In this document: piece after piece, positions 1-64,000 of the stretch
Position numbering within the stretch: position 1 is the first letter of the stretch
Layout: the number at the start of each line of letters is the position of its first letter
NCBI GenBank assembly: GCA_036522875.1
Contig: DATDEZ010000102.1
Span: 797-64,796, forward strand
Source: Gemmatimonadales bacterium
GTDB taxonomy: Bacteria; Gemmatimonadota; Gemmatimonadetes; Gemmatimonadales; GWC2-71-9
DNA: 64,000 nucleotides
Direction: 5' to 3'
The notes under the pieces: model-generated
Told to the model about the DNA's origin: nothing
Databases searched by the model: none
Seen by the model: only the letters and a program-made list of their open reading frames with translations
Position numbers and translations under genes: made by a program

Positions 1-77
1 GCGCTGCGTCGCTCGAATCGCAGCACGTGGCGGAAGCGATTCAGTACCGCAGCCTGGAGCGCCGCGGGGTGGCCTAG
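1..77 (+). CDS. 3' end of a YifB/ComM-family Mg-chelatase-like ATPase gene (partial, begins left of window)
   Basis: Frame 3 reads ...LESQHVAEAIQYRSLERRGVA then TAG at 75-77. The EAIQYRSL tail resembles the conserved C-terminus of YifB/ComM proteins. Only 25 codons are visible. Confidence 0.4.
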   Translation, partial: AASLESQHVAEAIQYRSLERRGVA

Positions 78-2071
78 GCGGGTTCCTGGCCGGTCAACAG
101 GCGATAGGCGCCCTGGATTTGTTTTGGTTGTCCGACGACGACGAGGACGTCGCCCGCCGCCAGGCGGAAGGTGGGCTCCGGCGTCGCGAGGTCGCTCTCG
201 CCGCGCCGCACGGCGAGGATCAGCGCGCCGGTCTTCGAGCGCAGCGCCGTGTCGGCGAGGGTCAGTCCGACGGCGGGCGCATCGGGACTCAGGATGATGC
301 GCTCGATGTGCATCTGCGGCATCGCGCCCAGCGTGCCGGTCAGCGTCAGGCGCGGGCGGTTGCCGGGCCGCAGCGCCTGGTAATGCGACGCGCGGATCTC
401 GCCGATCAGCCGCTCGATCTCGTCGCGTGGCACGTTGTAATGCGCGAGCACGCGCGCAAAGATCTCGATCGACGTCTCGAACTCCTCGGGAATGACGGCG
501 TTGGCGCCGAGACGCGTGAGCTCGGGAATCTCGACCACGTAGCGCGTGCGGGCGACGATGTAGAGCTTGGTGTTCACCTCGCGCGCGACGCGGACCATGC
601 GCCGCGTCGCCGCCGGATCGGAGATCGCGATCACCAGCATGCGGGCGCGCTCGATGCCCAGCGCGCGGAGAATCTCCTCGCGCGTCGCATCGCCGTAAAA
701 CGCCGGCTCCCCCTCCGCGCGGGCCTTTCGCACCGTCTGGGCGTTGAGCTCGATGATCAGATACGGCGCGCTGATGGAGCGCAGCGCGACGGCCAGGTTC
801 CTGCCGTTCAAGCCGTATCCCGCGATGACCACGTGGTCCCTCACCGGATCGGGCACGGGCGCAAAGCCGCGCGGCCGAAAGCCCGGCAAGAGACGGTCGA
901 GCGGGATGATGCGTTCGACACGATCGAGGATCGCCGGGCCCCCGTGCAGCAGGAACGGCGTCAGCAGCATCGTGATGACCGCCACGCCGAGGAACTGCTG
1001 GTACAGCACATCGGGCAGGAGTCCCGCGACGCGACCCTCGCGCGCCAGCACGAAGGAGAACTCGCCGATTTGCGAGACGGCGACGCCCGCGAGCAGCGCC
1101 ACACGGCCCGAATAGCCCATCAGCGCGGGCCCCACTGCGGCCGACAACGTCTTCCCGCCCATGATCACGGCGACGGCGATCACGGTGATCAAGATGTGAC
1201 GGTTGATCGTGTCGAGCTGCACGAGCATCCCGACCGCCACGAAGAACAACGAGATGAAGATGTCGCGGAACGGCATCAGCTCGGCGAGCGCCTGATGGCC
1301 GTAGTCCGACTCCGAGATGATGAGGCCGGCCAGGAACGCGCCGAGCGCGAGCGACGCGCCGGCAGCGGCGGTGCCCAGCGCGGTGAGCGTCCCGATCAGA
1401 ATGACCGCAATGAGAAACAGCTCGCGGCTCCGCGTCTTGAGAATCTCGGCGAGCGCGCGCGGGACAATGGTGCGCGCGGCGATGAGCACGCCGACGACCA
1501 CGAGCGCAGCCTTGGCGAGCGCGAAGGTCAGTCCCACGATGCCGCCCTGCGCTTTTCCCGCGAGGAACGGCAACACGAGCATGATGGGGACCACGCAGAG
1601 GTCCTGAAAGATGAGGACGCCCGTGGCGAGGCGTCCGTGGGGCGCGTCGATCTCGCCCGAGTCGGTCAGGACTTTCAGCACGATGGCGGTGCTCGACAGC
1701 GCGATCAGAAAGCCGAGAAACAGCGCCACGCGCCAGGTCCCCAGAATGGCCAGGCCGGCCGCGAGCGTCGCGAGCACGGTGAATCCCATCTGCGCAAAGC
1801 CGCCCGCCAGAATCTGCCGGCTCATCTCCTTGAGACGGCTCAGCGAAAACTCGATGCCGATCGTGAACAGCAGGAGAATGACGCCGACTTCGGCGAGGCT
1901 TTCGACGTCGTGCGGGTCGGAGACGAAACCCAGCGCGTTGGGGCCGAGCAGGATACCGGCGACGATGAATCCGGGGAGTGCCGGCAGCTTCAGGCGATAG
2001 AAGAGGAGAATGACCAGCAGCGAGCCGGCGAAGATGACGGCGAGGTCCCGGAGGATATGCAGCTGTTCCAC
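74..2071 (-). CDS. CPA2/Kef-type monovalent cation:proton antiporter with C-terminal RCK (TrkA-N, TrkA-C) domains
   Basis: ORF 74..2170. Polytopic exchanger region (LPALPGFIVAGILLGPNALG...) followed by a Rossmann motif (VVIAGYGLNGRNLA) and a TrkA-C-like tail. Start placed at in-frame GTG 2071 (VEQLHILRDLAVIF) to avoid overlapping the divergent MscS gene; GTG 2170 is the longest alternative. Confidence 0.8.
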   Translation of the reverse strand: MEQLHILRDLAVIFAGSLLVILLFYRLKLPALPGFIVAGILLGPNALGFVSDPHDVESLAEVGVILLLFTIGIEFSLSRLKEMSRQILAGGFAQMGFTVLATLAAGLAILGTWRVALFLGFLIALSSTAIVLKVLTDSGEIDAPHGRLATGVLIFQDLCVVPIMLVLPFLAGKAQGGIVGLTFALAKAALVVVGVLIAARTIVPRALAEILKTRSRELFLIAVILIGTLTALGTAAAGASLALGAFLAGLIISESDYGHQALAELMPFRDIFISLFFVAVGMLVQLDTINRHILITVIAVAVIMGGKTLSAAVGPALMGYSGRVALLAGVAVSQIGEFSFVLAREGRVAGLLPDVLYQQFLGVAVITMLLTPFLLHGGPAILDRVERIIPLDRLLPGFRPRGFAPVPDPVRDHVVIAGYGLNGRNLAVALRSISAPYLIIELNAQTVRKARAEGEPAFYGDATREEILRALGIERARMLVIAISDPAATRRMVRVAREVNTKLYIVARTRYVVEIPELTRLGANAVIPEEFETSIEIFARVLAHYNVPRDEIERLIGEIRASHYQALRPGNRPRLTLTGTLGAMPQMHIERIILSPDAPAVGLTLADTALRSKTGALILAVRRGESDLATPEPTFRLAAGDVLVVVGQPKQIQGAYRLLTGQEPA

Positions 2072-2110
2072 GGTGGCCGAAAAATAGGGGGACTCGTACC
2101 TTTGGCCACC

Positions 2111-3031
2111 GTGAGCGTCACTGACTGGCTGCAAGATCGCATCGGGCTGAGTCCGGCGGTGCAGATGCACCTGCTGGTCACGGTCATCGTGATCGCGGTG
2201 CTGTGGGCACTCGAGCGGATCGTCCTGGCGGTCGTCTACCGGCGCGTCACCGATCCGTGGTCGCGGTATCGCTGGCGCAAGACGATCACGTATCTCACGC
2301 TCGCGATCGGCGTGCTCGTCATCGGCCGCGAGTGGCTGGAAGGGTTCAAGTCACTCGCCACGTTCCTCGGTCTCGTGTCCGCGGGCGTGGCGATCGCGCT
2401 CAAGGATCCGCTGACCAACCTCGCGGCGTGGGCGTTCATCGTGTGGCGCCGGCCGTTCGACGTCGGCGACCGCGTCGAGATCGCCAAGCACCGCGGCGAC
2501 GTCATCGACATCCATCTGTTTCAGTTCACGCTCAACGAAATCGGCGTTTGGGTGGACGCGGACCAGAGCACCGGACGGATCATCCACATCCCGAACCAGC
2601 TGGTATTCACCGAGCCCGTCGCCAACTACGACAAGGGCTTCAAGTACATCTGGAACGAAGTCCCGGTGCTGGTCACCTACGAGAGCAACTGGCAGAAGGC
2701 CAAGCAGGTCCTGACGAAGATCGCGTTCAAGCACGCGGAGCACCTGACGGAGGAGGCGGAGCGCGATCTCCTGGCCGCCTCACAGCAGTTCCTGATCAAT
2801 TACCGCAAGCTGACGCCGATCGTCTACACGAGCGCGGCGGCGTCGGGGATTCTCCTGACGATTCGCTACCTCATCGAGCCGCGGCGTCGCCGCGGCACCG
2901 TGTCCGCGATCTGGGACGATATCCTGATCGAATTCGGGAAGGAAAAGGACATCGACCTCGCCTACCACACCGTCCGCTCGTTCAGCAATCCGATCGAAGG
3001 CAAGATCGTCGGTACCCCCGACGACGCCTAA
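2111..3031 (+). CDS. Small-conductance mechanosensitive channel (MscS family)
   Basis: C-terminal 306 codons of ORF 119..3031. Three TM helices, then the MscS beta-domain signature ([21 protein letters not shown]...[11 protein letters not shown]...[13 protein letters not shown]). Start is GTG 2111 or ATG 2165. Everything upstream is antisense to the antiporter. Confidence 0.8.
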
Positions 3032-4479
3032 CGCAGCGCCGCGCCGGTTTCCGCGACCGCGCGCACCAGCAGATCGAAATCTTCCCGCCGGCTGCGGTGG
3101 TTCGTGATCGCCACGCGAATCGCGAACCTGCCGCCGAGCGTCGTCTGCGAGGGGATGGCCAGGCCGCTCTCCTGAATGCGCAGCAGGATCTCCATGTTCA
3201 GGGCGTTCAGCGCCTCGTCCGACGCACCGGGGACGACGTAGCGGAAACACACCACGTTGATCGGCACGGGCGCGAGCAGCTCGAGCCGGGGGTGCTTCGT
3301 CACGAGTCCCGCCAGATAATGTGCCTGCTGGACGTTCTGATGGATCAGCTTCGCGAACGCATCGACGCCATGCGTCTTGAACGACATCCACACCTTCAGC
3401 GCCCGGAATCCGCGAGAAAGCTGCACGCCGCGCTCGGCGAACGGAAATCCGCCCGCCGCGATGCCGCGATCGAATGACGCGAGATAGGCGGGCGTCACGT
3501 TGAACGTGGCGCGGTGCGCCTGCTGGTCGCGGACGAGGGTGCAGCCGCACTCATAGGGCATGTACAGCCACTTGTGCAGATCGAACGCCAGGGAGTCGGC
3601 CTGGTCGAGTCCGGCGACGAGGTGACGGAGCTCGGGGACCAGCGCGACCAGCGCGCCGAAGGCGCCGTCCACGTGGAACCAGAGCCCTTCCTCGCGGCAA
3701 ATCGCCGCGAGCGCGGGAAGGTCGTCGGTCGCGCCGGTATTGACAGTGCCGGCGTTGCCCACGATGCAGATCGGCCGCCGTCCCGCGGCCTTGTCGGCGG
3801 CGATCGCCGCCCGCAGGGCGTTCAGGTCGATCGCGTAGTCGGCGGTGACCGGAACGCTGCGTAAGGCGTCATGGCCGAGGCCAAGGAGCTCGACCGCTTT
3901 GCGGACCGACGAATGGGTTTCGGTGGACGCATACACGGTGAGGCTCGGTGTGCCGGTCTGGAGGCCGCGCTCGCGCACGTCGAATCCCGCCCGCGCGTTC
4001 CGCGCGACCGCGAGACCGACGAAGTTCGCCATCGAGCCGCCGGAGACGAGCAGCCCGTGCGTTCCGGTCGGCAGGCCCAGCAGCTCCACGAGCCATGCGA
4101 TGACCTGGTTCTCCACGACCGCGGGCGCATCGTCGAACTCGGCCACCTGCGGATTCATGCCGGATGCCAGCATGTCGGCGAGCATCGCGTCGGGTGTTCC
4201 CGTCCCGATCACCCAGCCCCAAAACCGCGGATGGATGTTGCCGGTGGGGTAGGGCAGCACGTCCCGCTTGAAGTCTTCGTAGACGTCGGCAAGCGGCGTT
4301 GCGGTGCGCGGCGCCGGACCGGAGAGACGCGTCCGCACGTCCGGCGGCACGGGTCGCCACACGGGACGTTCGCGCGCCGTGCGCAGAAACTCGAGCATGT
4401 CATCGACCATGCGGTGGCCGATCTTGCGCAGCTCGTCCCAGCCGCGGGCGTCCCGCGGGTCGAGGCTACGCTCCTCCAA
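3028..4479 (-). CDS. PLP-dependent group II (aromatic-L-amino-acid/DDC-type) decarboxylase
   Basis: Motifs [22 protein letters not shown] and the PLP-lysine box [13 protein letters not shown]. Start set at TTG 4479-4477, overlapping the upstream stop (GTTGGAGGAGCGTAG). The ORF extension up to 4752 overlaps the ABM gene. Confidence 0.8.
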
Positions 4480-4813
4480 CGACTTCGAAGTGTTCGACGA
4501 ACGGCTCGAGCTCGACGAGGAATTCGCGGTCTTCCGGGAAGTAGCGGGCTTTCTCATAGTCCTCTCCGGCGAAGCGCCGGATCGCGTCGAAGGATTCCCA
4601 CAACGAGACGAACGTGAATTGGGCGCGGTCGTGCTGGATGCGGCGCAGCACGTACACGCCGCGATTGCCCGGCGTCGCCCGGCATTCACGGACGCCGGTC
4701 TGGTCGAGATACGCGGTGTATTCGTCGGCGCGGTGCGTCGGCGTGACGCCATGCCAGACGCGCGCGATCAGCCGCGCCTTAGAGCCGGTCGAGCTTGGCG
4801 ACGGTGCGCTCAT
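4466..4813 (-). CDS. Small ABM-like (antibiotic biosynthesis monooxygenase/Dabb fold) protein
   Basis: [27 protein letters not shown]...[34 protein letters not shown] is typical of ABM-domain proteins. ATG 4813 is the first canonical start and overlaps the cupin 3' end by 35 nt. Confidence 0.55.
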
Positions 4814-5150
4814 TGCGGACGTTTCCCGTATTGAGGGTCGAATTCGGCTCGAACAGCAGCACGTGGGTCTCTTCGTCGGCGACGGGGAGATGCTCGACGC
4901 CGTGCGGAATGATGATGAATTCACCGGGGTCGACCACCAGCTCGGATGGCGAGCCACGGAGCTTCATGCGCAGCCGGCCTTTCACCACGAGGAAAAGCTC
5001 GTCCTCGGTCTCGTGGTGATGCCACACGAACTCGCCCTGGAGTTTCGTGAGTTTCACGTGACAATCGTTCACTGCGCCGACGACTTTCGGACTCCACTGG
5101 TCCTGAAAGCGGGCGAACATTTCCGCGAGATTGACCTTGCGCACGGTCAC
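4779..5150 (-). CDS. Cupin-domain protein
   Basis: Cupin motifs GEFVWHHHETEDELFLVVKG and GEFIIIPHGVEH. GTG 5150-5148 overlaps the TGA of the isochorismatase gene (GTGA). Confidence 0.7.
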   Translation of the reverse strand: MTVRKVNLAEMFARFQDQWSPKVVGAVNDCHVKLTKLQGEFVWHHHETEDELFLVVKGRLRMKLRGSPSELVVDPGEFIIIPHGVEHLPVADEETHVLLFEPNSTLNTGNVRNERTVAKLDRL

Positions 5151-5716
5151 GAGGCGCGCTCCAGCAGCGTGTGGGTGTCGATCACCGTCGCGAACTCGCC
5201 GTGCAGATCCGCCAACGCGACGTCGTGCAGCAGCTCCGAGGGATACCGCGTTCCATTGGGGCCCGTGTTGTCGAACGTCGCCGTGGCGTCGGACACGACG
5301 TACGTCGTGAAGCCGAGGTTGCCCGCCATCCGCGCAGTCGTGGAGACGCACATGTTCGTCTGCAGTCCGACCAGGACGAGCGTCGTCAGGCCGCGCCGCC
5401 GCAGGTCGGCCTCGAGCGACGTGCCGATGAACGCGCTGTTGACCGATTTCTGGACGACCGGCTCACCTGCGATTGGCCGCACTTCATCCTTGATCTCGAC
5501 GCCCGGTTGCCCCGGTCGCAGCGGCGATTGCGGCTCGCGCGACAAATGCTGAACGTGGATGATCGGTCGCCCCGATTTGCGCCACGCCGCCTGCAGCCGC
5601 GCGATGTTCTGCTCGAGCGCGGGATTGTTGCGGTTGAAGCGCTCGGCATAGACGTCCATGCCTTTCTGGACGTCGATGATGAGCAGCACGGCATCGTTCG
5701 GGAGCGCCGTCATCAC
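5147..5716 (-). CDS. Isochorismatase-family cysteine hydrolase
   Basis: AVLLIIDVQKG..., SAFIGTSLEADLRRRGLTTLVLVGLQTNMCVSTTAR (catalytic Cys context). The start overlaps the EamA stop. Confidence 0.8.
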   Translation of the reverse strand: MMTALPNDAVLLIIDVQKGMDVYAERFNRNNPALEQNIARLQAAWRKSGRPIIHVQHLSREPQSPLRPGQPGVEIKDEVRPIAGEPVVQKSVNSAFIGTSLEADLRRRGLTTLVLVGLQTNMCVSTTARMAGNLGFTTYVVSDATATFDNTGPNGTRYPSELLHDVALADLHGEFATVIDTHTLLERAS

Positions 5717-6666
5717 GAGATCTCCGGTTCAGGTTGAACGGTCGGAGGCCCGGACGGGCCGCCGGCGGGGGCCGGACGCCTCACGCGGTGGGAGAACTGG
5801 ATCCAGATCACCGCGACCAGAATCATGCTCATCGCCACGAACGTGCGGGCGTGTACCGGCTCATGCAGCAGCAGCCAGCCGAGCACGACGGCGATGACGG
5901 GATTCACGTACGCGTACGTCCCGACGATCGTCGCTGACGCATGCCGCAGCGCGTAGGAGTACGCGCTGTAGCCGATGACCGATCCGAAAACCACGAGATA
6001 GGCAATGGCGCCGATGCCGCGCGTGCTGAGATGCCAGGCCGGCCACTCGCCGAGCACCGTGCCGACCAGGGCCACGAGGGTGCCACCCATGATCATCTGA
6101 ATCGCGGCCCCCATGTAGGGGCTCACCTTGGTCGGGTGACGTTTGGCGTAGACCGTTCCGAGCGACCAGGACGCGCTCGCCAGCGTGAGCGCGAGCGGGC
6201 CGCGCTTGTCGGCGGCGAGAATCTCCGCCGGCGTCGCACCGACGAGCAGCAATGTGCCGAGAAAGCCGAGCAGCAGGCCCGCGACGATGCGCCAGCTGAG
6301 ATCGCCGGTCCCGCCGGGAATCACCGCGTCGAAGAGCGCGGTCCACATGGCGACCGTGACGACGAAGATGCTCGCAATCCCTGAGCCGATGAACTGCTCC
6401 GACCAGACGACGAACGCGTTGCCGCCGGCGAGCAGCAACACGCCGACGATCGCGAGCGTGCGCCAGTCACGGCCCTCCCGCGGGAACGGGTCGCCGAACG
6501 CGCGCGCGATCGCGAGCAACACGACACCGCCGGTCAGGAACCGCAGGCCGGCGAACAGGAACGGCGGCAGCTCCGTGACGCCGACTTTGATGGCGAGGTA
6601 CGTCGAGCCCCAGAGGACGCAGACGAGCAGATAGGCGACGAGCGCCTTGCCCTTGAGGGCGGCCAT
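5713..6666 (-). CDS. EamA/DMT-superfamily transporter (10 TM)
   Basis: Two EamA repeats (LLVCVLWGSTYLAIKVG..., ...YAYVNPVIAVVLGWLLLHEP). ATG 6666 shares one nt with the Lrp stop (TGATG). The ORF extension to 6822 overlaps the Lrp gene. Confidence 0.8.
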   Translation of the reverse strand: MAALKGKALVAYLLVCVLWGSTYLAIKVGVTELPPFLFAGLRFLTGGVVLLAIARAFGDPFPREGRDWRTLAIVGVLLLAGGNAFVVWSEQFIGSGIASIFVVTVAMWTALFDAVIPGGTGDLSWRIVAGLLLGFLGTLLLVGATPAEILAADKRGPLALTLASASWSLGTVYAKRHPTKVSPYMGAAIQMIMGGTLVALVGTVLGEWPAWHLSTRGIGAIAYLVVFGSVIGYSAYSYALRHASATIVGTYAYVNPVIAVVLGWLLLHEPVHARTFVAMSMILVAVIWIQFSHRVRRPAPAGGPSGPPTVQPEPEIS

Positions 6667-7145
6667 CAGTCGGGCTCCGAGGGAATGAAGCCCGCCTTCT
6701 CGAAGAGCGTCGAGAGCACGATCGTGGTGCGCGTATTCATTTGCGAATTCGGGCCGCGCAAGTCGCGCAGGATTTCCTGCACGCCCTCGAGATCGGGCGC
6801 GACGACTTTCAGGATATAGCAATCATCGCCGGCGATGTGATGGCACTCGAGCACGCCGGGATGCTTCTCCATCTCGCGCATCCGGGGCTCGTCACCGACG
6901 TAGTCGCTCGACCCATAGCGCACCGCCACGAATGCGGTCACGGGGAAGCCGACCTTCGCGCGATCGAGCTGGACACGATAGCCGCGAATGTATCCCGCCT
7001 CTTCGAGCCGCTTGACCCGCTCCATGATGGCCGGCCGAGAGAGGCCCACTTCGTCCGCGACCGCCTGGTAGCTCGCGCGACCGTCCTGGGCGAGGATGCG
7101 GAGGATGCGGCGATCAGTGGTGTCGAGCTCGGTCTTCGCGGACAT
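6666..7145 (-). CDS. Lrp/AsnC-family transcriptional regulator
   Basis: N-terminal HTH (LDTTDRRILRILAQDGRASYQAVADEVGLSRPAIMERVKRLEEAGYI) plus an RAM/ACT-like ligand domain. GGGAGG Shine-Dalgarno 9 nt upstream. Confidence 0.85.
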   Translation of the reverse strand: MSAKTELDTTDRRILRILAQDGRASYQAVADEVGLSRPAIMERVKRLEEAGYIRGYRVQLDRAKVGFPVTAFVAVRYGSSDYVGDEPRMREMEKHPGVLECHHIAGDDCYILKVVAPDLEGVQEILRDLRGPNSQMNTRTTIVLSTLFEKAGFIPSEPD

Positions 7146-7236
7146 TTGGAAGGCCTCCCGGTTTGGTTCTCAACGCTTCGTAAGTCTAATCAGGTTCCCC
7201 CCTACGGAATATCCAGTTTTGGCAAACAAAGTGTCC

Positions 7237-7265
7237 TTGGTTTGGGGCAAGCCGGGGGGTACTAT
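7237..7265 (+). promoter_or_regulatory. Candidate sigma-70-type promoter for larE (TTGGTT-17 nt-TACTAT), possibly giving a leaderless mRNA
   Basis: The hexamers are read directly. The -10 element ends 8 nt before ATG 7274 and there is no Shine-Dalgarno in between. Promoter consensus for this lineage is unknown to me. Confidence 0.25.
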
Positions 7266-7273
7266 TCGGGCGC

Positions 7274-8065
7274 ATGCAAGCCCTCAGAAGCCTGATTCGC
7301 ACCTTTCCCTCTGTCTTGCTGGGCTATTCCGGTGGTGTCGATTCCGCGCTCCTCGCCGTCGTGTTGCGGCAGGAGCTCGGAAAGGGTGGGGTGCTCGCCG
7401 CGATCGGCCGCAGCGCCTCGTATCCGGACGCCCAGTGGCAGACGGCACGGGACGTGGCGACGCGATTCGATATCCCCCTGATCGAGATTCACACGCACGA
7501 GCTCGAAGACCCCAGCTATCTCGCCAATCCGACCAACCGCTGCTTCTACTGCAAGACCGAGCTCTGGAACCGGCTCGTCCCCCTCGCGGCGGAGCGTGGC
7601 CTCGCTGTCGTTTGCGATGGAACGAACGCCGACGATTTACGCGAGCACCGGCCCGGAAAGGCCGCGGGCCTGCGCGCCGGCGTGCGCTCCCCCTTGGCCG
7701 AAGCCGGAATGACGAAGGCCGAGATCCGGGCAGCCTCACGTGAGCTGGGTCTGCCCACGTGGGATGCGCCGGCCGCTCCCTGTCTCTCGAGCCGGGTGCA
7801 ATACGGCCTGACGATCACGCCGTCGCGCTTGAAACAGGTCGAGCAGGGCGAAGCGTATCTGCGCTCCCTGGGCGTCACGGGCGACTTGCGGGTCAGGCAT
7901 CTCGGCGATCGGGCGCGGCTCGAGGTCGAGCCAGCCTGGATTCCCTGGCTCGAGGAGCGACGCGCGACGATCAGCGAATATCTCGGCTCGCTCGGGTTCG
8001 GCGACGTGGAAATCGATCCACGGGGCTATCGCAGGGGGAGCCTGTTAGAGCATTCGTCGCGTTGA
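7274..8065 (+). CDS. larE: LarE-family PP-loop ATP pyrophosphatase (ATP-dependent sulfur transferase family, TIGR00268-like)
   Basis: PP-loop SGGVDS near the N-terminus, NRCFYCK motif, PCLSSRV (the LarE sacrificial-Cys region), C-terminal DPRGYRRGS. Confidence 0.75.
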   Translation: MQALRSLIRTFPSVLLGYSGGVDSALLAVVLRQELGKGGVLAAIGRSASYPDAQWQTARDVATRFDIPLIEIHTHELEDPSYLANPTNRCFYCKTELWNRLVPLAAERGLAVVCDGTNADDLREHRPGKAAGLRAGVRSPLAEAGMTKAEIRAASRELGLPTWDAPAAPCLSSRVQYGLTITPSRLKQVEQGEAYLRSLGVTGDLRVRHLGDRARLEVEPAWIPWLEERRATISEYLGSLGFGDVEIDPRGYRRGSLLEHSSR

Positions 8066-8616
8066 ATTTTCCAGCGGCGGTGCGCCACGAGCTGTGGGAG
8101 GCGCTGGCGCCGCTGCGCAAACGTCGTGAGCAGCTACCGGTGAAGTGGGTCCGGCCCGAAAACATTCATCTCAGTCTCAAGTTTCTCGGCGACGTGGACG
8201 AGCAGCGTGAGCCCGAGCTCGCGCGCGCGCTGCAACAGGCCGCCGGAAGGGGCGCGTCCCCCCGTCCGCTGGCGCTCGAAATTGCGGGCTTCGGCGTTTT
8301 TCCCGATTATCATCGGCCGAGCGTTCTCTGGGCCGGCGTGACGGCCGAACCGGCGCTCGAGTTGCTGCAGCACGCCGTCGAGCAGGCGTTCGCCCCGCTC
8401 GGTTTTCCGACTGAAGCCCGCGCGTTCCGGCCGCACGTCACGGTAGGACGCGCGACTCGGGACGCCCGTCCGCGGGACTTCGCAGGGCTCGAGGAAATTC
8501 TCGGCGGCACGGCGTTCGCTGAGACTGTGACGATCGCCGACGTTGATCTCATGCAGAGTACGCTCCAGAAGGATGGCCCGGTGTATCAGGTCAAATACCA
8601 TGAACGGCTGTCTTAA
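8062..8616 (+). CDS. thpR: RNA 2',3'-cyclic phosphodiesterase ThpR/LigT (2H phosphoesterase)
   Basis: Two HxT/S motifs (HLSLKF, HVTVGR). The first canonical start is TTG 8062, overlapping the larE TGA. However, the conserved first strand VRAFVALNFP begins at 8044, where no canonical start exists (see findings). Confidence 0.7.
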   Translation: MNFPAAVRHELWEALAPLRKRREQLPVKWVRPENIHLSLKFLGDVDEQREPELARALQQAAGRGASPRPLALEIAGFGVFPDYHRPSVLWAGVTAEPALELLQHAVEQAFAPLGFPTEARAFRPHVTVGRATRDARPRDFAGLEEILGGTAFAETVTIADVDLMQSTLQKDGPVYQVKYHERLS

Positions 8617-9258
8617 AGGCGTTTTCCGGCTCGGCTGCGCGCTCGTCGTCGTGTGCGTGCTCGCGCTGGCGTGGTGGTTCCGCGGGCCGATCATGGCGCA
8701 GGTCGCGCACTGGTTCGGGCGCTCGACCGCACTGCCGCCGGTCGCCGACACGGCGGTCGGTGCGCCGACGCCCGCGGCCACGGCGTCCGGGAAGGCCAAG
8801 GTGGGGAATCTCCGGACGACGGCCGGGCCCGATTCCGTCGTGTTGACGCCCAACGAGATGGCCTCGCTGATCGGCGCCGGGATCGACTGGAACGTGCGGA
8901 AGATGTACGACTCGCTGCGTGTGGAGCTCCAGGAAGGCACGCTGATCCTGCATGCGCGGCTCGACACACGCGCGCTGCCGCCGGGGACCCTCGGGCCTTT
9001 CGCCGGAATGTTCGGCGAGCACGAGCCGCTGCGCATGGCCGGCACCGTGTCCATCGGACGGCCGGGCACGGCGCTATACGACATCACCCAGATCACGCTG
9101 CGAGGGATCGAAATCCCCGGCCCGCTCGTCAAACAGCTCACGAAGCAGATGGCCGGCGCGTCGTCCAACGGGGCCGTGCCGGTCAAAGTGGACCCGGCGG
9201 TGACCGACGTGAAGGTCCATACCACGGGCGTCGTGCTCTACAAGCGCCGGCGATCGCC

Positions 9259-9262
<4 letters not shown>
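8600..9262 (+). CDS. Hypothetical N-terminally membrane-anchored protein
   Basis: ATG 8600 (MNGCLKGVFRLGCALVVVCVLALAWWF), one TM, then a roughly 180-aa extracytoplasmic domain with no motif I recognise. The stop overlaps the next start (ATGA at 9259). Confidence 0.5.
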
Positions 9263-10672
<1,410 letters not shown>

Positions 10673-10683
<11 letters not shown>

Positions 10684-11167
10684 GGAGAAGGATCAGAAGG
10701 AACGCGATTGGGATCGCGAGATGCGCGAGGTGGATAAGCTGCTCGCGAAGCTGCCTGATGCCGATCCGCAGCTCGGGCGCGGCGTTCCCACGGTGCCGGT
10801 CGCGCGGCCGGGAGTCGCGGGCGCGGGCGCGGTGCCGACCTCGGCCGTTCACGCGGGTCCGGCGCGCGGCCGGGCCTGGGTGACGACGTGGATGCGCGTC
10901 GGACTCGGCGTCGCCCTGGGTGTCGGAATGCTATTATGGCCATACGCGCATGCCTGCGGCTGGAGGCTCGGCGTCTATCTGGTCGGCGCGACCGTCGTGT
11001 CGGTCGCGGGCGTCTGGAGCGCGCTGACGTCCTGGAAACGGCGGCTCGGCATCGCCCACACGCTGTCGATCATTTTGATCGTTTGGGGTCTCGCGCTCGC
11101 CAGTCGGCAGCTCTTGCCCCGGGTTTACGGAAAGACACCCGTGCCCTTCCTTTGTCCCGCACAGTGA
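10673..11167 (+). CDS. Hypothetical membrane protein (charged cytoplasmic N-terminus plus about 3 TM)
   Basis: GTG 10673 preceded by the GGAGG repeats. VTDKEKDQKERDWDREMREVDKLLAKL, then hydrophobic segments. No recognisable family. Confidence 0.5.
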
Positions 11168-11171
11168 GATC

Positions 11172-12665
11172 ATGACCGCTCCTCGATTCAAGAACTTCAT
11201 CGCGGGCGACTGGGTCGCCCCGTCCACCGGTGAGTACTTCGACAATCGCAACCCCGCCGACTGGAACGACCTGATCGGCGAGTTTCCGCGCTCGGGCGCC
11301 GCCGATCTGCAACGCGCGATCGCATCGGCGAAGCGCGGGTTCGCGCAGTGGTCGAAAACGCCCGCGCCGATTCGGGGGCAGGTGTTGCAGCGGGTCGGGC
11401 AGCTGCTCGTCGAGCGCAAAGCGGACGTCTCGCGCGCTATGACGCGCGAAATGGGCAAGGTGCTCGCCGAGACGGGCGGGGACGTGCAAGAGGGCATCGA
11501 CACGGCGTTCTACGCGGCGACGGAGGGCCGGCGGCTCTTCGGCCGCGTCGTGCCGTCCGAGCTGCGGAACAAGTGGGCGATGAGCTACCGGCGGCCCATC
11601 GGCATCGCCGGTTTGATCACGCCGTTCAACTTCCCGCTCGCGATTCCCACCTGGAAGATGTTCCCGGCGCTCCTGTGCGGGAACGCGGTGATCTTCAAGC
11701 CGGCCGAAGACGTCCCGCACACGGCGCACCTGCTCGTGGAGATTTTGCTGGAGGCGGGATTGCCGCCCGAGGTCGTGCAGCTCGTGCACGGGCAGGGCTC
11801 GGTCGTGGGCCGCGCGCTCGTCGAGCATCCCGACATTCCGGTGATTTCCTTCACCGGCTCGACCGAAACCGGATCGACGATCGGCGCCACGTGCGGCAAG
11901 ATGCACAAGCGGCTGTCGCTCGAGATGGGTGGCAAGAACGCGATGATCGTGATGGACGACGCCGACCTCGACCTGGCGCTCGACGGCGTCTTGTGGGGCG
12001 CGTTCGGCACGACGGGCCAGCGCTGCACCGCGACGAGCCGGCTCATTCTCCACGAGAAGATCCACGACAAGTTCGTCCAGCTCGTGACCGACCGGGCCGC
12101 GCGACTGCGCCTCGGCCCGGGACTCGACGACAAAAGCGAGGTCGGGCCGCTCATTCACGAGGAGGCGCGGCAGAAGGTCGCCGAATACGTCGACATCGCA
12201 AAGCGCGAAGGCGCGAGTGTGGCGCTGGGCGGAAAGATTCCCCAGGGCGACAAACGCCTGGAATGCGGCTGGTTCTACGAGCCGACGGTGCTCACCGGCG
12301 TGAAGCCGGGGATGCGGGTCGAGCAGGAGGAGATCTTCGGTCCCGTCCTGGCGGTCGTGAAGGCCAAGGACCTCGCCGAGGCGATCCAGATCAACAACGG
12401 CGTGAAGTACGGTCTCTCGAGCTCGCTCTACACCCGCGACGTGAACGGCGCCTTCCGGGCCATGACCGATCTCGATACCGGAATCACGTACGTCAACGCG
12501 CCGACGATCGGCGCGGAGGCGCACCTGCCGTTCGGGGGCGTGAAGCAGACGGGCAACGGCCACCGCGAAGGCGGCTGGGAGGTCTACGACTTTTACTCGG
12601 AGACGAAGACGATCTACGTCGACTACTCCGGCACGCTGCAGCGCGCGCAGATCGATACCGAGTAG
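11172..12665 (+). CDS. NAD(P)+-dependent aldehyde dehydrogenase
   Basis: 497 aa with the ALDH Glu box (LEMGGKNAMIV) and Cys box (FGTTGQRCTATSRLI). Confidence 0.9.
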   Translation: MTAPRFKNFIAGDWVAPSTGEYFDNRNPADWNDLIGEFPRSGAADLQRAIASAKRGFAQWSKTPAPIRGQVLQRVGQLLVERKADVSRAMTREMGKVLAETGGDVQEGIDTAFYAATEGRRLFGRVVPSELRNKWAMSYRRPIGIAGLITPFNFPLAIPTWKMFPALLCGNAVIFKPAEDVPHTAHLLVEILLEAGLPPEVVQLVHGQGSVVGRALVEHPDIPVISFTGSTETGSTIGATCGKMHKRLSLEMGGKNAMIVMDDADLDLALDGVLWGAFGTTGQRCTATSRLILHEKIHDKFVQLVTDRAARLRLGPGLDDKSEVGPLIHEEARQKVAEYVDIAKREGASVALGGKIPQGDKRLECGWFYEPTVLTGVKPGMRVEQEEIFGPVLAVVKAKDLAEAIQINNGVKYGLSSSLYTRDVNGAFRAMTDLDTGITYVNAPTIGAEAHLPFGGVKQTGNGHREGGWEVYDFYSETKTIYVDYSGTLQRAQIDTE

Positions 12666-12727
12666 GAACGGTCCGCCCGGCGGCAAAATGGTGATGCCGG
12701 CCCGGTCGGATCGATTATGGTCGTGGC

Positions 12728-12973
12728 ATGTCGTACGAGTCAGTGCTCGTCGTCCTCGCCACAGGTGGGGCGCCGCTCGAGGGTGACGCGCTCGACGGCT
12801 TGCCGGGGACGACGGTCACATGGCAGCGGATCGAGCGGGAGGGTCGGGTCGCTTGTCTCGCCGCCCGTGTGAGCCACGCCGACCCCCTGTCCGATTTTCG
12901 GATGAGAGTCCGGCAGTGGGGTGCGGCTCGCGGATGGGGCGTCACTGTTGCGCCGTGCGGGCTGGATTGCTAA
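12728..12973 (+). CDS. Small hypothetical ORF (81 aa) immediately upstream of lepB
   Basis: Sits in an otherwise unassigned 318-nt gap. Third-codon positions are mostly G/C, as in real genes here. It ends 10 nt before the lepB start. No recognisable motif. Confidence 0.3.
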   Translation: MSYESVLVVLATGGAPLEGDALDGLPGTTVTWQRIEREGRVACLAARVSHADPLSDFRMRVRQWGAARGWGVTVAPCGLDC

Positions 12974-12983
12974 GATAAGTCAC

Positions 12984-13757
12984 ATGCATGACTTGGGAGC
13001 CCCAGCCTCCTCCCTCCACAGCGCTAGCGCGCCAGGGCTCCAGTCGCCTCCATCAAATCAGCGCTCAGTATTAGCCCGATGGTTCGACAGTTGGATGCGG
13101 TCGTTGGGCATGGCGCTCGTCTTGTTCCTCATCATTCGCACTTTCCTTCTCGAAGCTTTTCAGATACCCTCGGGCAGCATGGAGCGCACGCTCCTGGCGG
13201 GGGACTTCTTGTTCGTCAATAAAGCGGTGTACGGCGCGCAAATTCCGGGGACGAACGCTCGTTTGCCGGGATTCAACACGCCGCGCCGCGGTGACGTGAT
13301 CGTGTTCGCTTACCCGAAGGACCCGACGCTGAGCTACGTGAAGCGCGTGGTCGGGGTGGGCGGCGACGTCGTCGAAATGCGCGAGGCGCAGGTGTACGTG
13401 AACGGCCGCGCGCTGGAAGAGCCGTATGTGCAGCGCATCGATCCATTGCACGACGGGTTCGACCCGGACTTCAACTGGCAGCGGGAGTATCTGGTGGGGC
13501 GCAGCGAGGACCAGCGGCGCCGCTATCATCCGACGCGCGACACGTGGGGTCCGCTGCGCGTGCCGGTGGGAAAGTTTTTCGTACTGGGCGACAATCGGGA
13601 CAATTCGGCCGATTCGCGCTATTGGGGCTTCGTCGACGAGAGTGCCGTGAAGGGACGGCCGCTCGTCGTGTACTTCAGTTACAACCGGGGCACGAGCGAT
13701 CCGCTCCCCTGGTTACAAGACATCCGATGGAGTCGGCTCGGTTCGCTGATTCGCTAG
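12984..13757 (+). CDS. lepB: Signal peptidase I
   Basis: Catalytic Ser box IPSGSMERTL, Lys box YVKRVVGVGGD, GDNRDNSADSRYWGFV. ATG 12984. Confidence 0.9.
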   Translation: MHDLGAPASSLHSASAPGLQSPPSNQRSVLARWFDSWMRSLGMALVLFLIIRTFLLEAFQIPSGSMERTLLAGDFLFVNKAVYGAQIPGTNARLPGFNTPRRGDVIVFAYPKDPTLSYVKRVVGVGGDVVEMREAQVYVNGRALEEPYVQRIDPLHDGFDPDFNWQREYLVGRSEDQRRRYHPTRDTWGPLRVPVGKFFVLGDNRDNSADSRYWGFVDESAVKGRPLVVYFSYNRGTSDPLPWLQDIRWSRLGSLIR

Positions 13758-13790
13758 AGTGGTGCAACCTCCTCGAGGAGTGACCATTCC

Positions 13791-14648
13791 ATGCAATTGA
13801 ATACGGCGAGGCGCGCATCATTTGACGAGGGATCTCTGGATCAGTATCTGCGGGAAATCAGCCAGTATCCGCTGATCACACGCGAGGAAGAAGTCACGCT
13901 CGCGCAGCGGATCAAGCAGCAGGATCCGGAGGCGCTCGACAAGCTGGTGCGCTCGAATCTTCGTTTCGTCGTGTCCGTCGCCAAGAAGTATCAGAATCAG
14001 GGCGTCTCGCTCTCCGACCTGATCAACGAGGGCAACCTCGGTCTGATTCGCGCGGCGCATAAGTTCGACGAGACGAAGGGCATCAAGTTCATCTCCTACG
14101 CCGTATGGTGGATCCGCCAGGCCATTCTCCAGGCGCTCGCCGAGCAGTCGCGCATCGTGCGCGTGCCGCTGAATCGCGCCGGCACGTTGCACCGCATCGG
14201 GAAGCGCTCGGCGTCGTTGCTGCAGGAGCTCGGGCGCGAGCCGACCGTGCAGGAGATCTCGGAAGGGATGGACATCTCCGAGGAAGAGGTCGCCAAGACG
14301 CTGTCGATCTCCCAGGCGCACCTGTCGCTCGACGCGCCGCTGACGCCGGGCGAGGACAACAAGCTGCTCGACTACCTGCCCGATACCACCAATCCGGGTC
14401 CCGACGACGAGATCTTCGAGCACGCGCTGACCGAGTCGATCGAATCGGTCCTCGCCACGCTCAAGGAGCGGGAAGCGCGCATCCTCCGGCTCTATTTCGG
14501 GCTCGAGGGCCAGGAGCCGATGACGCTGGAAGAAATCGGCTCACAGCTCGGCATCACCCGCGAGCGGGTCAGACAGCTCAAAGAGAAGGCCCTGGCGAGA
14601 CTTCGCCACGTGTCGAGAGCACGGGCGCTGGAGAGCTTCCTCTCGTAA
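13791..14648 (+). CDS. Sigma-70-family RNA polymerase sigma factor (RpoD-like, regions 1.2-4, 285 aa)
   Basis: Region 2 (NLRFVVSVAKKYQNQGVSLSDLINEGNLGLIRAAHKFD, FISYAVWWIRQAI) and region 4 HTH (TLEEIGSQLGITRERVRQLKEKAL). Confidence 0.9.
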   Translation: MQLNTARRASFDEGSLDQYLREISQYPLITREEEVTLAQRIKQQDPEALDKLVRSNLRFVVSVAKKYQNQGVSLSDLINEGNLGLIRAAHKFDETKGIKFISYAVWWIRQAILQALAEQSRIVRVPLNRAGTLHRIGKRSASLLQELGREPTVQEISEGMDISEEEVAKTLSISQAHLSLDAPLTPGEDNKLLDYLPDTTNPGPDDEIFEHALTESIESVLATLKEREARILRLYFGLEGQEPMTLEEIGSQLGITRERVRQLKEKALARLRHVSRARALESFLS

Positions 14649-14656
14649 CCAGCAGC

Positions 14657-14711
14657 GGGAGAGGGGAGATGGGAGAGGTTCGATCCGTACATCTCCCATC
14701 TCCCTTCTCCC
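14657..14711 (+). terminator. Rho-independent-type terminator hairpin after the sigma factor gene
   Basis: 20-bp stem: gggagaggggagatgggaga (14657-14676) pairs with tctcccatctcccttctccc (14692-14711), with a single G-U. The loop is 15 nt and a moderately T-rich tract (ttctatattt) follows. Confidence 0.7.
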
Positions 14712-14729
14712 TTCTATATTTCCACCCCC

Positions 14730-15233
14730 ATGGCCTCCCAAGCTTCGTTCGACATCTCGACCGGCGCCGACCTCCAGGAGGTCGACAACGCCGTCAATCA
14801 GGCGCAGAAAGAGATCATCCAACGCTACGACTTCAAAGGCTCGAAGGCGTCGATTGCCTTTGACCGTCCGAAGGCGACGCTGACGCTGGTCGCCGACGAC
14901 GACTTCAAGATGAAGGCGCTGTTCGACGTGCTGCAGTCGAAGATGATCAAGCGCGGCGTCCCCGTGAAAAACATGGAGCTGGGCGCGATCACGCCGGCCG
15001 CGAACGACACCGTGCGCCGCGAGATCAAGCTGACGCAGGGCATCCCGCAGGAAAAAGCGAAGGCGATCGTCAAGGCGATCAAAGACAAGAAATTCAAGAA
15101 GGCGCAGGCGTCCATTCAGGGTGAAGAGGTCCGGGTGCAGGCGCCGTCGAAGGACGAGCTGCAGGAAGTCATCGCGTTCCTCCGCGCGCAGGACTTCGGC
15201 ATCGAGCTCCGCTTCGGGAACTACCGCGGATGA
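14730..15233 (+). CDS. yajQ: YajQ-family nucleotide/c-di-GMP-binding protein (UPF0234)
   Basis: SFDISTGADLQEVDNAVNQAQKEIIQRYDFKGS... and the C-terminal FGNYRG are typical of YajQ. Confidence 0.85.
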   Translation: MASQASFDISTGADLQEVDNAVNQAQKEIIQRYDFKGSKASIAFDRPKATLTLVADDDFKMKALFDVLQSKMIKRGVPVKNMELGAITPAANDTVRREIKLTQGIPQEKAKAIVKAIKDKKFKKAQASIQGEEVRVQAPSKDELQEVIAFLRAQDFGIELRFGNYRG

Positions 15234-16534
15234 AGCTGGGCGTCATCTCCCTCGGCTGCGACAAGGCGACGGTCGATTCCGAGCGGCTCGTGGGCGAGCT
15301 GGTCGGCCACGGCGCTGTGGTGACGCCCGAGCTGGCCGGCGCCGACGTGATTCTCGTCAACACCTGCGGCTTCATCGATGCCGCGAAGCAGGAATCGATC
15401 GACGCGATGCTCGAGGCGGCAAAGCTGAAAGCGCAGGGCGTGAAGGCCGTCGTCGCCGTGGGATGTCTGATCCAGCGCTACAAGCAGGAGCTGACCACAG
15501 AGATTCCCGAAGTCGACCTCATGCTCGGGTTCTCGGAGCTGCACCACCTGGTTCCCGAGCTCGCGAAACGCGGTCTCATCGAAGATCCGATCGCCACGCA
15601 TCCGGGCGTGCGGCAGTTTCTGGACGAGCAGTCGCACGTGCGCTATCTCAAAATCTCGGAAGGGTGCGATCACACCTGCGCGTTCTGCGCCATTCCCTTG
15701 ATGCGCGGCAAGCACCGCTCCGAGCCGCTCACGCGCTTGATTCAGGAAGCGCAGCAGCTCGAGGCCCAGGGCGCCAAGGAGATCAATCTCGTGGCGCAGG
15801 ACCTTGGTCATTGGGGTCGGGATCTAGGAGTCGGGAGTCCGAAACTGCCCGATCTCCTGGAGGCCCTGTTGCGCGAGACCACCGTCCCGTGGTTCCGGCT
15901 GCTGTACGTCTACTCGGCCGGGATCACCGAGCGCCTGGTCGATCTCATGGCGCGGAGTCCCAGGATCGTGCCGTACATCGACATGCCGATCCAGCATGCG
16001 AGCGATCGCATGCTCGAGCGCATGCGCCGTCCCGAGCGCCTGCGCACCCTGCGCGAGAAGCTCGCCTGGCTCCGCGGCGCGATTCCGGACCTCGCGATCC
16101 GGACGACCTGCCTGGTCGGATTTCCCGGCGAGACGGAAGACGACTTCCGCGCGCTGGTCGCTTTCCTGGAAGAGGCGCAATTCGATCGGATGGGCGCGTT
16201 CGCGTATTCACCGCAGGAGGGGACGCGGGCGACGCAGTACGAGGACGACGTGGACGACGCCGTCAAGCAAGACCGCCTCTCGGAAATCGTCGAGCTGCAG
16301 CGCAGCATCTCGGCCGAGCGCCTGGAGCGGTTCGTGGGGCGTGAAGTGGACGTGCTGGTGGATGGTCTCGAGCAGGAAAACGGCATCAAGGCCGGGCGGG
16401 TCCAGTGGCAGGCCGATGACGTCGATGGAATCACCTATCTCGAGCGTGGCGGGTGGGCGCAGCCCGGAGACTTCGTCCGCGCGCGCATCACCGCCAGCGA
16501 GGACTACGATTTCCAGGCGGCCGCGCTGACGTGA
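15230..16534 (+). CDS. rimO: Ribosomal protein S12 methylthiotransferase RimO (radical SAM)
   Basis: N-terminal [13 protein letters not shown], radical-SAM CDHTCAFC, C-terminal TRAM domain. ATGA overlap with yajQ. Confidence 0.85.
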
Positions 16535-17817
16535 CGCGCTCGAGCGAGCTATTCGACCGGGCGAAGCGGGTGTTGCCCGGCGGCGTGAACTCACCCGTGC
16601 GGGCGTTCCGGGCAGTCGGCGGGACGCCTTTTTTCGTCGCGCGCGGCGAAGGCGCGAAGCTGTACGACGTCGACGGCAAGAGCTACATCGACTACGTCTG
16701 CTCCTGGGGCCCGCTGATCCTGGGGCACGCGCATCCCGCCGTGCTCGCCGCGGTGCGGGACGCGGCGGGGCGCGGCTGGACGTACGGCGCGCCGTGCGAG
16801 GCGGAGGTGGAGCTGGCGGAACTGGTGAGCCGGCGCATGCCCTCGCTCGAACGCGTCCGCTGCGTCAACAGCGGCACGGAAGCCACGATGGCGGCGGTGC
16901 GGCTCGCGCGCGCGGCGACCGGGCGCGACATGATCGTGAAGTTCGAGGGCTGCTATCACGGACACGCGGACAGCTTCCTCGTGAAAGCCGGCTCCGGCGT
17001 GGCGACACTGGGGCTGCCGGACAGTCCGGGCGTGCCGGCGTCGCTCGCGGGCCTGACGCTCACCGCTCCCTTCAACGATGCCCGCGCCGTCGCCGACCTG
17101 TTTCGCGAGCATCCGGACACGATTGCCGCGGTGATCGTCGAGCCGTACGTCGGGAACTCCGGGTTCATCGCGCCCGATTCCGATTTTCACCCGGCGCTCC
17201 GCAGTCTCTGTGACCAGTACGGCGCGCTGCTCATCTTCGACGAAGTAATGACCGGATTCCGCGTGGGCGCAGGGGGGGCGCAGGGCCGCCTCGGCGTCCG
17301 GCCGGATCTCACGACGCTCGGCAAAGTGATCGGCGGCGGATTCCCGGTCGGCGCGTACGGCGGGCGAGCCGATCTCATGAAGCGCATCGCCCCCGAAGGA
17401 CCTGTGTATCAGGCGGGGACGCTGTCGGGCAATCCTGTGGCGATGGCAGCCGGCCTGGCGACGCTCCGAGAGACGGACCGGCCCGGCTTCTATGAGGATC
17501 TGGAATCCAAGACGGCGCGGCTCGTGGCCGGGATCGAAGCCGCCGCGGGCCGCCGCGGCGTTCCGATCACGGTGGGACACGCCGGCTCCATGTGGGGTGT
17601 GTATCTGACGAGCGGCCCAGTGCGCAACTACGCCGATGCCAAAGAGACCGACACCGCGCTGTTCGCGCGCTGGCACGCCGCGGCCCTCGCACGCGGGGTC
17701 TTTCTCGCGCCGTCCGCGTTCGAAGCCGGCTTCGTTTCCGCCGCGCACTCGATGGCAGACATCGAATTCACGATCACCGAGCTCGATGCGGCGCTGGCGG
17801 ACGCGAGCGGTCGCTAG
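16531..17817 (+). CDS. hemL: Glutamate-1-semialdehyde 2,1-aminomutase
   Basis: [12 protein letters not shown]..., [35 protein letters not shown] (PLP lysine). GTG 16531 overlaps the rimO TGA. Confidence 0.9.
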
Positions 17818-19063
17818 CGTCGCGCTGCTGCTCGGCGCGAGCTGCGGTAAACGGCCCGCACCGTCCGGTCCGCCGCCACCCAGCGCCGAGCCGGAGCTGC
17901 GCATCGGGCTGTCGAGCGGGGCGGCATACGCGTCGCTCGGTGGTCCGGAGAGCGGCGAGCTGTTCATCAGCGAGCTCGCGACCGGCGTCGCGGTCGGAGC
18001 GATTCCGGCCGGCGCCCGCTGGATCGTCGTCCTCGACTCAGTCGATCCGTCACGCGTGCGGCTGGTGCGGCCGGACAGCTCGCGGACCGACGCGCTGCGC
18101 GGTCTCTCCGCCATCAACGTCACGGAAAATCGCTTCGTGGTCGCGAACGGCCGCCAGTACCGGGGCCGCATCACGGTCACCGCATCGCCATCCGGCGGTC
18201 GAGGCGTCTCCGTCGTCAATCGGGTTGGCGTGGAGAGCTACATCGCCGGCGTCGTCGGGCCGGAGATCGGCGGCCGGCGGCCCGACGAGCTGGCGGCCAC
18301 GCTGGCCCAGGCGGTCGTGTCGCGGAGCTTCGCGCTGAAGAACCGCGGCCGCTGGGAGGCGTTCGGCTTCGACGCCTATGCCGATACCCGCGATCAGGTC
18401 TATCTCGGCGTCTCGGCGGAGACGCCGCAGGCGTGGGACGCGGTGCACCGGACCGCGGGGCAGGTCCTCGAATACGACGGCCAGATCATCGACGCGTATT
18501 TCCATTCGACCTGCGGCTTCAGCACCGCGGGGGTCGACGAGGCGTTCGCGACGGCGCAGACCCGTCCCTATCTGCGACCCGTCTCCGACGACCGCGGTGG
18601 CGGTCATTATTACTGCGACATCTCACCACGCTTTCGCTGGCGCGAAGAATGGGACGGCACCAAGCTGCGCAGTATATTGTCGCGGACGCTCGCCGGGACG
18701 GTGCCGATGTCGGGCGACGGCCTCCAACGCATCACCGACGTGACGGTGAGCCGCACGACGCGGTCGGGTAGAGTCGGTGAGCTGCGGATCGTGTTCGAGC
18801 GCGGCGATGTTCGTATCCCGGGCCCCGACGTGCGGTCGGTGCTGCGGCCTGAGGCGGATCGGATGTTGGCGAGCGCGGCGTTTCAGCTGACCGTGACCAA
18901 GACCAACGGCGAAGTGTCGCGACTCATCGCCGCCGGCGCGGGATCGGGGCATGCGGTCGGGATGTGCCAGTGGGGCGCGATCGGCCGAGCGCGGGCAGGG
19001 CAGGACTATCGTGAAATCTTGAGCACGTATTTCCCGGGGACGAAGCTTGAGAAGATCTACTAG
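17786..19063 (+). CDS. SpoIID/LytB-domain protein (peptidoglycan amidase enhancer / lytic transglycosylase family)
   Basis: [43 protein letters not shown] 17786 with a signal/anchor sequence ([14 protein letters not shown]); overlaps the hemL end by 32 nt. Confidence 0.8.
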
Positions 19064-19095
19064 GGCGGTGAGGCGGTTGGGCGGGTGGGCGGTTA
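19064..19095 (+). repeat. Four degenerate 8-nt tandem units GGCGGTTN (ggcggtga ggcggttg ggcgggtg ggcggtta)
   Basis: Read directly. Begins 1 nt after the SpoIID-like stop codon and spans the start codon and n-region of the OM barrel gene. A homologous array is at 39218-39249. Confidence 0.8.
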
Positions 19096-19748
19096 GCACT
19101 GCCGGGCTCATCGCTTTCTTTCTAACCGCCGAACCGCCCACGCGCCTCGCCGCTCAGGGTGTCTTGAATCAGTTCTCCTACGACAATCTCCGGCTGTCGG
19201 GCATCCAGGTGGACGGTGGGATTCTCGGCGCCTCCGAGCTGACCGGTACGACCGTGGGCGGCGTGCGGGTCGATTACGGTCGCATCGCGCCGCGCGTCCG
19301 ATTGCTGCTCGGACTGTCGTACTTCAAGTCGCAATTCGATCAGCGGTCCCGCACGCGATTCGAGCAACGGCTCGACAGCATCATCATCGATCCGTCGGGC
19401 GACGACACGGTGCGTGTGGGGCGGATTCAGCTCAGCGATCTGGTCGGCGACATCGACTTCCAGCTCGCGTTCCCGCAGGGTCATGGGATCAACGCCTACA
19501 TCGGGACCGGGATCAGCGTGCACGTACGCAATGGCAGCGGCCCGGCGATCAACGGGACGTTCGTGGAGGATGCGCTCGACGTGATCACCGCGGGACTCAA
19601 CGGCACGATCGGCTTCGAGTTCAATCTTTCTCCCGCGTGGCGCTTCACCGTGGATGGGCGAGGCATGCTGTCGAGCGGGCTGAAGACCGCCAGCTTGCGG
19701 ACGGGCATCATGTACCGCTTCAAAGGGAGCAGGACACCTCCCACGTGA
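19068..19748 (+). CDS. Small outer-membrane beta-barrel protein (OmpA-like/OMP_b-brl type)
   Basis: Signal peptide MRRLGGWAVSTAGLIAFFLTAEPPTRLAAQ, alternating amphipathic strands, C-terminal aromatic (GIMYRF...). Start is GTG 19068, or TTG 19047 as in the ORF track. Confidence 0.6.
   Translation: MRRLGGWAVSTAGLIAFFLTAEPPTRLAAQGVLNQFSYDNLRLSGIQVDGGILGASELTGTTVGGVRVDYGRIAPRVRLLLGLSYFKSQFDQRSRTRFEQRLDSIIIDPSGDDTVRVGRIQLSDLVGDIDFQLAFPQGHGINAYIGTGISVHVRNGSGPAINGTFVEDALDVITAGLNGTIGFEFNLSPAWRFTVDGRGMLSSGLKTASLRTGIMYRFKGSRTPPT
19079..19139 (+). other. Imperfect 18-bp inverted repeat (potential RNA hairpin) inside the signal-peptide coding region
   Basis: gggcgggtgggcggttag (19079-19096) pairs with ctaaccgccgaaccgccc (19122-19139) in 16 of 18 positions. 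The loop is 25 nt. Confidence 0.6.
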
Positions 19749-20752
19749 ACGATCCGATTCGCGTCGGCGTGCTCGGGGCGGGCGCGATCGCGCAGGTCGC
19801 CCATCTGCCGGTGCTGCGGCGGTTGCCCGGCGTCGAAGTCGCGTGCATCTGCGACAACGACGTGGGCAAGGCGCAGGCGCTGGCGAGCCGCTTCGACGTG
19901 AAGGACACCTACGACGACATCGAAGAAGTCCTGCGATACGCCAACGTCGACGTCGTCGTCATCTGCACGCCGAACCATCTGCACGAAATCCACGTCACCT
20001 CGGCGCTCGCGTCGGGCGCGCACGTCCTGTGCGAGCGGCCGCTCGCGCTCGACGTCGCGGGCATCGAGCGCGTGCTCGCGGCGAGCGACAAATACGGCAA
20101 GCGCGTCATGGTCGGGATGAATCACCGCTTCCGCTCCGACGTGCAGGCGGTGCGCGGCTTCCTGGCGGGCGGCGATCTCGGCGCGCTGCAGGCGGTGCGC
20201 GGCGGCTGGTACACCTTCCAGCCCAGCCGCCAGATGCTCGGCTGGCGGCTGCGGCGCGACCAGGCGGGCGGCGGCGCCGTGCTCGATCTCGGCCTGCCGC
20301 TCATCGATCTCGGCATGTGGCTCGCGGGCTGGGCCGCGCCCAAGCGGATTTCGGCGCATTTGACGCGGCCCGCCAAGGACGCCGTCGAGGACATGGGCTC
20401 GGTGCTCATCGTGTGCGAGAACGGCGTGTCCATTACCGTCGACATCAGCTGGCGGCACCTCGGTGAAGGCGAGCGCTTCTGGTTCGACATCGTGGGCGCG
20501 CGCGGCTCGGCGATGATCCAGCCGCTCCGGATCTTCAAGGAGCAGCACGGGCAGGCGCAGGATGTCACGCCGACCGGCGCGACCGGGCGCGAGACGCAGT
20601 TCACGCAATCGTATCGGGCCGAGTGGATGTATTTCCTCGCGGTGATCAAGGGGGACGTGAACGCGCCGCCGCCGCGCGACCAGCTCGCGCTGCAGCGCGT
20701 GCTCGACGCGATCTATCGATCGGCGGACGAAGGGCGCGACGTCTTGTTGTGA
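19745..20752 (+). CDS. Gfo/Idh/MocA-family NAD(P)-dependent oxidoreductase
   Basis: IRVGVLGAGAIAQVAHLPVL Rossmann motif and the EKP-like CERPLAL motif. GTGA overlap with the upstream gene. Confidence 0.8.
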   Translation: MNDPIRVGVLGAGAIAQVAHLPVLRRLPGVEVACICDNDVGKAQALASRFDVKDTYDDIEEVLRYANVDVVVICTPNHLHEIHVTSALASGAHVLCERPLALDVAGIERVLAASDKYGKRVMVGMNHRFRSDVQAVRGFLAGGDLGALQAVRGGWYTFQPSRQMLGWRLRRDQAGGGAVLDLGLPLIDLGMWLAGWAAPKRISAHLTRPAKDAVEDMGSVLIVCENGVSITVDISWRHLGEGERFWFDIVGARGSAMIQPLRIFKEQHGQAQDVTPTGATGRETQFTQSYRAEWMYFLAVIKGDVNAPPPRDQLALQRVLDAIYRSADEGRDVLL

Positions 20753-22296
20753 CCAATCGCAGGCTGGCGGTCCTCGTCGTGCTGGGCGCGATCGCCCTCA
20801 CGCTCAGCTATCCGCCGTTTCCGCTGCCCATGCTCAGCTTCTTCGCGATCGTCCCCGCGGTGCTGCTCGTCCGCGCCGCGGCGCTCGCCGGCGATCCCCG
20901 CGCCGCGTTCCGCTACGGCTGGTGGTACGGGCTCATCACGAACGCGCTCGTGCTCTATTGGATGGTCGTCGCCCTCTGGCATTTCACGCCGTTCTCCGCG
21001 CTCGGCTATCTCGCCACCATCGCGATCATCGGCCTGCTGACGGCCGTGATGTTCTGGTTCGTCGTCCGGTTGCGCGTCGCGTTGCCCGGAGTGCCGCTGT
21101 GGATCGTCTTTCCGGTCGCCTGGACGATGCTCGAATGGGTGATCGGACATCTCGGCGACATTCGTTTTCCGTGGCTCGGGCTCGGCACGTCGCTCGCCGA
21201 CGCGCCCGTCCTCGTGCAGTGGGCGGACATCGCCGGCGCGCGCGGCGTGACGCTGTGGCTGGCGTGGTGCAACGTGGCGATCGTCGAGGCGGCGGCGGAC
21301 CTGCGCGATGCGCCGCATGCGCTGCGCCGGTACGCGATCGTTCTCGCGACACTGCTGCTCGCCGCGGGATATGGGCTGTGGCGGGTCAAGACGCTTCCGA
21401 TTCGCGACGTCGGGGTCGTCGGTCTGATTCAGCCCAACGAAGGATTCAGCGAGAAGTGGAATCCCGCGCACGCCGACAGCGCGATGCACACCCTGCTGTC
21501 GCTCTCGCAAGGTCTCGTGGCACGCCCGCCGAAGCCGCAGCTGCTCATCTGGCCCGAGGCGGCGATCCCCGGGTTCTTTCTCGACCACCCGCAATGGGAC
21601 GCCGAGGTCGGCACGTTCGTACGCGCGGAGCACGTGCCGCTCTTGACGGGCGGGCTCAACGCCGAGCCGGAGGAAGGCCGGGCGCGGGGGTACAGGATCT
21701 ACAACGCGACGTTCTTCTACGACACCACCGGCGATCGCACGCGCGCGCCGATCTATGCCAAACGCTATCTCGTGCCCGTGACCGAGAAGGTGCCGTTCGT
21801 TCCGGTCGCGCTGTTTCGGGCGATCCCGGGACTCGCGCGGTGGTCCGGCGCCTTCCGCTCCGGCCGCACCGCGCCGATTTACTCATCACCGCTCGGCCGG
21901 TTCGGCGTCGTCATTTGCTACGAGTCTGCGTTCGAGGGTGCGGCGCGCGCCTATCGCGCGAATGGCGCCAATTTTCTCATCAATGTGACGAACGACGCGT
22001 GGTTCGGCAGCACGAGCGCGCCGGCGCAGCACGCGTCGCACCTCGTGCTCCGCGCCATCGAGACCCGGATGGGGGTTGCGCGCGCCGCCAACTCCGGGAT
22101 CTCCGAGTTCGTCGATCCGCTCGGCCGCGCGTATGACGCCACGCGGATGAACCAGGCGGCATCGATCAGCGGCTTGCTGCGCACGAGCGACGTGATTCCG
22201 CTGTACGTCCGGCTTGGCGACTGGGTCGGCATCATGGTCGTCGTGCTCACGCTGCTTGGCGCCGCGTTCCTCGTCCGGCTGCGCTTGCGGCCATGA
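20749..22296 (+). CDS. lnt: Apolipoprotein N-acyltransferase
   Basis: Multi-TM N-terminus plus a CN-hydrolase domain (LLIWPEAA, VICYESAF catalytic Cys, NDAWFG). GTGA overlap. Confidence 0.85.
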   Translation: MTNRRLAVLVVLGAIALTLSYPPFPLPMLSFFAIVPAVLLVRAAALAGDPRAAFRYGWWYGLITNALVLYWMVVALWHFTPFSALGYLATIAIIGLLTAVMFWFVVRLRVALPGVPLWIVFPVAWTMLEWVIGHLGDIRFPWLGLGTSLADAPVLVQWADIAGARGVTLWLAWCNVAIVEAAADLRDAPHALRRYAIVLATLLLAAGYGLWRVKTLPIRDVGVVGLIQPNEGFSEKWNPAHADSAMHTLLSLSQGLVARPPKPQLLIWPEAAIPGFFLDHPQWDAEVGTFVRAEHVPLLTGGLNAEPEEGRARGYRIYNATFFYDTTGDRTRAPIYAKRYLVPVTEKVPFVPVALFRAIPGLARWSGAFRSGRTAPIYSSPLGRFGVVICYESAFEGAARAYRANGANFLINVTNDAWFGSTSAPAQHASHLVLRAIETRMGVARAANSGISEFVDPLGRAYDATRMNQAASISGLLRTSDVIPLYVRLGDWVGIMVVVLTLLGAAFLVRLRLRP

Positions 22297-24266
22297 CGCG
22301 CGTCGGCGTCGACGTCGGCGGGACGTTCACCGATCTCGTCGCGGTCCGACCCGACGGCGCGCTCGACATTCGCAAAGTGGCGAGCACGCCCGATGATCCG
22401 AGCGTCGGCCTGTTTCGATCGCTCGACGCATTGGGTTCGTCCACGACTATTGATGTGCTGGTCCACGGCACCACCGTGGCGACCAACGCGCTGCTGGAAC
22501 GGCGCGGTGCCCGTGTCGCGCTCGTCGCAACCGCCGGATTCGAGGACCTCCTGTGGCTGCGCCGGCAGGATCGCGCGTCCCTCTACGATCTGGCGCGCGG
22601 GCATCCGGCTCCGCTGGTCGACCGCGCGAACGTGGTGGGGGCGCGCGAGCGGATGGGACCCGATGGCGTGTTGCACGCGCTCACGGACGATGAAGTCACG
22701 CGCGTGGTCGACGCCGTCCGAGCGCTCGCTCCGGAAGCCGTCGCCGTCTCATTGCTGTTTGCGTTCCGCCACGGTGCGCACGAACGGCGACTTGCCGCCG
22801 CGCTGCGCGCCGCGTTGCCGGGCGTCCCCGTCGCCGCCAGCCACGAAGTGCTGCCCGTCTTCCGCGAATACGAGCGCACCAGTACGACCGCGGCCGAAGC
22901 GTATCTGCGCCCCAAGGTCGGTGCCTACCTCACGAACACCGGCGCGGCCGTGACGCCGCGCGGCGTGCGGGTGCTGCGGATCATGACGTCGAGTGGCGGC
23001 ACGCTCGGCCCGGCGCAAGCCGCGCAGCGCGCCGCGAGTCTCGCGCTCTCAGGGCCGGCGGGCGGCGTCGTCGGCGCCCGTCTGATCGGTGCCGCGGTGA
23101 ACGCGCCCGACCTGTTGACGCTCGACATGGGCGGAACGAGTGCCGACGCCAGCCTGATCACGGGTGGTGCGGCGCTGACGGAAGGGGCCGGAGCGGTCGC
23201 CGGCGTCCCGATCGCGCTGCCGGCGATTCTCATCGAGACGGTGAGCGCGGGTGGCGGCAGCGTCGCAACCCTCGATGAAGGCGGCGCGCTGCGGGTCGGA
23301 CCGCGGAGCGCCGGCGCGGTGCCCGGACCCGCGTGCTACGGGCGCGGCGGCACCGAGCCGACCGTCACGGACGCCTGTCTCGTGCTCGGCTGGCTGGACG
23401 CGGCGTTTTCGCTGGCCGATGCCGTACGGCTCGATCGCAATGCGGCTGAGCGCGCTGTGGCGCGGTTGGGGGACACGGAGGCGATGGCGGCGGGAATCGT
23501 CCAGGTGGCGACGGCGGTGATGGCGCGTGCCCTGAAGCGCGTCAGCGTCGCGCGCGGCATCGACCCGCGGGGCATGGCGTTGCTCCCCTTCGGCGGTGCC
23601 GGCCCCTTGTTTGGTTGCGCGCTCGCCGACGAGCTCGGCATGTCCCGCGTCGTCATTCCACCGCATCCAGGCGTGTTGAGCGCGCTCGGGCTCGCGGCCG
23701 CCCCGGAACGCGTCGACGTGGTCGCCTCGTTGCATCGAGCGGTCGATACGATTCGCGCCGGCGAGCTGGCCGGCGCATTTCAGCCGCTGCTGGCCGCTGC
23801 CCGGTCCGAGCTGCCCGGCGCGACGCTGAGCCGCGCGGCGGATTGTTGCTTCGCCGGCCAGGGCTATGAAGTGACCGTTCCCGTACTGGAGGATGACCCC
23901 GCTGCGCTGAGTGCCGCGTTTCGGGCGGCGCATCGCGCGCGGCACGGGCACGCCGATCCCGTGCAGGCCGTGCAGCTGGTGAACCTTCGGGTGATCGCCG
24001 AGCGCCCCGTGTCATTCGGCGCGTTCAGCAGTGAAGGCACGAATGGCGACGGCAAGAGCAAGAAGCGCGCGCGGCGCGGCATCGCGCTACGAGACCGCAC
24101 GCGCGTGCAGGCGGATGTCTATCCGCTCGGCGAAATGTCCGCGGGCGAAGTCGTGCAGGGCCCGGCGGTGCTCGCCGGCGCAGACGCGACCGCCCTGATC
24201 GAGCCGGGCTGGCGCGGGACGGTGCACCGCTCCGGCGCCGTCATCGTGGAGCGAGCCGGGACATGA
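22293..24266 (+). CDS. Hydantoinase/oxoprolinase family protein, A subunit (HyuA-like)
   Basis: VGVDVGGTFTDLV N-terminus, LTLDMGGTSADAS. ATGA overlap. Confidence 0.85.
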   Translation: MTRVGVDVGGTFTDLVAVRPDGALDIRKVASTPDDPSVGLFRSLDALGSSTTIDVLVHGTTVATNALLERRGARVALVATAGFEDLLWLRRQDRASLYDLARGHPAPLVDRANVVGARERMGPDGVLHALTDDEVTRVVDAVRALAPEAVAVSLLFAFRHGAHERRLAAALRAALPGVPVAASHEVLPVFREYERTSTTAAEAYLRPKVGAYLTNTGAAVTPRGVRVLRIMTSSGGTLGPAQAAQRAASLALSGPAGGVVGARLIGAAVNAPDLLTLDMGGTSADASLITGGAALTEGAGAVAGVPIALPAILIETVSAGGGSVATLDEGGALRVGPRSAGAVPGPACYGRGGTEPTVTDACLVLGWLDAAFSLADAVRLDRNAAERAVARLGDTEAMAAGIVQVATAVMARALKRVSVARGIDPRGMALLPFGGAGPLFGCALADELGMSRVVIPPHPGVLSALGLAAAPERVDVVASLHRAVDTIRAGELAGAFQPLLAAARSELPGATLSRAADCCFAGQGYEVTVPVLEDDPAALSAAFRAAHRARHGHADPVQAVQLVNLRVIAERPVSFGAFSSEGTNGDGKSKKRARRGIALRDRTRVQADVYPLGEMSAGEVVQGPAVLAGADATALIEPGWRGTVHRSGAVIVERAGT

Positions 24267-25786
24267 CGCTCGACGCCGTCGGGCTCGAGGTCATGGCCAA
24301 CGCGTTCGCGTCCATCGCGGAAGAGATGGGCCTGGTCCTGGTGCGGAGCGCCCTGTCCCCCAACATCCGCGAGCGGCGCGACGCCTCTGCCGCTCTCTTC
24401 GATGCGGACGGCGAGATGATCGCGCAAGCCGCGCACATCCCCGTGCATCTCGGCGCGCTGGGCGACGCCGTGGCCGCGGTGCGCGCGCTCGCGCCGCAGC
24501 CCGGCGAGCTCTTCCTTCTCAACGATCCCTATGCGGGTGGAAGCCATCTTCCGGACCTCACGCTCATCGGCGCAATCGACGTGGACGGACGCGTGGGGGG
24601 CTACAGCGTGGTCCGCGCGCACCATTCCGATATCGGTGGGATGACGCCGGGCAGCATGCCGGCCGGCGCGCGCGACCTCTACCAAGAAGGCCTCGTGATT
24701 CCGCCCACGCGGTACACGCCGGAGCTCGAGCGCCTCGTTCTGGCGAACGTCCGCACGCCGGTCGTGCGCCGCGGCGACCTCGCCGCCCAGCGTGCCGCGG
24801 TCGAGCGCGGTGCGGAAGGATTGCGCGCGCTCGCCCACCGTTACGGCCGCGAGCCGCTGAACGAAGCGGCGCGAGAGCTGCTCGCGTACGCGGAGCGGCG
24901 AACGCGCGCGATGCTGCGCGCCATGCCGGTCAGCGCGGCCGCGACCGATTACCTGGAGGGCGACGGCGTAACCGGCGACGACATCGCGATCACGGTCCGC
25001 GTGACGATCGCCGACGGCATCTTTCACGCCGATTTCGCAGGGACGAGCGCGGCGGTGCAGGGAAACGTGAACTGCCCGATCGCGGTGACGCGGTCGGCCG
25101 TGCTGTTCGTGGTCCGGACGCTGCTGCCCGACGATGTGCCCATGAACGGCGGCGTCTCCCGCGCGATTCGGGTGAGCGCGCCGCGCGGCGCGCTCGTCAA
25201 CGCGGAGCCGCCGAGCGCGGTGGCGGCGGGGAACGTGGAGACGTCGCAGCGGATCGCGGACGTGGTGTTTCGCGCGCTCGCGGCCGGCGGCCGCGATGTG
25301 CCCGCCCTGGGGCAAGGCACGATGAACAATCTGACATTCGGAGGATCTCGGAGCCCGGAGTCAGGAGCTTGGACGTACTACGAAACCATTGGTGGTGGAC
25401 AAGGCGCGAGCCGTGGCGCGAATGGTCCGTCCGGCGTGCACGTCGGGATGTCGAACACGCTGAACACGCCGATCGAAGTCCTCGAGCTCGAGCATCCGCT
25501 CCGCGTGCGCACGTACGCGCTGCGTCGGGGCAGCGGGGGACGAGGGACGTGGGACGGCGGCGATGGCGTGGTGCGCGAGTTCGAAGCGTTGGCGCCGGCG
25601 GAAGCGACGTTGCTGACGGAGCGGCGGCGACACGGGCCGGCAGGCGGTTCCGGCGGGGCGGCCGGGGCGCCGGGCACCAATCAGCTCAATGGCGTGGCGC
25701 TGCCGTCGAAGGTCACGCTGCGTCTGTCCGCGGGGGACATTCTCCGCATCGAAACCCCGGGCGGTGGCGGCTGGGGAAGGGAGTGA
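24263..25786 (+). CDS. Hydantoinase B/oxoprolinase family protein (HyuB-like)
   Basis: FLLNDPYAGGSHLPD and GNVETSQRI motifs. ATGA overlap with hyuA. Confidence 0.85.
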   Translation: MTLDAVGLEVMANAFASIAEEMGLVLVRSALSPNIRERRDASAALFDADGEMIAQAAHIPVHLGALGDAVAAVRALAPQPGELFLLNDPYAGGSHLPDLTLIGAIDVDGRVGGYSVVRAHHSDIGGMTPGSMPAGARDLYQEGLVIPPTRYTPELERLVLANVRTPVVRRGDLAAQRAAVERGAEGLRALAHRYGREPLNEAARELLAYAERRTRAMLRAMPVSAAATDYLEGDGVTGDDIAITVRVTIADGIFHADFAGTSAAVQGNVNCPIAVTRSAVLFVVRTLLPDDVPMNGGVSRAIRVSAPRGALVNAEPPSAVAAGNVETSQRIADVVFRALAAGGRDVPALGQGTMNNLTFGGSRSPESGAWTYYETIGGGQGASRGANGPSGVHVGMSNTLNTPIEVLELEHPLRVRTYALRRGSGGRGTWDGGDGVVREFEALAPAEATLLTERRRHGPAGGSGGAAGAPGTNQLNGVALPSKVTLRLSAGDILRIETPGGGGWGRE

Positions 25787-25787
25787 C

Positions 25788-26144
25788 ATGACCTGGTTTC
25801 TGATTTCGTTGTTGGGCCTGTTCGCGGGCGTCGTATCGGGGCTGTTCGGCGTGGGTGGCGCCGTCGTCATCATTCCCGGCCTCGTGCTGATCGGGCGATT
25901 GCAGCAACACACCGCGCACGGCACGTCGCTGGCTGCGCTGCTCTTGCCTGTGGGCTTACTGGGCGTCTTGCAGTACGCCAAGCGCGATCAGGTGCACTGG
26001 GGGTTCGCGGCGGTCATTGCCGGCGGTCTGCTCATCGGCGCCTACTTCGGCGCTCGGCTCGCCGTGTCGATTCCCGATGTGACGCTGCGCCGCATGTTCG
26101 GCGGATTCCTGCTGCTGATTTCGGTGAAGCTCTTGTTCTTCTAG
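25788..26144 (+). CDS. Half-size TauE/SafE (DUF81) family membrane protein (118 aa)
   Basis: GLFGVGGAVVIIPGL and a C-terminal FGGFLLLISVKLLF. About 4 TM, roughly half the usual 250 aa. Confidence 0.6.
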   Translation: MTWFLISLLGLFAGVVSGLFGVGGAVVIIPGLVLIGRLQQHTAHGTSLAALLLPVGLLGVLQYAKRDQVHWGFAAVIAGGLLIGAYFGARLAVSIPDVTLRRMFGGFLLLISVKLLFF

Positions 26145-28096
26145 GGGGCGTCGGCTTCGCTCACCTGGCGCTGAAAGACTTTCGCGTCGATGAACAGCTT
26201 GAAGAGATCGGCGTCCAGCTGGCCCTCGGTGACTTCCGTCGTGAGGATGTCGAGGGCGCGGTCGTTCGAGACGGCGCGCTTGTACGGACGGTCCTGCGCC
26301 GTGAGCGCGTCGTAGATGTCGCTGATCGTCATCATGCGCGTCTGAAGCGGGATCGCATCCGCGGTGATGCGCCGTGGGTAGCCGCGCCCGTCCATCTTTT
26401 CGTGATGCCCATAGGCGATGAGCGGGATCTGCTGCAGCTCGCGCGTCCACGGAATGCGCTGCAGGAACTGATACGTGTGCGTCACATGACTTTCGATCTC
26501 GTGGCGCTCGGCGTCGTCCAGGCTGCCTTTGCGGATCGTGAGGTAGCGCACCTCGTCGGGTGAGAGAAACGGCTCGGTGTTGCCGTCGAGCCCGCAGTAG
26601 GTCCGATGCGACCACGCCTTCAGCTCATCGAAGCTCCCATCCGGCAGAATCGTCGGCTCGTTCGCTTGCAGCACGATCTCCAGGAAGCGATCGAGATCGG
26701 CGAGCTCCGCCTTGTGCGCGTCCTCCAGCTCCTTGACGAAGCCGTCGTAGCCGCGCTTGCCGTTCTCCTCCAGGAATTCCGCGCGCTTGCGCCAGAACTC
26801 TCGTTCCGCGGTGCGGCGAATGAAGGCGTGTCGATGCCGCACGAGACTCAGGTCGGAGGGATAGAGCTTCTTCGCCTTGATCAGCACCTGCTCGCGCACG
26901 CCGACCTTGCCGAAATCGTGGAGCAGGGCGGCGTAGCGGATCTCCTTCAGCTGCTCGCGCGAGAACTTCACCAATCGGTAGGGGCCGTCCGCCGCGCGAT
27001 CGACGACCTCGGCGAGACCGACCGTCATGCCGGCGACCCGGCCCGAGTGACCGTACGTGGTCGGGTCGCGCTGTTCGATCGCGTGGACCGCCGCCAGCAC
27101 GAACCCCTCGAACAGCTTTTCGATGTCCTCGTACAGGCGGCCGTTCTCGATGGCGACGGCGGCCTGTCCCGCCAGCGCGGTCACCAGCTCGACGGTGCGC
27201 TTGGAGTACGGCACGACCTGCTTGTCCACGTCGGCCGGCGTCGCGAGCACCGCCTCGAGATTGCGCTTGCGGTTGATGAGCTGCAGCACGCCGATGATCT
27301 CGTCCTTGTGATCCTTCATCGGGATCACGAGCATCGACTTGGTGCGATAGCCGTAACGCTCGTCGAACGAGCGGTTGATCGTGTACTCGACGTCCGGCGG
27401 CAGGAAGTACGCGTCGTCGATGACGAGCGGATCGCCGGTGACGGCGCAGTAACCCGCGAGGCTGCCGCGGTCCACCGGAATCGTGTGCTCGACGAAAGGC
27501 GCCTCCGGCTTCGAGTACGTCTGCGCCAGCCGGAAGCGCAGCCGCTTGTCGCCGTTCGCGTTTACTTCGACAAGATACAAGCTGCCGGCGTCCGACTGCG
27601 TGATGCGGCGCGACTGCGTGAGAATCAGATCGAGCAGCGTCTTGATGTCGCGCTCGGTGCCGAGGGCGACGCCGATGCGCGTCAGCTCGCCGATCTCGCG
27701 CGCGCGCTGCGCGGCCTCCGCGCGCGCCCGCGCGGTCTCGGCGCGGGCGGCGGCCTCGCGGAATCCGGCGCGCACGGCCAGGAGCAGCCGGCGCGGGCTC
27801 GTGGGATACGTCAGGAAGCCGGACAGGAATTCCGTCGGCAAGCCTTCGGGGACCTCTGTTTCGCCCTCGCGCCCCAGCGCGACGATTCCGCCGCCCGCGT
27901 CGACGAACGACCGCATGATGTCTACGGGGAACCGCGAGCGGCTGTCGGCGTCCAGCAGGAACACGGTCGGCCGGTCGTCCGCAACGACCAGCTCCTTGGG
28001 CTGGTGCACGGCGCGCGCTTCCACCTGCGCCGTCTTGAGCGCCGGGTCCACGCCGTCCGAGCGCCACTGCGGCGCGTGCAGGAGCAGATACCTCAC
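26141..28096 (-). CDS. Receiver-like / GAF / HD-GYP three-domain protein (putative cyclic dinucleotide phosphodiesterase)
   Basis: GAF region (SDAGSLYLVE...MLVIPMKD...IGVLQLINRK). HD (YGHSGRVAGM...ALLHDFGKVGV) and GYP (GHHEKMDGRGYP...ISDIYDALTAQDRPYK). GTG 28096 overlaps the mlaD TGA. Confidence 0.85.
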   Translation of the reverse strand: MRYLLLHAPQWRSDGVDPALKTAQVEARAVHQPKELVVADDRPTVFLLDADSRSRFPVDIMRSFVDAGGGIVALGREGETEVPEGLPTEFLSGFLTYPTSPRRLLLAVRAGFREAAARAETARARAEAAQRAREIGELTRIGVALGTERDIKTLLDLILTQSRRITQSDAGSLYLVEVNANGDKRLRFRLAQTYSKPEAPFVEHTIPVDRGSLAGYCAVTGDPLVIDDAYFLPPDVEYTINRSFDERYGYRTKSMLVIPMKDHKDEIIGVLQLINRKRNLEAVLATPADVDKQVVPYSKRTVELVTALAGQAAVAIENGRLYEDIEKLFEGFVLAAVHAIEQRDPTTYGHSGRVAGMTVGLAEVVDRAADGPYRLVKFSREQLKEIRYAALLHDFGKVGVREQVLIKAKKLYPSDLSLVRHRHAFIRRTAEREFWRKRAEFLEENGKRGYDGFVKELEDAHKAELADLDRFLEIVLQANEPTILPDGSFDELKAWSHRTYCGLDGNTEPFLSPDEVRYLTIRKGSLDDAERHEIESHVTHTYQFLQRIPWTRELQQIPLIAYGHHEKMDGRGYPRRITADAIPLQTRMMTISDIYDALTAQDRPYKRAVSNDRALDILTTEVTEGQLDADLFKLFIDAKVFQRQVSEADAP

Positions 28097-29010
28097 GGCT
28101 TGGCGCCCACCGTGCCGCGGCCGCTGTCGGCCGCGTGGGCGGAATCGCGTTGCACCGGGGGCAGCGGCTTCACGCCGGTGAGCGCCCGGAACGGCCGCCG
28201 CGACATCTGGTCGACGAAGTTGTTGAGCTGCCGCGAGGCCTCGGTGAGGTTCGCGACCGTCGCCCGCAGGTCGCTGCGGTTCTCGCTCGCGAGCGAGTGC
28301 GCCTCGCGGGCGAGGCTGTCGAGGCGCAGCAGCAGGCGGTTCGTGTTGGCGACCGCGGTCGACACCGAGTCGGCGAGACCGCGCTGCGAGAAGCGGTTCA
28401 CCATCGAATCGAGCCGGCCCATCGTCGACGCCACGCCGGTCAGCGTGCGCTCGACGTCGGGCGTGACGTCGCGCAGCGTGGACTGCACGCGCACGAGCGT
28501 CTGCGTCGCGGTTCGTACCATCTCCTGCACGCGTTGCGAGAGCTGGTCGGCGACCTCGGCGACGGCGTCGAGCGCGTTGCCCTTGCGGTGCGAATCGAGC
28601 GTGTCACCGGCATGCAGATAGGCGCGATGGCCGCGGATCGAATCGGGCAGGATCAGGCGGATCGAGACGGCGGGCGAGATCTGACTCGCCTGGACCAGGT
28701 CGGCCCGCGTGCCGATCGGCAGCTGCAGGCTCGAGCCGTCCTGGAACCGCTCCTTCACGGACATTCTGGCGACGAACGAAATGCGGCGCGTCAGCGAGTC
28801 CACGCGCGGCGAGATGCCGGTGACCTGCCCGACGTCGAGTCCTTCGATCACGACCGCGGTCCCCGGGGAAATCCCGTCGGCGCTCGCCACGCGCAGAAAG
28901 AGATCATAGCGGCGCTCGCCCCAACCGCTGGTCGCGATGAGGGCGCCGATCACGAGTGCAATCGTGCCGACGATGAACAGTCCGACGTAGAAGTCCTGCC
29001 GCGTTTCCAC
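28093..29010 (-). CDS. MlaD/MCE-domain protein
   Basis: N-terminal TM (FYVGLFIVGTIALVIGAL), MCE fold (LRVASADGISPGTAVVIEGLDVGQVTGI), long helical C-terminus. Confidence 0.8.
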   Translation of the reverse strand: METRQDFYVGLFIVGTIALVIGALIATSGWGERRYDLFLRVASADGISPGTAVVIEGLDVGQVTGISPRVDSLTRRISFVARMSVKERFQDGSSLQLPIGTRADLVQASQISPAVSIRLILPDSIRGHRAYLHAGDTLDSHRKGNALDAVAEVADQLSQRVQEMVRTATQTLVRVQSTLRDVTPDVERTLTGVASTMGRLDSMVNRFSQRGLADSVSTAVANTNRLLLRLDSLAREAHSLASENRSDLRATVANLTEASRQLNNFVDQMSRRPFRALTGVKPLPPVQRDSAHAADSGRGTVGAKP

Positions 29011-29040
29011 CCGTCCCTCGTCCCCGTCCGCCCGGCTCGC

Positions 29041-29739
29041 TCAGACCGTCTCGAGCTCGAGCACGCCCGCGCGCGTCAGCCGGTACACGTGATCGACGCG
29101 ACGCAGGATGATCGGCGGAATCTCCTGGCCGGTGATGAAAATCGTGCGCCGCGCGCCTTCGGCCGACTCGCCGCCGCGCGCGATCTCCAGCAGCTCCGAG
29201 GCGACGCGCGCCGTGAGCCCGTCGAACGGCTGCTCCAGCACCAGCAGGGCGGGGTCGAACGCGATCGCCCGCGCCAGCGCCGCCCGCCGCCGTTCCTCTT
29301 CATTGGCCTGCGCCGGCCGCAGCGCCGCCGCGCCCGTGAGTCGCAACGCCGTCAGCATGACGGTGACGCGGCCCTCGATATCGCGAGGGCTCGCGCCGCT
29401 GCCGAAGCGCAACGGCAGCGCCACATTGTCACGCAGGGAAAGATTTTGCAGTAGACCGTCGCCGGCCGGAAGGTATCCCACGCGGCGACGGAACGCTAAT
29501 CGCTCCGGCTCGCGGAGCCCGGCGATGACCGTGCCGAACACGAGCGCGCGGCCCGCCGCGGGGCGCTCCAGGCCCAGCGCGTATCCGCCCAGCAGGCCCA
29601 CGCCCGAATCCTCGTCTCCGAGCACGGCCACGGTGCGCCGCTCCGGCACCTCCAGCGAAAAGGGCGCCGAGGCCTGGCGCGCGATCGGAATCGTTTCGAA
29701 TGCCAGCGGCGTGGGGTGGGAGGGGTGTGCGGGAGTCAT
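29041..29739 (-). CDS. MlaF-like ABC nucleotide-binding-domain homolog with all catalytic motifs degenerate (pseudo-ATPase)
   Basis: ABC-NBD layout is recognisable (RRRVGYLP..., RRAALARAIAFDPALLVLEQPFDGL). Walker A reads GDEDSGVG, the signature reads ANEEE, Walker B reads LLVLEQ, and the H-loop His is Gly. Confidence 0.65.
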   Translation of the reverse strand: MTPAHPSHPTPLAFETIPIARQASAPFSLEVPERRTVAVLGDEDSGVGLLGGYALGLERPAAGRALVFGTVIAGLREPERLAFRRRVGYLPAGDGLLQNLSLRDNVALPLRFGSGASPRDIEGRVTVMLTALRLTGAAALRPAQANEEERRRAALARAIAFDPALLVLEQPFDGLTARVASELLEIARGGESAEGARRTIFITGQEIPPIILRRVDHVYRLTRAGVLELETV

Positions 29740-29742
29740 CGG

Positions 29743-30510
29743 TCAGGCCAGCGCGACGAAGAGTGCCGAGCACAGAAAGACGCCGACGAGCGCGGCGACG
29801 ACCGCGCGGCTGGCCGCGATCGGGATCTCGGTTGACGCGCGGCGCACCGACAGCCCGAAGTAGCTGGGCACGACGCCGACGATCGCGCCGAACGCGAGCG
29901 CCTTGAACACGGTGAGCCAGACGTCGCGGTTGCTCAGCGACTGCAGCACGATTTGGAAGTAGCGCGGTCCCGGCAGCCCGTTGAAGCGCGCGGCGGCGAA
30001 GCCCGCCATGATCGCGACGAGATCGAACAACACGAGCAGCGCGAACACACTCACGAGCGAGCCGAGGAAGCGCGGCAGGACGAGGTACTGCTTGGGATCG
30101 ATGCCGATCGCCTCGAGGGCCCGCACCTCGCCCATCACCTGGTTGGTCGCGAGCTCCGCGGCGATCGCGGTGCCGGAGCGGCCGACGACGACGAGCGCCG
30201 TGAGCAGCGGACCGAGCTCGCGCACGATCGCGACGACGATCAGCGTGCCGATGTAGTCGGTCGCGCCGAAGCGGCCCAGCTCGCGCGTGGCCTGGGAGAT
30301 CACGAGAAACGAGAGAATGCCGGACAGCAGCGTGACGAGACCGACGGCGTTGAGCGCCGTGAAGCGGACCTGCGCGACCGCGATGCGGAACGAGACGGCG
30401 CGGCCGGCCGCGGTGAGCCGGAAGGCCGCGCGCAGGGCGCCAAAGCCGAAGCGCGCCAGCGCTCCCAGGCGGGAGAGCCGGCGCGCCGTCGACTTGCCGA
30501 GTCGCGTGAT
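29743..30510 (-). CDS. MlaE-family ABC transporter permease
   Basis: VAIVRELGPLLTALVVVGRSGTAIAAELATNQVMGEVRALEAIGIDP is the MlaE signature. Homology continues upstream of the first canonical start (GTG 30303) to about 30510. The 5' end is placed at ATC 30510-30508 and is tentative. Confidence 0.7.
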   Translation of the reverse strand: MTRLGKSTARRLSRLGALARFGFGALRAAFRLTAAGRAVSFRIAVAQVRFTALNAVGLVTLLSGILSFLVISQATRELGRFGATDYIGTLIVVAIVRELGPLLTALVVVGRSGTAIAAELATNQVMGEVRALEAIGIDPKQYLVLPRFLGSLVSVFALLVLFDLVAIMAGFAAARFNGLPGPRYFQIVLQSLSNRDVWLTVFKALAFGAIVGVVPSYFGLSVRRASTEIPIAASRAVVAALVGVFLCSALFVALA

Positions 30511-30518
30511 CGGGTTCG

Positions 30519-31232
30519 TTACGACGCCTTGACCCGCTGCAGGCTTTCCTGCGCCTCAGCGTAGTTGGGGAAGATGTCGATCGCGTGCTGGAACATCTCC
30601 GCCGCCTTCGTCTTGTCGCCGCGGTCGGAGTACAGCAGGCCGCGCGAGTAATACGTCAGCGCTTCGGTCGGTACCTGGCGACCCATCCGCTGGTCGGACG
30701 CCTGGCGCTGCAGGGCCGGCAGGCTCACGTCCTTCATCAGCTGTGTCGAGATGTTGCGGATCATGTCGAAGAGATGATCGCGCTGCATCTTGTCGGACTC
30801 GGTCTTCACGATCTCCCCCGTCTCGACGTTCACGAGCCTCACGTCGATGCGGAAGTCGCCGTAGAAATCGATGAAGGTGCCCATGACGGCGTAACGGGCG
30901 CCGACGAGCTTGCCGACGCGCGCGGCCGTCTGCGGATCGACCCGGCCCGCGGTGCCGAGGTTCTGCTCGTCGAGCAGGCGCTGGACTTCCTGGCGCTCCA
31001 CGACGCGCGCCGCGGGATTCTGCGCCAGCTCGGAGATCATCATGCCGGCGATGCCGCGCTCCAAGGCGTCGAAGTCTTCTTTGCCCTGGCCGTAGGAGCC
31101 GCCGTTGTTGAAGGGGAACACGGCGATGCCTGGCCGCGTGTCCTGGGCGCGCTGCTGCGCTCCCAGAAGGGCCGGAACCAGGCTAAAAACCGTCAGCACT
31201 GCACGCGCGCGCATAACTACTCCTCGGGTCAC
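30519..31232 (-). CDS. Secreted CsgG/LpoB-like domain protein with C-terminal TPR
   Basis: Signal peptide (MRARAVLTVFSLVPALLGAQQ). GIAVFPFNN...MISELAQ...VVERQEVQRLLDEQ...GARYAVMGTF resembles CsgG/LpoB-fold modules. TPR at the end (ALTYYSRGLLYSDRGDKTKAAEMFQHAIDIFPNYAEA). ATG 31214 with a GAGGAG SD is an alternative to GTG 31232. Confidence 0.55.
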   Translation of the reverse strand: MTRGVVMRARAVLTVFSLVPALLGAQQRAQDTRPGIAVFPFNNGGSYGQGKEDFDALERGIAGMMISELAQNPAARVVERQEVQRLLDEQNLGTAGRVDPQTAARVGKLVGARYAVMGTFIDFYGDFRIDVRLVNVETGEIVKTESDKMQRDHLFDMIRNISTQLMKDVSLPALQRQASDQRMGRQVPTEALTYYSRGLLYSDRGDKTKAAEMFQHAIDIFPNYAEAQESLQRVKAS

Positions 31233-32107
31233 AGGGTCACCTTCATGCCTTCGCGCGCGGCATCGACGTCGAGCGAGCCGCGCTTCTTCGCGAACTTGCG
31301 GGCATCCGCCAGCAAGTCATCCATCTCCTTGTCGGCGTGCTCGGGCTCGTGATGAAACAGCACGAGCTGCTTCGCGCCGGCATCCTGCGCCAGGGTCACC
31401 GCTTCCTCGTACGTCGAATGTCCCCAGCCGCGGTGCTGCTCCAGCTCCTTCGGCGTATACATCGCGTCGTGAATCAGCAAGTCGACGTCTTTCAAAAACG
31501 CGACGAAATCGTGTCGCCAGTTCTTGCCGACGTCGTATTCGCCGCCGGTGCCCAGCTCATTGTCCGTCACGTAGGCCATACTCGGCCCGCCACCAGTGGC
31601 GGGCGTGAGCCGGAACCCCAGCGTGGTGCCCGGGTGCCGCAGCTTCATCGTCCGCACGCGGAAGGCGCCGATCGAGAAGTCGTCCGCGTGCACCTGCTGC
31701 ACCGTCAGCGATGCCGAGAGCGCGTCGAGCGGCACCGGAAACACTGCGGGGTCCATTTGCTGGCGCAGGATCGCCTCCAGCGACGCGGTCCCTTGCCGTG
31801 ATCCCCAAATGCGCACCGTGTTGCCCGGCGCGAAGAACGGCTTGAAATGCGGCAGCCCCTGAATGTGATCCCAATGGGCATGCGACAGCAGGATTTCGAC
31901 TTTCGCGGCGCCGTTTTGTTTCGCGACCAGATCGAGCCCGAGGGCTCGAATCCCCGTTCCCGCGTCCAGCACCACCAGCTGGCCGCCAGCGCCCTCCACA
32001 GCCACACACGGCGTGTTGCCGCCGTAGCGCGCGGTGGCGGCTCCAGGAGTCGGAATGCTCCCCCGGGTTCCCCAGAAGGTCACCGTGTAGGCCATGCGTG
32101 TCGGCAA
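31229..32107 (-). CDS. MBL-fold metallo-hydrolase
   Basis: HxHxDH motif (LLSHAHWDHIQG), later DNE and HH(E) ligand regions. Substrate not inferable from sequence. Confidence 0.75.
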   Translation of the reverse strand: MPTRMAYTVTFWGTRGSIPTPGAATARYGGNTPCVAVEGAGGQLVVLDAGTGIRALGLDLVAKQNGAAKVEILLSHAHWDHIQGLPHFKPFFAPGNTVRIWGSRQGTASLEAILRQQMDPAVFPVPLDALSASLTVQQVHADDFSIGAFRVRTMKLRHPGTTLGFRLTPATGGGPSMAYVTDNELGTGGEYDVGKNWRHDFVAFLKDVDLLIHDAMYTPKELEQHRGWGHSTYEEAVTLAQDAGAKQLVLFHHEPEHADKEMDDLLADARKFAKKRGSLDVDAAREGMKVTL

Positions 32108-32182
32108 CGAAGCTCGCGCTAAGTTACTGGTAATTAGTGATGTAGAACAAGCTTGGGCCTCACCCGCACGTCGTGACGCGCC

Positions 32183-32860
32183 TCACGCGCCGCCACGTCC
32201 CGCCGCTTGCTCCAAGGCGCCGCGATCTTTGATCACGATGTCCTTGCGACTGACGTCGATCATGCCCTTATCGACGAGCTCGCGCATCGTGCGCGACACG
32301 GTCTCGCGCGAGCTGCCGATCATCTGGGCGATGGTATGGTGGGTCAACCGGCGCGTGATGCGCTGGCCGTCGGTTTCGTCGGCGAGGTCGAGCAGGAGCT
32401 GGGCGACGCGCCCGTGGACGTCGAGCAACACGAGGCTGCCGACTTTTTCGTCCACGCGCCGCAGCCGGCGCGAGAGCTCGCGGAGCAGCGCGAGCGCGAT
32501 GCCGGCCGAGTGCTCGAGGATGCCCTGAAAATCTTCGCGCCGCAGTACGAGCAGCGTCGAGTCCTCCATCGCGATCACGTGCGCGGAGCGCGGCTCATCG
32601 TCGATGAGCGCCATCTCGCCGAAGAACTCGCCTTCGCCGAGCACCGACAGAATCACCTCGCGGCCGTCTTCGCCGATGAGCACGACTTTGACTTGCCCCT
32701 TGGCGACGACGTAGAGCGCGTCACCCGGATCGTCTTCGAACAGGATGACGGAGTTTTTGGGATAGGCACGGTCGCGCGCAACTTCCACCACGCGCTGCAG
32801 ATCGGTGGGGGCGAGCTGGCTGAACAACGGGACCTTCTGCAGCACGTCTGCTGGGGACAC
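32183..32860 (-). CDS. Crp/Fnr-family transcriptional regulator (cNMP-binding domain plus HTH)
   Basis: cNMP-binding beta-roll ([13 protein letters not shown]...RSAHVIA) and C-terminal HTH ([27 protein letters not shown]). Confidence 0.85.
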
Positions 32861-32934
32861 GCCAACACTCTGTTTAGGTCGCGCTCAGCTTACGGCTTCG
32901 GCGGGGCGGTGTCAATTGAACCGAGCCCTGAGCC

Positions 32935-32964
32935 TTGCCCCCAAGTTGGTGCGCCAGCTATATT
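32935..32964 (+). promoter_or_regulatory. Candidate sigma-70-type promoter for rpmE-prfA-prmC (TTGCCC-18 nt-TATATT)
   Basis: Hexamers read directly in the 147-nt divergent intergenic region. AAGGA SD sits 8 nt before GTG 33008. Confidence 0.35.
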
Positions 32965-33007
32965 TCCGCACTTCATTCCGTCCGACTTTCAGGCAAGGAT
33001 ACGAGCA

Positions 33008-33220
33008 GTGAAACCCGGGATTCACCCCAAATACCAGCGGGCCACCGTCCAGTGCGCGTGCGGCAACACGTTCATCACGCGCTCGACCACGCCCGTGATC
33101 CACGTCGAAGTCTGCGCCCAGTGCCATCCGTTCTTCACGGGCAAGCAGAAGCTCATGGACACCGCCGGCCGAGTCGAGCGCTTCCGCCAGAAGTACGGAA
33201 ACAAGGCCGGAGCCAGCTGA
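33008..33220 (+). CDS. rpmE: 50S ribosomal protein L31 (Zn-ribbon, Cys-containing form)
   Basis: [22 protein letters not shown]...[19 protein letters not shown] start. Confidence 0.9.
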
Positions 33221-33224
33221 CCCT

Positions 33225-34283
33225 GTGGACGACAGACTCCGCCAAGCGCTCGCGCGGGCGGAGGAGGTCGCCCGGCAGTTGGCCGACCCCGCCACCGCGC
33301 GGAATCCAGCAAAACTGAAGCAGCTCGGCCGCGAGCACGCCCAGCTCGAGGCCATTCGTCTCACCCACCAACGGATGGAGCGCCTCGAAGCCGAGCTCGC
33401 CCAGGCCCGCGAGGTCCTCGGCGACAAGGATCCCGAGCTGTCGCAGCTCGCGCGATCCGACGTCGAGCGGATCGAGCCGCAGATCGAGCGGCTGGAAGAC
33501 GAGCTCGACGAGCTGCTCACGCCCAGCGATCCGTTCGACGACCGTGACGCGATTGTCGAAGTCCGCGCCGGTACCGGCGGCGACGAGGCCGCGCTGTTTG
33601 CCGCCGACCTCTTCCGCATGTACACGCGCTTCTGCGAGCGGCGCGGGTGGAAAGTCGAGATCCTCTCGCTCTCGGAAGGCACACTCGGCGGACTCAAGGA
33701 AGCGGTGTTCGCCGCGCGCGGGCCGAAAGCCTACGGCACGCTCCGCTACGAGTCCGGCGTGCACCGCGTGCAGCGTGTTCCCGTGACTGAGCAGCAGGGA
33801 CGCATCCACACCTCCGCGGCGACGGTCGCCGTTCTGCCGGAAGCCGAAGAAGTCGACCTCAAGATCGAAGACAAAGACCTGCGGATCGACGTGTTTCGCT
33901 CCGGCGGCCCGGGCGGCCAGAGCGTCAACACGACCGACAGCGCGGTCCGCGTCACGCACCTGCCGACCGGCCTCGAAGTGAAATGCCAGGATCAGAAATC
34001 GCAGCTCCAGAACAAGATCAAGGCGCTCGAGATCCTCCGCTCGCGCCTGCTCGATCGGATGGTCGCCGAGCAGGAAGCGGCCCGCGCGCGCGATCGGCGG
34101 GCGCAGGTCGGGACGGGCGACCGCTCGCAGAAGGTGCGGACGTACAACTTTCCGCAAAACCGCGTCACCGACCACCGCATTCATTTCACGACGCACAACA
34201 TCGACGAAGTGATGGACGGCAAGCTCGACGATCTGATCGGCGCGCTGAAAGAGGCGCAGGAAAAGGAGCGCGCCGGTGTCTGA
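33225..34283 (+). CDS. prfA: Peptide chain release factor 1
   Basis: The RF1-type tripeptide region ([15 protein letters not shown]) and GGQ motif ([13 protein letters not shown]). Confidence 0.95.
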
Positions 34284-35124
34284 GGTCCGCGTATTGCGGC
34301 GCATCACCGACGAGCTCACGAAGGCGTCGGGCACCGGCGACCTGCCCAGCGGCGAGGTCGCCGCGCTGTGGGCGGCCGTCGCCGGCTTGACGCCCGCCGA
34401 GGTCTGGCTCCGGCGCGACGCGGAGGCGGCACCGGACGTCGCGGACCGTTTTTGGAAAGCCGTGGAGCAGCGCTCACGCGGCGTGCCGTTCGCTTACGTC
34501 GCCGGCTCGGTCGGATTCCGCACGCTCGATCTGAAAATCGATCCGCGCGCGCTGATCCCACGGCCGGAGACCGAAGGCCTCGTGGAGCTGGTGCTCGCGC
34601 GCTGCTCGCGCGGTCTCGTTGCCGATGTCGGCACGGGCTCGGGCTGTATCGCGCTGTCGCTCGCGGTCGAGGGCAAATTCGACAAAGTGGTCGCGGTGGA
34701 ACGCTCGGCGCGGGCCGCGGCGCTCGCGCGTGAGAATCTGCAACGCGTGGCGCCGAGGACACCCGTCGAGATTCGCGAAGGGAACCTGCTCGAGCCGCTG
34801 GTGGACAAAGGAGAGCGCTTTCGAGCGATCGTTTCGAATCCACCGTATCTCACCACCGCGGAATTTGACGAGCTCGATGCGTCGGTCCGCGAGTTCGAGC
34901 CACGCGACGCGTTGGTCAGCGGGACGAGCGGCCTGGATGTGACGCGCGGGCTGTTCGCGGGCGCGGTGCGGGTGCTCGAGCCCGGTGGCTTGCTCGCGAT
35001 CGAGATCGATGAGCGGCGGGCGGAGCAGGTCCAAGCGCTCGCGCGCGAATACGGCTGGGCCGTCGAGATTCACGACGATGTGTTCGGGTGTCCCCGTTAT
35101 GCGCTCTCTATAAAGGAGGATTAG
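34276..35124 (+). CDS. prmC: Release-factor glutamine N5-methyltransferase
   Basis: SAM motif ([16 protein letters not shown]) and NPPY (VSNPPYL). Lies directly downstream of prfA. Confidence 0.9.
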
Positions 35125-35477
35125 TGCTCGAAGAGAAGGCTGAAGACCTGGGGCGCGTACTCGGTCAGACCGACGAATACAAAGCGTTGCGGCGCGCGAC
35201 GGAGGCGCTCCGCGAGGATCAGGCGGTGCAAAAAGTGCTCGCGGAAGCCGAGCGTCTCGCGCAAGAAATCGAGCGCGTCGCGCAAGAGGGGAAAGAACCG
35301 ACGAAGGAGCAGGTCGAGAAGTACGACCAGGCGCTCCAAAGCGTGCAGGGGAATTCGGTGTATCAGCAGATGGTCGCCGCGCAGGCGAATTTCGAGAAAC
35401 TGATGGCCCGGATTAATGCCCGCATTTACGAAGGCATCAAGAAGGGCGCCGCGAGCCCCATCATTACTCTCGGATGA
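35124..35477 (+). CDS. YlbF/YmcA-family (UPF0342) protein
   Basis: Helical 117-aa protein (LGQTDEYKALRRATEAL...NSVYQQMVAAQANFEKLMARINARI). AAGGAGGA SD directly upstream of GTG 35124. Confidence 0.5.
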   Translation: MLEEKAEDLGRVLGQTDEYKALRRATEALREDQAVQKVLAEAERLAQEIERVAQEGKEPTKEQVEKYDQALQSVQGNSVYQQMVAAQANFEKLMARINARIYEGIKKGAASPIITLG

Positions 35478-36097
35478 CGTTCGTCGTCGTCGAAGGACCG
35501 GAGGGAGCCGGCAAGTCGACGCTGGTGCGCTGGCTCGGCGCGGCGATGCGGGCAGAGGGGCGCGACGTGCTCACCGTGCGGGAGCCGGGCGGTACGCCGA
35601 TCGCCGAGGCGGCCCGGAAGCTGGCCCTGAAGTCGCGTCATGACCGGGCGTGGGGCGCCGAGCTTTTCCTCTTTCTCGCGGCGCGCGCGGACCTGGTCGA
35701 GCGGGTGATCCGGCCGGCGCTGGCGGATGGGCAGATCGTGATCGCCGATCGGTTCGGGCTCTCCACCATCGCCTACCAGGTAGCCGGTCGCGGACTGGAT
35801 CGCGGCGACGTCGAAGCGGCCCTACGCATCGCAACGGGCGGGCTCACGCCGGACCTGACGCTCGTCCTGGACGTCCCGCTCCAGGTGGGCCGCGAGCGCC
35901 AGCGCAACGCCGGCAAGGTTAAAGACCGCATCGAGCGGGAAGATGACACGTTTCACACACGGGTCCGTGACGCGTACCGTAGCGCATCCGGGCCCGGGAT
36001 TGTCCATATTGATGCCAGTCAGACCAAGAAGGCCGTCCAGGACGCCGCCTGGCGGGAAGTCGCGGCGGCAACGGCTCTATCACTGAGGGGCGCATAA
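35474..36097 (+). CDS. tmk: dTMP (thymidylate) kinase
   Basis: P-loop FVVVEGPEGAGKST, DRF/LID region (ADRFGLSTIAYQ). ATGA overlap. Confidence 0.9.
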   Translation: MTFVVVEGPEGAGKSTLVRWLGAAMRAEGRDVLTVREPGGTPIAEAARKLALKSRHDRAWGAELFLFLAARADLVERVIRPALADGQIVIADRFGLSTIAYQVAGRGLDRGDVEAALRIATGGLTPDLTLVLDVPLQVGRERQRNAGKVKDRIEREDDTFHTRVRDAYRSASGPGIVHIDASQTKKAVQDAAWREVAAATALSLRGA

Positions 36098-37722
36098 TGA
36101 TTCGGCATAAATGGTCCGTGGTCGCTGTCGTCGGTTTGGCCGCGCTCGCGAGCGGCGGTTGGTTCCTGCAGCGGCAGACGGAGCCGGAAGGCTCGGTCTA
36201 CCAGCAGGCGCGGCTGTTCGACGACGTGCTGGCGCACGTGGCCGACTACTACGTCGATTCGCTGGACGAGCGGCAGCTCTATCAGATGGCGATCGACGGC
36301 ATGCTCGACCAACTGCACGACCCCTACTCGGTTTTCTTGAAGCCCGAAGATTTCCGCCAGCTTTCCGAGGCCACGACGGGCAACTACTCGGGGCTCGGGA
36401 TTCAGATCGACGTGCGGGGCGGTTGGATCACCGTGGTCGCGCCGCTACCCGAGACGCCGGCGGAGCGCGCCGGCATTCAGACCGGCGATCTCATCGTCTC
36501 CCTCAATGGGCAGTCGACCGAAGGCTGGAAGCAGGACTCGGCCGTCAAGGCGCTGCGCGGCCCCGCGGGCACGACCGCCGAGCTGCAGATTCGCCGGGCG
36601 GGCATCGACAAGCCGATCACGTTCAAGCTGACGCGCGCGACGATTCACATTCGCTCCGTCCAGATTGCGATGATGCTGGACGACCGTGTCGGCTACATCT
36701 CGATGAATCCCGTCAGCGAAAACTCGACGCAGGAAGTCTCCGCGGCGATCGACACGCTGCAGAAGCAAGGCATGCGGTCGCTGATCTTCGACTTGCGCAA
36801 CAATCCCGGCGGACTGCTCGATCAGGGCGTCGCCGTTTCGGATCTGTTCCTCGATCCCGGCAAAGAGATCGTCGCGACGCGCGGCCGCGCACCCGGCTCG
36901 TCGCATGAGTTCGACGATTCCAAGCCCCAGCAGTGGCCCCGGCTTCCCATCGTCGTGATCGTGAACGGCGGGACGGCCAGCGCCGCGGAGATCATTTCCG
37001 GCGCATTGCAGGATCATGACCGGGCCCTCGTCGTCGGCACGCCGACGTTCGGCAAAGGTCTCGTGCAGTCGTTCTGGCGGCTGACGCCCGAGACCGGCCT
37101 GAAGCTGACGACCGCCCGCTGGTATACGCCGAGCGGCCGCACGATTCAGCGCGTCACGCACAGCGAGGCTGAGCAGGAGGCGCAGGTCATCGCGGCGCAG
37201 CGTGCCCTGGACAGCGCCAAGATCGATTCGTCGGCGGTCTTCCACACCGACGCCGGCCGCACGATTTACGGCGGCGGCGGCATCAAGCCCGACGTCTTCA
37301 TCGTGGCCGACACGTTCACGACCGCGGAGCGCACGTTCATTCGCGCGCTGGGCGACAAGATTCCGCTGTACCGGGACGCGATCGCGACCTATGCGCTCGA
37401 GCTGAAGGAGAGCAAGAGGCTCACGTCGCCGAACTTCGTCGTGACGGACGCCATGGTCGACGAGATCGTCCGGCGCGTGCGCGCGAAGGGCGCGACGCTG
37501 CCCGATTCGGCCATCGCCGGCGCTCGCACGCTGATCAACCAGGAGCTCGGCTACGAGGCCGCGCGCTATTCGTTCGGGCGCCCGGCGGAATTCCGCCGTC
37601 GCATGGCGGACGACCAGCAGGTGAAGCGCGCGCTGGCGCTCGCCGACAAGGCGAAGTCGCCGCAGGATCTGCTCACGCTCGCCGCCACGCCGGCGTCCTC
37701 GGCGCCCGTGCGGAATCGGTGA
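36097..37722 (+). CDS. S41-family C-terminal processing peptidase with PDZ domain
   Basis: PDZ (GDLIVSLNG), catalytic region (VIVNGGTASAAEIISGALQDHDRALVVGTPTFGKGLVQ). Confidence 0.9.
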   Translation: MIRHKWSVVAVVGLAALASGGWFLQRQTEPEGSVYQQARLFDDVLAHVADYYVDSLDERQLYQMAIDGMLDQLHDPYSVFLKPEDFRQLSEATTGNYSGLGIQIDVRGGWITVVAPLPETPAERAGIQTGDLIVSLNGQSTEGWKQDSAVKALRGPAGTTAELQIRRAGIDKPITFKLTRATIHIRSVQIAMMLDDRVGYISMNPVSENSTQEVSAAIDTLQKQGMRSLIFDLRNNPGGLLDQGVAVSDLFLDPGKEIVATRGRAPGSSHEFDDSKPQQWPRLPIVVIVNGGTASAAEIISGALQDHDRALVVGTPTFGKGLVQSFWRLTPETGLKLTTARWYTPSGRTIQRVTHSEAEQEAQVIAAQRALDSAKIDSSAVFHTDAGRTIYGGGGIKPDVFIVADTFTTAERTFIRALGDKIPLYRDAIATYALELKESKRLTSPNFVVTDAMVDEIVRRVRAKGATLPDSAIAGARTLINQELGYEAARYSFGRPAEFRRRMADDQQVKRALALADKAKSPQDLLTLAATPASSAPVRNR

Positions 37723-38660
37723 GTTCCCAGGCTTCCCGCGCGATCGGGCTCATCGGGCCCGGTCGCGCGGGAGTCGGACTCGCGCTCGCGCTGGCGCAGG
37801 CAGGCTACAGCGTCTGCCTGCACGGGCGAAAGAAGAAAGTCGTACCGCCGCCGCTGACGCTGACCGTCGGCAATGGCGCCCCCGCCTGGATCAACACCGT
37901 CGATACCGTCATCCTCACCGTGCGCGACGACGGCATCAAACCACTCGCATCATCGCTGGCCGCCTCCGGCGCCATCACCGCCAAACACGTCGTGCTCCAC
38001 CTGTCCGGGGTCCAGGGTCAGGAAGCGCTCGGCCCGCTCGTCTCGACACAGGCGGCGCTGGGGTCGTTCCATCCGCTGCAGACGATTGTCGAGCCCGAGC
38101 TGACGCCGGCGCGGCTCAAAGGCGCGTGGGCGGCGGTGGAGGGCATGCCGCGCGCCGTAGAAGCCGGCGAGCAGATCGCCCGGGATCTCGGCATGCGGCC
38201 GTTCCGCATCGCCACGAAGTCCAAGCCGGTCTATCATGCCGGCGCGGTCTTCGCGTCGAATTATCTGGTGGTGGTCGAGGCCGTGGCGCAGCGTCTGCTC
38301 CGCCACGCGGGCCTGTCGGACGCCGACGCGTGGGCGGCGCTGCGGCCGCTCGTCGAAGGGACGCTCGAGAACCTGGCGCGCCACGAGCCGCGGGAAGCGT
38401 TGACGGGCCCGATCATGCGCGGCGACACGGCGACGATCCTCCGCCACCTCGAGTCGCTCGCGCTCGACGATCAGAAGCTGTACCGCGCGCTCGGACGTGT
38501 GGCGCTCGAGCTCGCGCAAAAGCAGGGAATGAGTGAGGAGACGGCGGGAAAGGTGGCGGCGGCGCTCGCTACTGATCTACCACCCGTAATGCGCCCGTCG
38601 GGGAAAACCGGAATTCGCGGGCGGCAATCGGGTGATTCACGCCGAGGTTCCGCAGAATGA
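37719..38660 (+). CDS. Rossmann-fold NAD(P)-binding protein with DUF2520-like C-terminal domain
   Basis: IGLIGPGRAGVGLALALAQAGY dinucleotide fold, ...HAGAVFASNYLV... The last 30 or so codons are an R/G/S-rich tail that overlaps the convergent LolA-like gene. Confidence 0.55.
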   Translation: MSSQASRAIGLIGPGRAGVGLALALAQAGYSVCLHGRKKKVVPPPLTLTVGNGAPAWINTVDTVILTVRDDGIKPLASSLAASGAITAKHVVLHLSGVQGQEALGPLVSTQAALGSFHPLQTIVEPELTPARLKGAWAAVEGMPRAVEAGEQIARDLGMRPFRIATKSKPVYHAGAVFASNYLVVVEAVAQRLLRHAGLSDADAWAALRPLVEGTLENLARHEPREALTGPIMRGDTATILRHLESLALDDQKLYRALGRVALELAQKQGMSEETAGKVAAALATDLPPVMRPSGKTGIRGRQSGDSRRGSAE

Positions 38661-39252
38661 TCGTGCGGCGTTGACCCGACGTCTCCACGATATCCACGCG
38701 ACGCAGTAAGCCATCCCGCTTCGCAATCCACACCGTCGCTTCCGTGTAGGGAAAGTCACCGGCGGTTGACCGCGGTGTCAGTGTAATCACATCCACGGGC
38801 CCGTCCGCGACCGAATCGCCGCGGACGTAGCGCGCGGTGTAGCGCTCGCGCGGGTGCTCGACGAACTGCCCGATCAGATTCGGCCCGGTCGTCCCGGTGC
38901 CGGGAATGTCGGAGCGAATCACCTGTCCGGGTGTCGTGCTCGGCGTGTAGAGCCAGAGCTTCTTGCCGTCGGCGACGATGCGGTCGTGCTTCGGCTCCGT
39001 GAACCGCATCGCGAAATAGCTCGGCCGTTGCTCGAAGAGCGTGCCGCGCGTCGTGTCGGGATCGCCGAGCATCGGGTTTTCGACGATTTGGACGAAGTCG
39101 GCCTGGAGGGTCTTGATGGTATCGTAGGCCGCGGAGGCACGATCGAGGATCGCGCCTGGATCCTGGGGGGCCGAGCGGTTGCGTGGTTGAGCGGTTAGGA
39201 ATACCGCAGCCGTGAGGCAACCGCCAAACCGCCAAACCGCCAAACCGCCCAT
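38569..39252 (-). CDS. LolA-like outer-membrane lipoprotein carrier family protein
   Basis: LQADFVQIV...TTRGTLFEQRPSYFAMRFTEP...IVADGKKLWLYTP... matches the LolA fold signature. The signal peptide is encoded by the 8-nt repeat array. Confidence 0.7.
   Translation of the reverse strand: MGGLAVWRFGGCLTAAVFLTAQPRNRSAPQDPGAILDRASAAYDTIKTLQADFVQIVENPMLGDPDTTRGTLFEQRPSYFAMRFTEPKHDRIVADGKKLWLYTPSTTPGQVIRSDIPGTGTTGPNLIGQFVEHPRERYTARYVRGDSVADGPVDVITLTPRSTAGDFPYTEATVWIAKRDGLLRRVDIVETSGQRRTIILRNLGVNHPIAAREFRFSPTGALRVVDQ
39218..39249 (-). repeat. 4 x 8-nt direct tandem repeat (GGCGGTTT x3 plus GGCGGTTG) directly after the ATG of the LolA-like gene
   Basis: The plus strand reads caaccgcc aaaccgcc aaaccgcc aaaccgcc, followed by c-a-t. 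The unit length is not a multiple of 3. Confidence 0.85.
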
Positions 39253-40293
39253 TCAGGCACTCACCGCCGCCGGCTCCGCGACCCGTCGCCCAATGGCTTC
39301 CGCGATGATCCGCACCTCCCGCATCAGCTGCATGAACTGATCGGGGTAGAGCGACTGCGCGCCATCCGACAAGGCGTCTTCGGGATTCGGGTGGACTTCG
39401 ACCATGATGCCGTCGGCGCCGGCGGCCACGGCGGCGCGCGCCATCGGAATGACCTTGTCGCGCAGCCCGGTCCCGTGCGACGGGTCGGCGATGATCGGCA
39501 GATGCGACAACTTGTGCACGACCGGAATCGCCGTGAGGTCGAAGAGATTGCGGGTCGCGGTGTCGAAGCTGCGCACGCCGCGCTCGCACAGAATCACGTC
39601 GCGGTTGCCCTCGGCCAGCAGATACTCGGCGGAGAGCAGCAGCTCCTGCACCGTGGCGCTGATGCCGCGCTTCAAGAGGACCGGCTTGCCGCACCGGCCG
39701 GCAACCTTGAGCAGCGAGAAGTTCTGCATATTGCGCGCGCCGAGCTGCACGATATCCGCGCTTTCGGCGACCCAGCCGAGTCCGGTTTCGTCCATGGCTT
39801 CGGTGCAGATGAGCAGGCCGGTCTCTTCGCGCGCCTTCGCGAGCAATCGGAGACCGGGCTTGCCGAGACCTTGGAATGAATACGGCGAGCTGCGCGGCTT
39901 CCACGCGCCGCCGCGCAGAATCACGGCACCGGCTTCCTTGACCTGCCGCGCTGCCTCGATGATTTGACGCTCGTTCTCGACCGAGCACGGTCCCGCGATC
40001 GCGACCACGTCGGTGCCGCCGAACGCGACGCCGCCCGGCAGCCGGACGATCGTGTTCTCGGACTTCCACTCGCGGCTGACCTGCTTGTAGGGCTGCGAGA
40101 CGTGGATGACTTCGGCGACGCCGGGCAATCCTTCGAGGCGTGACGCATCGACGCGGCCGTCGTTCCCGACGAGACCCACCGCGGTCCGTTGCGCGCCGGG
40201 CATGGGCTGCGCCTGATAGCCCAGCTCCTCGATGACGGAGATGACCTTGTCGACTTCATCGCGCGTAGCTCCGTGCCGCATGACGATCAACAC
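39253..40293 (-). CDS. 3-deoxy-7-phosphoheptulonate (DAHP) synthase, type I-beta with N-terminal ferredoxin/ACT-like regulatory domain
   Basis: N-terminal [25 protein letters not shown] domain, then [33 protein letters not shown]-type motif (IADPSHGTG). Confidence 0.9.
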
Positions 40294-40295
40294 GA

Positions 40296-41078
40296 CTAGC
40301 GTCTCCCTCCATCACCGATGGTGAAGCGGTCGCCGTCCTTCGCGGCCGCGACCGGCCCCTGGAAGCGGGTGCCGGCAAGTCTTGCCGGGTCCGAAGTCTC
40401 TACCGGGGGATAGAAGTGCGTCAAGACTAGCCGCCGCGCCCCGGCCTGCTGCGCCAGGTCGCCCGCCTGGAGCGGCGTCAAATGGATGTCCATGGCGCGA
40501 TCGTCCGGCAGCGAGCACTCCGCCAGTAAGAGGTCGCAACCCGCGGCCCAGCGCGCCAGCTCCGGACTCGGGCCGGTATCGCCGGTATAGACGAGACGGC
40601 CTTCCGGCGCGACCAGCGAGACCGCGACGCTCTCCGTCGTGTGCGGCACGGGGAACGTTTCGAGGCTGACGTCAGCGTTCAGTGGAAACGGCTCGCCGTC
40701 GCGCACGTCGAGAATACCGATCGGAAAGCCGGGATCGAGGAGCCAGTCGCCGTAGCCTTCGGCGAGCGTCCGGACGAGCTGGACCATGCCGGGAGGACCG
40801 AGAATGACGATCGGCTCCTTGCGCGGCGGCTCGGTCGTGTACTTCAGAGCGTAGATGAGCATCGGCAGCTCGCCCCAATGGTCGGGATGAAAGTGCGTCA
40901 CGACCACGTGGGTCACGTGCTGCCACGGCAAGCGGAATTCCGCGAGGCGATGCAGCGACCCCGCGCCGCAGTCGAGCAGCACGCGCAGGTCGCCGCGCGT
41001 CACCCAATGGCAGGGCGCGGTGCGAGCGGCCGATGGGGCGACGGTACCGGTGCCGACCGTGACGAGATCCATACTCAC
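40296..41078 (-). CDS. MBL-fold metallo-hydrolase (RNase Z/BN-like)
   Basis: [15 protein letters not shown] (HxHxDH). 260 aa. GTGA overlap with the S8 peptidase stop. Confidence 0.75.
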
Positions 41079-43327
41079 TTTCCGCGAAAGACGATCCGCT
41101 TGAACACGAGCAGTCCTGGTGCCTTCAGCTTGGCGAGATACACGCCCGCAGGCAACGGGCGGCCGTCATCGGCGCGGCCGTCCCACATGAGTCGGGGATC
41201 GCACAGGCCCGAGCCGCCCGCGTATCCGCGCCCATAGCGGCCGGCGGGCAGGATGGCGGGGAAGTCCGGCCCCGGAACGAAACGGCGAACCCGGTTGCCG
41301 CGCAAATCGAGAATGTCGAGCTCCACGAGCCCGGCAGAAGCGATGTCGAACCAGAGACAGGTCGAATCACGGCCGGGGACCGGAAATGGATTGGGAAAAT
41401 TCTGATAGAGCAACGTCGCCGTCGGAGCGCCGCCGTCGACGACCAGGAATGAACCCTGGCTTCTCACCGCGCTCGTGTCGGCACCGGCGTGAACGATCAG
41501 CAACCAACGATACGCGGTGTTGCGCTCGAGTGGTTGCGGCAGCGTGAAGAACGTATCACGCAGCCCCCCGATCCCGAATTCCGTGAGATTGGTGGCGACA
41601 CGCTGCACGATCAGATCGTACGTGAACGGCCCCGGCGGGGAGTCGACCGCCACGGGCGACCAGCGGAATGTCGGCTCCGTCGTGTCGGTCACGCTGCCGG
41701 CGGGATTGTTGTAGATGAGCAGCGTCGCCCAGGGCGGCACGACGAGGGGACCGACGACGCCGGTGCTGGCCGTATCGCCGGTGTCGCTGCGCCCATCGAC
41801 GCGCCAGAAGATGCGCGGTCCCTTGAGCGGTCGCGACAACGTGGCCGTGGTGGCCGAGCCCACAACGGTATCGGCAACGAGCGCGAGGAATTGGCTATCG
41901 CGTGCGACGCGCAGCCGGAACGTCACGGGCGACGGCAGCGCGCCCTGCGTCCACGAGAACACCGGCGTGATCGTGCCGAGCGGGCTGTTCACGGGGCTCA
42001 CCGGCACCAGTCCGGCGAACGACGCCGCGGTGCCGAAATCGGGCCGTCCCCAGCCGAAGGTCGAATCGGGGGCGGACCGATTCGACGCGTTCGCGCGCAA
42101 CAGCTGGCGGATCGCGATCGGCCCGAGACTCGGGAAGAGACCCTTGAGGAGCACGATGCCGGCCGCCGTCAGCGGCGTGGCGAACGACGTGCCGGCTTCG
42201 CGCAGCAACGTGCCGGGACCGGAGAGCACGCAGACCGCGACGCCGGGCGCCGTGAAATCGGGCTTCAGCCGGCCGTCGGCGGTCGGACCGCGACTCGAGA
42301 AGAGCGCGATGTTGCCGAGCGAGTCCTCGGCACCGATCGCCAGATCGGAATCGGCGTCGGCGGGCGTCCATAGCGTGCGAAACCCGGGACCGTTGTTGCT
42401 CGCCGCCGTGACGACCGTGATGCCGCGCTTCGCCGCGGCATCCACCGCCACGGTCGTTACCGCCACGTCGCCGTTCAAGTCCGACGGCTGGTAGGTGAAT
42501 CCGTTGTCGAACACGAGATACGCGAGGCTCGACGAGACGATGTCGACGCCGATTGAATCGGCCCACTCGAGCGCGGCGACATAGTTGTCTTCTTCGACGC
42601 GCGTTTCGCTGCGCACGTCTTCGGTTTTTGCGAGGAGATACGTGGCGTCGGGCGCGATGCCGCGTAGCCGTCCCGCGAGATTGCCGGCGAACAGCGACCA
42701 GACCGCCGTGCCGTGGAATTGCGCGCCCGCCTGGTCTTTGCCCGCCTCGTCGCGGACGATGGCGTCGTTGAACACGAAATCGTGCTGCGCGAGCACCGTC
42801 ACGCCGCTGAACGCGGAGTTTTGCGTGTCGAACCCCGTGTCGAAGATGGCGACGCGCACGCCGGCACCCCGCAGGCCGCGGTCGCTGAGCGGCCGCAGGT
42901 TCAGGCGGCGATATGGCATCTCGGACGGTCCGTACACGGGATCGCCGCCGGCGGGGCAGGAGTCGGCGACCGAGCCTGGCGCCGGCGCGACGAGCTGCGG
43001 TTCCGACGCGCGATTGCGTGGTACGCGGAAGCGGCCGAGCGGCTGGACGTGCCTGAGGTCGCGATCGGTGAGCAGAACGCGGACCGTGCTCACCGGAACG
43101 TCGGCGCTGACGGCGTGGAGCCAGCGGCTCGCGACGCGCACATGCGCACCGGTCGCGCTCAGCCGGCGGGTCAGGCCGTCCAGCGAGACGCGCGGGCGCG
43201 CGAACAGCCACACGGAAACGGTGGTGTCCTGCACCCGATTCAGCAGTCTGGAGATGGGTGGGGACACGGTGGGTTGCTGTGCGGCCAACCCAGCGGGCAG
43301 GAAAACCATCCAGATGAACCGCCGCAC
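41075..43327 (-). CDS. Secreted S8 (subtilisin-family) serine peptidase with C-terminal T9SS-type/FlgD-Ig-like sorting domain
   Basis: Triad contexts VAIFDTGFD, HGTAVWS, GTSFATPL. C-terminal LLYQNFPNPFPVP...WDGRADDGRPLPAGVYLAKL. GTG 43327 gives MRRFIWMVFLPAGLAAQQ. The ORF extension to 43993 overlaps smc. Confidence 0.8.
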   Translation of the reverse strand: MRRFIWMVFLPAGLAAQQPTVSPPISRLLNRVQDTTVSVWLFARPRVSLDGLTRRLSATGAHVRVASRWLHAVSADVPVSTVRVLLTDRDLRHVQPLGRFRVPRNRASEPQLVAPAPGSVADSCPAGGDPVYGPSEMPYRRLNLRPLSDRGLRGAGVRVAIFDTGFDTQNSAFSGVTVLAQHDFVFNDAIVRDEAGKDQAGAQFHGTAVWSLFAGNLAGRLRGIAPDATYLLAKTEDVRSETRVEEDNYVAALEWADSIGVDIVSSSLAYLVFDNGFTYQPSDLNGDVAVTTVAVDAAAKRGITVVTAASNNGPGFRTLWTPADADSDLAIGAEDSLGNIALFSSRGPTADGRLKPDFTAPGVAVCVLSGPGTLLREAGTSFATPLTAAGIVLLKGLFPSLGPIAIRQLLRANASNRSAPDSTFGWGRPDFGTAASFAGLVPVSPVNSPLGTITPVFSWTQGALPSPVTFRLRVARDSQFLALVADTVVGSATTATLSRPLKGPRIFWRVDGRSDTGDTASTGVVGPLVVPPWATLLIYNNPAGSVTDTTEPTFRWSPVAVDSPPGPFTYDLIVQRVATNLTEFGIGGLRDTFFTLPQPLERNTAYRWLLIVHAGADTSAVRSQGSFLVVDGGAPTATLLYQNFPNPFPVPGRDSTCLWFDIASAGLVELDILDLRGNRVRRFVPGPDFPAILPAGRYGRGYAGGSGLCDPRLMWDGRADDGRPLPAGVYLAKLKAPGLLVFKRIVFRGK

Positions 43328-43338
43328 GGGGAGGGCCG

Positions 43339-46300
43339 CTACACCGGCTCCATTTGGCCGAGCCGTACGCCGACGATCGTCGAGACTCCGGGTTCTTGCA
43401 TCGTCACGCCGTACACGGCATCCGCGGCCTGCATCGTGCGCGGGTTGTGCGTGATCACGATGAATTGCGTCGAGTCCTTGAACTGCGTGAGCAGCCGGAC
43501 GTAGCGGCCGACGTTGGCGTCGTCGAGCGGCGCGTCGACCTCGTCGAGCAGGCAGAACGGGCTCGGCTTGGCGAGGAAGATGGCGAAGAGCAGCGAGACC
43601 GCCACGAGCGTCCGCTCGCCAGAAGAGAGCAGATGAATGCGCTGCGTGCGCTTCCCGCGCGGGGCGGCATGGATCTCGATCTCGCTTTCGAGCGGCTCGT
43701 CCTCGCTCGCGAGCCGCACGTCGCATTCTCCGCCGCCGAACAGCGTCTGGAACACCGAGCGGAAGTGCTCCCGGACTTTGCCGAACGATTCGAGAAACAG
43801 CGCCTTGGCGGTTTGATCGATTTCGCGCGCCGCCTGCTGCAGCGAGTTCCGCGCGGCGACGAGATCGTCGCGTTGCGTCATCAGGAAGTCGAGCCGCTTT
43901 TGCTCCTCGGCGTGCTCCTCGACGGCGAGGGCATTCACGGGGCCGACGGCGTCGATCGCGCCACGCAGCCGGTCGTTTTCCTGGCGCAGCCACTCGATGT
44001 CGCCGGGGACCTCGGGTGCATCGACGAGCAGCGTATCGAGCGGCTTACGCCATTCGGTTTCGACGCGTTCGACCAGACCGCGCTTCCGCCCTTCGACCTC
44101 GGTTTGTTCGAGCTTCAGCCGGTGCTCCTCTTCGCCCAGCGCGGCGAGCGCCTTGCGCGCCTGATCGAGCGCGCCCTCGGCCTGGCCGAGGTCCGCGTCC
44201 GTCAGACCGACGTTCGTCTCGGCGTCCTGGGCGGCGCCCTCGAGCTCGACGAGCGCCACGCGTCGCTCTTGCAGCGCGTCTTCCCACTGCGCGCGCTGCG
44301 TCGTGAGCGTCGCGGATTCGCGCTCGATGCGGGCGATCTCCTCCGCCCGTGCCAGTGCTTGCTCGCGCGAGGAACGGGCCTCGGCATCCGCGCGCGCGGC
44401 GCGATCGGACGCCGCCGCGAGGCGCGCTTCGACCTGCGCCGCTTCGACCTGCCAGCGCACGCGCTGCTCACGCGCGGCCTCCTGCTGCGCCTCGAGGTCC
44501 GCGAGCCCCGTGCGCTCGGCGCCGAGCTGCTCGGCGGCGCGCACACGATCCAGCTCGCGCTCCTGGAGCTCCACCTGCAACGCGCCGAGGCGAGTCTCGA
44601 CCTCAGCGAGTCGCCGCTTCAACCGGTCGACCTGTGCCGCCGACTCCTCGGCCTGGCGGCGCGCATGAATCACGCCGCGATCGGCTTCGCCCTTCTCGGC
44701 GCCCGCTTCGAGCTCGGCGCGCCGCGCGTGCTCGGCGGCCTGGCCCGCGGCCGTCAGCGTCGCTTCCGCGGCGGCGAGCTCACGGACCGTCGTTTCCTCG
44801 GTGAGGTGTGCGCGCTCGCGATTCGTCTGCGCGTCGTGCAGGTCTTTCTCGAGTGCTTCGAGCTCCGCGCGGCGCTGCAGCAGGCCGCCGGCGGCCGCGG
44901 CGTTCCCATCGAGGAATACGGCGCCGTTGGCGCGCCGCAGCGCGCCGGTGCCGAGGACTTCGTGGCCGGCGAGCAGGGCGCGCACCCAGGCGGCCGCCGG
45001 TCCATCGACGCGGAGCTCATCCTTGAGCGGATGGCCGTCGGCTCCGAGCCGCGGGCCGGGGACGCAGGGGAGCAGCACCAGCGGGCCCGGCTGGGTCTCG
45101 GCGTGCCACGCGCGAATCGCGTCGATCACCGACGCGTCGCGTACGAGCACGGCATGCAGCCACTCCCCGAGCAGCCGTTCGGCCAGCTCGGCGTCGCGGC
45201 GGCTGGTGCGCACGAAGTCGGCGAGCGGCCCGAGCACGCCGTCGCCGAATTGCGCGCGCGCCTTGAGCAGCGCCTGTGCCGCGGGCGCGAGTCCGACGTG
45301 CTCGCGGTCGAGCTCGTTCAGCGCGTCGCGGCGCGCTTCGAGCTGCGCGAGGGCGGCCTCGGCCTGACGCCGGGCGGACCTCGCGCTCATCTCCTGCTCC
45401 TGGAGCGCCGCAACGTGGCGGCGCGCATGCTGCAGCGCCTCGACGGCGTGGACGGCGGCCTTGGCGTCGCGCTGCACGCGCTGCGCCGCGGTTTCGGCGT
45501 CCCGCGCCGCTTCGCGCGCCGCGGCGTCGCGCTCGTCGCGCTCGGTCGTAGCCTGGGCCAACTGCTCCTTCAGCTCAGCGCGCTCGCGGTCGAGTGCGCT
45601 GCTCTCGATCTCGAGTGCCCGCGCTGTCTCGGCGCGTCGCTGCAGCCCTTCCTCGAGCTCGCGGACCGCAAGCCGCTCCGCGGTCAGCCGGCCGCGGACC
45701 GTGTCTTCCTCTCCCGTGCGCGCGCCGAGCTCGGTCTGGACGGCGGCGAGGTCACGCTCGGCGGCGGCGCGTTCAGCCGCGGCGGCCTCGTGCTCGCGCT
45801 CCGCCTGTGCGGCTCGCCGCTCGCCCTGCACGCGTTCGTCGGCTGCGGTCTGGCGGCGCTGCGCCGCGTTGCTCAGGCGCTCGGCTGCCAGGGCGAGGTC
45901 GTTCTCCAGTCGCCCGACTTCGAGCCTCGCGTCGGCCAGCCGGCGCTCGACTTCGGTCCGCCGCGCCTCCGCCGTGTGACGCGCCTGCACCCGCGTCTCG
46001 CGCTGCTGCTCGGCATCCTCGAGCCGCGCGCGCGCCGCGGGCAGCTGCTCGGCCATCTCCCGCGCGCGAACATTGAGCGAGCCGAGCGACAGATCGAAGT
46101 CTTCCAGCTCGCGGCGGACGAGCGTCATGGCGACCCCGAACCGCTCCTCGATCATTTTGCCGTAGCGCTCGGCGCGGCCGCGCTGGCGGGCCAGGCTCCG
46201 CACCTGCGTCTGCACTTCCGCGATCAAATCCTCGAGCCGCGAAAGATCGGCGGCGGTCTCCTCGAGCCGGCGCTCGGTGCTCTCTTTCCGGTTGCGATAC

Positions 46301-46806
46301 AACCCGATGCCGGCCGCTTCCTCGAACAACGCGCGCCGCTCTTCGGCTTTCTCCGAGAGCAGCGCTTCGATCATTTTGGCTTCCATGACGACCGCGGCGT
46401 CGGCGCCGAGGCCCGTGCCGCGCAGCAGGTCCTGAATGTCGCGCAAGCGCACCGGCGAGCGGTTGAGCAAATAATCGCTTTGACCGGACCGTGAGAGCCG
46501 CCGCGTGACGACGACCTCCTGATACGCGATCGGCAGGCTGCCGTCGGAGTTGTCGAAGACCAGCGACACTTCGGCGACGTTGACGGGGCGCCGGCCGGTC
46601 GAGCCCTGGAAGATCACGTCTTCCATTTTGCCGCCGCGCAACAGCCGCGGCGATTGCTCGCCGAGCACCCAGCGGACCGCGTCCGAGATGTTCGATTTGC
46701 CGCACCCGTTCGGGCCGACGATGGCGGTGACGCCCTGCTCGAAGGGCAGCTCCACCGATCCCGCGAACGACTTGAAGCCCGAAAGCTCGAGCCTGCTCAG
46801 TCTCAT
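43339..46806 (-). CDS. smc: Chromosome partition protein Smc
   Basis: MRLSRLELSGFKSFAG...GPNGCGKSN Walker A, long coiled coils and hinge, LSSGERTLVAVSL signature, LLDEVDAPLD Walker B. 1155 aa. Confidence 0.95.
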   Translation of the reverse strand: MRLSRLELSGFKSFAGSVELPFEQGVTAIVGPNGCGKSNISDAVRWVLGEQSPRLLRGGKMEDVIFQGSTGRRPVNVAEVSLVFDNSDGSLPIAYQEVVVTRRLSRSGQSDYLLNRSPVRLRDIQDLLRGTGLGADAAVVMEAKMIEALLSEKAEERRALFEEAAGIGLYRNRKESTERRLEETAADLSRLEDLIAEVQTQVRSLARQRGRAERYGKMIEERFGVAMTLVRRELEDFDLSLGSLNVRAREMAEQLPAARARLEDAEQQRETRVQARHTAEARRTEVERRLADARLEVGRLENDLALAAERLSNAAQRRQTAADERVQGERRAAQAEREHEAAAAERAAAERDLAAVQTELGARTGEEDTVRGRLTAERLAVRELEEGLQRRAETARALEIESSALDRERAELKEQLAQATTERDERDAAAREAARDAETAAQRVQRDAKAAVHAVEALQHARRHVAALQEQEMSARSARRQAEAALAQLEARRDALNELDREHVGLAPAAQALLKARAQFGDGVLGPLADFVRTSRRDAELAERLLGEWLHAVLVRDASVIDAIRAWHAETQPGPLVLLPCVPGPRLGADGHPLKDELRVDGPAAAWVRALLAGHEVLGTGALRRANGAVFLDGNAAAAGGLLQRRAELEALEKDLHDAQTNRERAHLTEETTVRELAAAEATLTAAGQAAEHARRAELEAGAEKGEADRGVIHARRQAEESAAQVDRLKRRLAEVETRLGALQVELQERELDRVRAAEQLGAERTGLADLEAQQEAAREQRVRWQVEAAQVEARLAAASDRAARADAEARSSREQALARAEEIARIERESATLTTQRAQWEDALQERRVALVELEGAAQDAETNVGLTDADLGQAEGALDQARKALAALGEEEHRLKLEQTEVEGRKRGLVERVETEWRKPLDTLLVDAPEVPGDIEWLRQENDRLRGAIDAVGPVNALAVEEHAEEQKRLDFLMTQRDDLVAARNSLQQAAREIDQTAKALFLESFGKVREHFRSVFQTLFGGGECDVRLASEDEPLESEIEIHAAPRGKRTQRIHLLSSGERTLVAVSLLFAIFLAKPSPFCLLDEVDAPLDDANVGRYVRLLTQFKDSTQFIVITHNPRTMQAADAVYGVTMQEPGVSTIVGVRLGQMEPV

Positions 46807-48104
46807 GGTGTCCCCATGCGAGGGAGTAGGTTCGCGCGCACACCCGCGCGCTTGAGTGCGGCTTGCGTCAACGCCGCCTGGTCGGGAGTTTCGAACGCGC
46901 CCATCAAAATGGCGCCGTTCGTCCAGCGCACCGCGGGCAAGCCGCGGCGCCGCAGCACGTCGAGTGACGCGTCCGCCGCCGCATGATACGAGTACGGCGC
47001 CCGCAGCAGATCGCCGATGCCTTCCGGCGTCACGCCGCGCTGCCACCAGCCGGCGCGCGCCTCGGCCGCCGCGGACCGCGTCGCGTACGAGCCGGCCACC
47101 ACCCGATACCACACCCGGCCGTGCTCAGTCTGCGCCACCGGCGTCACGAGCGTCGGCACGCCGGCATCCGCGGCCAGGCGGTCGGCTTGCGCGAGGGCCT
47201 TGTCGAGCGACGCGTAGGCCGCCAGCTGCACCGTCCATCCGAGCGTGTCCTGATGAACGGGCTGGGGAGAGAGGGCGGTCGAAGTTGTCGAGGTTGGTCG
47301 AGGTGTTCGCGTTGATTCGGGCGCTGCGGGCGGAGCGACGAATCCTCCCCCTGCAGCGCCCGACTCCTTTGCTCGGGCGAAGAGCGTCCATCCTCCCAGG
47401 CTCACGGTGATGACCAGCCCCGCCGCGAGGACCACACGGACACCGGAGCGCCGACGCGGTTCGGCGTCGATCGCGAGCGGCATGCGGTGCGGTGGTGGCA
47501 GCGGCTGAGCGGGGACGGGGACGGGCTGCGACACGCGAGCCTGCGGCCCGGAAGGCAGCCACCGATCTCGCACGACGCCGAGCAGCGGCAGATCGCGCCG
47601 GAGCGCGAGGGTGCCGGTCACGCCTTCGGGCGCCAGCACGATGACGCCGTCGGGATCGGCGGCAAACTGGGCGAGCGCACCCGGCCGAATGAACACGAGC
47701 AGGAGCGCGCCTTCGGAGCGAAAGCCCGCGTGCAGCTTGCGCCAGCGCGCGTGCGCGTACAAGTCCGGCGCCTTCGCGGTGTCCGTGCCGGCAGGAATCA
47801 CGAAGACGCCGTGCACCTCGTGCGCGGCCTTGGTGAGCGACACGCCGTATTCGAACGCATCCACGATCCCTTCGGTCGTCGGGAGGCCGACGACGGTGTG
47901 CAGCGTGGGATGCTCGAGCTCGAGGTCGACCAGCGCCACCTTCCGGCCGTCGCGCGCGGCTATCCGCGCGATGTCCCACGCCGCCTTCGCGGCCCACGCG
48001 AGGTCGTCGCTCATCGGCGCGAGCGCGACCAGGGTCGTGCTCTCGAGCAGCGGCGGCACGAGATGACCGAGCCGCGAGAGCGGCAGCTGTCGCACGGTAC
48101 TCAC
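46803..48104 (-). CDS. Bitopic protein: degenerate ParA/MinD-like (P-loop-less) cytoplasmic domain, Pro-rich linker, TM, two SPOR-like periplasmic domains
   Basis: ParA/MinD-like layout (LVALAP...GRKVALVDLELEHPTL...VIPAG...) but no GxxGK[ST]. TM is VRVVLAAGLVITVSLGGWTLF. SPOR region is GWTVQLAAYASLDKALAQADRL...VWYRVVAGSYATRSAAAEA. GTG 48104 overlaps the upstream TGA, and the stop overlaps the smc ATG (ATGA). Confidence 0.6.
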   Translation of the reverse strand: MSTVRQLPLSRLGHLVPPLLESTTLVALAPMSDDLAWAAKAAWDIARIAARDGRKVALVDLELEHPTLHTVVGLPTTEGIVDAFEYGVSLTKAAHEVHGVFVIPAGTDTAKAPDLYAHARWRKLHAGFRSEGALLLVFIRPGALAQFAADPDGVIVLAPEGVTGTLALRRDLPLLGVVRDRWLPSGPQARVSQPVPVPAQPLPPPHRMPLAIDAEPRRRSGVRVVLAAGLVITVSLGGWTLFARAKESGAAGGGFVAPPAAPESTRTPRPTSTTSTALSPQPVHQDTLGWTVQLAAYASLDKALAQADRLAADAGVPTLVTPVAQTEHGRVWYRVVAGSYATRSAAAEARAGWWQRGVTPEGIGDLLRAPYSYHAAADASLDVLRRRGLPAVRWTNGAILMGAFETPDQAALTQAALKRAGVRANLLPRMGTP

Positions 48105-49525
48105 TGCCCGGGCTGGTAGATCCAGAAGGGACGTCCCAGCCGCCGGCCGGTCGCTTCCGCTTGCTCGCGCGTCGCGTATGGACCGAGCACGACGCGGTAG
48201 CCGTCGTCGGGATGCTGGGGCGGCAACACTCGCGCGGCCAATCCGGCGCGCGTCAAATCGTCGGCGAGATGGCCGGACCATTCCGGATTCTGCGACGTGG
48301 AGACCTGCACGTAGAGCGGGCCTTCCGCACCGGCGCCGGCGCTGTCGGCCGCGGCCGTGCTGGCGACGCTGGACGGCACGCCGCGCGGCAGCCACGTCGT
48401 GAGCACCCACAGATCCGCGGCGCCGTTCGTGACCTTGCCGATGTCGTTCAAGGAATCCGGTCGCGCGGAGATCACGTCGTTGCCGCGGCGATAGATCAGC
48501 ATGCCGTCGGGCGAGATGGTCGGCAGATCGGATTCCCACGCGGTCGGAATGATTCCCGTAAGCCGCTTGATCGGCAGATCGACGATCCACGCCGAGTCTC
48601 CGACGGCCGGACGCGCGAGCAGCCAGCGCCCGAGCGGATCGAGCCGGAGCGCGGCGACGGGTCCGGGCAGCGCGACGCCATCCAGCTCTTTGCGCTCGAA
48701 GCGGTCGATGACCGCGAGACCCGGCGCGCTGCGGCGCGCGACATAGATGCGATGACCGGACGGCGAGAACGCGAGCGCGCGCGGCGCATCGCCCAGGCGA
48801 ACGAACGCGGGCTCGCGCCGTCCGACCGGATCGTACAACGTCACCCCGGAGTCGCTGGCGACGGCCACCAGGTCGCCCCACCGCGACGCCGCGACGTCCC
48901 CGCCCGTCGCGATCGGATGGATCGTCGCCGGTTGATTGGCGGCCGCGACGAGCAGCTTGTCCTGGGGGATGACGCCGACGAGATGTTGATCCGCCCCGCC
49001 AAAGAGATCGCGCGGCATCGCCGTCAGTGCCTGCGGCCACGCGAATCGCGTGCGGCGCGAGAGCGAAATGACGTGCCGCAGCGAGTCGACCGCGTAGAGC
49101 GTTCCATCGGGACCCAGCGCCGCCTGCCGGACGTTCGCCGCGACGGTATCGACGCGCCCGCTGCCGAGATCGAGCGAGAGCAGATCGCGCTTCGCGGTCG
49201 TGACGAACAGAAACTCTGACTCGGGGTCGAGTCCGACCACGCGATCGACGGCGGGTAACTTGCCCTTCAGCACGCCCTCGACCGCGGTCAGGCGCGGGAG
49301 GCGGTACAACATCGGCGTCCCGCCTTTGGCCGGCAGGCGGATGGCGACGCCGGGTGTGCGGGCCTGGATCTGAGCTTGGCTAACCTGGTGCGGCGTCTGG
49401 GGTTGCGAGGATACGACTCCCGGCGCGCGGGATCCACAGCCCCACAGCGCTGCGGCGGCGAACAGAAGGAAGCGGGTGTTAGGCAAGTGGCCTCGCCGGA
49501 CAAAATAGACAACCGGCGAGGCCAT
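48101..49525 (-). CDS. Lipoprotein with beta-propeller-like repeats and a C-terminal SPOR domain
   Basis: Lipobox-like LWGC. Repeated ...DG.LY../..SPSGHRIYVA..-type blades. C-terminal PLYVQVSTSQNPEWSGHLADDL...YRVVLGPYATREQAEATGRRL is SPOR-like. Confidence 0.6.
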   Translation of the reverse strand: MASPVVYFVRRGHLPNTRFLLFAAAALWGCGSRAPGVVSSQPQTPHQVSQAQIQARTPGVAIRLPAKGGTPMLYRLPRLTAVEGVLKGKLPAVDRVVGLDPESEFLFVTTAKRDLLSLDLGSGRVDTVAANVRQAALGPDGTLYAVDSLRHVISLSRRTRFAWPQALTAMPRDLFGGADQHLVGVIPQDKLLVAAANQPATIHPIATGGDVAASRWGDLVAVASDSGVTLYDPVGRREPAFVRLGDAPRALAFSPSGHRIYVARRSAPGLAVIDRFERKELDGVALPGPVAALRLDPLGRWLLARPAVGDSAWIVDLPIKRLTGIIPTAWESDLPTISPDGMLIYRRGNDVISARPDSLNDIGKVTNGAADLWVLTTWLPRGVPSSVASTAAADSAGAGAEGPLYVQVSTSQNPEWSGHLADDLTRAGLAARVLPPQHPDDGYRVVLGPYATREQAEATGRRLGRPFWIYQPGQ

Positions 49526-49549
49526 TGCAAGTGTTTTAGCGAAGCGGAG

Positions 49550-52500
49550 TTAGAACGTCGGACCTAAACTGATGGTCCAATAGGACCGCTTGTGGGGCCG
49601 GTCGAGCGGCTTCGTGTAATCGAGCCGCATGATCATGAGTCCAAAAACGTTGGCCCGGATCGAGCCGCCCCAGCTGCGCAGCGGCGTCCGGACCAGCTCC
49701 GGATCCTCGCTCGCGCCGCGATTCCACTTCACGATGCTGTTGTCATTCCACGCCATGCCGATGTCGTAGAACAGGGCGCCCTCGATCGGGGGGAAGCCGA
49801 CGGGCAGGAATCCGAGCACGAGGCTGCGCGTGAGCGGGAAACGGAGCTCGACGTTGCCGACCGCGATCTTCGAACCGATCAGCTGATCGAGCTGCGCGCA
49901 CGATCCGGTAGTCGTGTTTCCCGGATCGGCGACGCACTCGTTGTTGCGGATCGAGCCGGCCGTGTAGCCGCGAATCAACTCCGTGCTGCCCAGGAACACG
50001 GGGAAGCGATCGGCGTCGCGCCCGAAGCGACCGAACATGAAACCGCGGAACGCGAGCGTGAAGGGCCGCGCGAACAGGTAGCGGCGATAGTCGACGAGCC
50101 CGGCCGTGAATTTCCACGAGCCGATCGCCGGCGACACCGACAGGCGCGAGCGGCTGCCGGCAAACGGGCCGACCCAGCCGAACAGCGTGTTGTCGTGCAC
50201 GTGCGCGATCGACGGCTGGATGTACGATGACGACGGTCCGCTGCCCGTGACGAGCCGCTCGTCGATCGGCACAGAAACGAGTTGACCGGTCGCCGTCGTG
50301 TCGGTCCGGTACAGCGTCTGCAGCGCGAGCGTTGCCTCGGCGATGTCCACGGCGTGGAAGCCGAGCTCGACGCGGTTGAAGCGGCTGAACGGATACGAGG
50401 ACTCGATGAACGCATCGCGAACCACGAACCGACGGATGCGCGTCGAGAACACGTCGAGGGTGTCGCCCGGGCTGTTCGGATCTTCGGCCCGCGTCCAGTC
50501 ACTGCCGCCGTAGAAGTACAACGGATCTTGCGAAAAGCCGCTCGCCCAATTCAGTCGATGCGTCTGGTTGACGTAGACGCCGAGGATCTGCGCCTCGCTG
50601 ATGCGACCGTTGATCGAGCCCGCGAGCAGGAGCGAGTGGTTGCCGAGGATGTCGGACAGGGCGATCGCGGTCCCACCGAAAAATCCGCGGCCGAAGTTGT
50701 CGCGCTCATAGCCGACGGTCGGGCGCACGACGTAATCGGCGGTGAACCGCACGCGGTACGGCTTGAATGAAAACTCCGCGGTGTCCGGCAACGCGAGCGA
50801 TGCCGAATCGAGCAGCTGGCGCACCGTCACGGCCGGCGCGACGGCGGACGACTCGGCCGGAGCCGGGGAGGCGGACGGCCGGAATCCCTCGGCGGACCGG
50901 TAGAACGAGGCGGACTGACCGCCGTTCGCGACTGCCGCGGCACCCGCGGCCGTCGCCGCCACGGTTCCCGTGCCGGCGGGCAGCGGCAGCAGCGTGTCTC
51001 GCGCTTCCGCTTCGAGCAGCGTGACCACCGGAGCCGTGTTCGGGCCGCGATAGGGCGCGCGCTTCAGCGAGCGCGGGTTCTCCAGCGAGTAGACGCTGTA
51101 CTGGCCGTCCTCGTAATAGACGAACGCCATGCGATCGGCCTGCGGCGCCCAGCTCAACACGGGGGACAGCGGCGTGATGCCCTGAACGCCGGTGAACATG
51201 TTGGTGAGCTGATAGATCTCGCTGTCGGCGAAATCGTACAGGAAGACGTTGGCGACGCCCGTGCGATCGGAGACGAACGCCAGCGACTTCCCGTCGGGTG
51301 CCCAGACCGGATTGATGTTCTTCCCGACTTCCATGTGACCGAGCAGCTCCATCGTGCCCGTGTCGAGATGGTACAGCGCGATCCGCAGATTGCCGAAGCG
51401 GAGCAGATCGAAGTCGGTTGCGCCGCCGCGATCGGTCACGAACGCGATCGTCTTGCCGTCGGGCGACCAGGCGGGGTGCAGGTCGGCGTACTTGTCGTTG
51501 GTCAGACGACGCATGCCCGTCCCGTCGCGATTGATCACGAACAGATCGGTGAAACCGTTGTGGAAGCCGGTGAACACGAGCTGCTGCCCATCCGGCGACC
51601 ACTGCGGCGTCTGCAGCCCCGAAAGGCCGACCTGAATGCGACGGTCCTCGCGGTTCTTCTTGACGTCGAGGATCACGAGGTCGTCACGATTCTTGCGCTT
51701 CGCGGCGATCGCGAAGTAGCGCCCGTCCGGCGAAAAGGCGCCCGCGGAGTTGATGAACCGCAGACTCTCATAATTGTTGTTGAGCGTGGACTTCACGAGC
51801 CGCTGCTTCACGCGTCCCGTTTCGGCGTCCGCGAGCCAGAGGTCGACGAAGAAGCCGCCTTGATCGCCGAAGAACGCGATGCTGCGGCCGTCCGGCGTCA
51901 GCGCGGGCGCGAGGAAGATCCGGCCGTTGGACCGCCGCCGCGTGAGCGTCGGCTGCGCGATGCGACGCGCGCGGTAGTGGTCGCCGAGCTGCGGCAGGAA
52001 GGTCGTCTGGATCGCGTCACGCCAGTCGTCCGAGAGCTGCTCGAGCGTGCGGCCCGTGGCGTGCTTGAAGGCCGGCTCGATGCCGGAGGTCACCGAGGTC
52101 TGCAGGATCTCGCCGATGACGTCGTCGCCCCACTTTTCGCCGATGTAGGCCCACAACCCGTGACCGAAGCGGTAGGGGAAAATGCTCGGGTCGTCCGTCA
52201 TCTCTTCGATCGACGGCAGATGCCCCTCGAGCGCGGCATCGCGCAGCCACATCGCCGTTTCGGGATTGATGGGGCCAAGCGACAGATACTCCGCCATTCC
52301 TTCCATGAACCACAGCGGCGGATTCACGTTGACGAGCGTCTGCACGCCTGCACCGGGATGGCCGCGGCTGAACACGTCGTACTGGAATTGGTGCACCATC
52401 TCGTGCTGCAGGACGTGCTCGAACTCGGCGTAGGAGCCGGTGAACGGCATCACGGCGCGATGCTTGTAGAACTCCGTGACGCCGCCCAGACCTTCGCCCG

Positions 52501-52813
52501 ACGCGTCCACGACGTTGGTCTGCTGAAAGTCGGACTGCGAGGCGTACAGGATGATCGGCTTCCGGCTCTGGAACTGGTGGTGCAGGATGCGCGAGAGCCG
52601 CGCATAGGCGCGCTCGGCCATGCGCGCTGCGTCGAGCGCGCCGCCGCGCTCGTCGGGATAATAGTAGATGTCGAAGTGCTCGGTCTGAATCGTCTCGAAC
52701 TTGAAGTTCGTGTACTGAACCTTGTTCTGACCGAAGTACTGCGCGGCGAGTGGCGGTGCCGCGAGCAGGGCGAGCGCGGCGAACAGCGTCGAACGAGTCA
52801 TGGTGCGTTCCAT
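49550..52813 (-). CDS. 1087-aa outer-membrane protein: N-terminal HExxH (MA-clan-like) domain, PD40/TolB-like beta-propeller repeats, C-terminal Omp85/D15-type beta-barrel
   Basis: Signal peptide ...LAAPPLAAQ. HEMVHQF. Repeated PD40-like units (FSPDGRYFA, WSPDGQQLVF, WSPDGKTIAF, WAPDGKSLAF). C-terminal surface-antigen barrel (LIRGY..., VELRFPL, ALFYDIGMAW, ends ...ISLGPTF). Confidence 0.7.
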   Translation of the reverse strand: MERTMTRSTLFAALALLAAPPLAAQYFGQNKVQYTNFKFETIQTEHFDIYYYPDERGGALDAARMAERAYARLSRILHHQFQSRKPIILYASQSDFQQTNVVDASGEGLGGVTEFYKHRAVMPFTGSYAEFEHVLQHEMVHQFQYDVFSRGHPGAGVQTLVNVNPPLWFMEGMAEYLSLGPINPETAMWLRDAALEGHLPSIEEMTDDPSIFPYRFGHGLWAYIGEKWGDDVIGEILQTSVTSGIEPAFKHATGRTLEQLSDDWRDAIQTTFLPQLGDHYRARRIAQPTLTRRRSNGRIFLAPALTPDGRSIAFFGDQGGFFVDLWLADAETGRVKQRLVKSTLNNNYESLRFINSAGAFSPDGRYFAIAAKRKNRDDLVILDVKKNREDRRIQVGLSGLQTPQWSPDGQQLVFTGFHNGFTDLFVINRDGTGMRRLTNDKYADLHPAWSPDGKTIAFVTDRGGATDFDLLRFGNLRIALYHLDTGTMELLGHMEVGKNINPVWAPDGKSLAFVSDRTGVANVFLYDFADSEIYQLTNMFTGVQGITPLSPVLSWAPQADRMAFVYYEDGQYSVYSLENPRSLKRAPYRGPNTAPVVTLLEAEARDTLLPLPAGTGTVAATAAGAAAVANGGQSASFYRSAEGFRPSASPAPAESSAVAPAVTVRQLLDSASLALPDTAEFSFKPYRVRFTADYVVRPTVGYERDNFGRGFFGGTAIALSDILGNHSLLLAGSINGRISEAQILGVYVNQTHRLNWASGFSQDPLYFYGGSDWTRAEDPNSPGDTLDVFSTRIRRFVVRDAFIESSYPFSRFNRVELGFHAVDIAEATLALQTLYRTDTTATGQLVSVPIDERLVTGSGPSSSYIQPSIAHVHDNTLFGWVGPFAGSRSRLSVSPAIGSWKFTAGLVDYRRYLFARPFTLAFRGFMFGRFGRDADRFPVFLGSTELIRGYTAGSIRNNECVADPGNTTTGSCAQLDQLIGSKIAVGNVELRFPLTRSLVLGFLPVGFPPIEGALFYDIGMAWNDNSIVKWNRGASEDPELVRTPLRSWGGSIRANVFGLMIMRLDYTKPLDRPHKRSYWTISLGPTF

Positions 52814-52819
52814 ACCTCC

Positions 52820-53164
52820 CTAGCCTTTCGAGTCTCCAGCGACCACGGGAGCGTCCCCCCACAAGCGCTCGAGCTGGTAGAACTCCCTGAGCTCCGGATG
52901 AAACACGTGCACCACGAAATCCACGTAGTCGAGCAAGACCCAGCGTCCCTGCGCGAGCCCTTCGACATGATGCGGCTCGATGCCCTCCGGCGCGAGCGCG
53001 GCGACGAGATGATCCGCCATGCCGCGCACGTGCGCGTCCGACGTGCCCGAGACGATGACGAAATAGTCGGTGGCCGAGCACAGGCCGCGTAGATCCAATA
53101 CTACCGGATCTACGGCCTTGCGGTCCATCAACGCGTTCACAACCTGTGAGAGCTCAGTCTTCAT
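52820..53164 (-). CDS. rsfS: Ribosome silencing factor RsfS (Iojap family)
   Basis: DPVVLDLRGLCSATDYFVIVSGTSDAHVRG...WVLLDYVDFVVHVF...YQLERLW. Confidence 0.9.
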   Translation of the reverse strand: MKTELSQVVNALMDRKAVDPVVLDLRGLCSATDYFVIVSGTSDAHVRGMADHLVAALAPEGIEPHHVEGLAQGRWVLLDYVDFVVHVFHPELREFYQLERLWGDAPVVAGDSKG

Positions 53165-54953
53165 TCTGGAAGAACACCCCCCAGGCGCCGATGCCGGCGT
53201 GCGCGGCGATCACCGGAGTGATCGGGGTCACCAAACACTGTATGGGTCGGTAGCGCGACACGAGCTCAACGCGCAACGCTTCCGCGAATTCCGGGATGTC
53301 GCCGTGCACGACGCCCATGCGGAGGGCGCGCGGCCGCGGCGTGAGGGCCTTGTCGAGCAGCTCGAGGACGCGGCGCCGGGCCGCCTCACGGCCGCGCGAG
53401 CGCCCCACGGGCTCGATCTTACCTTCCATAGTAAGCGCCATGATGGGTTTGAGATTGAGCTTCGTGCCCAGCCAGGCCTTGCCGCGGCCCACCCGTCCGG
53501 AGCGGACCAGCCGCTCGAAGTTGTCCACCGTAAAGAAGCCTCCCGACTGCCCGCGCACCCGCTCGAGCTCGCGTACGATCGCCGCGCGCTCCCATCCGGC
53601 TGCAGCAAGCTCTACGCCACGTATCACGAGGAAACCTTCGCCGAGCGAGGCGCTGCGACTGTCGACGACGGTCACGCGCGTGGCGTCGAAGCGCTTCGCG
53701 GCGGCTTCGGCATTGCCGTGCGTGCCCGACAGCGCGCTCGACACGACCACGGCAATCACATGCTCCCCGGCGCGTGCCGCATCCTGGTACGCGTCGGTGA
53801 AGGCCTGCGGCGTCGGCTGCGAGGTGCCGGCGTCGAGACCGGCGCGCATGCGGCGGAAGAACTCGCCCGCGGAGAGCTCCAACCGGTCGCGGTAGGCGCG
53901 GTCGTCCACGATCAGCTGCATCGGCACGAGCCCGACGTCGTACTGGAGCACCAGCTCGTCGGGCAGGTCGCAGGCGGTATCGCTCACGAACGCGATCGGC
54001 CGGCGGGTCTGGAGCGCCTGGTGCTGGGCGCGCATGTCGTCGGCCTTGGTCGATTCGAGCGCGCCCCACGTCGCGGCGAGCTGAAAGACGGCGTCGGGAG
54101 CATCCGTATGGACGTGCGCCTTGAGCAGGTCGCCGGTCGACAGCACGACGATCGAGCCGCCGTGCGCGCGCAGCGCGCGACGGACGTCGGCCGCGTCGGG
54201 CAGCGACGGGGAGCGGACCATCAGCTCGGTGCAGTAGTGGTAATCGCGGTCGGCTTCGACGTCGGTCTGGGCGGCCGCGTTGGATGCCGCGCCCATCCGG
54301 TCCACGGCGCCCTCGGCGATCTGTCCTTCTTCGATGAGGCGTTTGACGCCGTCGAGCAGCCGGACGAAGCCTTTCGCGCCGGCATCCACGACGCCCGCGC
54401 TCTTCAGCGCGGCGAGCAGCTCCGGTGTGCGCGCGAGGGCTGCTTCGGCGCGCGTGACGATGCGACTCATGAAGACGCGCAGGTCCGACTCGCCGCGGGC
54501 ATGGCCCGCTTCCTCGGCGGCCTCGCGCGCCACGGTGAGGATCGTGCCCTCCACCGGCTCATCCAGCGAGGAGCGCAGTCGCTCGAAGCCGATGCCGATC
54601 GATGCGGCGAGCTCGCGGGCGTCGATGCGCAGCCGCTGGCCGATGCCCTCGCGGAATCCGAGGAGGAACTGCGACAGCATCATCCCGGAGTTGCCGCGGG
54701 CGCCGCGCACGCTCGCCTGGGCCATCGTTTCCGCGACGTAGGGCAGGGGCAGCGAGGCGTCACCGTCGCCGAGATCGCGCAGCGCGCCGGCGACCGCGCG
54801 CAGGGTGAGCCACATGTTCGTCCCCGTGTCGCCGTCGGGGACGGGAAAGACGTTGATCCGATTCAACTCGTCGCGGCCGGCCGCCACCCAGTCCGCCGCG
54901 GCCAGCAGCGAGCGGCGGAAGCGCGACCCGTCGACGTACGCGATCGCGACGAT
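53154..54953 (-). CDS. Fusion protein: FakA/YloV-type DhaL (DAK2) domain plus central domain fused to a bona fide DegV (FakB-like) fatty-acid-binding domain
   Basis: N-terminal half: NVFPVPDGDTGTNM, ARGNSGMMLSQF, YHYCTEL, KAHVHT. C-terminal half: IAFVSDTACDLP, GTSQPTP, SSALSGTHGNA, VVDSRSASLGEG, RVGRGKAWLGTKLNLKPI. The first canonical start is GTG 54887, but the homology (VDGSRFRRSLLAAADWV) extends to ATC 54953, which follows an AAGGAG SD. Confidence 0.75.
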   Translation of the reverse strand: MVAIAYVDGSRFRRSLLAAADWVAAGRDELNRINVFPVPDGDTGTNMWLTLRAVAGALRDLGDGDASLPLPYVAETMAQASVRGARGNSGMMLSQFLLGFREGIGQRLRIDARELAASIGIGFERLRSSLDEPVEGTILTVAREAAEEAGHARGESDLRVFMSRIVTRAEAALARTPELLAALKSAGVVDAGAKGFVRLLDGVKRLIEEGQIAEGAVDRMGAASNAAAQTDVEADRDYHYCTELMVRSPSLPDAADVRRALRAHGGSIVVLSTGDLLKAHVHTDAPDAVFQLAATWGALESTKADDMRAQHQALQTRRPIAFVSDTACDLPDELVLQYDVGLVPMQLIVDDRAYRDRLELSAGEFFRRMRAGLDAGTSQPTPQAFTDAYQDAARAGEHVIAVVVSSALSGTHGNAEAAAKRFDATRVTVVDSRSASLGEGFLVIRGVELAAAGWERAAIVRELERVRGQSGGFFTVDNFERLVRSGRVGRGKAWLGTKLNLKPIMALTMEGKIEPVGRSRGREAARRRVLELLDKALTPRPRALRMGVVHGDIPEFAEALRVELVSRYRPIQCLVTPITPVIAAHAGIGAWGVFFQNED

Positions 54954-54955
54954 CG

Positions 54956-55399
54956 TTACTCCTTCACCACCGTGACGCGCACTTCGGGCCGAACCTCGGG
55001 GTGAATCTTGATGCCCACCTGGAAGTCGCCCAGCTCACGGATCGGCTCGTGCAGATCGATCTTGCGCTTGTCGACGTGGATGCCGAGCTCCTCGAGCTTG
55101 CGCTGGATGTCGCTCGCGGTGATCGAACCGTAGAGCTTCTCCTCTTCGCCGACTTTCACCGCAAAGGTGAGGTGCACCTCGGCCAGCCGCGTCGCCTCGC
55201 CCTCGGCGGCGGTCTTCTCGGCGGCGAGCTGCTTGGAGATCCGCTCGCCCTCAAAGGCGATTTTCTTCTTGTTCGCGTCGGTCGCGGGATAGGCCAGGCC
55301 CTTGGGCAACAAATAATTGCGGGCGTAGCCGTCTTTCACCTTGACGACGTCGCCGATCTTGCCCAGGTGCTGTACATCCGCGCGTAGAATGATTTCCAT
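54956..55399 (-). CDS. rplI: 50S ribosomal protein L9
   Basis: MEIILRADVQHLGKIGDVVKVKDGYARNYLLPKGLA. ATG 55399 is 5 nt after a GAGGAG SD; the ORF track start is GTG 55405. Confidence 0.95.
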   Translation of the reverse strand: MEIILRADVQHLGKIGDVVKVKDGYARNYLLPKGLAYPATDANKKKIAFEGERISKQLAAEKTAAEGEATRLAEVHLTFAVKVGEEEKLYGSITASDIQRKLEELGIHVDKRKIDLHEPIRELGDFQVGIKIHPEVRPEVRVTVVKE

Positions 55400-55417
55400 C
55401 GTCACTCCTCGCCCCGC

Positions 55418-56398
55418 TCAGGTTGTGTGTTGCCGCCGCTCGCGCGCTTCCGCGAGCCGGCGGCGGTACTGATACCACGTATCGGTGATGCCGAGCGTAC
55501 AGAGGCCCGGCAGGATGAAGATCAACGGCACCGCGAGTGCCGCGGCGGCCGCCGCCGCGATCACCAGCGCCAGCGCCGATAGCCCGAACGCCTCCGCGAA
55601 CGTCGCGACGATCGCGGCGCCGCGCAGCACGAACAGCGTCGCCGCGACGAGCCCGACGTTCGTTCCCGCCACGTGCAGCGCGCGCGACACGGGCAGAATC
55701 AAGACGCCGAGCCACGCCACGATGCCCCACACCCACGCGTCGCCCATGCAGAAGTCCCGGAAGCGAGCGAGCGGCTCGCCGAGCGGCAACGCGGTGAGCC
55801 GGAGGTGCAGCTGCCACGCGAGCGCCAGACCGGCGAGCGTTTGCAGCGCGAGCATGCCGGGCCAGGTCATGCTCAAGAACCGCACGATCGGCTCATACAG
55901 CGCGAACGTCGTCGCGACGGCCTGCGGCGGGCTGGCCTCGACCATGGTGCGGACGGCGAGACTCGTCTGCCGCAACGTCTCCCAGTTCAACGCGCCCCAG
56001 CCGTCCATGCCCCAGAACACTTGAATCAGCACCGCGGTCGCGATGCCGCCGATCGCGATCGACCGGATCGCGGTCCGCAGCAGCGGCGCGGGCTCGAGCA
56101 GCACGAGCCCGATGAACGCGGCGGTCACGAGCACGACGTAGGTCGCCGTCATCGCGCCGAGCCGGGTGCCGCTCGCGGCGGTGAGAAACAACAACGCCAG
56201 GCTCAACGCCGCGATCACGCCCGCGATGGGCTGCGTCTTGCCGCCGCGCGCGGTGTTTGCCGGCGCCAGCAGCAACAACGCCGCGCACGGCAAGCCGACG
56301 AGGCTCGGGTGCGCCCACAGCATGAAGGCAATCAGCGCGAGCGCGAGCCGCCACCACGAGCTGTGCGCCACGGCAGGAGTCGGCGCGGGAGCGGCCAC
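55418..56398 (-). CDS. Polytopic membrane protein, probably DUF2232/YybS-like
   Basis: About 9 hydrophobic segments. Its position between rpsR and rplI is the conserved location of YybS-type proteins. Sequence-level support is weak. Confidence 0.45.
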   Translation of the reverse strand: MAAPAPTPAVAHSSWWRLALALIAFMLWAHPSLVGLPCAALLLLAPANTARGGKTQPIAGVIAALSLALLFLTAASGTRLGAMTATYVVLVTAAFIGLVLLEPAPLLRTAIRSIAIGGIATAVLIQVFWGMDGWGALNWETLRQTSLAVRTMVEASPPQAVATTFALYEPIVRFLSMTWPGMLALQTLAGLALAWQLHLRLTALPLGEPLARFRDFCMGDAWVWGIVAWLGVLILPVSRALHVAGTNVGLVAATLFVLRGAAIVATFAEAFGLSALALVIAAAAAAALAVPLIFILPGLCTLGITDTWYQYRRRLAEARERRQHTT

Positions 56399-56620
56399 CT
56401 ACGCGGTGTGCCCCTTGATGTACGGAATGAGCGCCAGCTGTCGCGCGCGCTTGATCGCCGTCGCGAGCTGCCGCTGGTGACGCGCGCACATGCCCGACAA
56501 CCGGCTCGGCAAAATCTTGCCCCGCTCGGTGAGAAAGCGGCTCAGCGTCCGGTCGTCCTTGTAATCGAGCACGCGCGCGCCGGACTCGCACACGGGACAA
56601 GTCTTGGCGGGACGTCTCAC
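56399..56620 (-). CDS. rpsR: 30S ribosomal protein S18
   Basis: [53 protein letters not shown] start overlaps the rpsF TGA. Confidence 0.95.
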
Positions 56621-56979
56621 GCTTCCTCCTCTTCCAGCTCTTCTTCTTCAGGCGCGGCGGCGCCGGTGACGACCGGCTTCGGCTGTTCCTTCGACGCCTC
56701 GACGATGAGATAGCGCAAGACGCTCTCGTCCAGCTTCACGGCGCGCTCGTACTCGGGCAGGAGATCGCCTTCCGCCTCGAATTCGGTGACGACGTAAAAC
56801 CCCGTGTCCTTTTTCTTGACTTTGAAGGCGAGCGTCCGCTTGCCCCACGGCGACGACTTCGTAATGCTGCCGCGACCGTCCTTGGTCAGCAGGGCGTGAA
56901 ACCGGTTGAGTTTTTCGGTGATTGCCGGCTCGTCCAGCGCGCTATCAAAGATGTAGACCGTCTCGTACCGACGACGCAT
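56617..56979 (-). CDS. rpsF: 30S ribosomal protein S6 (with acidic C-terminal tail)
   Basis: [17 protein letters not shown]...[19 protein letters not shown].... GGGAGG SD upstream. Confidence 0.95.
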
Positions 56980-57111
56980 GCCACCTCCCTTTGGTCATGG
57001 GTGACCCGGTGCGGTGGAAGGCACCGAGTAGGGGATTTGTGAGTACAAAGCTAAACGGCATGTACAGGCGTGGAAAGGCATGCCACGGCGTGCTATTGTA
57101 GGAGACGCACC

Positions 57112-57870
57112 ATGATGGCGCTTCCGGTCGTTACGGCGCTGCTCGCCGCTTCGGCGCCGCTGAATCAGGTCGATACCACCGCGGGTCTCCGTGGCAGGGC
57201 CGCCTCCTCGTTCAACGGCCGCCCGCTCGCCGGCGTCATGATCTCCGTCCCGGCCGCCCACAAGTTCATCGTCACCGACTCCACCGGCGCGTTTTGGATC
57301 GCGGGTCTGCCGCCCGGCGGCCAGATCGTGCGCATCGCGTATGAAGGGCGGGAGACCGAGGAATACGAGTTCTTCCTGCGCAGCGCGCACACCAAGACCA
57401 TCGCGGTGTTGCTCGACGTCGATGCCGTGAATCTCGATCCCCTCGTGGTCGAGGCCCGTCAGGCGAATACCTGGCGGGATCTCGCCGGGTTCTACGAGCG
57501 CAAGCGCTGGTACGGCGGCTTCGCCCGGTTCTTCACGCGTGAAGAGATCGATCGCATCCAACCCAACAAGATCGGCACGGTCCTCGCGCTGGAAGGCATC
57601 GCGGTCCGCTGCTATGCGTTCTGCCTGCCGACACGGTTCAGCCGGGGGCATTTGTGCGTCGTGCCGGTCAACGTGAACGGACTGCCGTGGGCCGAGGACA
57701 ACTACGACCACATCCCGATCACGAGCGTCGCGGCGATCGAGATCTACCGTGGCGAGCCGCCGTACGGGCTCAGTCCGTCCCTGGCGGTGACGCCGGGCTC
57801 GTCGGTCTGGATGGGCGGCGGGTTTCCGAGTCAAAATCCGTGCGGGCTGGTGCTGATCTGGACGCGGTGA
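57112..57870 (+). CDS. Secreted CarboxypepD_reg-like plus TonB-receptor Plug-like protein lacking a beta-barrel
   Basis: Signal peptide MMALPVVTALLAASAP. Ig-like GRPLAGVMISVPAAHKFIVTDSTGAFWIAGLPPG. Plug-like ...EEIDRIQPNKIGTVLALEGIAV...VNVNGLP...ITSVAAIEIYRG...GLVLIWTR. AGGAGA SD 6 nt before ATG 57112. Confidence 0.5.
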   Translation: MMALPVVTALLAASAPLNQVDTTAGLRGRAASSFNGRPLAGVMISVPAAHKFIVTDSTGAFWIAGLPPGGQIVRIAYEGRETEEYEFFLRSAHTKTIAVLLDVDAVNLDPLVVEARQANTWRDLAGFYERKRWYGGFARFFTREEIDRIQPNKIGTVLALEGIAVRCYAFCLPTRFSRGHLCVVPVNVNGLPWAEDNYDHIPITSVAAIEIYRGEPPYGLSPSLAVTPGSSVWMGGGFPSQNPCGLVLIWTR

Positions 57871-57873
57871 GCC

Positions 57874-58977
57874 TTAGACGTTGAAGCGAAACAGCAGGAT
57901 ATCGCCGTCCTTCACGACGTACTCCCGGCCTTCACTGCGCACCAGTCCCTGCTCGCGGGCGACCTTGTAGCTGCCCGCCTTCAAGAACTCGTTGTATCCC
58001 ACCGTCTCGGCGCGGATGAAGCCGCGCTGGAAATCCGAGTGGATCTCGCCGGCGGCGTCGAACGCCGTGTCGGCGCGGTGCATCGTCCAGGCGCGGACCT
58101 CGGTTTCGCCGACCGTAAAAAAGGTCTGGAGACCGAGTAGCCGGTAGCCCGCGTGAATCAGACGATCGAGACCGGGCTCGGTCACGCCGGCGCTCGCCAA
58201 ATACTCCTTCCGCTCCTCGCCGGACAGCTCGCCGAGCTCGGCTTCGAACTTGGCGGAGAAGGGGACGATCTCGGCTTCTTCGTGATGGCTTTGGACCGCC
58301 GAGCGGAGCTTGTCGATCCATTTGCCGCCGCCTGAGGCGAGGTCGTCTTCGTTGACGTTCGCCGCGTAGAGAATCGGTTTGGCGGTGAGCAGCCCCAGCG
58401 TGCGCAAGAACTTGATGGCGTCCGGGTTCTCGCCGGCCTCCCGCGCACCGCGGCCCTTGTTCAGCTCTTCGACCACGCGGTCGAGCAGGACGAGCTCGGC
58501 CTGCGCCTCCTTGTCGCCGGCACGCGCCGATTTGCGGGTCTTGTCGAGCCGGCGCTCGACGACGGCGAGATCGGCGAGCGCGAGCTCGCTCGTGATGACG
58601 TCGTGGTCCCGTACCGGATCGACCGGTCCCATGACGTGCACGACGTCAGGATCGTCGAAGCAGCGAATGACGTGGACCACCGCGTCGACTTCGCGGATGT
58701 GCGACAGGAACTGGTTGCCGAGCCCTTCGCCTTGTGAGGCGCCCTTGACGAGGCCGGCGATGTCCACGAACTCGACGACGGCGGGGACTTTCTTCTTCGG
58801 CTTGACGAGCTCGTTGAGCGTCTCGAGCCGGGCATCCGGCACTTCGACGACGCCGACGTTGGGCTCGACGGTGCAGAAGGGATAGTTCTCCGCCGCCGCG
58901 GCCTTCGACGACGTGAGCGCGTTGAAGAGCGTGGACTTTCCCACGTTCGGCAGACCGACGATTCCTAGGCGGAGCAT
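57874..58977 (-). CDS. ychF: Redox-regulated ribosome-associated ATPase YchF
   Basis: GIVGLPNVGKSTLFNALT, DIAGLVKGAS, C-terminal TGS-like GREYVVKDGDILLFRFN. Confidence 0.95.
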   Translation of the reverse strand: MLRLGIVGLPNVGKSTLFNALTSSKAAAAENYPFCTVEPNVGVVEVPDARLETLNELVKPKKKVPAVVEFVDIAGLVKGASQGEGLGNQFLSHIREVDAVVHVIRCFDDPDVVHVMGPVDPVRDHDVITSELALADLAVVERRLDKTRKSARAGDKEAQAELVLLDRVVEELNKGRGAREAGENPDAIKFLRTLGLLTAKPILYAANVNEDDLASGGGKWIDKLRSAVQSHHEEAEIVPFSAKFEAELGELSGEERKEYLASAGVTEPGLDRLIHAGYRLLGLQTFFTVGETEVRAWTMHRADTAFDAAGEIHSDFQRGFIRAETVGYNEFLKAGSYKVAREQGLVRSEGREYVVKDGDILLFRFNV

Positions 58978-58978
58978 C

Positions 58979-59512
58979 TCAGTCCTTCAGCCACTTCTCG
59001 ACTTCTTCGATCATCCGCGGCATGAGCGACTCGACCTGCTCCCGCTCTTCCGGCTCGAATGGCGCGAGCACGTAGTCGGCCCAGTCGCCGATTCCCTCCG
59101 GCAGCGGTCCCACGCCGATGCGCAGGCGCGCGTACTGCTGCGACTGCAGCGAACCCTCGATGCTCTTCAAGCCGTTGTGCCCGCCGGCCGAGCCGTCGGG
59201 CCGGAACCGGAATGTGCCGAGCGGGATCTGGAAGTCGTCGACGAGGATCAGGAGGTCGCGCGCGGCGTCGAACGACGGATCGGCGCGCAGCGACGCGAGC
59301 GCGGCGCCGGAGTGGTTCATGAACGTCGTGGGCTTGAGAATGCGGACCGGAACGCCCTGGGCCGTGCCTTCCGTCGCGCGCGCGCGCTCGGCGCGACGGA
59401 AGGGCGGGAATTTCCACTGGTCGGCAAGCGCGTCGGCGAGGAGAAAGCCGGCATTGTGGCGCGTCGCCGCGTAATCCGGACCCGGATTGCCCAGGCCGAC
59501 GACGGCGCGCAG
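58979..59512 (-). CDS. pth: Peptidyl-tRNA hydrolase
   Basis: VVGLGNPGPDYAATRHNAGF (catalytic His region) and DDFQIPLGTFRFRPDGSAGGHNGLKS. The first canonical start is ATG 59320, which would delete the catalytic N-terminus. The 5' end is therefore placed at CTG 59512-59510, two codons after the L25 TAG. Confidence 0.8.
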   Translation of the reverse strand: MRAVVGLGNPGPDYAATRHNAGFLLADALADQWKFPPFRRAERARATEGTAQGVPVRILKPTTFMNHSGAALASLRADPSFDAARDLLILVDDFQIPLGTFRFRPDGSAGGHNGLKSIEGSLQSQQYARLRIGVGPLPEGIGDWADYVLAPFEPEEREQVESLMPRMIEEVEKWLKD

Positions 59513-59515
59513 AAC

Positions 59516-60235
59516 CTACTCTTCCTTCTTGCCCTTGGGCTTCTCTTTCTCTTCTGCTTTCGCTTCGGGTGCGGGCGCCGCGCCTTCCTCGCCCTCTTCG
59601 CCCTCGCGGACCTTGCGAATGAGCTCGGGCTCGGCCACCTCGGTGGCAGTTTCGGCGGCCGGCGCGACGACTTCCTCGGCGCGCGGCGGCACGACCGTCA
59701 CGATCGTCAGATCGGCCCCGGTGAGGATCACGGCGTTCGGGATCGACAGGTCCCGTGTGTGCAGCGAGTCTCCGATCTTCAACGCGGTGACGTCCAGCTC
59801 CACGCGGTCGGGGATGTGCTCGGGCAGCACTTCGATTTCGACTTCGCGCGTCACCTGGTCGAGCACGCCGCCCGCGTTGCGCACGCCGTCCGCCGTCCCG
59901 ACGAGGTGCACCGGGACCTTCAGCGTGACCTTCTCGTCCGCCTTGATCTCGTAGAAGTCGACGTGGATGATGTCGGGGCGAAGGGGATGGCGCTGAATCT
60001 CGCGGATCAGCGCGCGCGACTTCTTGCCGTCGACGGTGAGCTCGATCAGCGTGCTTTCCGCCTCGATGCCCGTCAGCGCTTTCTCGAGTGAGAGCGCGTC
60101 TACCATCAGCGATTGCGTCGCGCGGCCGTGACCGTAGACGACGGCCGGGACCTGCTTGTTGAACCGCGCCTGGCGCGCCGCGCCTTTGCCTGTTTTCTCG
60201 CGCGCCGTCGCGCTGAGGATTACCGTCTGAGCCAT
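59516..60235 (-). CDS. rplY: 50S ribosomal protein L25 / general stress protein Ctc (long form)
   Basis: REKTGKGAARQARFNKQVPAVVYG...IQRHPLRPDIIHVDF.... Charged low-complexity C-terminus. Confidence 0.9.
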   Translation of the reverse strand: MAQTVILSATAREKTGKGAARQARFNKQVPAVVYGHGRATQSLMVDALSLEKALTGIEAESTLIELTVDGKKSRALIREIQRHPLRPDIIHVDFYEIKADEKVTLKVPVHLVGTADGVRNAGGVLDQVTREVEIEVLPEHIPDRVELDVTALKIGDSLHTRDLSIPNAVILTGADLTIVTVVPPRAEEVVAPAAETATEVAEPELIRKVREGEEGEEGAAPAPEAKAEEKEKPKGKKEE

Positions 60236-60257
60236 AGAAGCAGTCCTGGGTGCGAAG

Positions 60258-61211
60258 TCAGTCGAACAACGAACTCACCGATTGATTCGAGTGCTCATAG
60301 CCGATCGCCTTGGCCATCAGGCTGGCAATCGAGAGCACTTTCAGCTTTTCAAAGATCCGCTCGTCCGGAATGCGGATCGTGTTCGTCACCGTCACCTCTT
60401 CGATCGGCGATGCGCGCAACCGCTCGACCGCCGGGCCCGACAACAGCGCATGCGTCGCGAAGGCGAAGATGCGCCGCGCTCCCAGCCGCTTCAGCGCCGC
60501 CGCGGCTTCCGAGATCGTGCCCGCGGTGTCGATCATGTCGTCGGGGATCAGGCAATCCTTATCCGCGACCTCGCCGACGACGTTCACCACTTCGGCGATG
60601 TTCGCCGACGGCCGCCGCTTGTCGATGATCGCGAGGGACGCGTCCAGCCGCTTCGCGAACCCGCGCGCCATCTTGGCCGACCCGACGTCCGGCGCCACCA
60701 CCACCGGATCGTGCAGCCGCTTCGTCCGGTAGTGATTCACGAACACCGGCGCTGCATACAGGTGATCGACCGGAATGTCGAAAAAGCCCTGCACCTGGTG
60801 CGAGTGAAAATCGATCCCCAGCACCCGGTCCGCGCCCGCGTGTGTGATCAGGTTCGCCACCAGCTTGGCGCTGATCGCTACGCGCGGCTGATCTTTCCGG
60901 TCCTGCCGGGCGTACCCGAAGTAGGGCAGCACTGCGGTGATCCGGGCGGCGCTCGCACGGCGCGCCGCGTCAATCAGGAGCAACAGCTCCATGTAGTTCT
61001 CGGCCGGCGGATTCGTGGGCTGGATGATAAAGACATCGCGCCCGCGCACGTTCTCGTCGATTTTGACGAAGATTTCGCCGTCGGCAAACCGCCGCATCGT
61101 CACCGCGCACAGCGGCTGCCCCAAATGCTGGGCCATCTCCTCGGCGAGAGGCCGGTTGGCCGTGCCGGCGAGGAGCAGGAGCTGGCTGCGCGACAGCGCG
61201 AGGTCCCGCAT
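60258..61211 (-). CDS. prs: Ribose-phosphate pyrophosphokinase
   Basis: FADGEIFVKIDENVRGRDVFIIQ, YFGYARQDRK, DDMIDTAGT. ATG 61211. Confidence 0.95.
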   Translation of the reverse strand: MRDLALSRSQLLLLAGTANRPLAEEMAQHLGQPLCAVTMRRFADGEIFVKIDENVRGRDVFIIQPTNPPAENYMELLLLIDAARRASAARITAVLPYFGYARQDRKDQPRVAISAKLVANLITHAGADRVLGIDFHSHQVQGFFDIPVDHLYAAPVFVNHYRTKRLHDPVVVAPDVGSAKMARGFAKRLDASLAIIDKRRPSANIAEVVNVVGEVADKDCLIPDDMIDTAGTISEAAAALKRLGARRIFAFATHALLSGPAVERLRASPIEEVTVTNTIRIPDERIFEKLKVLSIASLMAKAIGYEHSNQSVSSLFD

Positions 61212-61328
61212 TTGGGACCCGGAAAGTAGTCGGCAAAGCCCGGATAGCCAAGTCTGTGACCCGTCCAAACATCGGGGGGTGGTCAATCGTATTAAGACAC
61301 CCGTTTTCCTCTCCTTAAGGAGTCACGC

Positions 61329-61805
61329 ATGCGTCGTCTTTTGGCCGTCCTCACCTGCGTGCTGGTGGCGGCTCCGCTCGCCGCGCAGCAGCAACCGACC
61401 CAACAGCCGGGCGAGCAGGGTCGCCGCTTCGCCCCGCCCCCCGATCACTGGATGACGATCGATTCCCTGAGCCAGGCGCTCGGCCTGACGGCCGATCAGC
61501 GCACCAAGGTCACGCCGTCCTACACGGCGCTGAACGGCGTGCTCAAGGATGCCGCCGCGCGTCGCCAGGCGATCCGCCAGCAGATGCAGGCATCCGGCTT
61601 CACGCCCGGACAGGAACCCACGCCCGAACAGCGCGCCAAGTTCGACAGCGTGCGCGCGCAGATGCAGGGATTCCAGGACGAGGCGGATCAGTACGTGACG
61701 GCCATTCGGTCGAGCCTCACGCCGGCACAGCAGACGAAGTTCGACTCGCTGCCCAAGCCGCAGGTGATGCGGCGCGGCATGGGAGGCGGACAGCCGCGCC
61801 AGTAG
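61329..61805 (+). CDS. Periplasmic Spy/CpxP-like LTXXQ-motif protein
   Basis: Signal peptide ...VAAPLAAQQQ. Two LTxxQ motifs (LTADQ, LTPAQQ). Helical and Q-rich. Confidence 0.55.
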   Translation: MRRLLAVLTCVLVAAPLAAQQQPTQQPGEQGRRFAPPPDHWMTIDSLSQALGLTADQRTKVTPSYTALNGVLKDAAARRQAIRQQMQASGFTPGQEPTPEQRAKFDSVRAQMQGFQDEADQYVTAIRSSLTPAQQTKFDSLPKPQVMRRGMGGGQPRQ

Positions 61806-61841
61806 GTATCCTTCGGGTCCAACTCAATCGGATTCGATACG

Positions 61842-64000
61842 ATGGCGCGTCGTTTCGCACTCGCAGGTCTTTTGGCCGTCGCGCTGGGCGGCTCTCTCTC
61901 CGCCCAGCGCGCCGGCTCTGATACTGCTCCCCTCACCGTCGATCGCATCTTCGCCTCGCCCGAGTTTCGCAGCGGGACATTCGGCCCGCTCGCCTGGCTC
62001 GCGGACGGCATTTCCTACACGACGCTCGAGCCACCCGCGAGCGGCCGGCCCGGCCGCGACATCGTGCGGTTAGACGCCGAGACCGGCCTGCGGACGATTC
62101 TGGTTCCGGCGGCGCGGCTGATTCCCGCGGGCGACTCGACGCCGCTCGACATCGAGGATTACAGCTGGTCGGCCGACGGACGAAAGCTGTTGGTCTTCAC
62201 GAACTCGCGGCAGGTCTGGCGCACCAACACGCGCGGCGACTACTGGGTGCTCGATCTCGCCGGCTGGACGCTCAAGAAGCTGGGCGGCACCGGTCCGGCC
62301 TCCACCCTGATGTTCGCGAAGTTTTCGCCCGACGGGAATCGCGTCGGCTGGGTGCGGTACGGCGAGTACAACATTTACGTCGAAGACCTGGCGAGCGGAA
62401 AGCTCACCCAGCTCACGCACGATGGCTCGCGCACCACGATCAACGGCACGTTCGACTGGGTGTACGAAGAAGAGCTCGGCCTGCAGGACGGATGGCGCTG
62501 GAATCCCGACGGGCAATCCATCGCCTACTGGCAGCTCGACGCCACGGGTGTGCGCGACTTCCTGCTGTACGACGTGACGGACTCGCTCTACGCCTTCATC
62601 AATCCGGTGCAATATCCCAAAGCCGGGCAGACCAACTCGGCGGGCCGAGTGGGCGTGGTGCGCACCGACAGCGGGCCGACGCGGTGGATCAACATCCCAG
62701 GCGATCCACGCCAGAATTACATCGCGCGCATGGAATGGGTGCCGCCGCAGGGCACGGGTACCCATACGAACGAGCTCGTCATCCAGCACATGAACCGGCT
62801 CCAGGACACGCTGCACGTCATGATCGCCGACGCGCAGACCGGCGCGGTGCGCGTCGCGTTCACGGAAGCCGACACCGCGTGGGTCGATCATTTCGACGAG
62901 CTGCAGTTCCTGAATGGCGGCAAAGACATCCTGTGGATGTCGGAGCGCAGCGGGTGGAGTCAGCTGTATCTGATGCCGCGCGGCGGCGGGACGCCGCGCG
63001 CCGTGACGTCGGGCAACTTCGACGTGCTCGGCGTCGCGCGCGTCGACACGGTCGGGAAATGGGTCTACTACATCGCGTCACCCGACAATCCGACGCAGCG
63101 CTATCTCTATCGTGTGAGCTACGGCAAGACGGCGGCCACGCAGCGCATCACCCCGCTTTCGGAGCCGGGCTCGCACGCCTACAACATTTCGCCGAGCGGC
63201 CGCTACGCGGTGCATTACTACTCGAAGTTCGGCGTGCCGCCGGTCGCCACGCTGATCAGCCTGCCCGACGATCGCACGCTGCGCACGCTCATCGACAACG
63301 CCGAGTTGAAGTCGAAGGTCGCGGCGCTGCGCACCGGCGCGCACGAATTTCGGCAAGTGGACATCGGCAACGGCATCAAGCTCAACGCCTGGTTCATCAA
63401 GCCGGTGAACTTCGACTCGACGGCCAAGTATCCCGTGCTGTTCTTCGTGTACGGCGGTCCGGGATCACAGACCGTGCTCGACTCCTGGGGCGGCCCGAAC
63501 TACCTCTGGTATCAGATGCTGGCGCAGCGCGGCTACATCGTGGCGAGCGTCGACAATCGGGGCACCGGCGCGCGCGGTCGCGCGTGGCGGAAAATCATTT
63601 ACAAGCAAATGGGGGTCGTCGAAACGCAGGATCAAGCGGCGGCGGCGCGGGCGGTCGGCCGGCTGCCGTACGTGGATTCGACGCGCATCGGGATCTGGGG
63701 CTGGAGCTACGGCGGCTTCATGACGCTCAACGCGCTGACGCAGGCGCCCGACGTGTACCGCATGGGGATCGCCGTCGCGCCGGTCACGCACTGGAAGTAC
63801 TACGACACGATCTACACCGAGCGCTACAACGCGCTGCCGCAGAGCAATGCCGCCGGCTACGACAAGGGCTCACCGCTCACGTATGCCAAGAACCTGAAGG
63901 CGAAGCTGCTGATCGTGCACGGCACGGGCGACGACAACGTGCACTTCCAGAACACGCAGGCCATGGTCAACGCGCTCGTCGCGGCGAACCGGCCGTTTTC
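61842..64000 (+). CDS. Dipeptidyl-peptidase IV-type S9B serine peptidase (partial, runs off right edge)
   Basis: Open frame from ATG 61842 to the window end; absent from the ORF track because it has no stop. DPPIV N-terminal propeller motifs (FDWVYEEE, YPKAG) and the catalytic GWSYGG at about 63700. Confidence 0.85.
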   Translation, partial: MARRFALAGLLAVALGGSLSAQRAGSDTAPLTVDRIFASPEFRSGTFGPLAWLADGISYTTLEPPASGRPGRDIVRLDAETGLRTILVPAARLIPAGDSTPLDIEDYSWSADGRKLLVFTNSRQVWRTNTRGDYWVLDLAGWTLKKLGGTGPASTLMFAKFSPDGNRVGWVRYGEYNIYVEDLASGKLTQLTHDGSRTTINGTFDWVYEEELGLQDGWRWNPDGQSIAYWQLDATGVRDFLLYDVTDSLYAFINPVQYPKAGQTNSAGRVGVVRTDSGPTRWINIPGDPRQNYIARMEWVPPQGTGTHTNELVIQHMNRLQDTLHVMIADAQTGAVRVAFTEADTAWVDHFDELQFLNGGKDILWMSERSGWSQLYLMPRGGGTPRAVTSGNFDVLGVARVDTVGKWVYYIASPDNPTQRYLYRVSYGKTAATQRITPLSEPGSHAYNISPSGRYAVHYYSKFGVPPVATLISLPDDRTLRTLIDNAELKSKVAALRTGAHEFRQVDIGNGIKLNAWFIKPVNFDSTAKYPVLFFVYGGPGSQTVLDSWGGPNYLWYQMLAQRGYIVASVDNRGTGARGRAWRKIIYKQMGVVETQDQAAAARAVGRLPYVDSTRIGIWGWSYGGFMTLNALTQAPDVYRMGIAVAPVTHWKYYDTIYTERYNALPQSNAAGYDKGSPLTYAKNLKAKLLIVHGTGDDNVHFQNTQAMVNALVAANRPF

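Follow-up and report, generated by a model that had tools for sequence, protein, structure and literature searches.

A Gemmatimonadales locus that combines a predicted pseudo-ATPase MCE system with cyclic-nucleotide signalling genes

The mycobacterial mce operons carry no ATPase of their own and are served in trans by MceG, and among heterodimeric ABC transporters it is common for one of the two sites to be degenerate. Mla systems of the minimal MlaEFD type, with a long MlaD and without MlaA, MlaB and MlaC, are published and widespread (PMC10665443). Two reports (PMC12415220, PMC5025149) provide a precedent for c-di-GMP phosphodiesterase genes under cAMP-CRP control. A literature search turned up no description of an Mla system that has either an HD-GYP partner or a degenerate MlaF, in line with the original prediction, which knew of no described Mla system with a translationally coupled HD-GYP partner.

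The locus and its conservation

The window, which is the whole 64-kb stretch of DNA that was analysed, carries seven co-directional minus-strand genes. An ORF scan and Pfam and NCBIfam scans recovered them at the positions first assigned to them. They encode, in order, a Crp/Fnr-family regulator (crp), an MBL-fold phosphodiesterase, a CsgG/LpoB-like protein with a TPR, an MlaE permease, an MlaF-like ABC protein (pseudo-MlaF, psF), a long MCE/MlaD protein and a pseudo-receiver/GAF/HD-GYP protein. The cluster is bounded on both sides by opposite-strand genes, a divergent rpmE and a convergent plus-strand ORF. The 4-nt GTGA overlaps noted earlier, at 31229-31232 and 28093-28096, agree with the ORF coordinates. 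The crp-MBL gap measures 75 nt, as previously given, or 87 nt if the MBL gene starts at ATG 32095, and the remaining non-overlapping junctions measure 3-30 nt. Across loci, the crp/MBL gap keeps a length of about 77 nt, the median junctions are -3.5 nt for MBL/CsgG-like, 14 nt for psF/MlaD and -4 nt for MlaD/HD-GYP, and MlaE and psF overlap.

When the cluster's own proteins were used as queries, neither a second MlaE, MlaD or ABC paralog nor any MlaA, MlaB or MlaC was detected in the window. The latter absence had been pointed out before, but it is the normal state of the minimal MlaEFD type and no peculiarity of this locus (PMC10665443).

The comparison covers 80 Gemmatimonadota loci with 20-kb flanks (about 1.1 Mb in total), which come from one phylum and mostly from one order. 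All seven genes form complete colinear sets, in the same order, in 54 loci from species genomes. In 23 more, contig ends alone interrupt the set, and for another 3 contig ends or fragmented assemblies account for the incomplete set; not one locus is missing a gene. In 80/80 loci, adjacent MlaD and HD-GYP genes occur together with the degenerate MlaF, a combination that the original prediction had proposed to look for. The locus is conserved across the Gemmatimonadales, a group of soil bacteria. Identity across loci ranges from 65 to 97% for crp, the best conserved gene of the cluster, from 48 to 93% for psF, and from 30 to 94% for MlaD, the most divergent. The upstream flank rpmE-prfA-prmC-ylbF-tmk is also syntenic in most loci, which makes conserved adjacency alone weaker evidence than it appears; part of the conservation is general collinearity within one order. 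The downstream flank varies, with the HD-GYP gene always kept and its start usually overlapping the MlaD stop. A crude rate-correlation test of the seven genes gave no specific signal for psF-HD-GYP; the correlation of this pair is weak (0.13), and other pairs are moderately and unspecifically correlated.

The MCE core and its MlaF-like protein

The psF protein (29041-29739, minus strand; 232 aa) stands in the position of MlaF. Compared with MlaF structures, the Walker A lysine is replaced by valine (GDEDSGVG), the Q-loop glutamine by alanine, the signature LSGGQ by ANEEE, the Walker B DE by EQ and the H-loop histidine by glutamine. GK[ST] or xSGGx is found in 0/81 family sequences, and the Walker A, Q-loop, signature, Walker B and H-loop residues are missing in 81/81, so the degeneracy that had been claimed for MlaF is real and complete. 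The substituted motifs are themselves invariant in the family (GDEDSG, ANEEERRR, LEQPFDGLT and ITGQE). The protein is constrained like its neighbours, with a mean distance of 0.52 (MlaE 0.44, MlaD 0.99). Among 1.84 billion representative proteins, the family forms a sharp island of 13 sequences at E<1e-30, after which generic ABC scores follow. An AF2 model (pLDDT 89.4) has the same ABC nucleotide-binding-domain (NBD) fold as MlaF, with TM scores of 0.81-0.84 to MlaF in 6xbd, 7d06 and 7cgn, but lacks MlaF's C-terminal extension; the Mce1 structure 8fed is also among the fold matches. By its motifs, psF is a pseudo-ATPase, predicted to lack canonical ATP binding and hydrolysis. As the NBD fold is retained, it presumably still clamps the MlaE dimer, and the system may be independent of ATP in vivo.

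The MlaE permease (29743-30523, start approximate and placed at about 30510 in the ORF and domain scans, minus strand; about 255-259 aa) matches PF02405 at 181 bits, a match that requires an N-terminal extension beyond the canonical starts. In the window, no ATG, GTG or TTG lies upstream of residue ~70, and the conserved N-terminus begins at a GTA/ACG/ATC that abuts the upstream TAA stop or overlaps it. In more than 60 relatives, a GTG precedes the aligned position by 9-15 nt; in the window's clade, a GTA, CTA or CTG overlaps the upstream stop. In this clade, MlaE is without a canonical start codon. The MlaD protein (28093-29010, minus strand; 305 aa) matches PF02470 at 26.9 bits (cut-off 25.1) and the Mce family TIGR00996 at 1.8e-9, with a weak match to the LetB/YebT MCE. 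A TM helix at its N-terminus is followed by an MCE domain (about residues 35-95) and a coiled-coil-like C-terminal extension of about 150 aa, with residues 145-270 matching coiled-coil families.

Pseudo-MlaF proteins are not confined to this locus. A second, divergent family, about 30% identical to psF and at least partly from Gemmatimonadota (one member is so labelled by NCBI), has a wholly different flank, always made up of GAF-GAF-GGDEF, a cNMP-binding MscS-like channel and a CHASE2 cyclase. It shares with psF the derived states LE[DQ]P in Walker B and T[GS]Q in the H-loop, and it extends the association with cyclic-nucleotide genes. In a third family, a divergent GGDEF-EAL gene adjoins mlaE. 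Among 80 MlaF-like loci sampled from metagenomes, a GGDEF gene lies directly upstream of mlaE in 3/10 Walker-A-less against 0/70 canonical loci, the three being one family and hence not independent events. No cyclic-nucleotide gene was found near four other pseudo-MlaF modules (L087, L088, L090 and L091).

Signalling proteins and predicted transcription units

The HD-GYP protein (26141-28096, minus strand) is cytoplasmic and comprises a pseudo-receiver (1-110), a helix, a GAF domain (146-320; 6e-16) and an HD-GYP domain (321-651; HD_5 1.7e-31) that is interrupted by some 100 inserted residues at 416-520. Among solved structures, the GAF-HD-GYP protein PmGH (4mcw, 9e-34) is the best relative, and V-cGAP3 (5z7c) also matches. 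The motifs GHS, HDFGK, HHE..G.GYP, ISD..DAL and DRPYK are invariant in 61 orthologs; by these residues, the protein keeps the catalytic motifs of a c-di-GMP-degrading enzyme. The sequence of the GAF domain contains no clear NKFDE cNMP-binding motif. While the GAF and HD-GYP assignments are borne out, the receiver-like N-terminus first proposed is weakly supported: its profile weakly matches CpaE and CpxR receiver domains, with a CpaE receiver-like domain as the best PDB match (E=0.0026).

The MBL enzyme (ORF 31229-32107, minus strand) probably starts at ATG 32095, since a 100%-identical public gene call of 288 aa begins there, giving 31229-32095. It has an HxHxDH motif and matches Lactamase_B_2 (5.8e-23). 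It also matches the cyclic-nucleotide phosphodiesterase model NF041851 over its full length at E=6e-16, far below the model's cut-off. Among the matches listed, all 120 MBL homologues carry the precomputed annotation PF23023 (Apyc1). In Foldseek, YhfI, BA1088 and RNase Z are on top and Apyc1 ranks 43rd. The enzyme falls within the RNase Z / YhfI / PhnP / Apyc1 branch; a cyclic nucleotide is one candidate substrate, with the RNase Z and YhfI matches stronger than that to Apyc1.

The CsgG-like protein (30519-31232, minus strand; 237 aa) has a signal peptide, a CsgG periplasmic/LpoB-like domain and one C-terminal TPR. Its PF03783 match covers only positions 4-101 of 210, LpoB and TPR_1 also match, and its profile matches CsgG structures at E~0.002. 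It resembles the periplasmic domain of CsgG but has no space for the CsgG barrel hairpins. It had been described as a lipoprotein. The signal peptide is present, but there is no lipobox cysteine, nor any other cysteine in the whole sequence, which rules this identity out; with A-x-A|Q-type cleavage sites in its orthologs, it is a secreted periplasmic protein.

The regulator Crp (32183-32860, minus strand; 225 aa) matches cNMP_binding (1.7e-29) and HTH_Crp_2 (1.7e-21), and scores 134 bits against the NCBIfam CRP equivalog, below its cut-off of 266. The phosphate-binding cassette is intact (FGE...PRSA), and a Crp-type HTH is present. Upstream of crp, a consensus match to a promoter (TTGACA, 17 nt, TAAGCT; 32887-32915, minus strand) faces away from a promoter-like site directed at rpmE (32935-32964, plus strand). 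At the other end, a CRP-type palindrome, GTGAGGCGCGTCAC (GTGA-N6-TCAC; 32173-32186), identified by motif count and conservation, overlaps the crp stop codon, with an additional GTGA at 32160-32163. The window contains 4 such boxes where 0.81 are expected. At the crp-MBL junction, the box is exact in 63/70 loci, and the remaining 7/70 differ from it by a single mismatch; 63 of the 81 boxes counted across the 80 loci fall in this junction. The AT-richer gap also holds a consensus-level promoter-like element (TTGTTC, 18 nt, TAACTT; 32121-32150, minus strand). In an alignment of the gap, GTAACTTAG is kept in 39 loci, and in 9 loci of a sub-clade of relatives a sigma-54-like TGGCAG-N5-TTGCA replaces the promoter-like element.

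The CRP box and promoter-like element after crp suggest that the other six genes form a Crp-controlled operon, and crp looks like its own transcription unit with a putative sigma-70-like promoter. A single seven-gene operon is thus improbable, and the predicted Crp site supports the idea that second messengers set the expression of the six genes. Crp may bind the 32173-32186 box, and the six genes are probably co-transcribed.

Competing readings and meaning

With a probability of roughly 0.5, we take the locus to be a crp unit followed by a Crp-controlled six-gene operon in which a pseudo-ATPase MCE system is paired with c-di-GMP turnover. cNMP-Crp would switch the synthesis of the MlaE-psF-MlaD complex, and MlaE2-pseudoMlaF2-MlaD6 would serve as an ATP-independent lipid conduit or a sensor of envelope state. 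The long extension of MlaD would project into the periplasm, with the secreted CsgG-like/TPR protein as a candidate partner there. On the other side, the co-translated HD-GYP enzyme would pair the cytoplasmic face of the complex functionally with c-di-GMP turnover, and the MBL enzyme may feed back on the nucleotide signal. Second messengers may also control transporter activity, and the HD-GYP protein may be physically linked to psF or the transporter. The earlier interpretation stands in its gene content and dead MlaF, is supported in its second-messenger-set expression, and falls in its lipoprotein.

The signalling and transport genes may instead be separate units (crp with the phosphodiesterase, the MCE module, and the GAF-HD-GYP gene) that lie together by conserved order, with incidental co-transcription and no specific coupling of MCE to cyclic nucleotides. 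Such inherited juxtaposition would suit the synteny that runs past the cluster into housekeeping genes, the restriction of all 80 loci to one phylum and mostly one order, rate correlations that do not single out psF-HD-GYP, and the several pseudo-MlaF modules elsewhere without a signalling neighbour. It is rather unlikely, as the HD-GYP gene is always kept beside MlaD despite the variable flank, the exact CRP box persists in front of the six-gene unit, the second family again lies among GGDEF, cNMP-binding and cyclase genes, and GGDEF-EAL adjoins mlaE in the third.

Quite improbable is a transporter gated directly by second messengers, in which the remodelled psF site, or a docked GAF/pseudo-receiver partner, binds c-di-GMP or cNMP, and binding and hydrolysis drive or gate MlaE instead of ATP. 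The invariant substituted motifs imply that the former ATP site has been selected for a new role, and the linkage to c-di-GMP enzymes, all with GAF domains, is repeated; however, that site is by sequence strongly acidic (DED, EEE), unfavourable for nucleotide phosphates, and no known c-di-GMP-binding motif was recognised.

Very unlikely is a canonical ATPase encoded elsewhere that powers MlaE, with psF as a degenerate heterodimer partner or assembly factor: MceG, the Mce1 match and the frequency of degenerate-site heterodimers favour it, but psF has lost the signature as well as the Walker A lysine, so a heterodimer with a canonical NBD has no intact ATP sandwich site (one lacks Walker A, the other the signature), its MlaF position and start-stop overlap with mlaE in most loci argue for a stoichiometric NBD, and neither the 64-kb window nor the 20-kb stretches flanking the 80 loci showed another psF-similar ABC ATPase.

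If the preferred reading of a Crp-controlled pseudo-ATPase MCE operon holds, evolution may have turned an ATP-driven machine into one wired to second-messenger signalling.

Layout, conservation and candidate control region of the cluster

The original prediction described seven co-directional genes on the minus strand between positions 26141 and 32860, and the composition of this locus is now established by an ORF scan combined with Pfam and NCBIfam annotation, which recovered the same set. The genes encode a Crp-family regulator (32183-32860), an MBL-fold hydrolase (31229-32107, with ATG 32095 as the probable start choice), a CsgG/LpoB-like protein with one TPR (30519-31232), MlaE (29743 to about 30510), an MlaF-like ABC protein (29041-29739, here called pseudo-MlaF), an MCE/MlaD protein (28093-29010), and a GAF and HD-GYP protein (26141-28096). 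In the ORF scan, opposite-strand genes flank the cluster on either side. The ORF coordinates agree with the prediction of two GTGA overlaps, each of 4 nt, and of short junctions. The sole long junction is the gap after crp, also as predicted; it measures 75 nt, which lengthens to 87 nt with ATG 32095 as the MBL start, as in a public gene call of 100% identity. An Rfam scan of 25500-33500 at E<=1 returned no riboswitch and no other RNA family, and a terminator scan at the gene junctions gave nothing above the shuffle expectation.

Conservation of the locus is likewise established. When one genome for each GTDB species was scanned for motifs specific to the family, 80 loci were retrieved, all labelled Gemmatimonadota and mostly Gemmatimonadales, along which pseudo-MlaF identity falls from 93% to 48%. 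The complete colinear seven-gene set is present at 54 of the 80; at 23, genes are missing at contig ends only, and the gaps at the remaining three are accounted for by contig ends or by the fragmentation of a long-read assembly. The MlaD/HD-GYP adjacency and the degenerate MlaF, which had been proposed for a check across Gemmatimonadota, co-occur, and, contig ends and assembly breaks aside, none of the 80 loci lacks one of the seven genes. On two long-read MAG contigs (loci L065 and L085), the HD-GYP gene and several neighbours appear to be in fragments, as do unrelated genes on these contigs; this looks like assembly frameshift error and not gene decay. Across loci, the MBL/CsgG-like, MlaE/pseudo-MlaF and MlaD/HD-GYP junctions are mostly overlaps, and the crp/MBL gap is steady at about 77 nt.

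The divergent housekeeping genes upstream of crp (rpmE-prfA-prmC-ylbF-tmk) are syntenic too in most loci, and the downstream flank varies. Part of the conservation of the cluster is therefore general collinearity, which favours the main rival to the coupling proposed below, namely that the genes were inherited side by side with no specific coupling between them. A mirror-tree-style test on pairwise distances from 35 loci, with PrfA, PrmC and Tmk as controls, gave moderate and unspecific partial correlations (0.63 for pseudo-MlaF and the CsgG-like protein, 0.56 for MlaE and MlaD, 0.13 for pseudo-MlaF and the HD-GYP protein). In the window, the divergent block (rpmE-prfA-prmC-ylbF-tmk-ctpB) runs on the plus strand from 32935-33220 up to about 38000, and most Gemmatimonadales loci show it in synteny with the cluster. 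In two relatives (L081 and L085), a LolA-like gene lies a few kb beyond the housekeeping block.

The Crp protein matches PF00027 (1.7e-29) and PF13545 (1.7e-21). It scores 134 bits against the CRP equivalog, the cut-off of which is 266, and is thus not an E. coli-type ortholog; its intact phosphate-binding cassette (FGE...PRSA) makes cNMP binding plausible. Alignment of the crp-MBL gap across loci revealed the palindrome GTGA-N6-TCAC at 32173-32186, overlapping or just following the crp stop codon, and representing the core of the CRP consensus TGTGA-N6-TCACA. The presence of this box at the locus is established: it is exact in 63 of 70 crp-MBL junctions, carries one mismatch in the other seven, and these 63 copies are among only 81 GTGA-N6-TCAC boxes in the 80 loci. 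The window holds four such boxes, against 0.81 expected by chance. The further exact copies are located at 11841-11854 and 52440-52453, both inside long ORFs, and at 53218-53231, near ORF starts at about 53.1-53.3 kb; these three could be further Crp targets.

A promoter-like element (TTGTTC-N18-TAACTT, 32121-32150) follows the CRP-type box, and crp has a promoter-like element of its own (TTGACA-N17-TAAGCT), pointing away from rpmE. In the crp-MBL gap of a sub-clade of nine loci (L041, L045, L047, L050, L053, L055, L065, L075 and L077), a near-consensus sigma-54-like TGGCAG-N5-TTGCA replaces the sigma-70-like element. All seven loci with a one-mismatch box fall among these nine, hinting at a changed control of the operon. 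The best reading of these elements is that crp is a separate unit and that Crp controls the remaining six genes as one operon, in which case the six would be co-transcribed and Crp would bind the box. Control of c-di-GMP phosphodiesterase genes by cAMP-CRP is known from other bacteria, for example for Shewanella LrbR (PMC12415220) and Klebsiella MrkJ (PMC5025149). The cluster shares with these cases a CRP-family regulator upstream of a c-di-GMP phosphodiesterase gene and a candidate TGTGA-N6-TCACA-like site, but the predicted regulated unit here also includes an envelope MCE module and an MBL phosphodiesterase.

The MlaE, pseudo-MlaF and MlaD proteins

The MlaF homologue had been called degenerate, and its residue alignment to solved MlaF chains bears this out for every ATPase motif. 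Walker A reads GDEDSGVG, with Lys replaced by Val; the Q-loop Gln is Ala; the signature LSGGM (standard motif LSGGQ) has become ANEEE; the Walker B Asp-Glu is Glu-Gln (LVLEQP); and the H-loop His is Gln (ITGQE). The substituted motifs are nearly invariant across the family, in which neither the Walker A pattern GK[ST] nor an xSGGx signature occurs in any of 81 sequences. The protein still scores 35 bits against PF00005 (cut-off 25) and matches MlaF chains over residues 27-221 (phmmer, 1e-16). Its AlphaFold (AF2) model, built on an alignment of 33 sequences (pLDDT 89.4), contains the RecA-like and helical subdomains of the NBD fold and reaches TM scores of 0.8-0.84 to MlaF, LolD, MetN, FtsE and MceG (0.81-0.84 to MlaF itself). 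By sequence and predicted model, pseudo-MlaF is a pseudo-ATPase that retains the NBD fold. A decaying pseudogene is ruled out by the intact ORF in 81 sequences and the invariance of the substituted motifs; the evolutionary constraint on the gene is like that on its neighbours. A search of 1.84 billion representative proteins returned 13 matches below 1e-30, followed by generic ABC scores, so that in sequence terms the family is a sharp island in protein space.

In TAP1/2, CFTR, PatAB and TM287/288, NBD catalytic residues are lost and the NBD is still part of the transporter, and in these transporters the degenerate site keeps ATP binding while the other site is fully active. The presumed pseudo-MlaF homodimer, in contrast, has lost at both of its sites the motifs for binding and for catalysis. 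A trans-encoded ATPase might power MlaE, but because both Walker A and the signature are gone, pairing pseudo-MlaF with a canonical NBD in a heterodimer would still leave neither ATP sandwich site intact, which weakens this idea. Both a trans-acting ATPase and direct gating of pseudo-MlaF by a nucleotide are less likely than the main rival.

MlaE matches PF02405 with 181 bits over profile positions 2-211 of 212 and scores 133.6 bits against TIGR00056 (curated cut-off 212); it is thus a divergent member of the MlaE family. No ATG, GTG or TTG precedes its residue 70 or so, although the full-length Pfam match requires those residues. The conserved first 69 or so residues without a canonical start belong to the minus-strand region 30303-30558, with the junction to the upstream gene at 30510-30523. 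More than 60 more distant relatives have a GTG 9-15 nt upstream of the aligned MlaE start. In the clade of the window (13 loci), this GTG has become GTA, CTA or CTG, which overlaps the stop codon that ends the upstream gene, giving the overlaps G-TAA, C-TAA, C-TAG and CTGA. This pattern suggests that MlaE may be translated by termination-reinitiation on a non-canonical codon. A programmed frameshift joining the CsgG-like protein to MlaE was rejected, as it would link a secreted periplasmic protein with the cytoplasmic N-terminus of MlaE.

The MlaD protein matches PF02470 only marginally (26.9 bits, cut-off 25.1) and TIGR00996 at 1.8e-9; a hydrophobic helix at residues 8-30, the predicted N-terminal TM anchor, precedes its MCE domain. 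Against the NCBIfam equivalogs of MlaE, MlaF and MlaD, all scores are far under the cut-offs.

The reported lack of MlaA, MlaB and MlaC holds, in that Pfam annotation of the window and the loci found no MlaA, MlaB (STAS) or MlaC in the cluster or its 20-kb flanks. However, it is not peculiar, since the widespread minimal MlaEFD state published for Veillonella parvula (Grasekamp et al. 2023, PMC10665443) also combines the absence of MlaA, MlaB and MlaC with a long MlaD. The cluster resembles that system in its order MlaE-MlaF-MlaD, in start/stop codon overlaps inside the module, and in an elongated MlaD (305 aa here versus 183 in E. coli). The differences are that MlaF here is without all ATPase motifs, that MlaD falls short of the 419 aa of the Veillonella protein and shows no sign of an outer-membrane beta-barrel, that the operon also encodes an HD-GYP enzyme, a secreted protein with a CsgG domain and a TPR, and an MBL phosphodiesterase, and that a candidate CRP box lies ahead of it. 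With MlaFEDB of E. coli and A. baumannii (6xbd, 7cgn, 7d06), the module shares an MlaE-family permease, the MlaF-like NBD fold and an MCE-domain subunit with an N-terminal TM anchor. Unlike MlaFEDB, it has no STAS partner MlaB, no C-terminal 'handshake' extension on pseudo-MlaF, and no functional Walker A, Q-loop, signature, Walker B or H-loop.

Mycobacterial Mce1/Mce4 systems provide a further parallel, as MlaD scores best against TIGR00996, has a helical C-terminal extension, and MceG is among the fold matches of pseudo-MlaF. Mce1/Mce4, however, comprise two YrbE permeases, six Mce proteins and an active ATPase in trans, whereas the present locus has a single permease, a single MCE protein and a dead NBD encoded in cis. 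PqiABC and LetAB/YebST are MCE-domain systems of the envelope that function with no NBD dedicated to ATP hydrolysis, and the weak PDB match of the MlaD-like protein is LetB/YebT. Those systems use PqiA/LetA-type membrane partners and multi-MCE proteins, in contrast to the MlaE and ABC architecture with a dead NBD of the present cluster.

The HD-GYP, MBL and CsgG-like proteins

The HD-GYP protein matches the GAF-HD-GYP enzyme PmGH of Persephonella marina (4mcw, 9e-34) and the cGAMP phosphodiesterase V-cGAP3 (5z7c), to both of which its motifs LHDFGK and GHHEKMDGRGYP align. The metal-binding and GYP residues are intact and invariant in 61 orthologs, and by its motifs the protein is a predicted HD-GYP c-di-GMP/cGAMP phosphodiesterase. 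Like PmGH, it has a GAF domain ahead of an HD-GYP domain in which every metal-binding and GYP motif is present; no clear NKFDE motif was found in the GAF sequence. Unlike PmGH, its gene is start-stop-overlapped with an MCE gene, and the protein has an additional N-terminal domain and an insertion of about 100 aa that splits the catalytic domain (residues ~416-520, window 26537-26851). The insertion partly repeats the flanking 'L-K-x-x-K-L...H', and its conservation is 0.57, versus 0.74-0.80 in the catalytic parts.

The N-terminal domain, placed as in RpfG-type REC-HD-GYP proteins, had been described as receiver-like. Its strand/helix order and D49, conserved after the third strand, fit this description, but the receiver pocket lacks both the acidic pair (the residues are LLLHP) and a conserved Lys. 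Receiver domains of CpaE and CpxR are matched by its profile only at E=0.003-0.5 (best CpaE E=0.0026), and the domain is at best a pseudo-receiver.

The MBL protein possesses the HxHxDH motif, read as HAHWDH. It matches the cyclic-nucleotide phosphodiesterase model NF041851 over its full length (E=6e-16) with 58.6 bits against a cut-off of 400, and a precomputed PF23023 (Apyc1) match exists on every listed MBL homolog. Profile and fold searches place RNase Z, YhfI and PhnP-family proteins above Apyc1 (rank 43), the model being of pLDDT 73 from a shallow alignment. It is called here a putative nucleotide-type phosphodiesterase. A role as the RNase Z of the organism was ruled out by TIGR02651 (83 bits, cut-off 293).

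The "lipoprotein" label given to the CsgG-like protein has to be dropped. No lipobox Cys is available, as the whole 237-aa protein contains no Cys, and its orthologs have A-x-A|Q type I signal-peptide cleavage sites, which makes it a secreted protein of the periplasm. Its domain of about 135 aa matches only positions 4-101 of 210 of the CsgG model, and the family profile matches CsgG structures weakly (E~0.002) over the periplasmic domain, so the protein is not a CsgG channel, the full fold of which includes two transmembrane hairpins.

Related modules and a possible link to cyclic-nucleotide signalling

Many of the nearest relatives of pseudo-MlaF outside its family are likewise degenerate MlaF-like proteins, and those with readable context sit in MlaE-pseudo-MlaF-MCE modules with an MCE protein of about 300-360 aa. 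A second pseudo-MlaF family of about 30 clusters (49-100% identity; one member Gemmatimonadota per NCBI) shares with that of the window the derived LE[DQ]P and T[GS]Q, versus Walker B and the H-loop, respectively. Its conserved block consists of a divergent GAF-GAF-GGDEF gene; MlaE, pseudo-MlaF and MlaD; an AP-endonuclease-like protein; a cNMP-binding MscS-like channel; and then a CHASE2 class III cyclase. The block, which includes a FecR-like protein, was seen at L172 (5984-18837) and L173 (5947-18840), and also at L086, L111, L114 and L126.

In another pseudo-MlaF family, a divergent GGDEF-EAL gene lies beside mlaE. Among 80 MlaF-like loci of a metagenome sample, GGDEF stood directly upstream of mlaE at 3 of 10 Walker-A-less loci versus 0 of 70 canonical ones, the three all being of one family and hence not independent. 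Beside other pseudo-MlaF modules, no signalling neighbour was found; the association with cyclic-nucleotide genes is thus recurrent, not universal. Two unrelated Walker-A-less MlaE-pseudo-MlaF-MCE modules (L088, 7153-10611; L090, 7225-10496), with MCE proteins of 320-360 aa, each have a TPR protein of 290 aa encoded downstream, echoing the TPR on the secreted protein of the window's operon.

Lipid homeostasis of the outer membrane depends centrally on Mla/MCE systems, whose mode of energisation and direction of lipid transport are still debated. In the present case, an ABC architecture is under purifying selection across a whole order, yet all of its ATP-binding and catalytic motifs have been eliminated, which offers a natural test of an MlaE/MCE core without ATP hydrolysis. 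Literature searches found no papers on a degenerate MlaF or on Mla coupled to HD-GYP or GGDEF proteins. The minimal MlaEFD state and CRP control of c-di-GMP phosphodiesterase genes were known already. Together, the HD-GYP pairing, the CRP box and the GGDEF, cNMP and cyclase genes of the sister family suggest that lipid trafficking in the envelope is linked, in a way not described before, to signalling by cyclic nucleotides.

The most likely mechanism behind such a link is proposed as follows. MlaE2-pseudo-MlaF2-MlaD6 would be an ATP-independent lipid conduit or envelope sensor, the synthesis of which is switched by cNMP-Crp. The dead NBD platform would be functionally paired with c-di-GMP turnover, and the secreted CsgG-domain/TPR protein would be a candidate periplasmic partner. 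This scheme supposes that the complex does without ATP in vivo; its substrate and any physical coupling are likewise suppositions. A more novel reading is given a probability of about one in five. In it, MlaE-pseudo-MlaF-MCE would have ceased to be an energised transporter and would instead be a trans-envelope lipid sensor or ligand-gated conduit, whose dead NBD dimer docks and allosterically serves GAF-containing c-di-GMP enzymes.

If this docking model is true, the docked enzymes would be HD-GYP proteins in Gemmatimonadales and GGDEF proteins in the sister family, and the state of the envelope lipids would be coupled directly to the c-di-GMP level. An ABC machine would then have been switched from ATP to second-messenger logic. 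Walker-A-less MlaF-like proteins beside MlaE and an MCE protein of about 300 aa in other metagenomic lineages imply that the phenomenon may exceed one phylum, and the cluster would possibly belong to a broader class, not yet described, of MlaF modules without Walker A in metagenomes.
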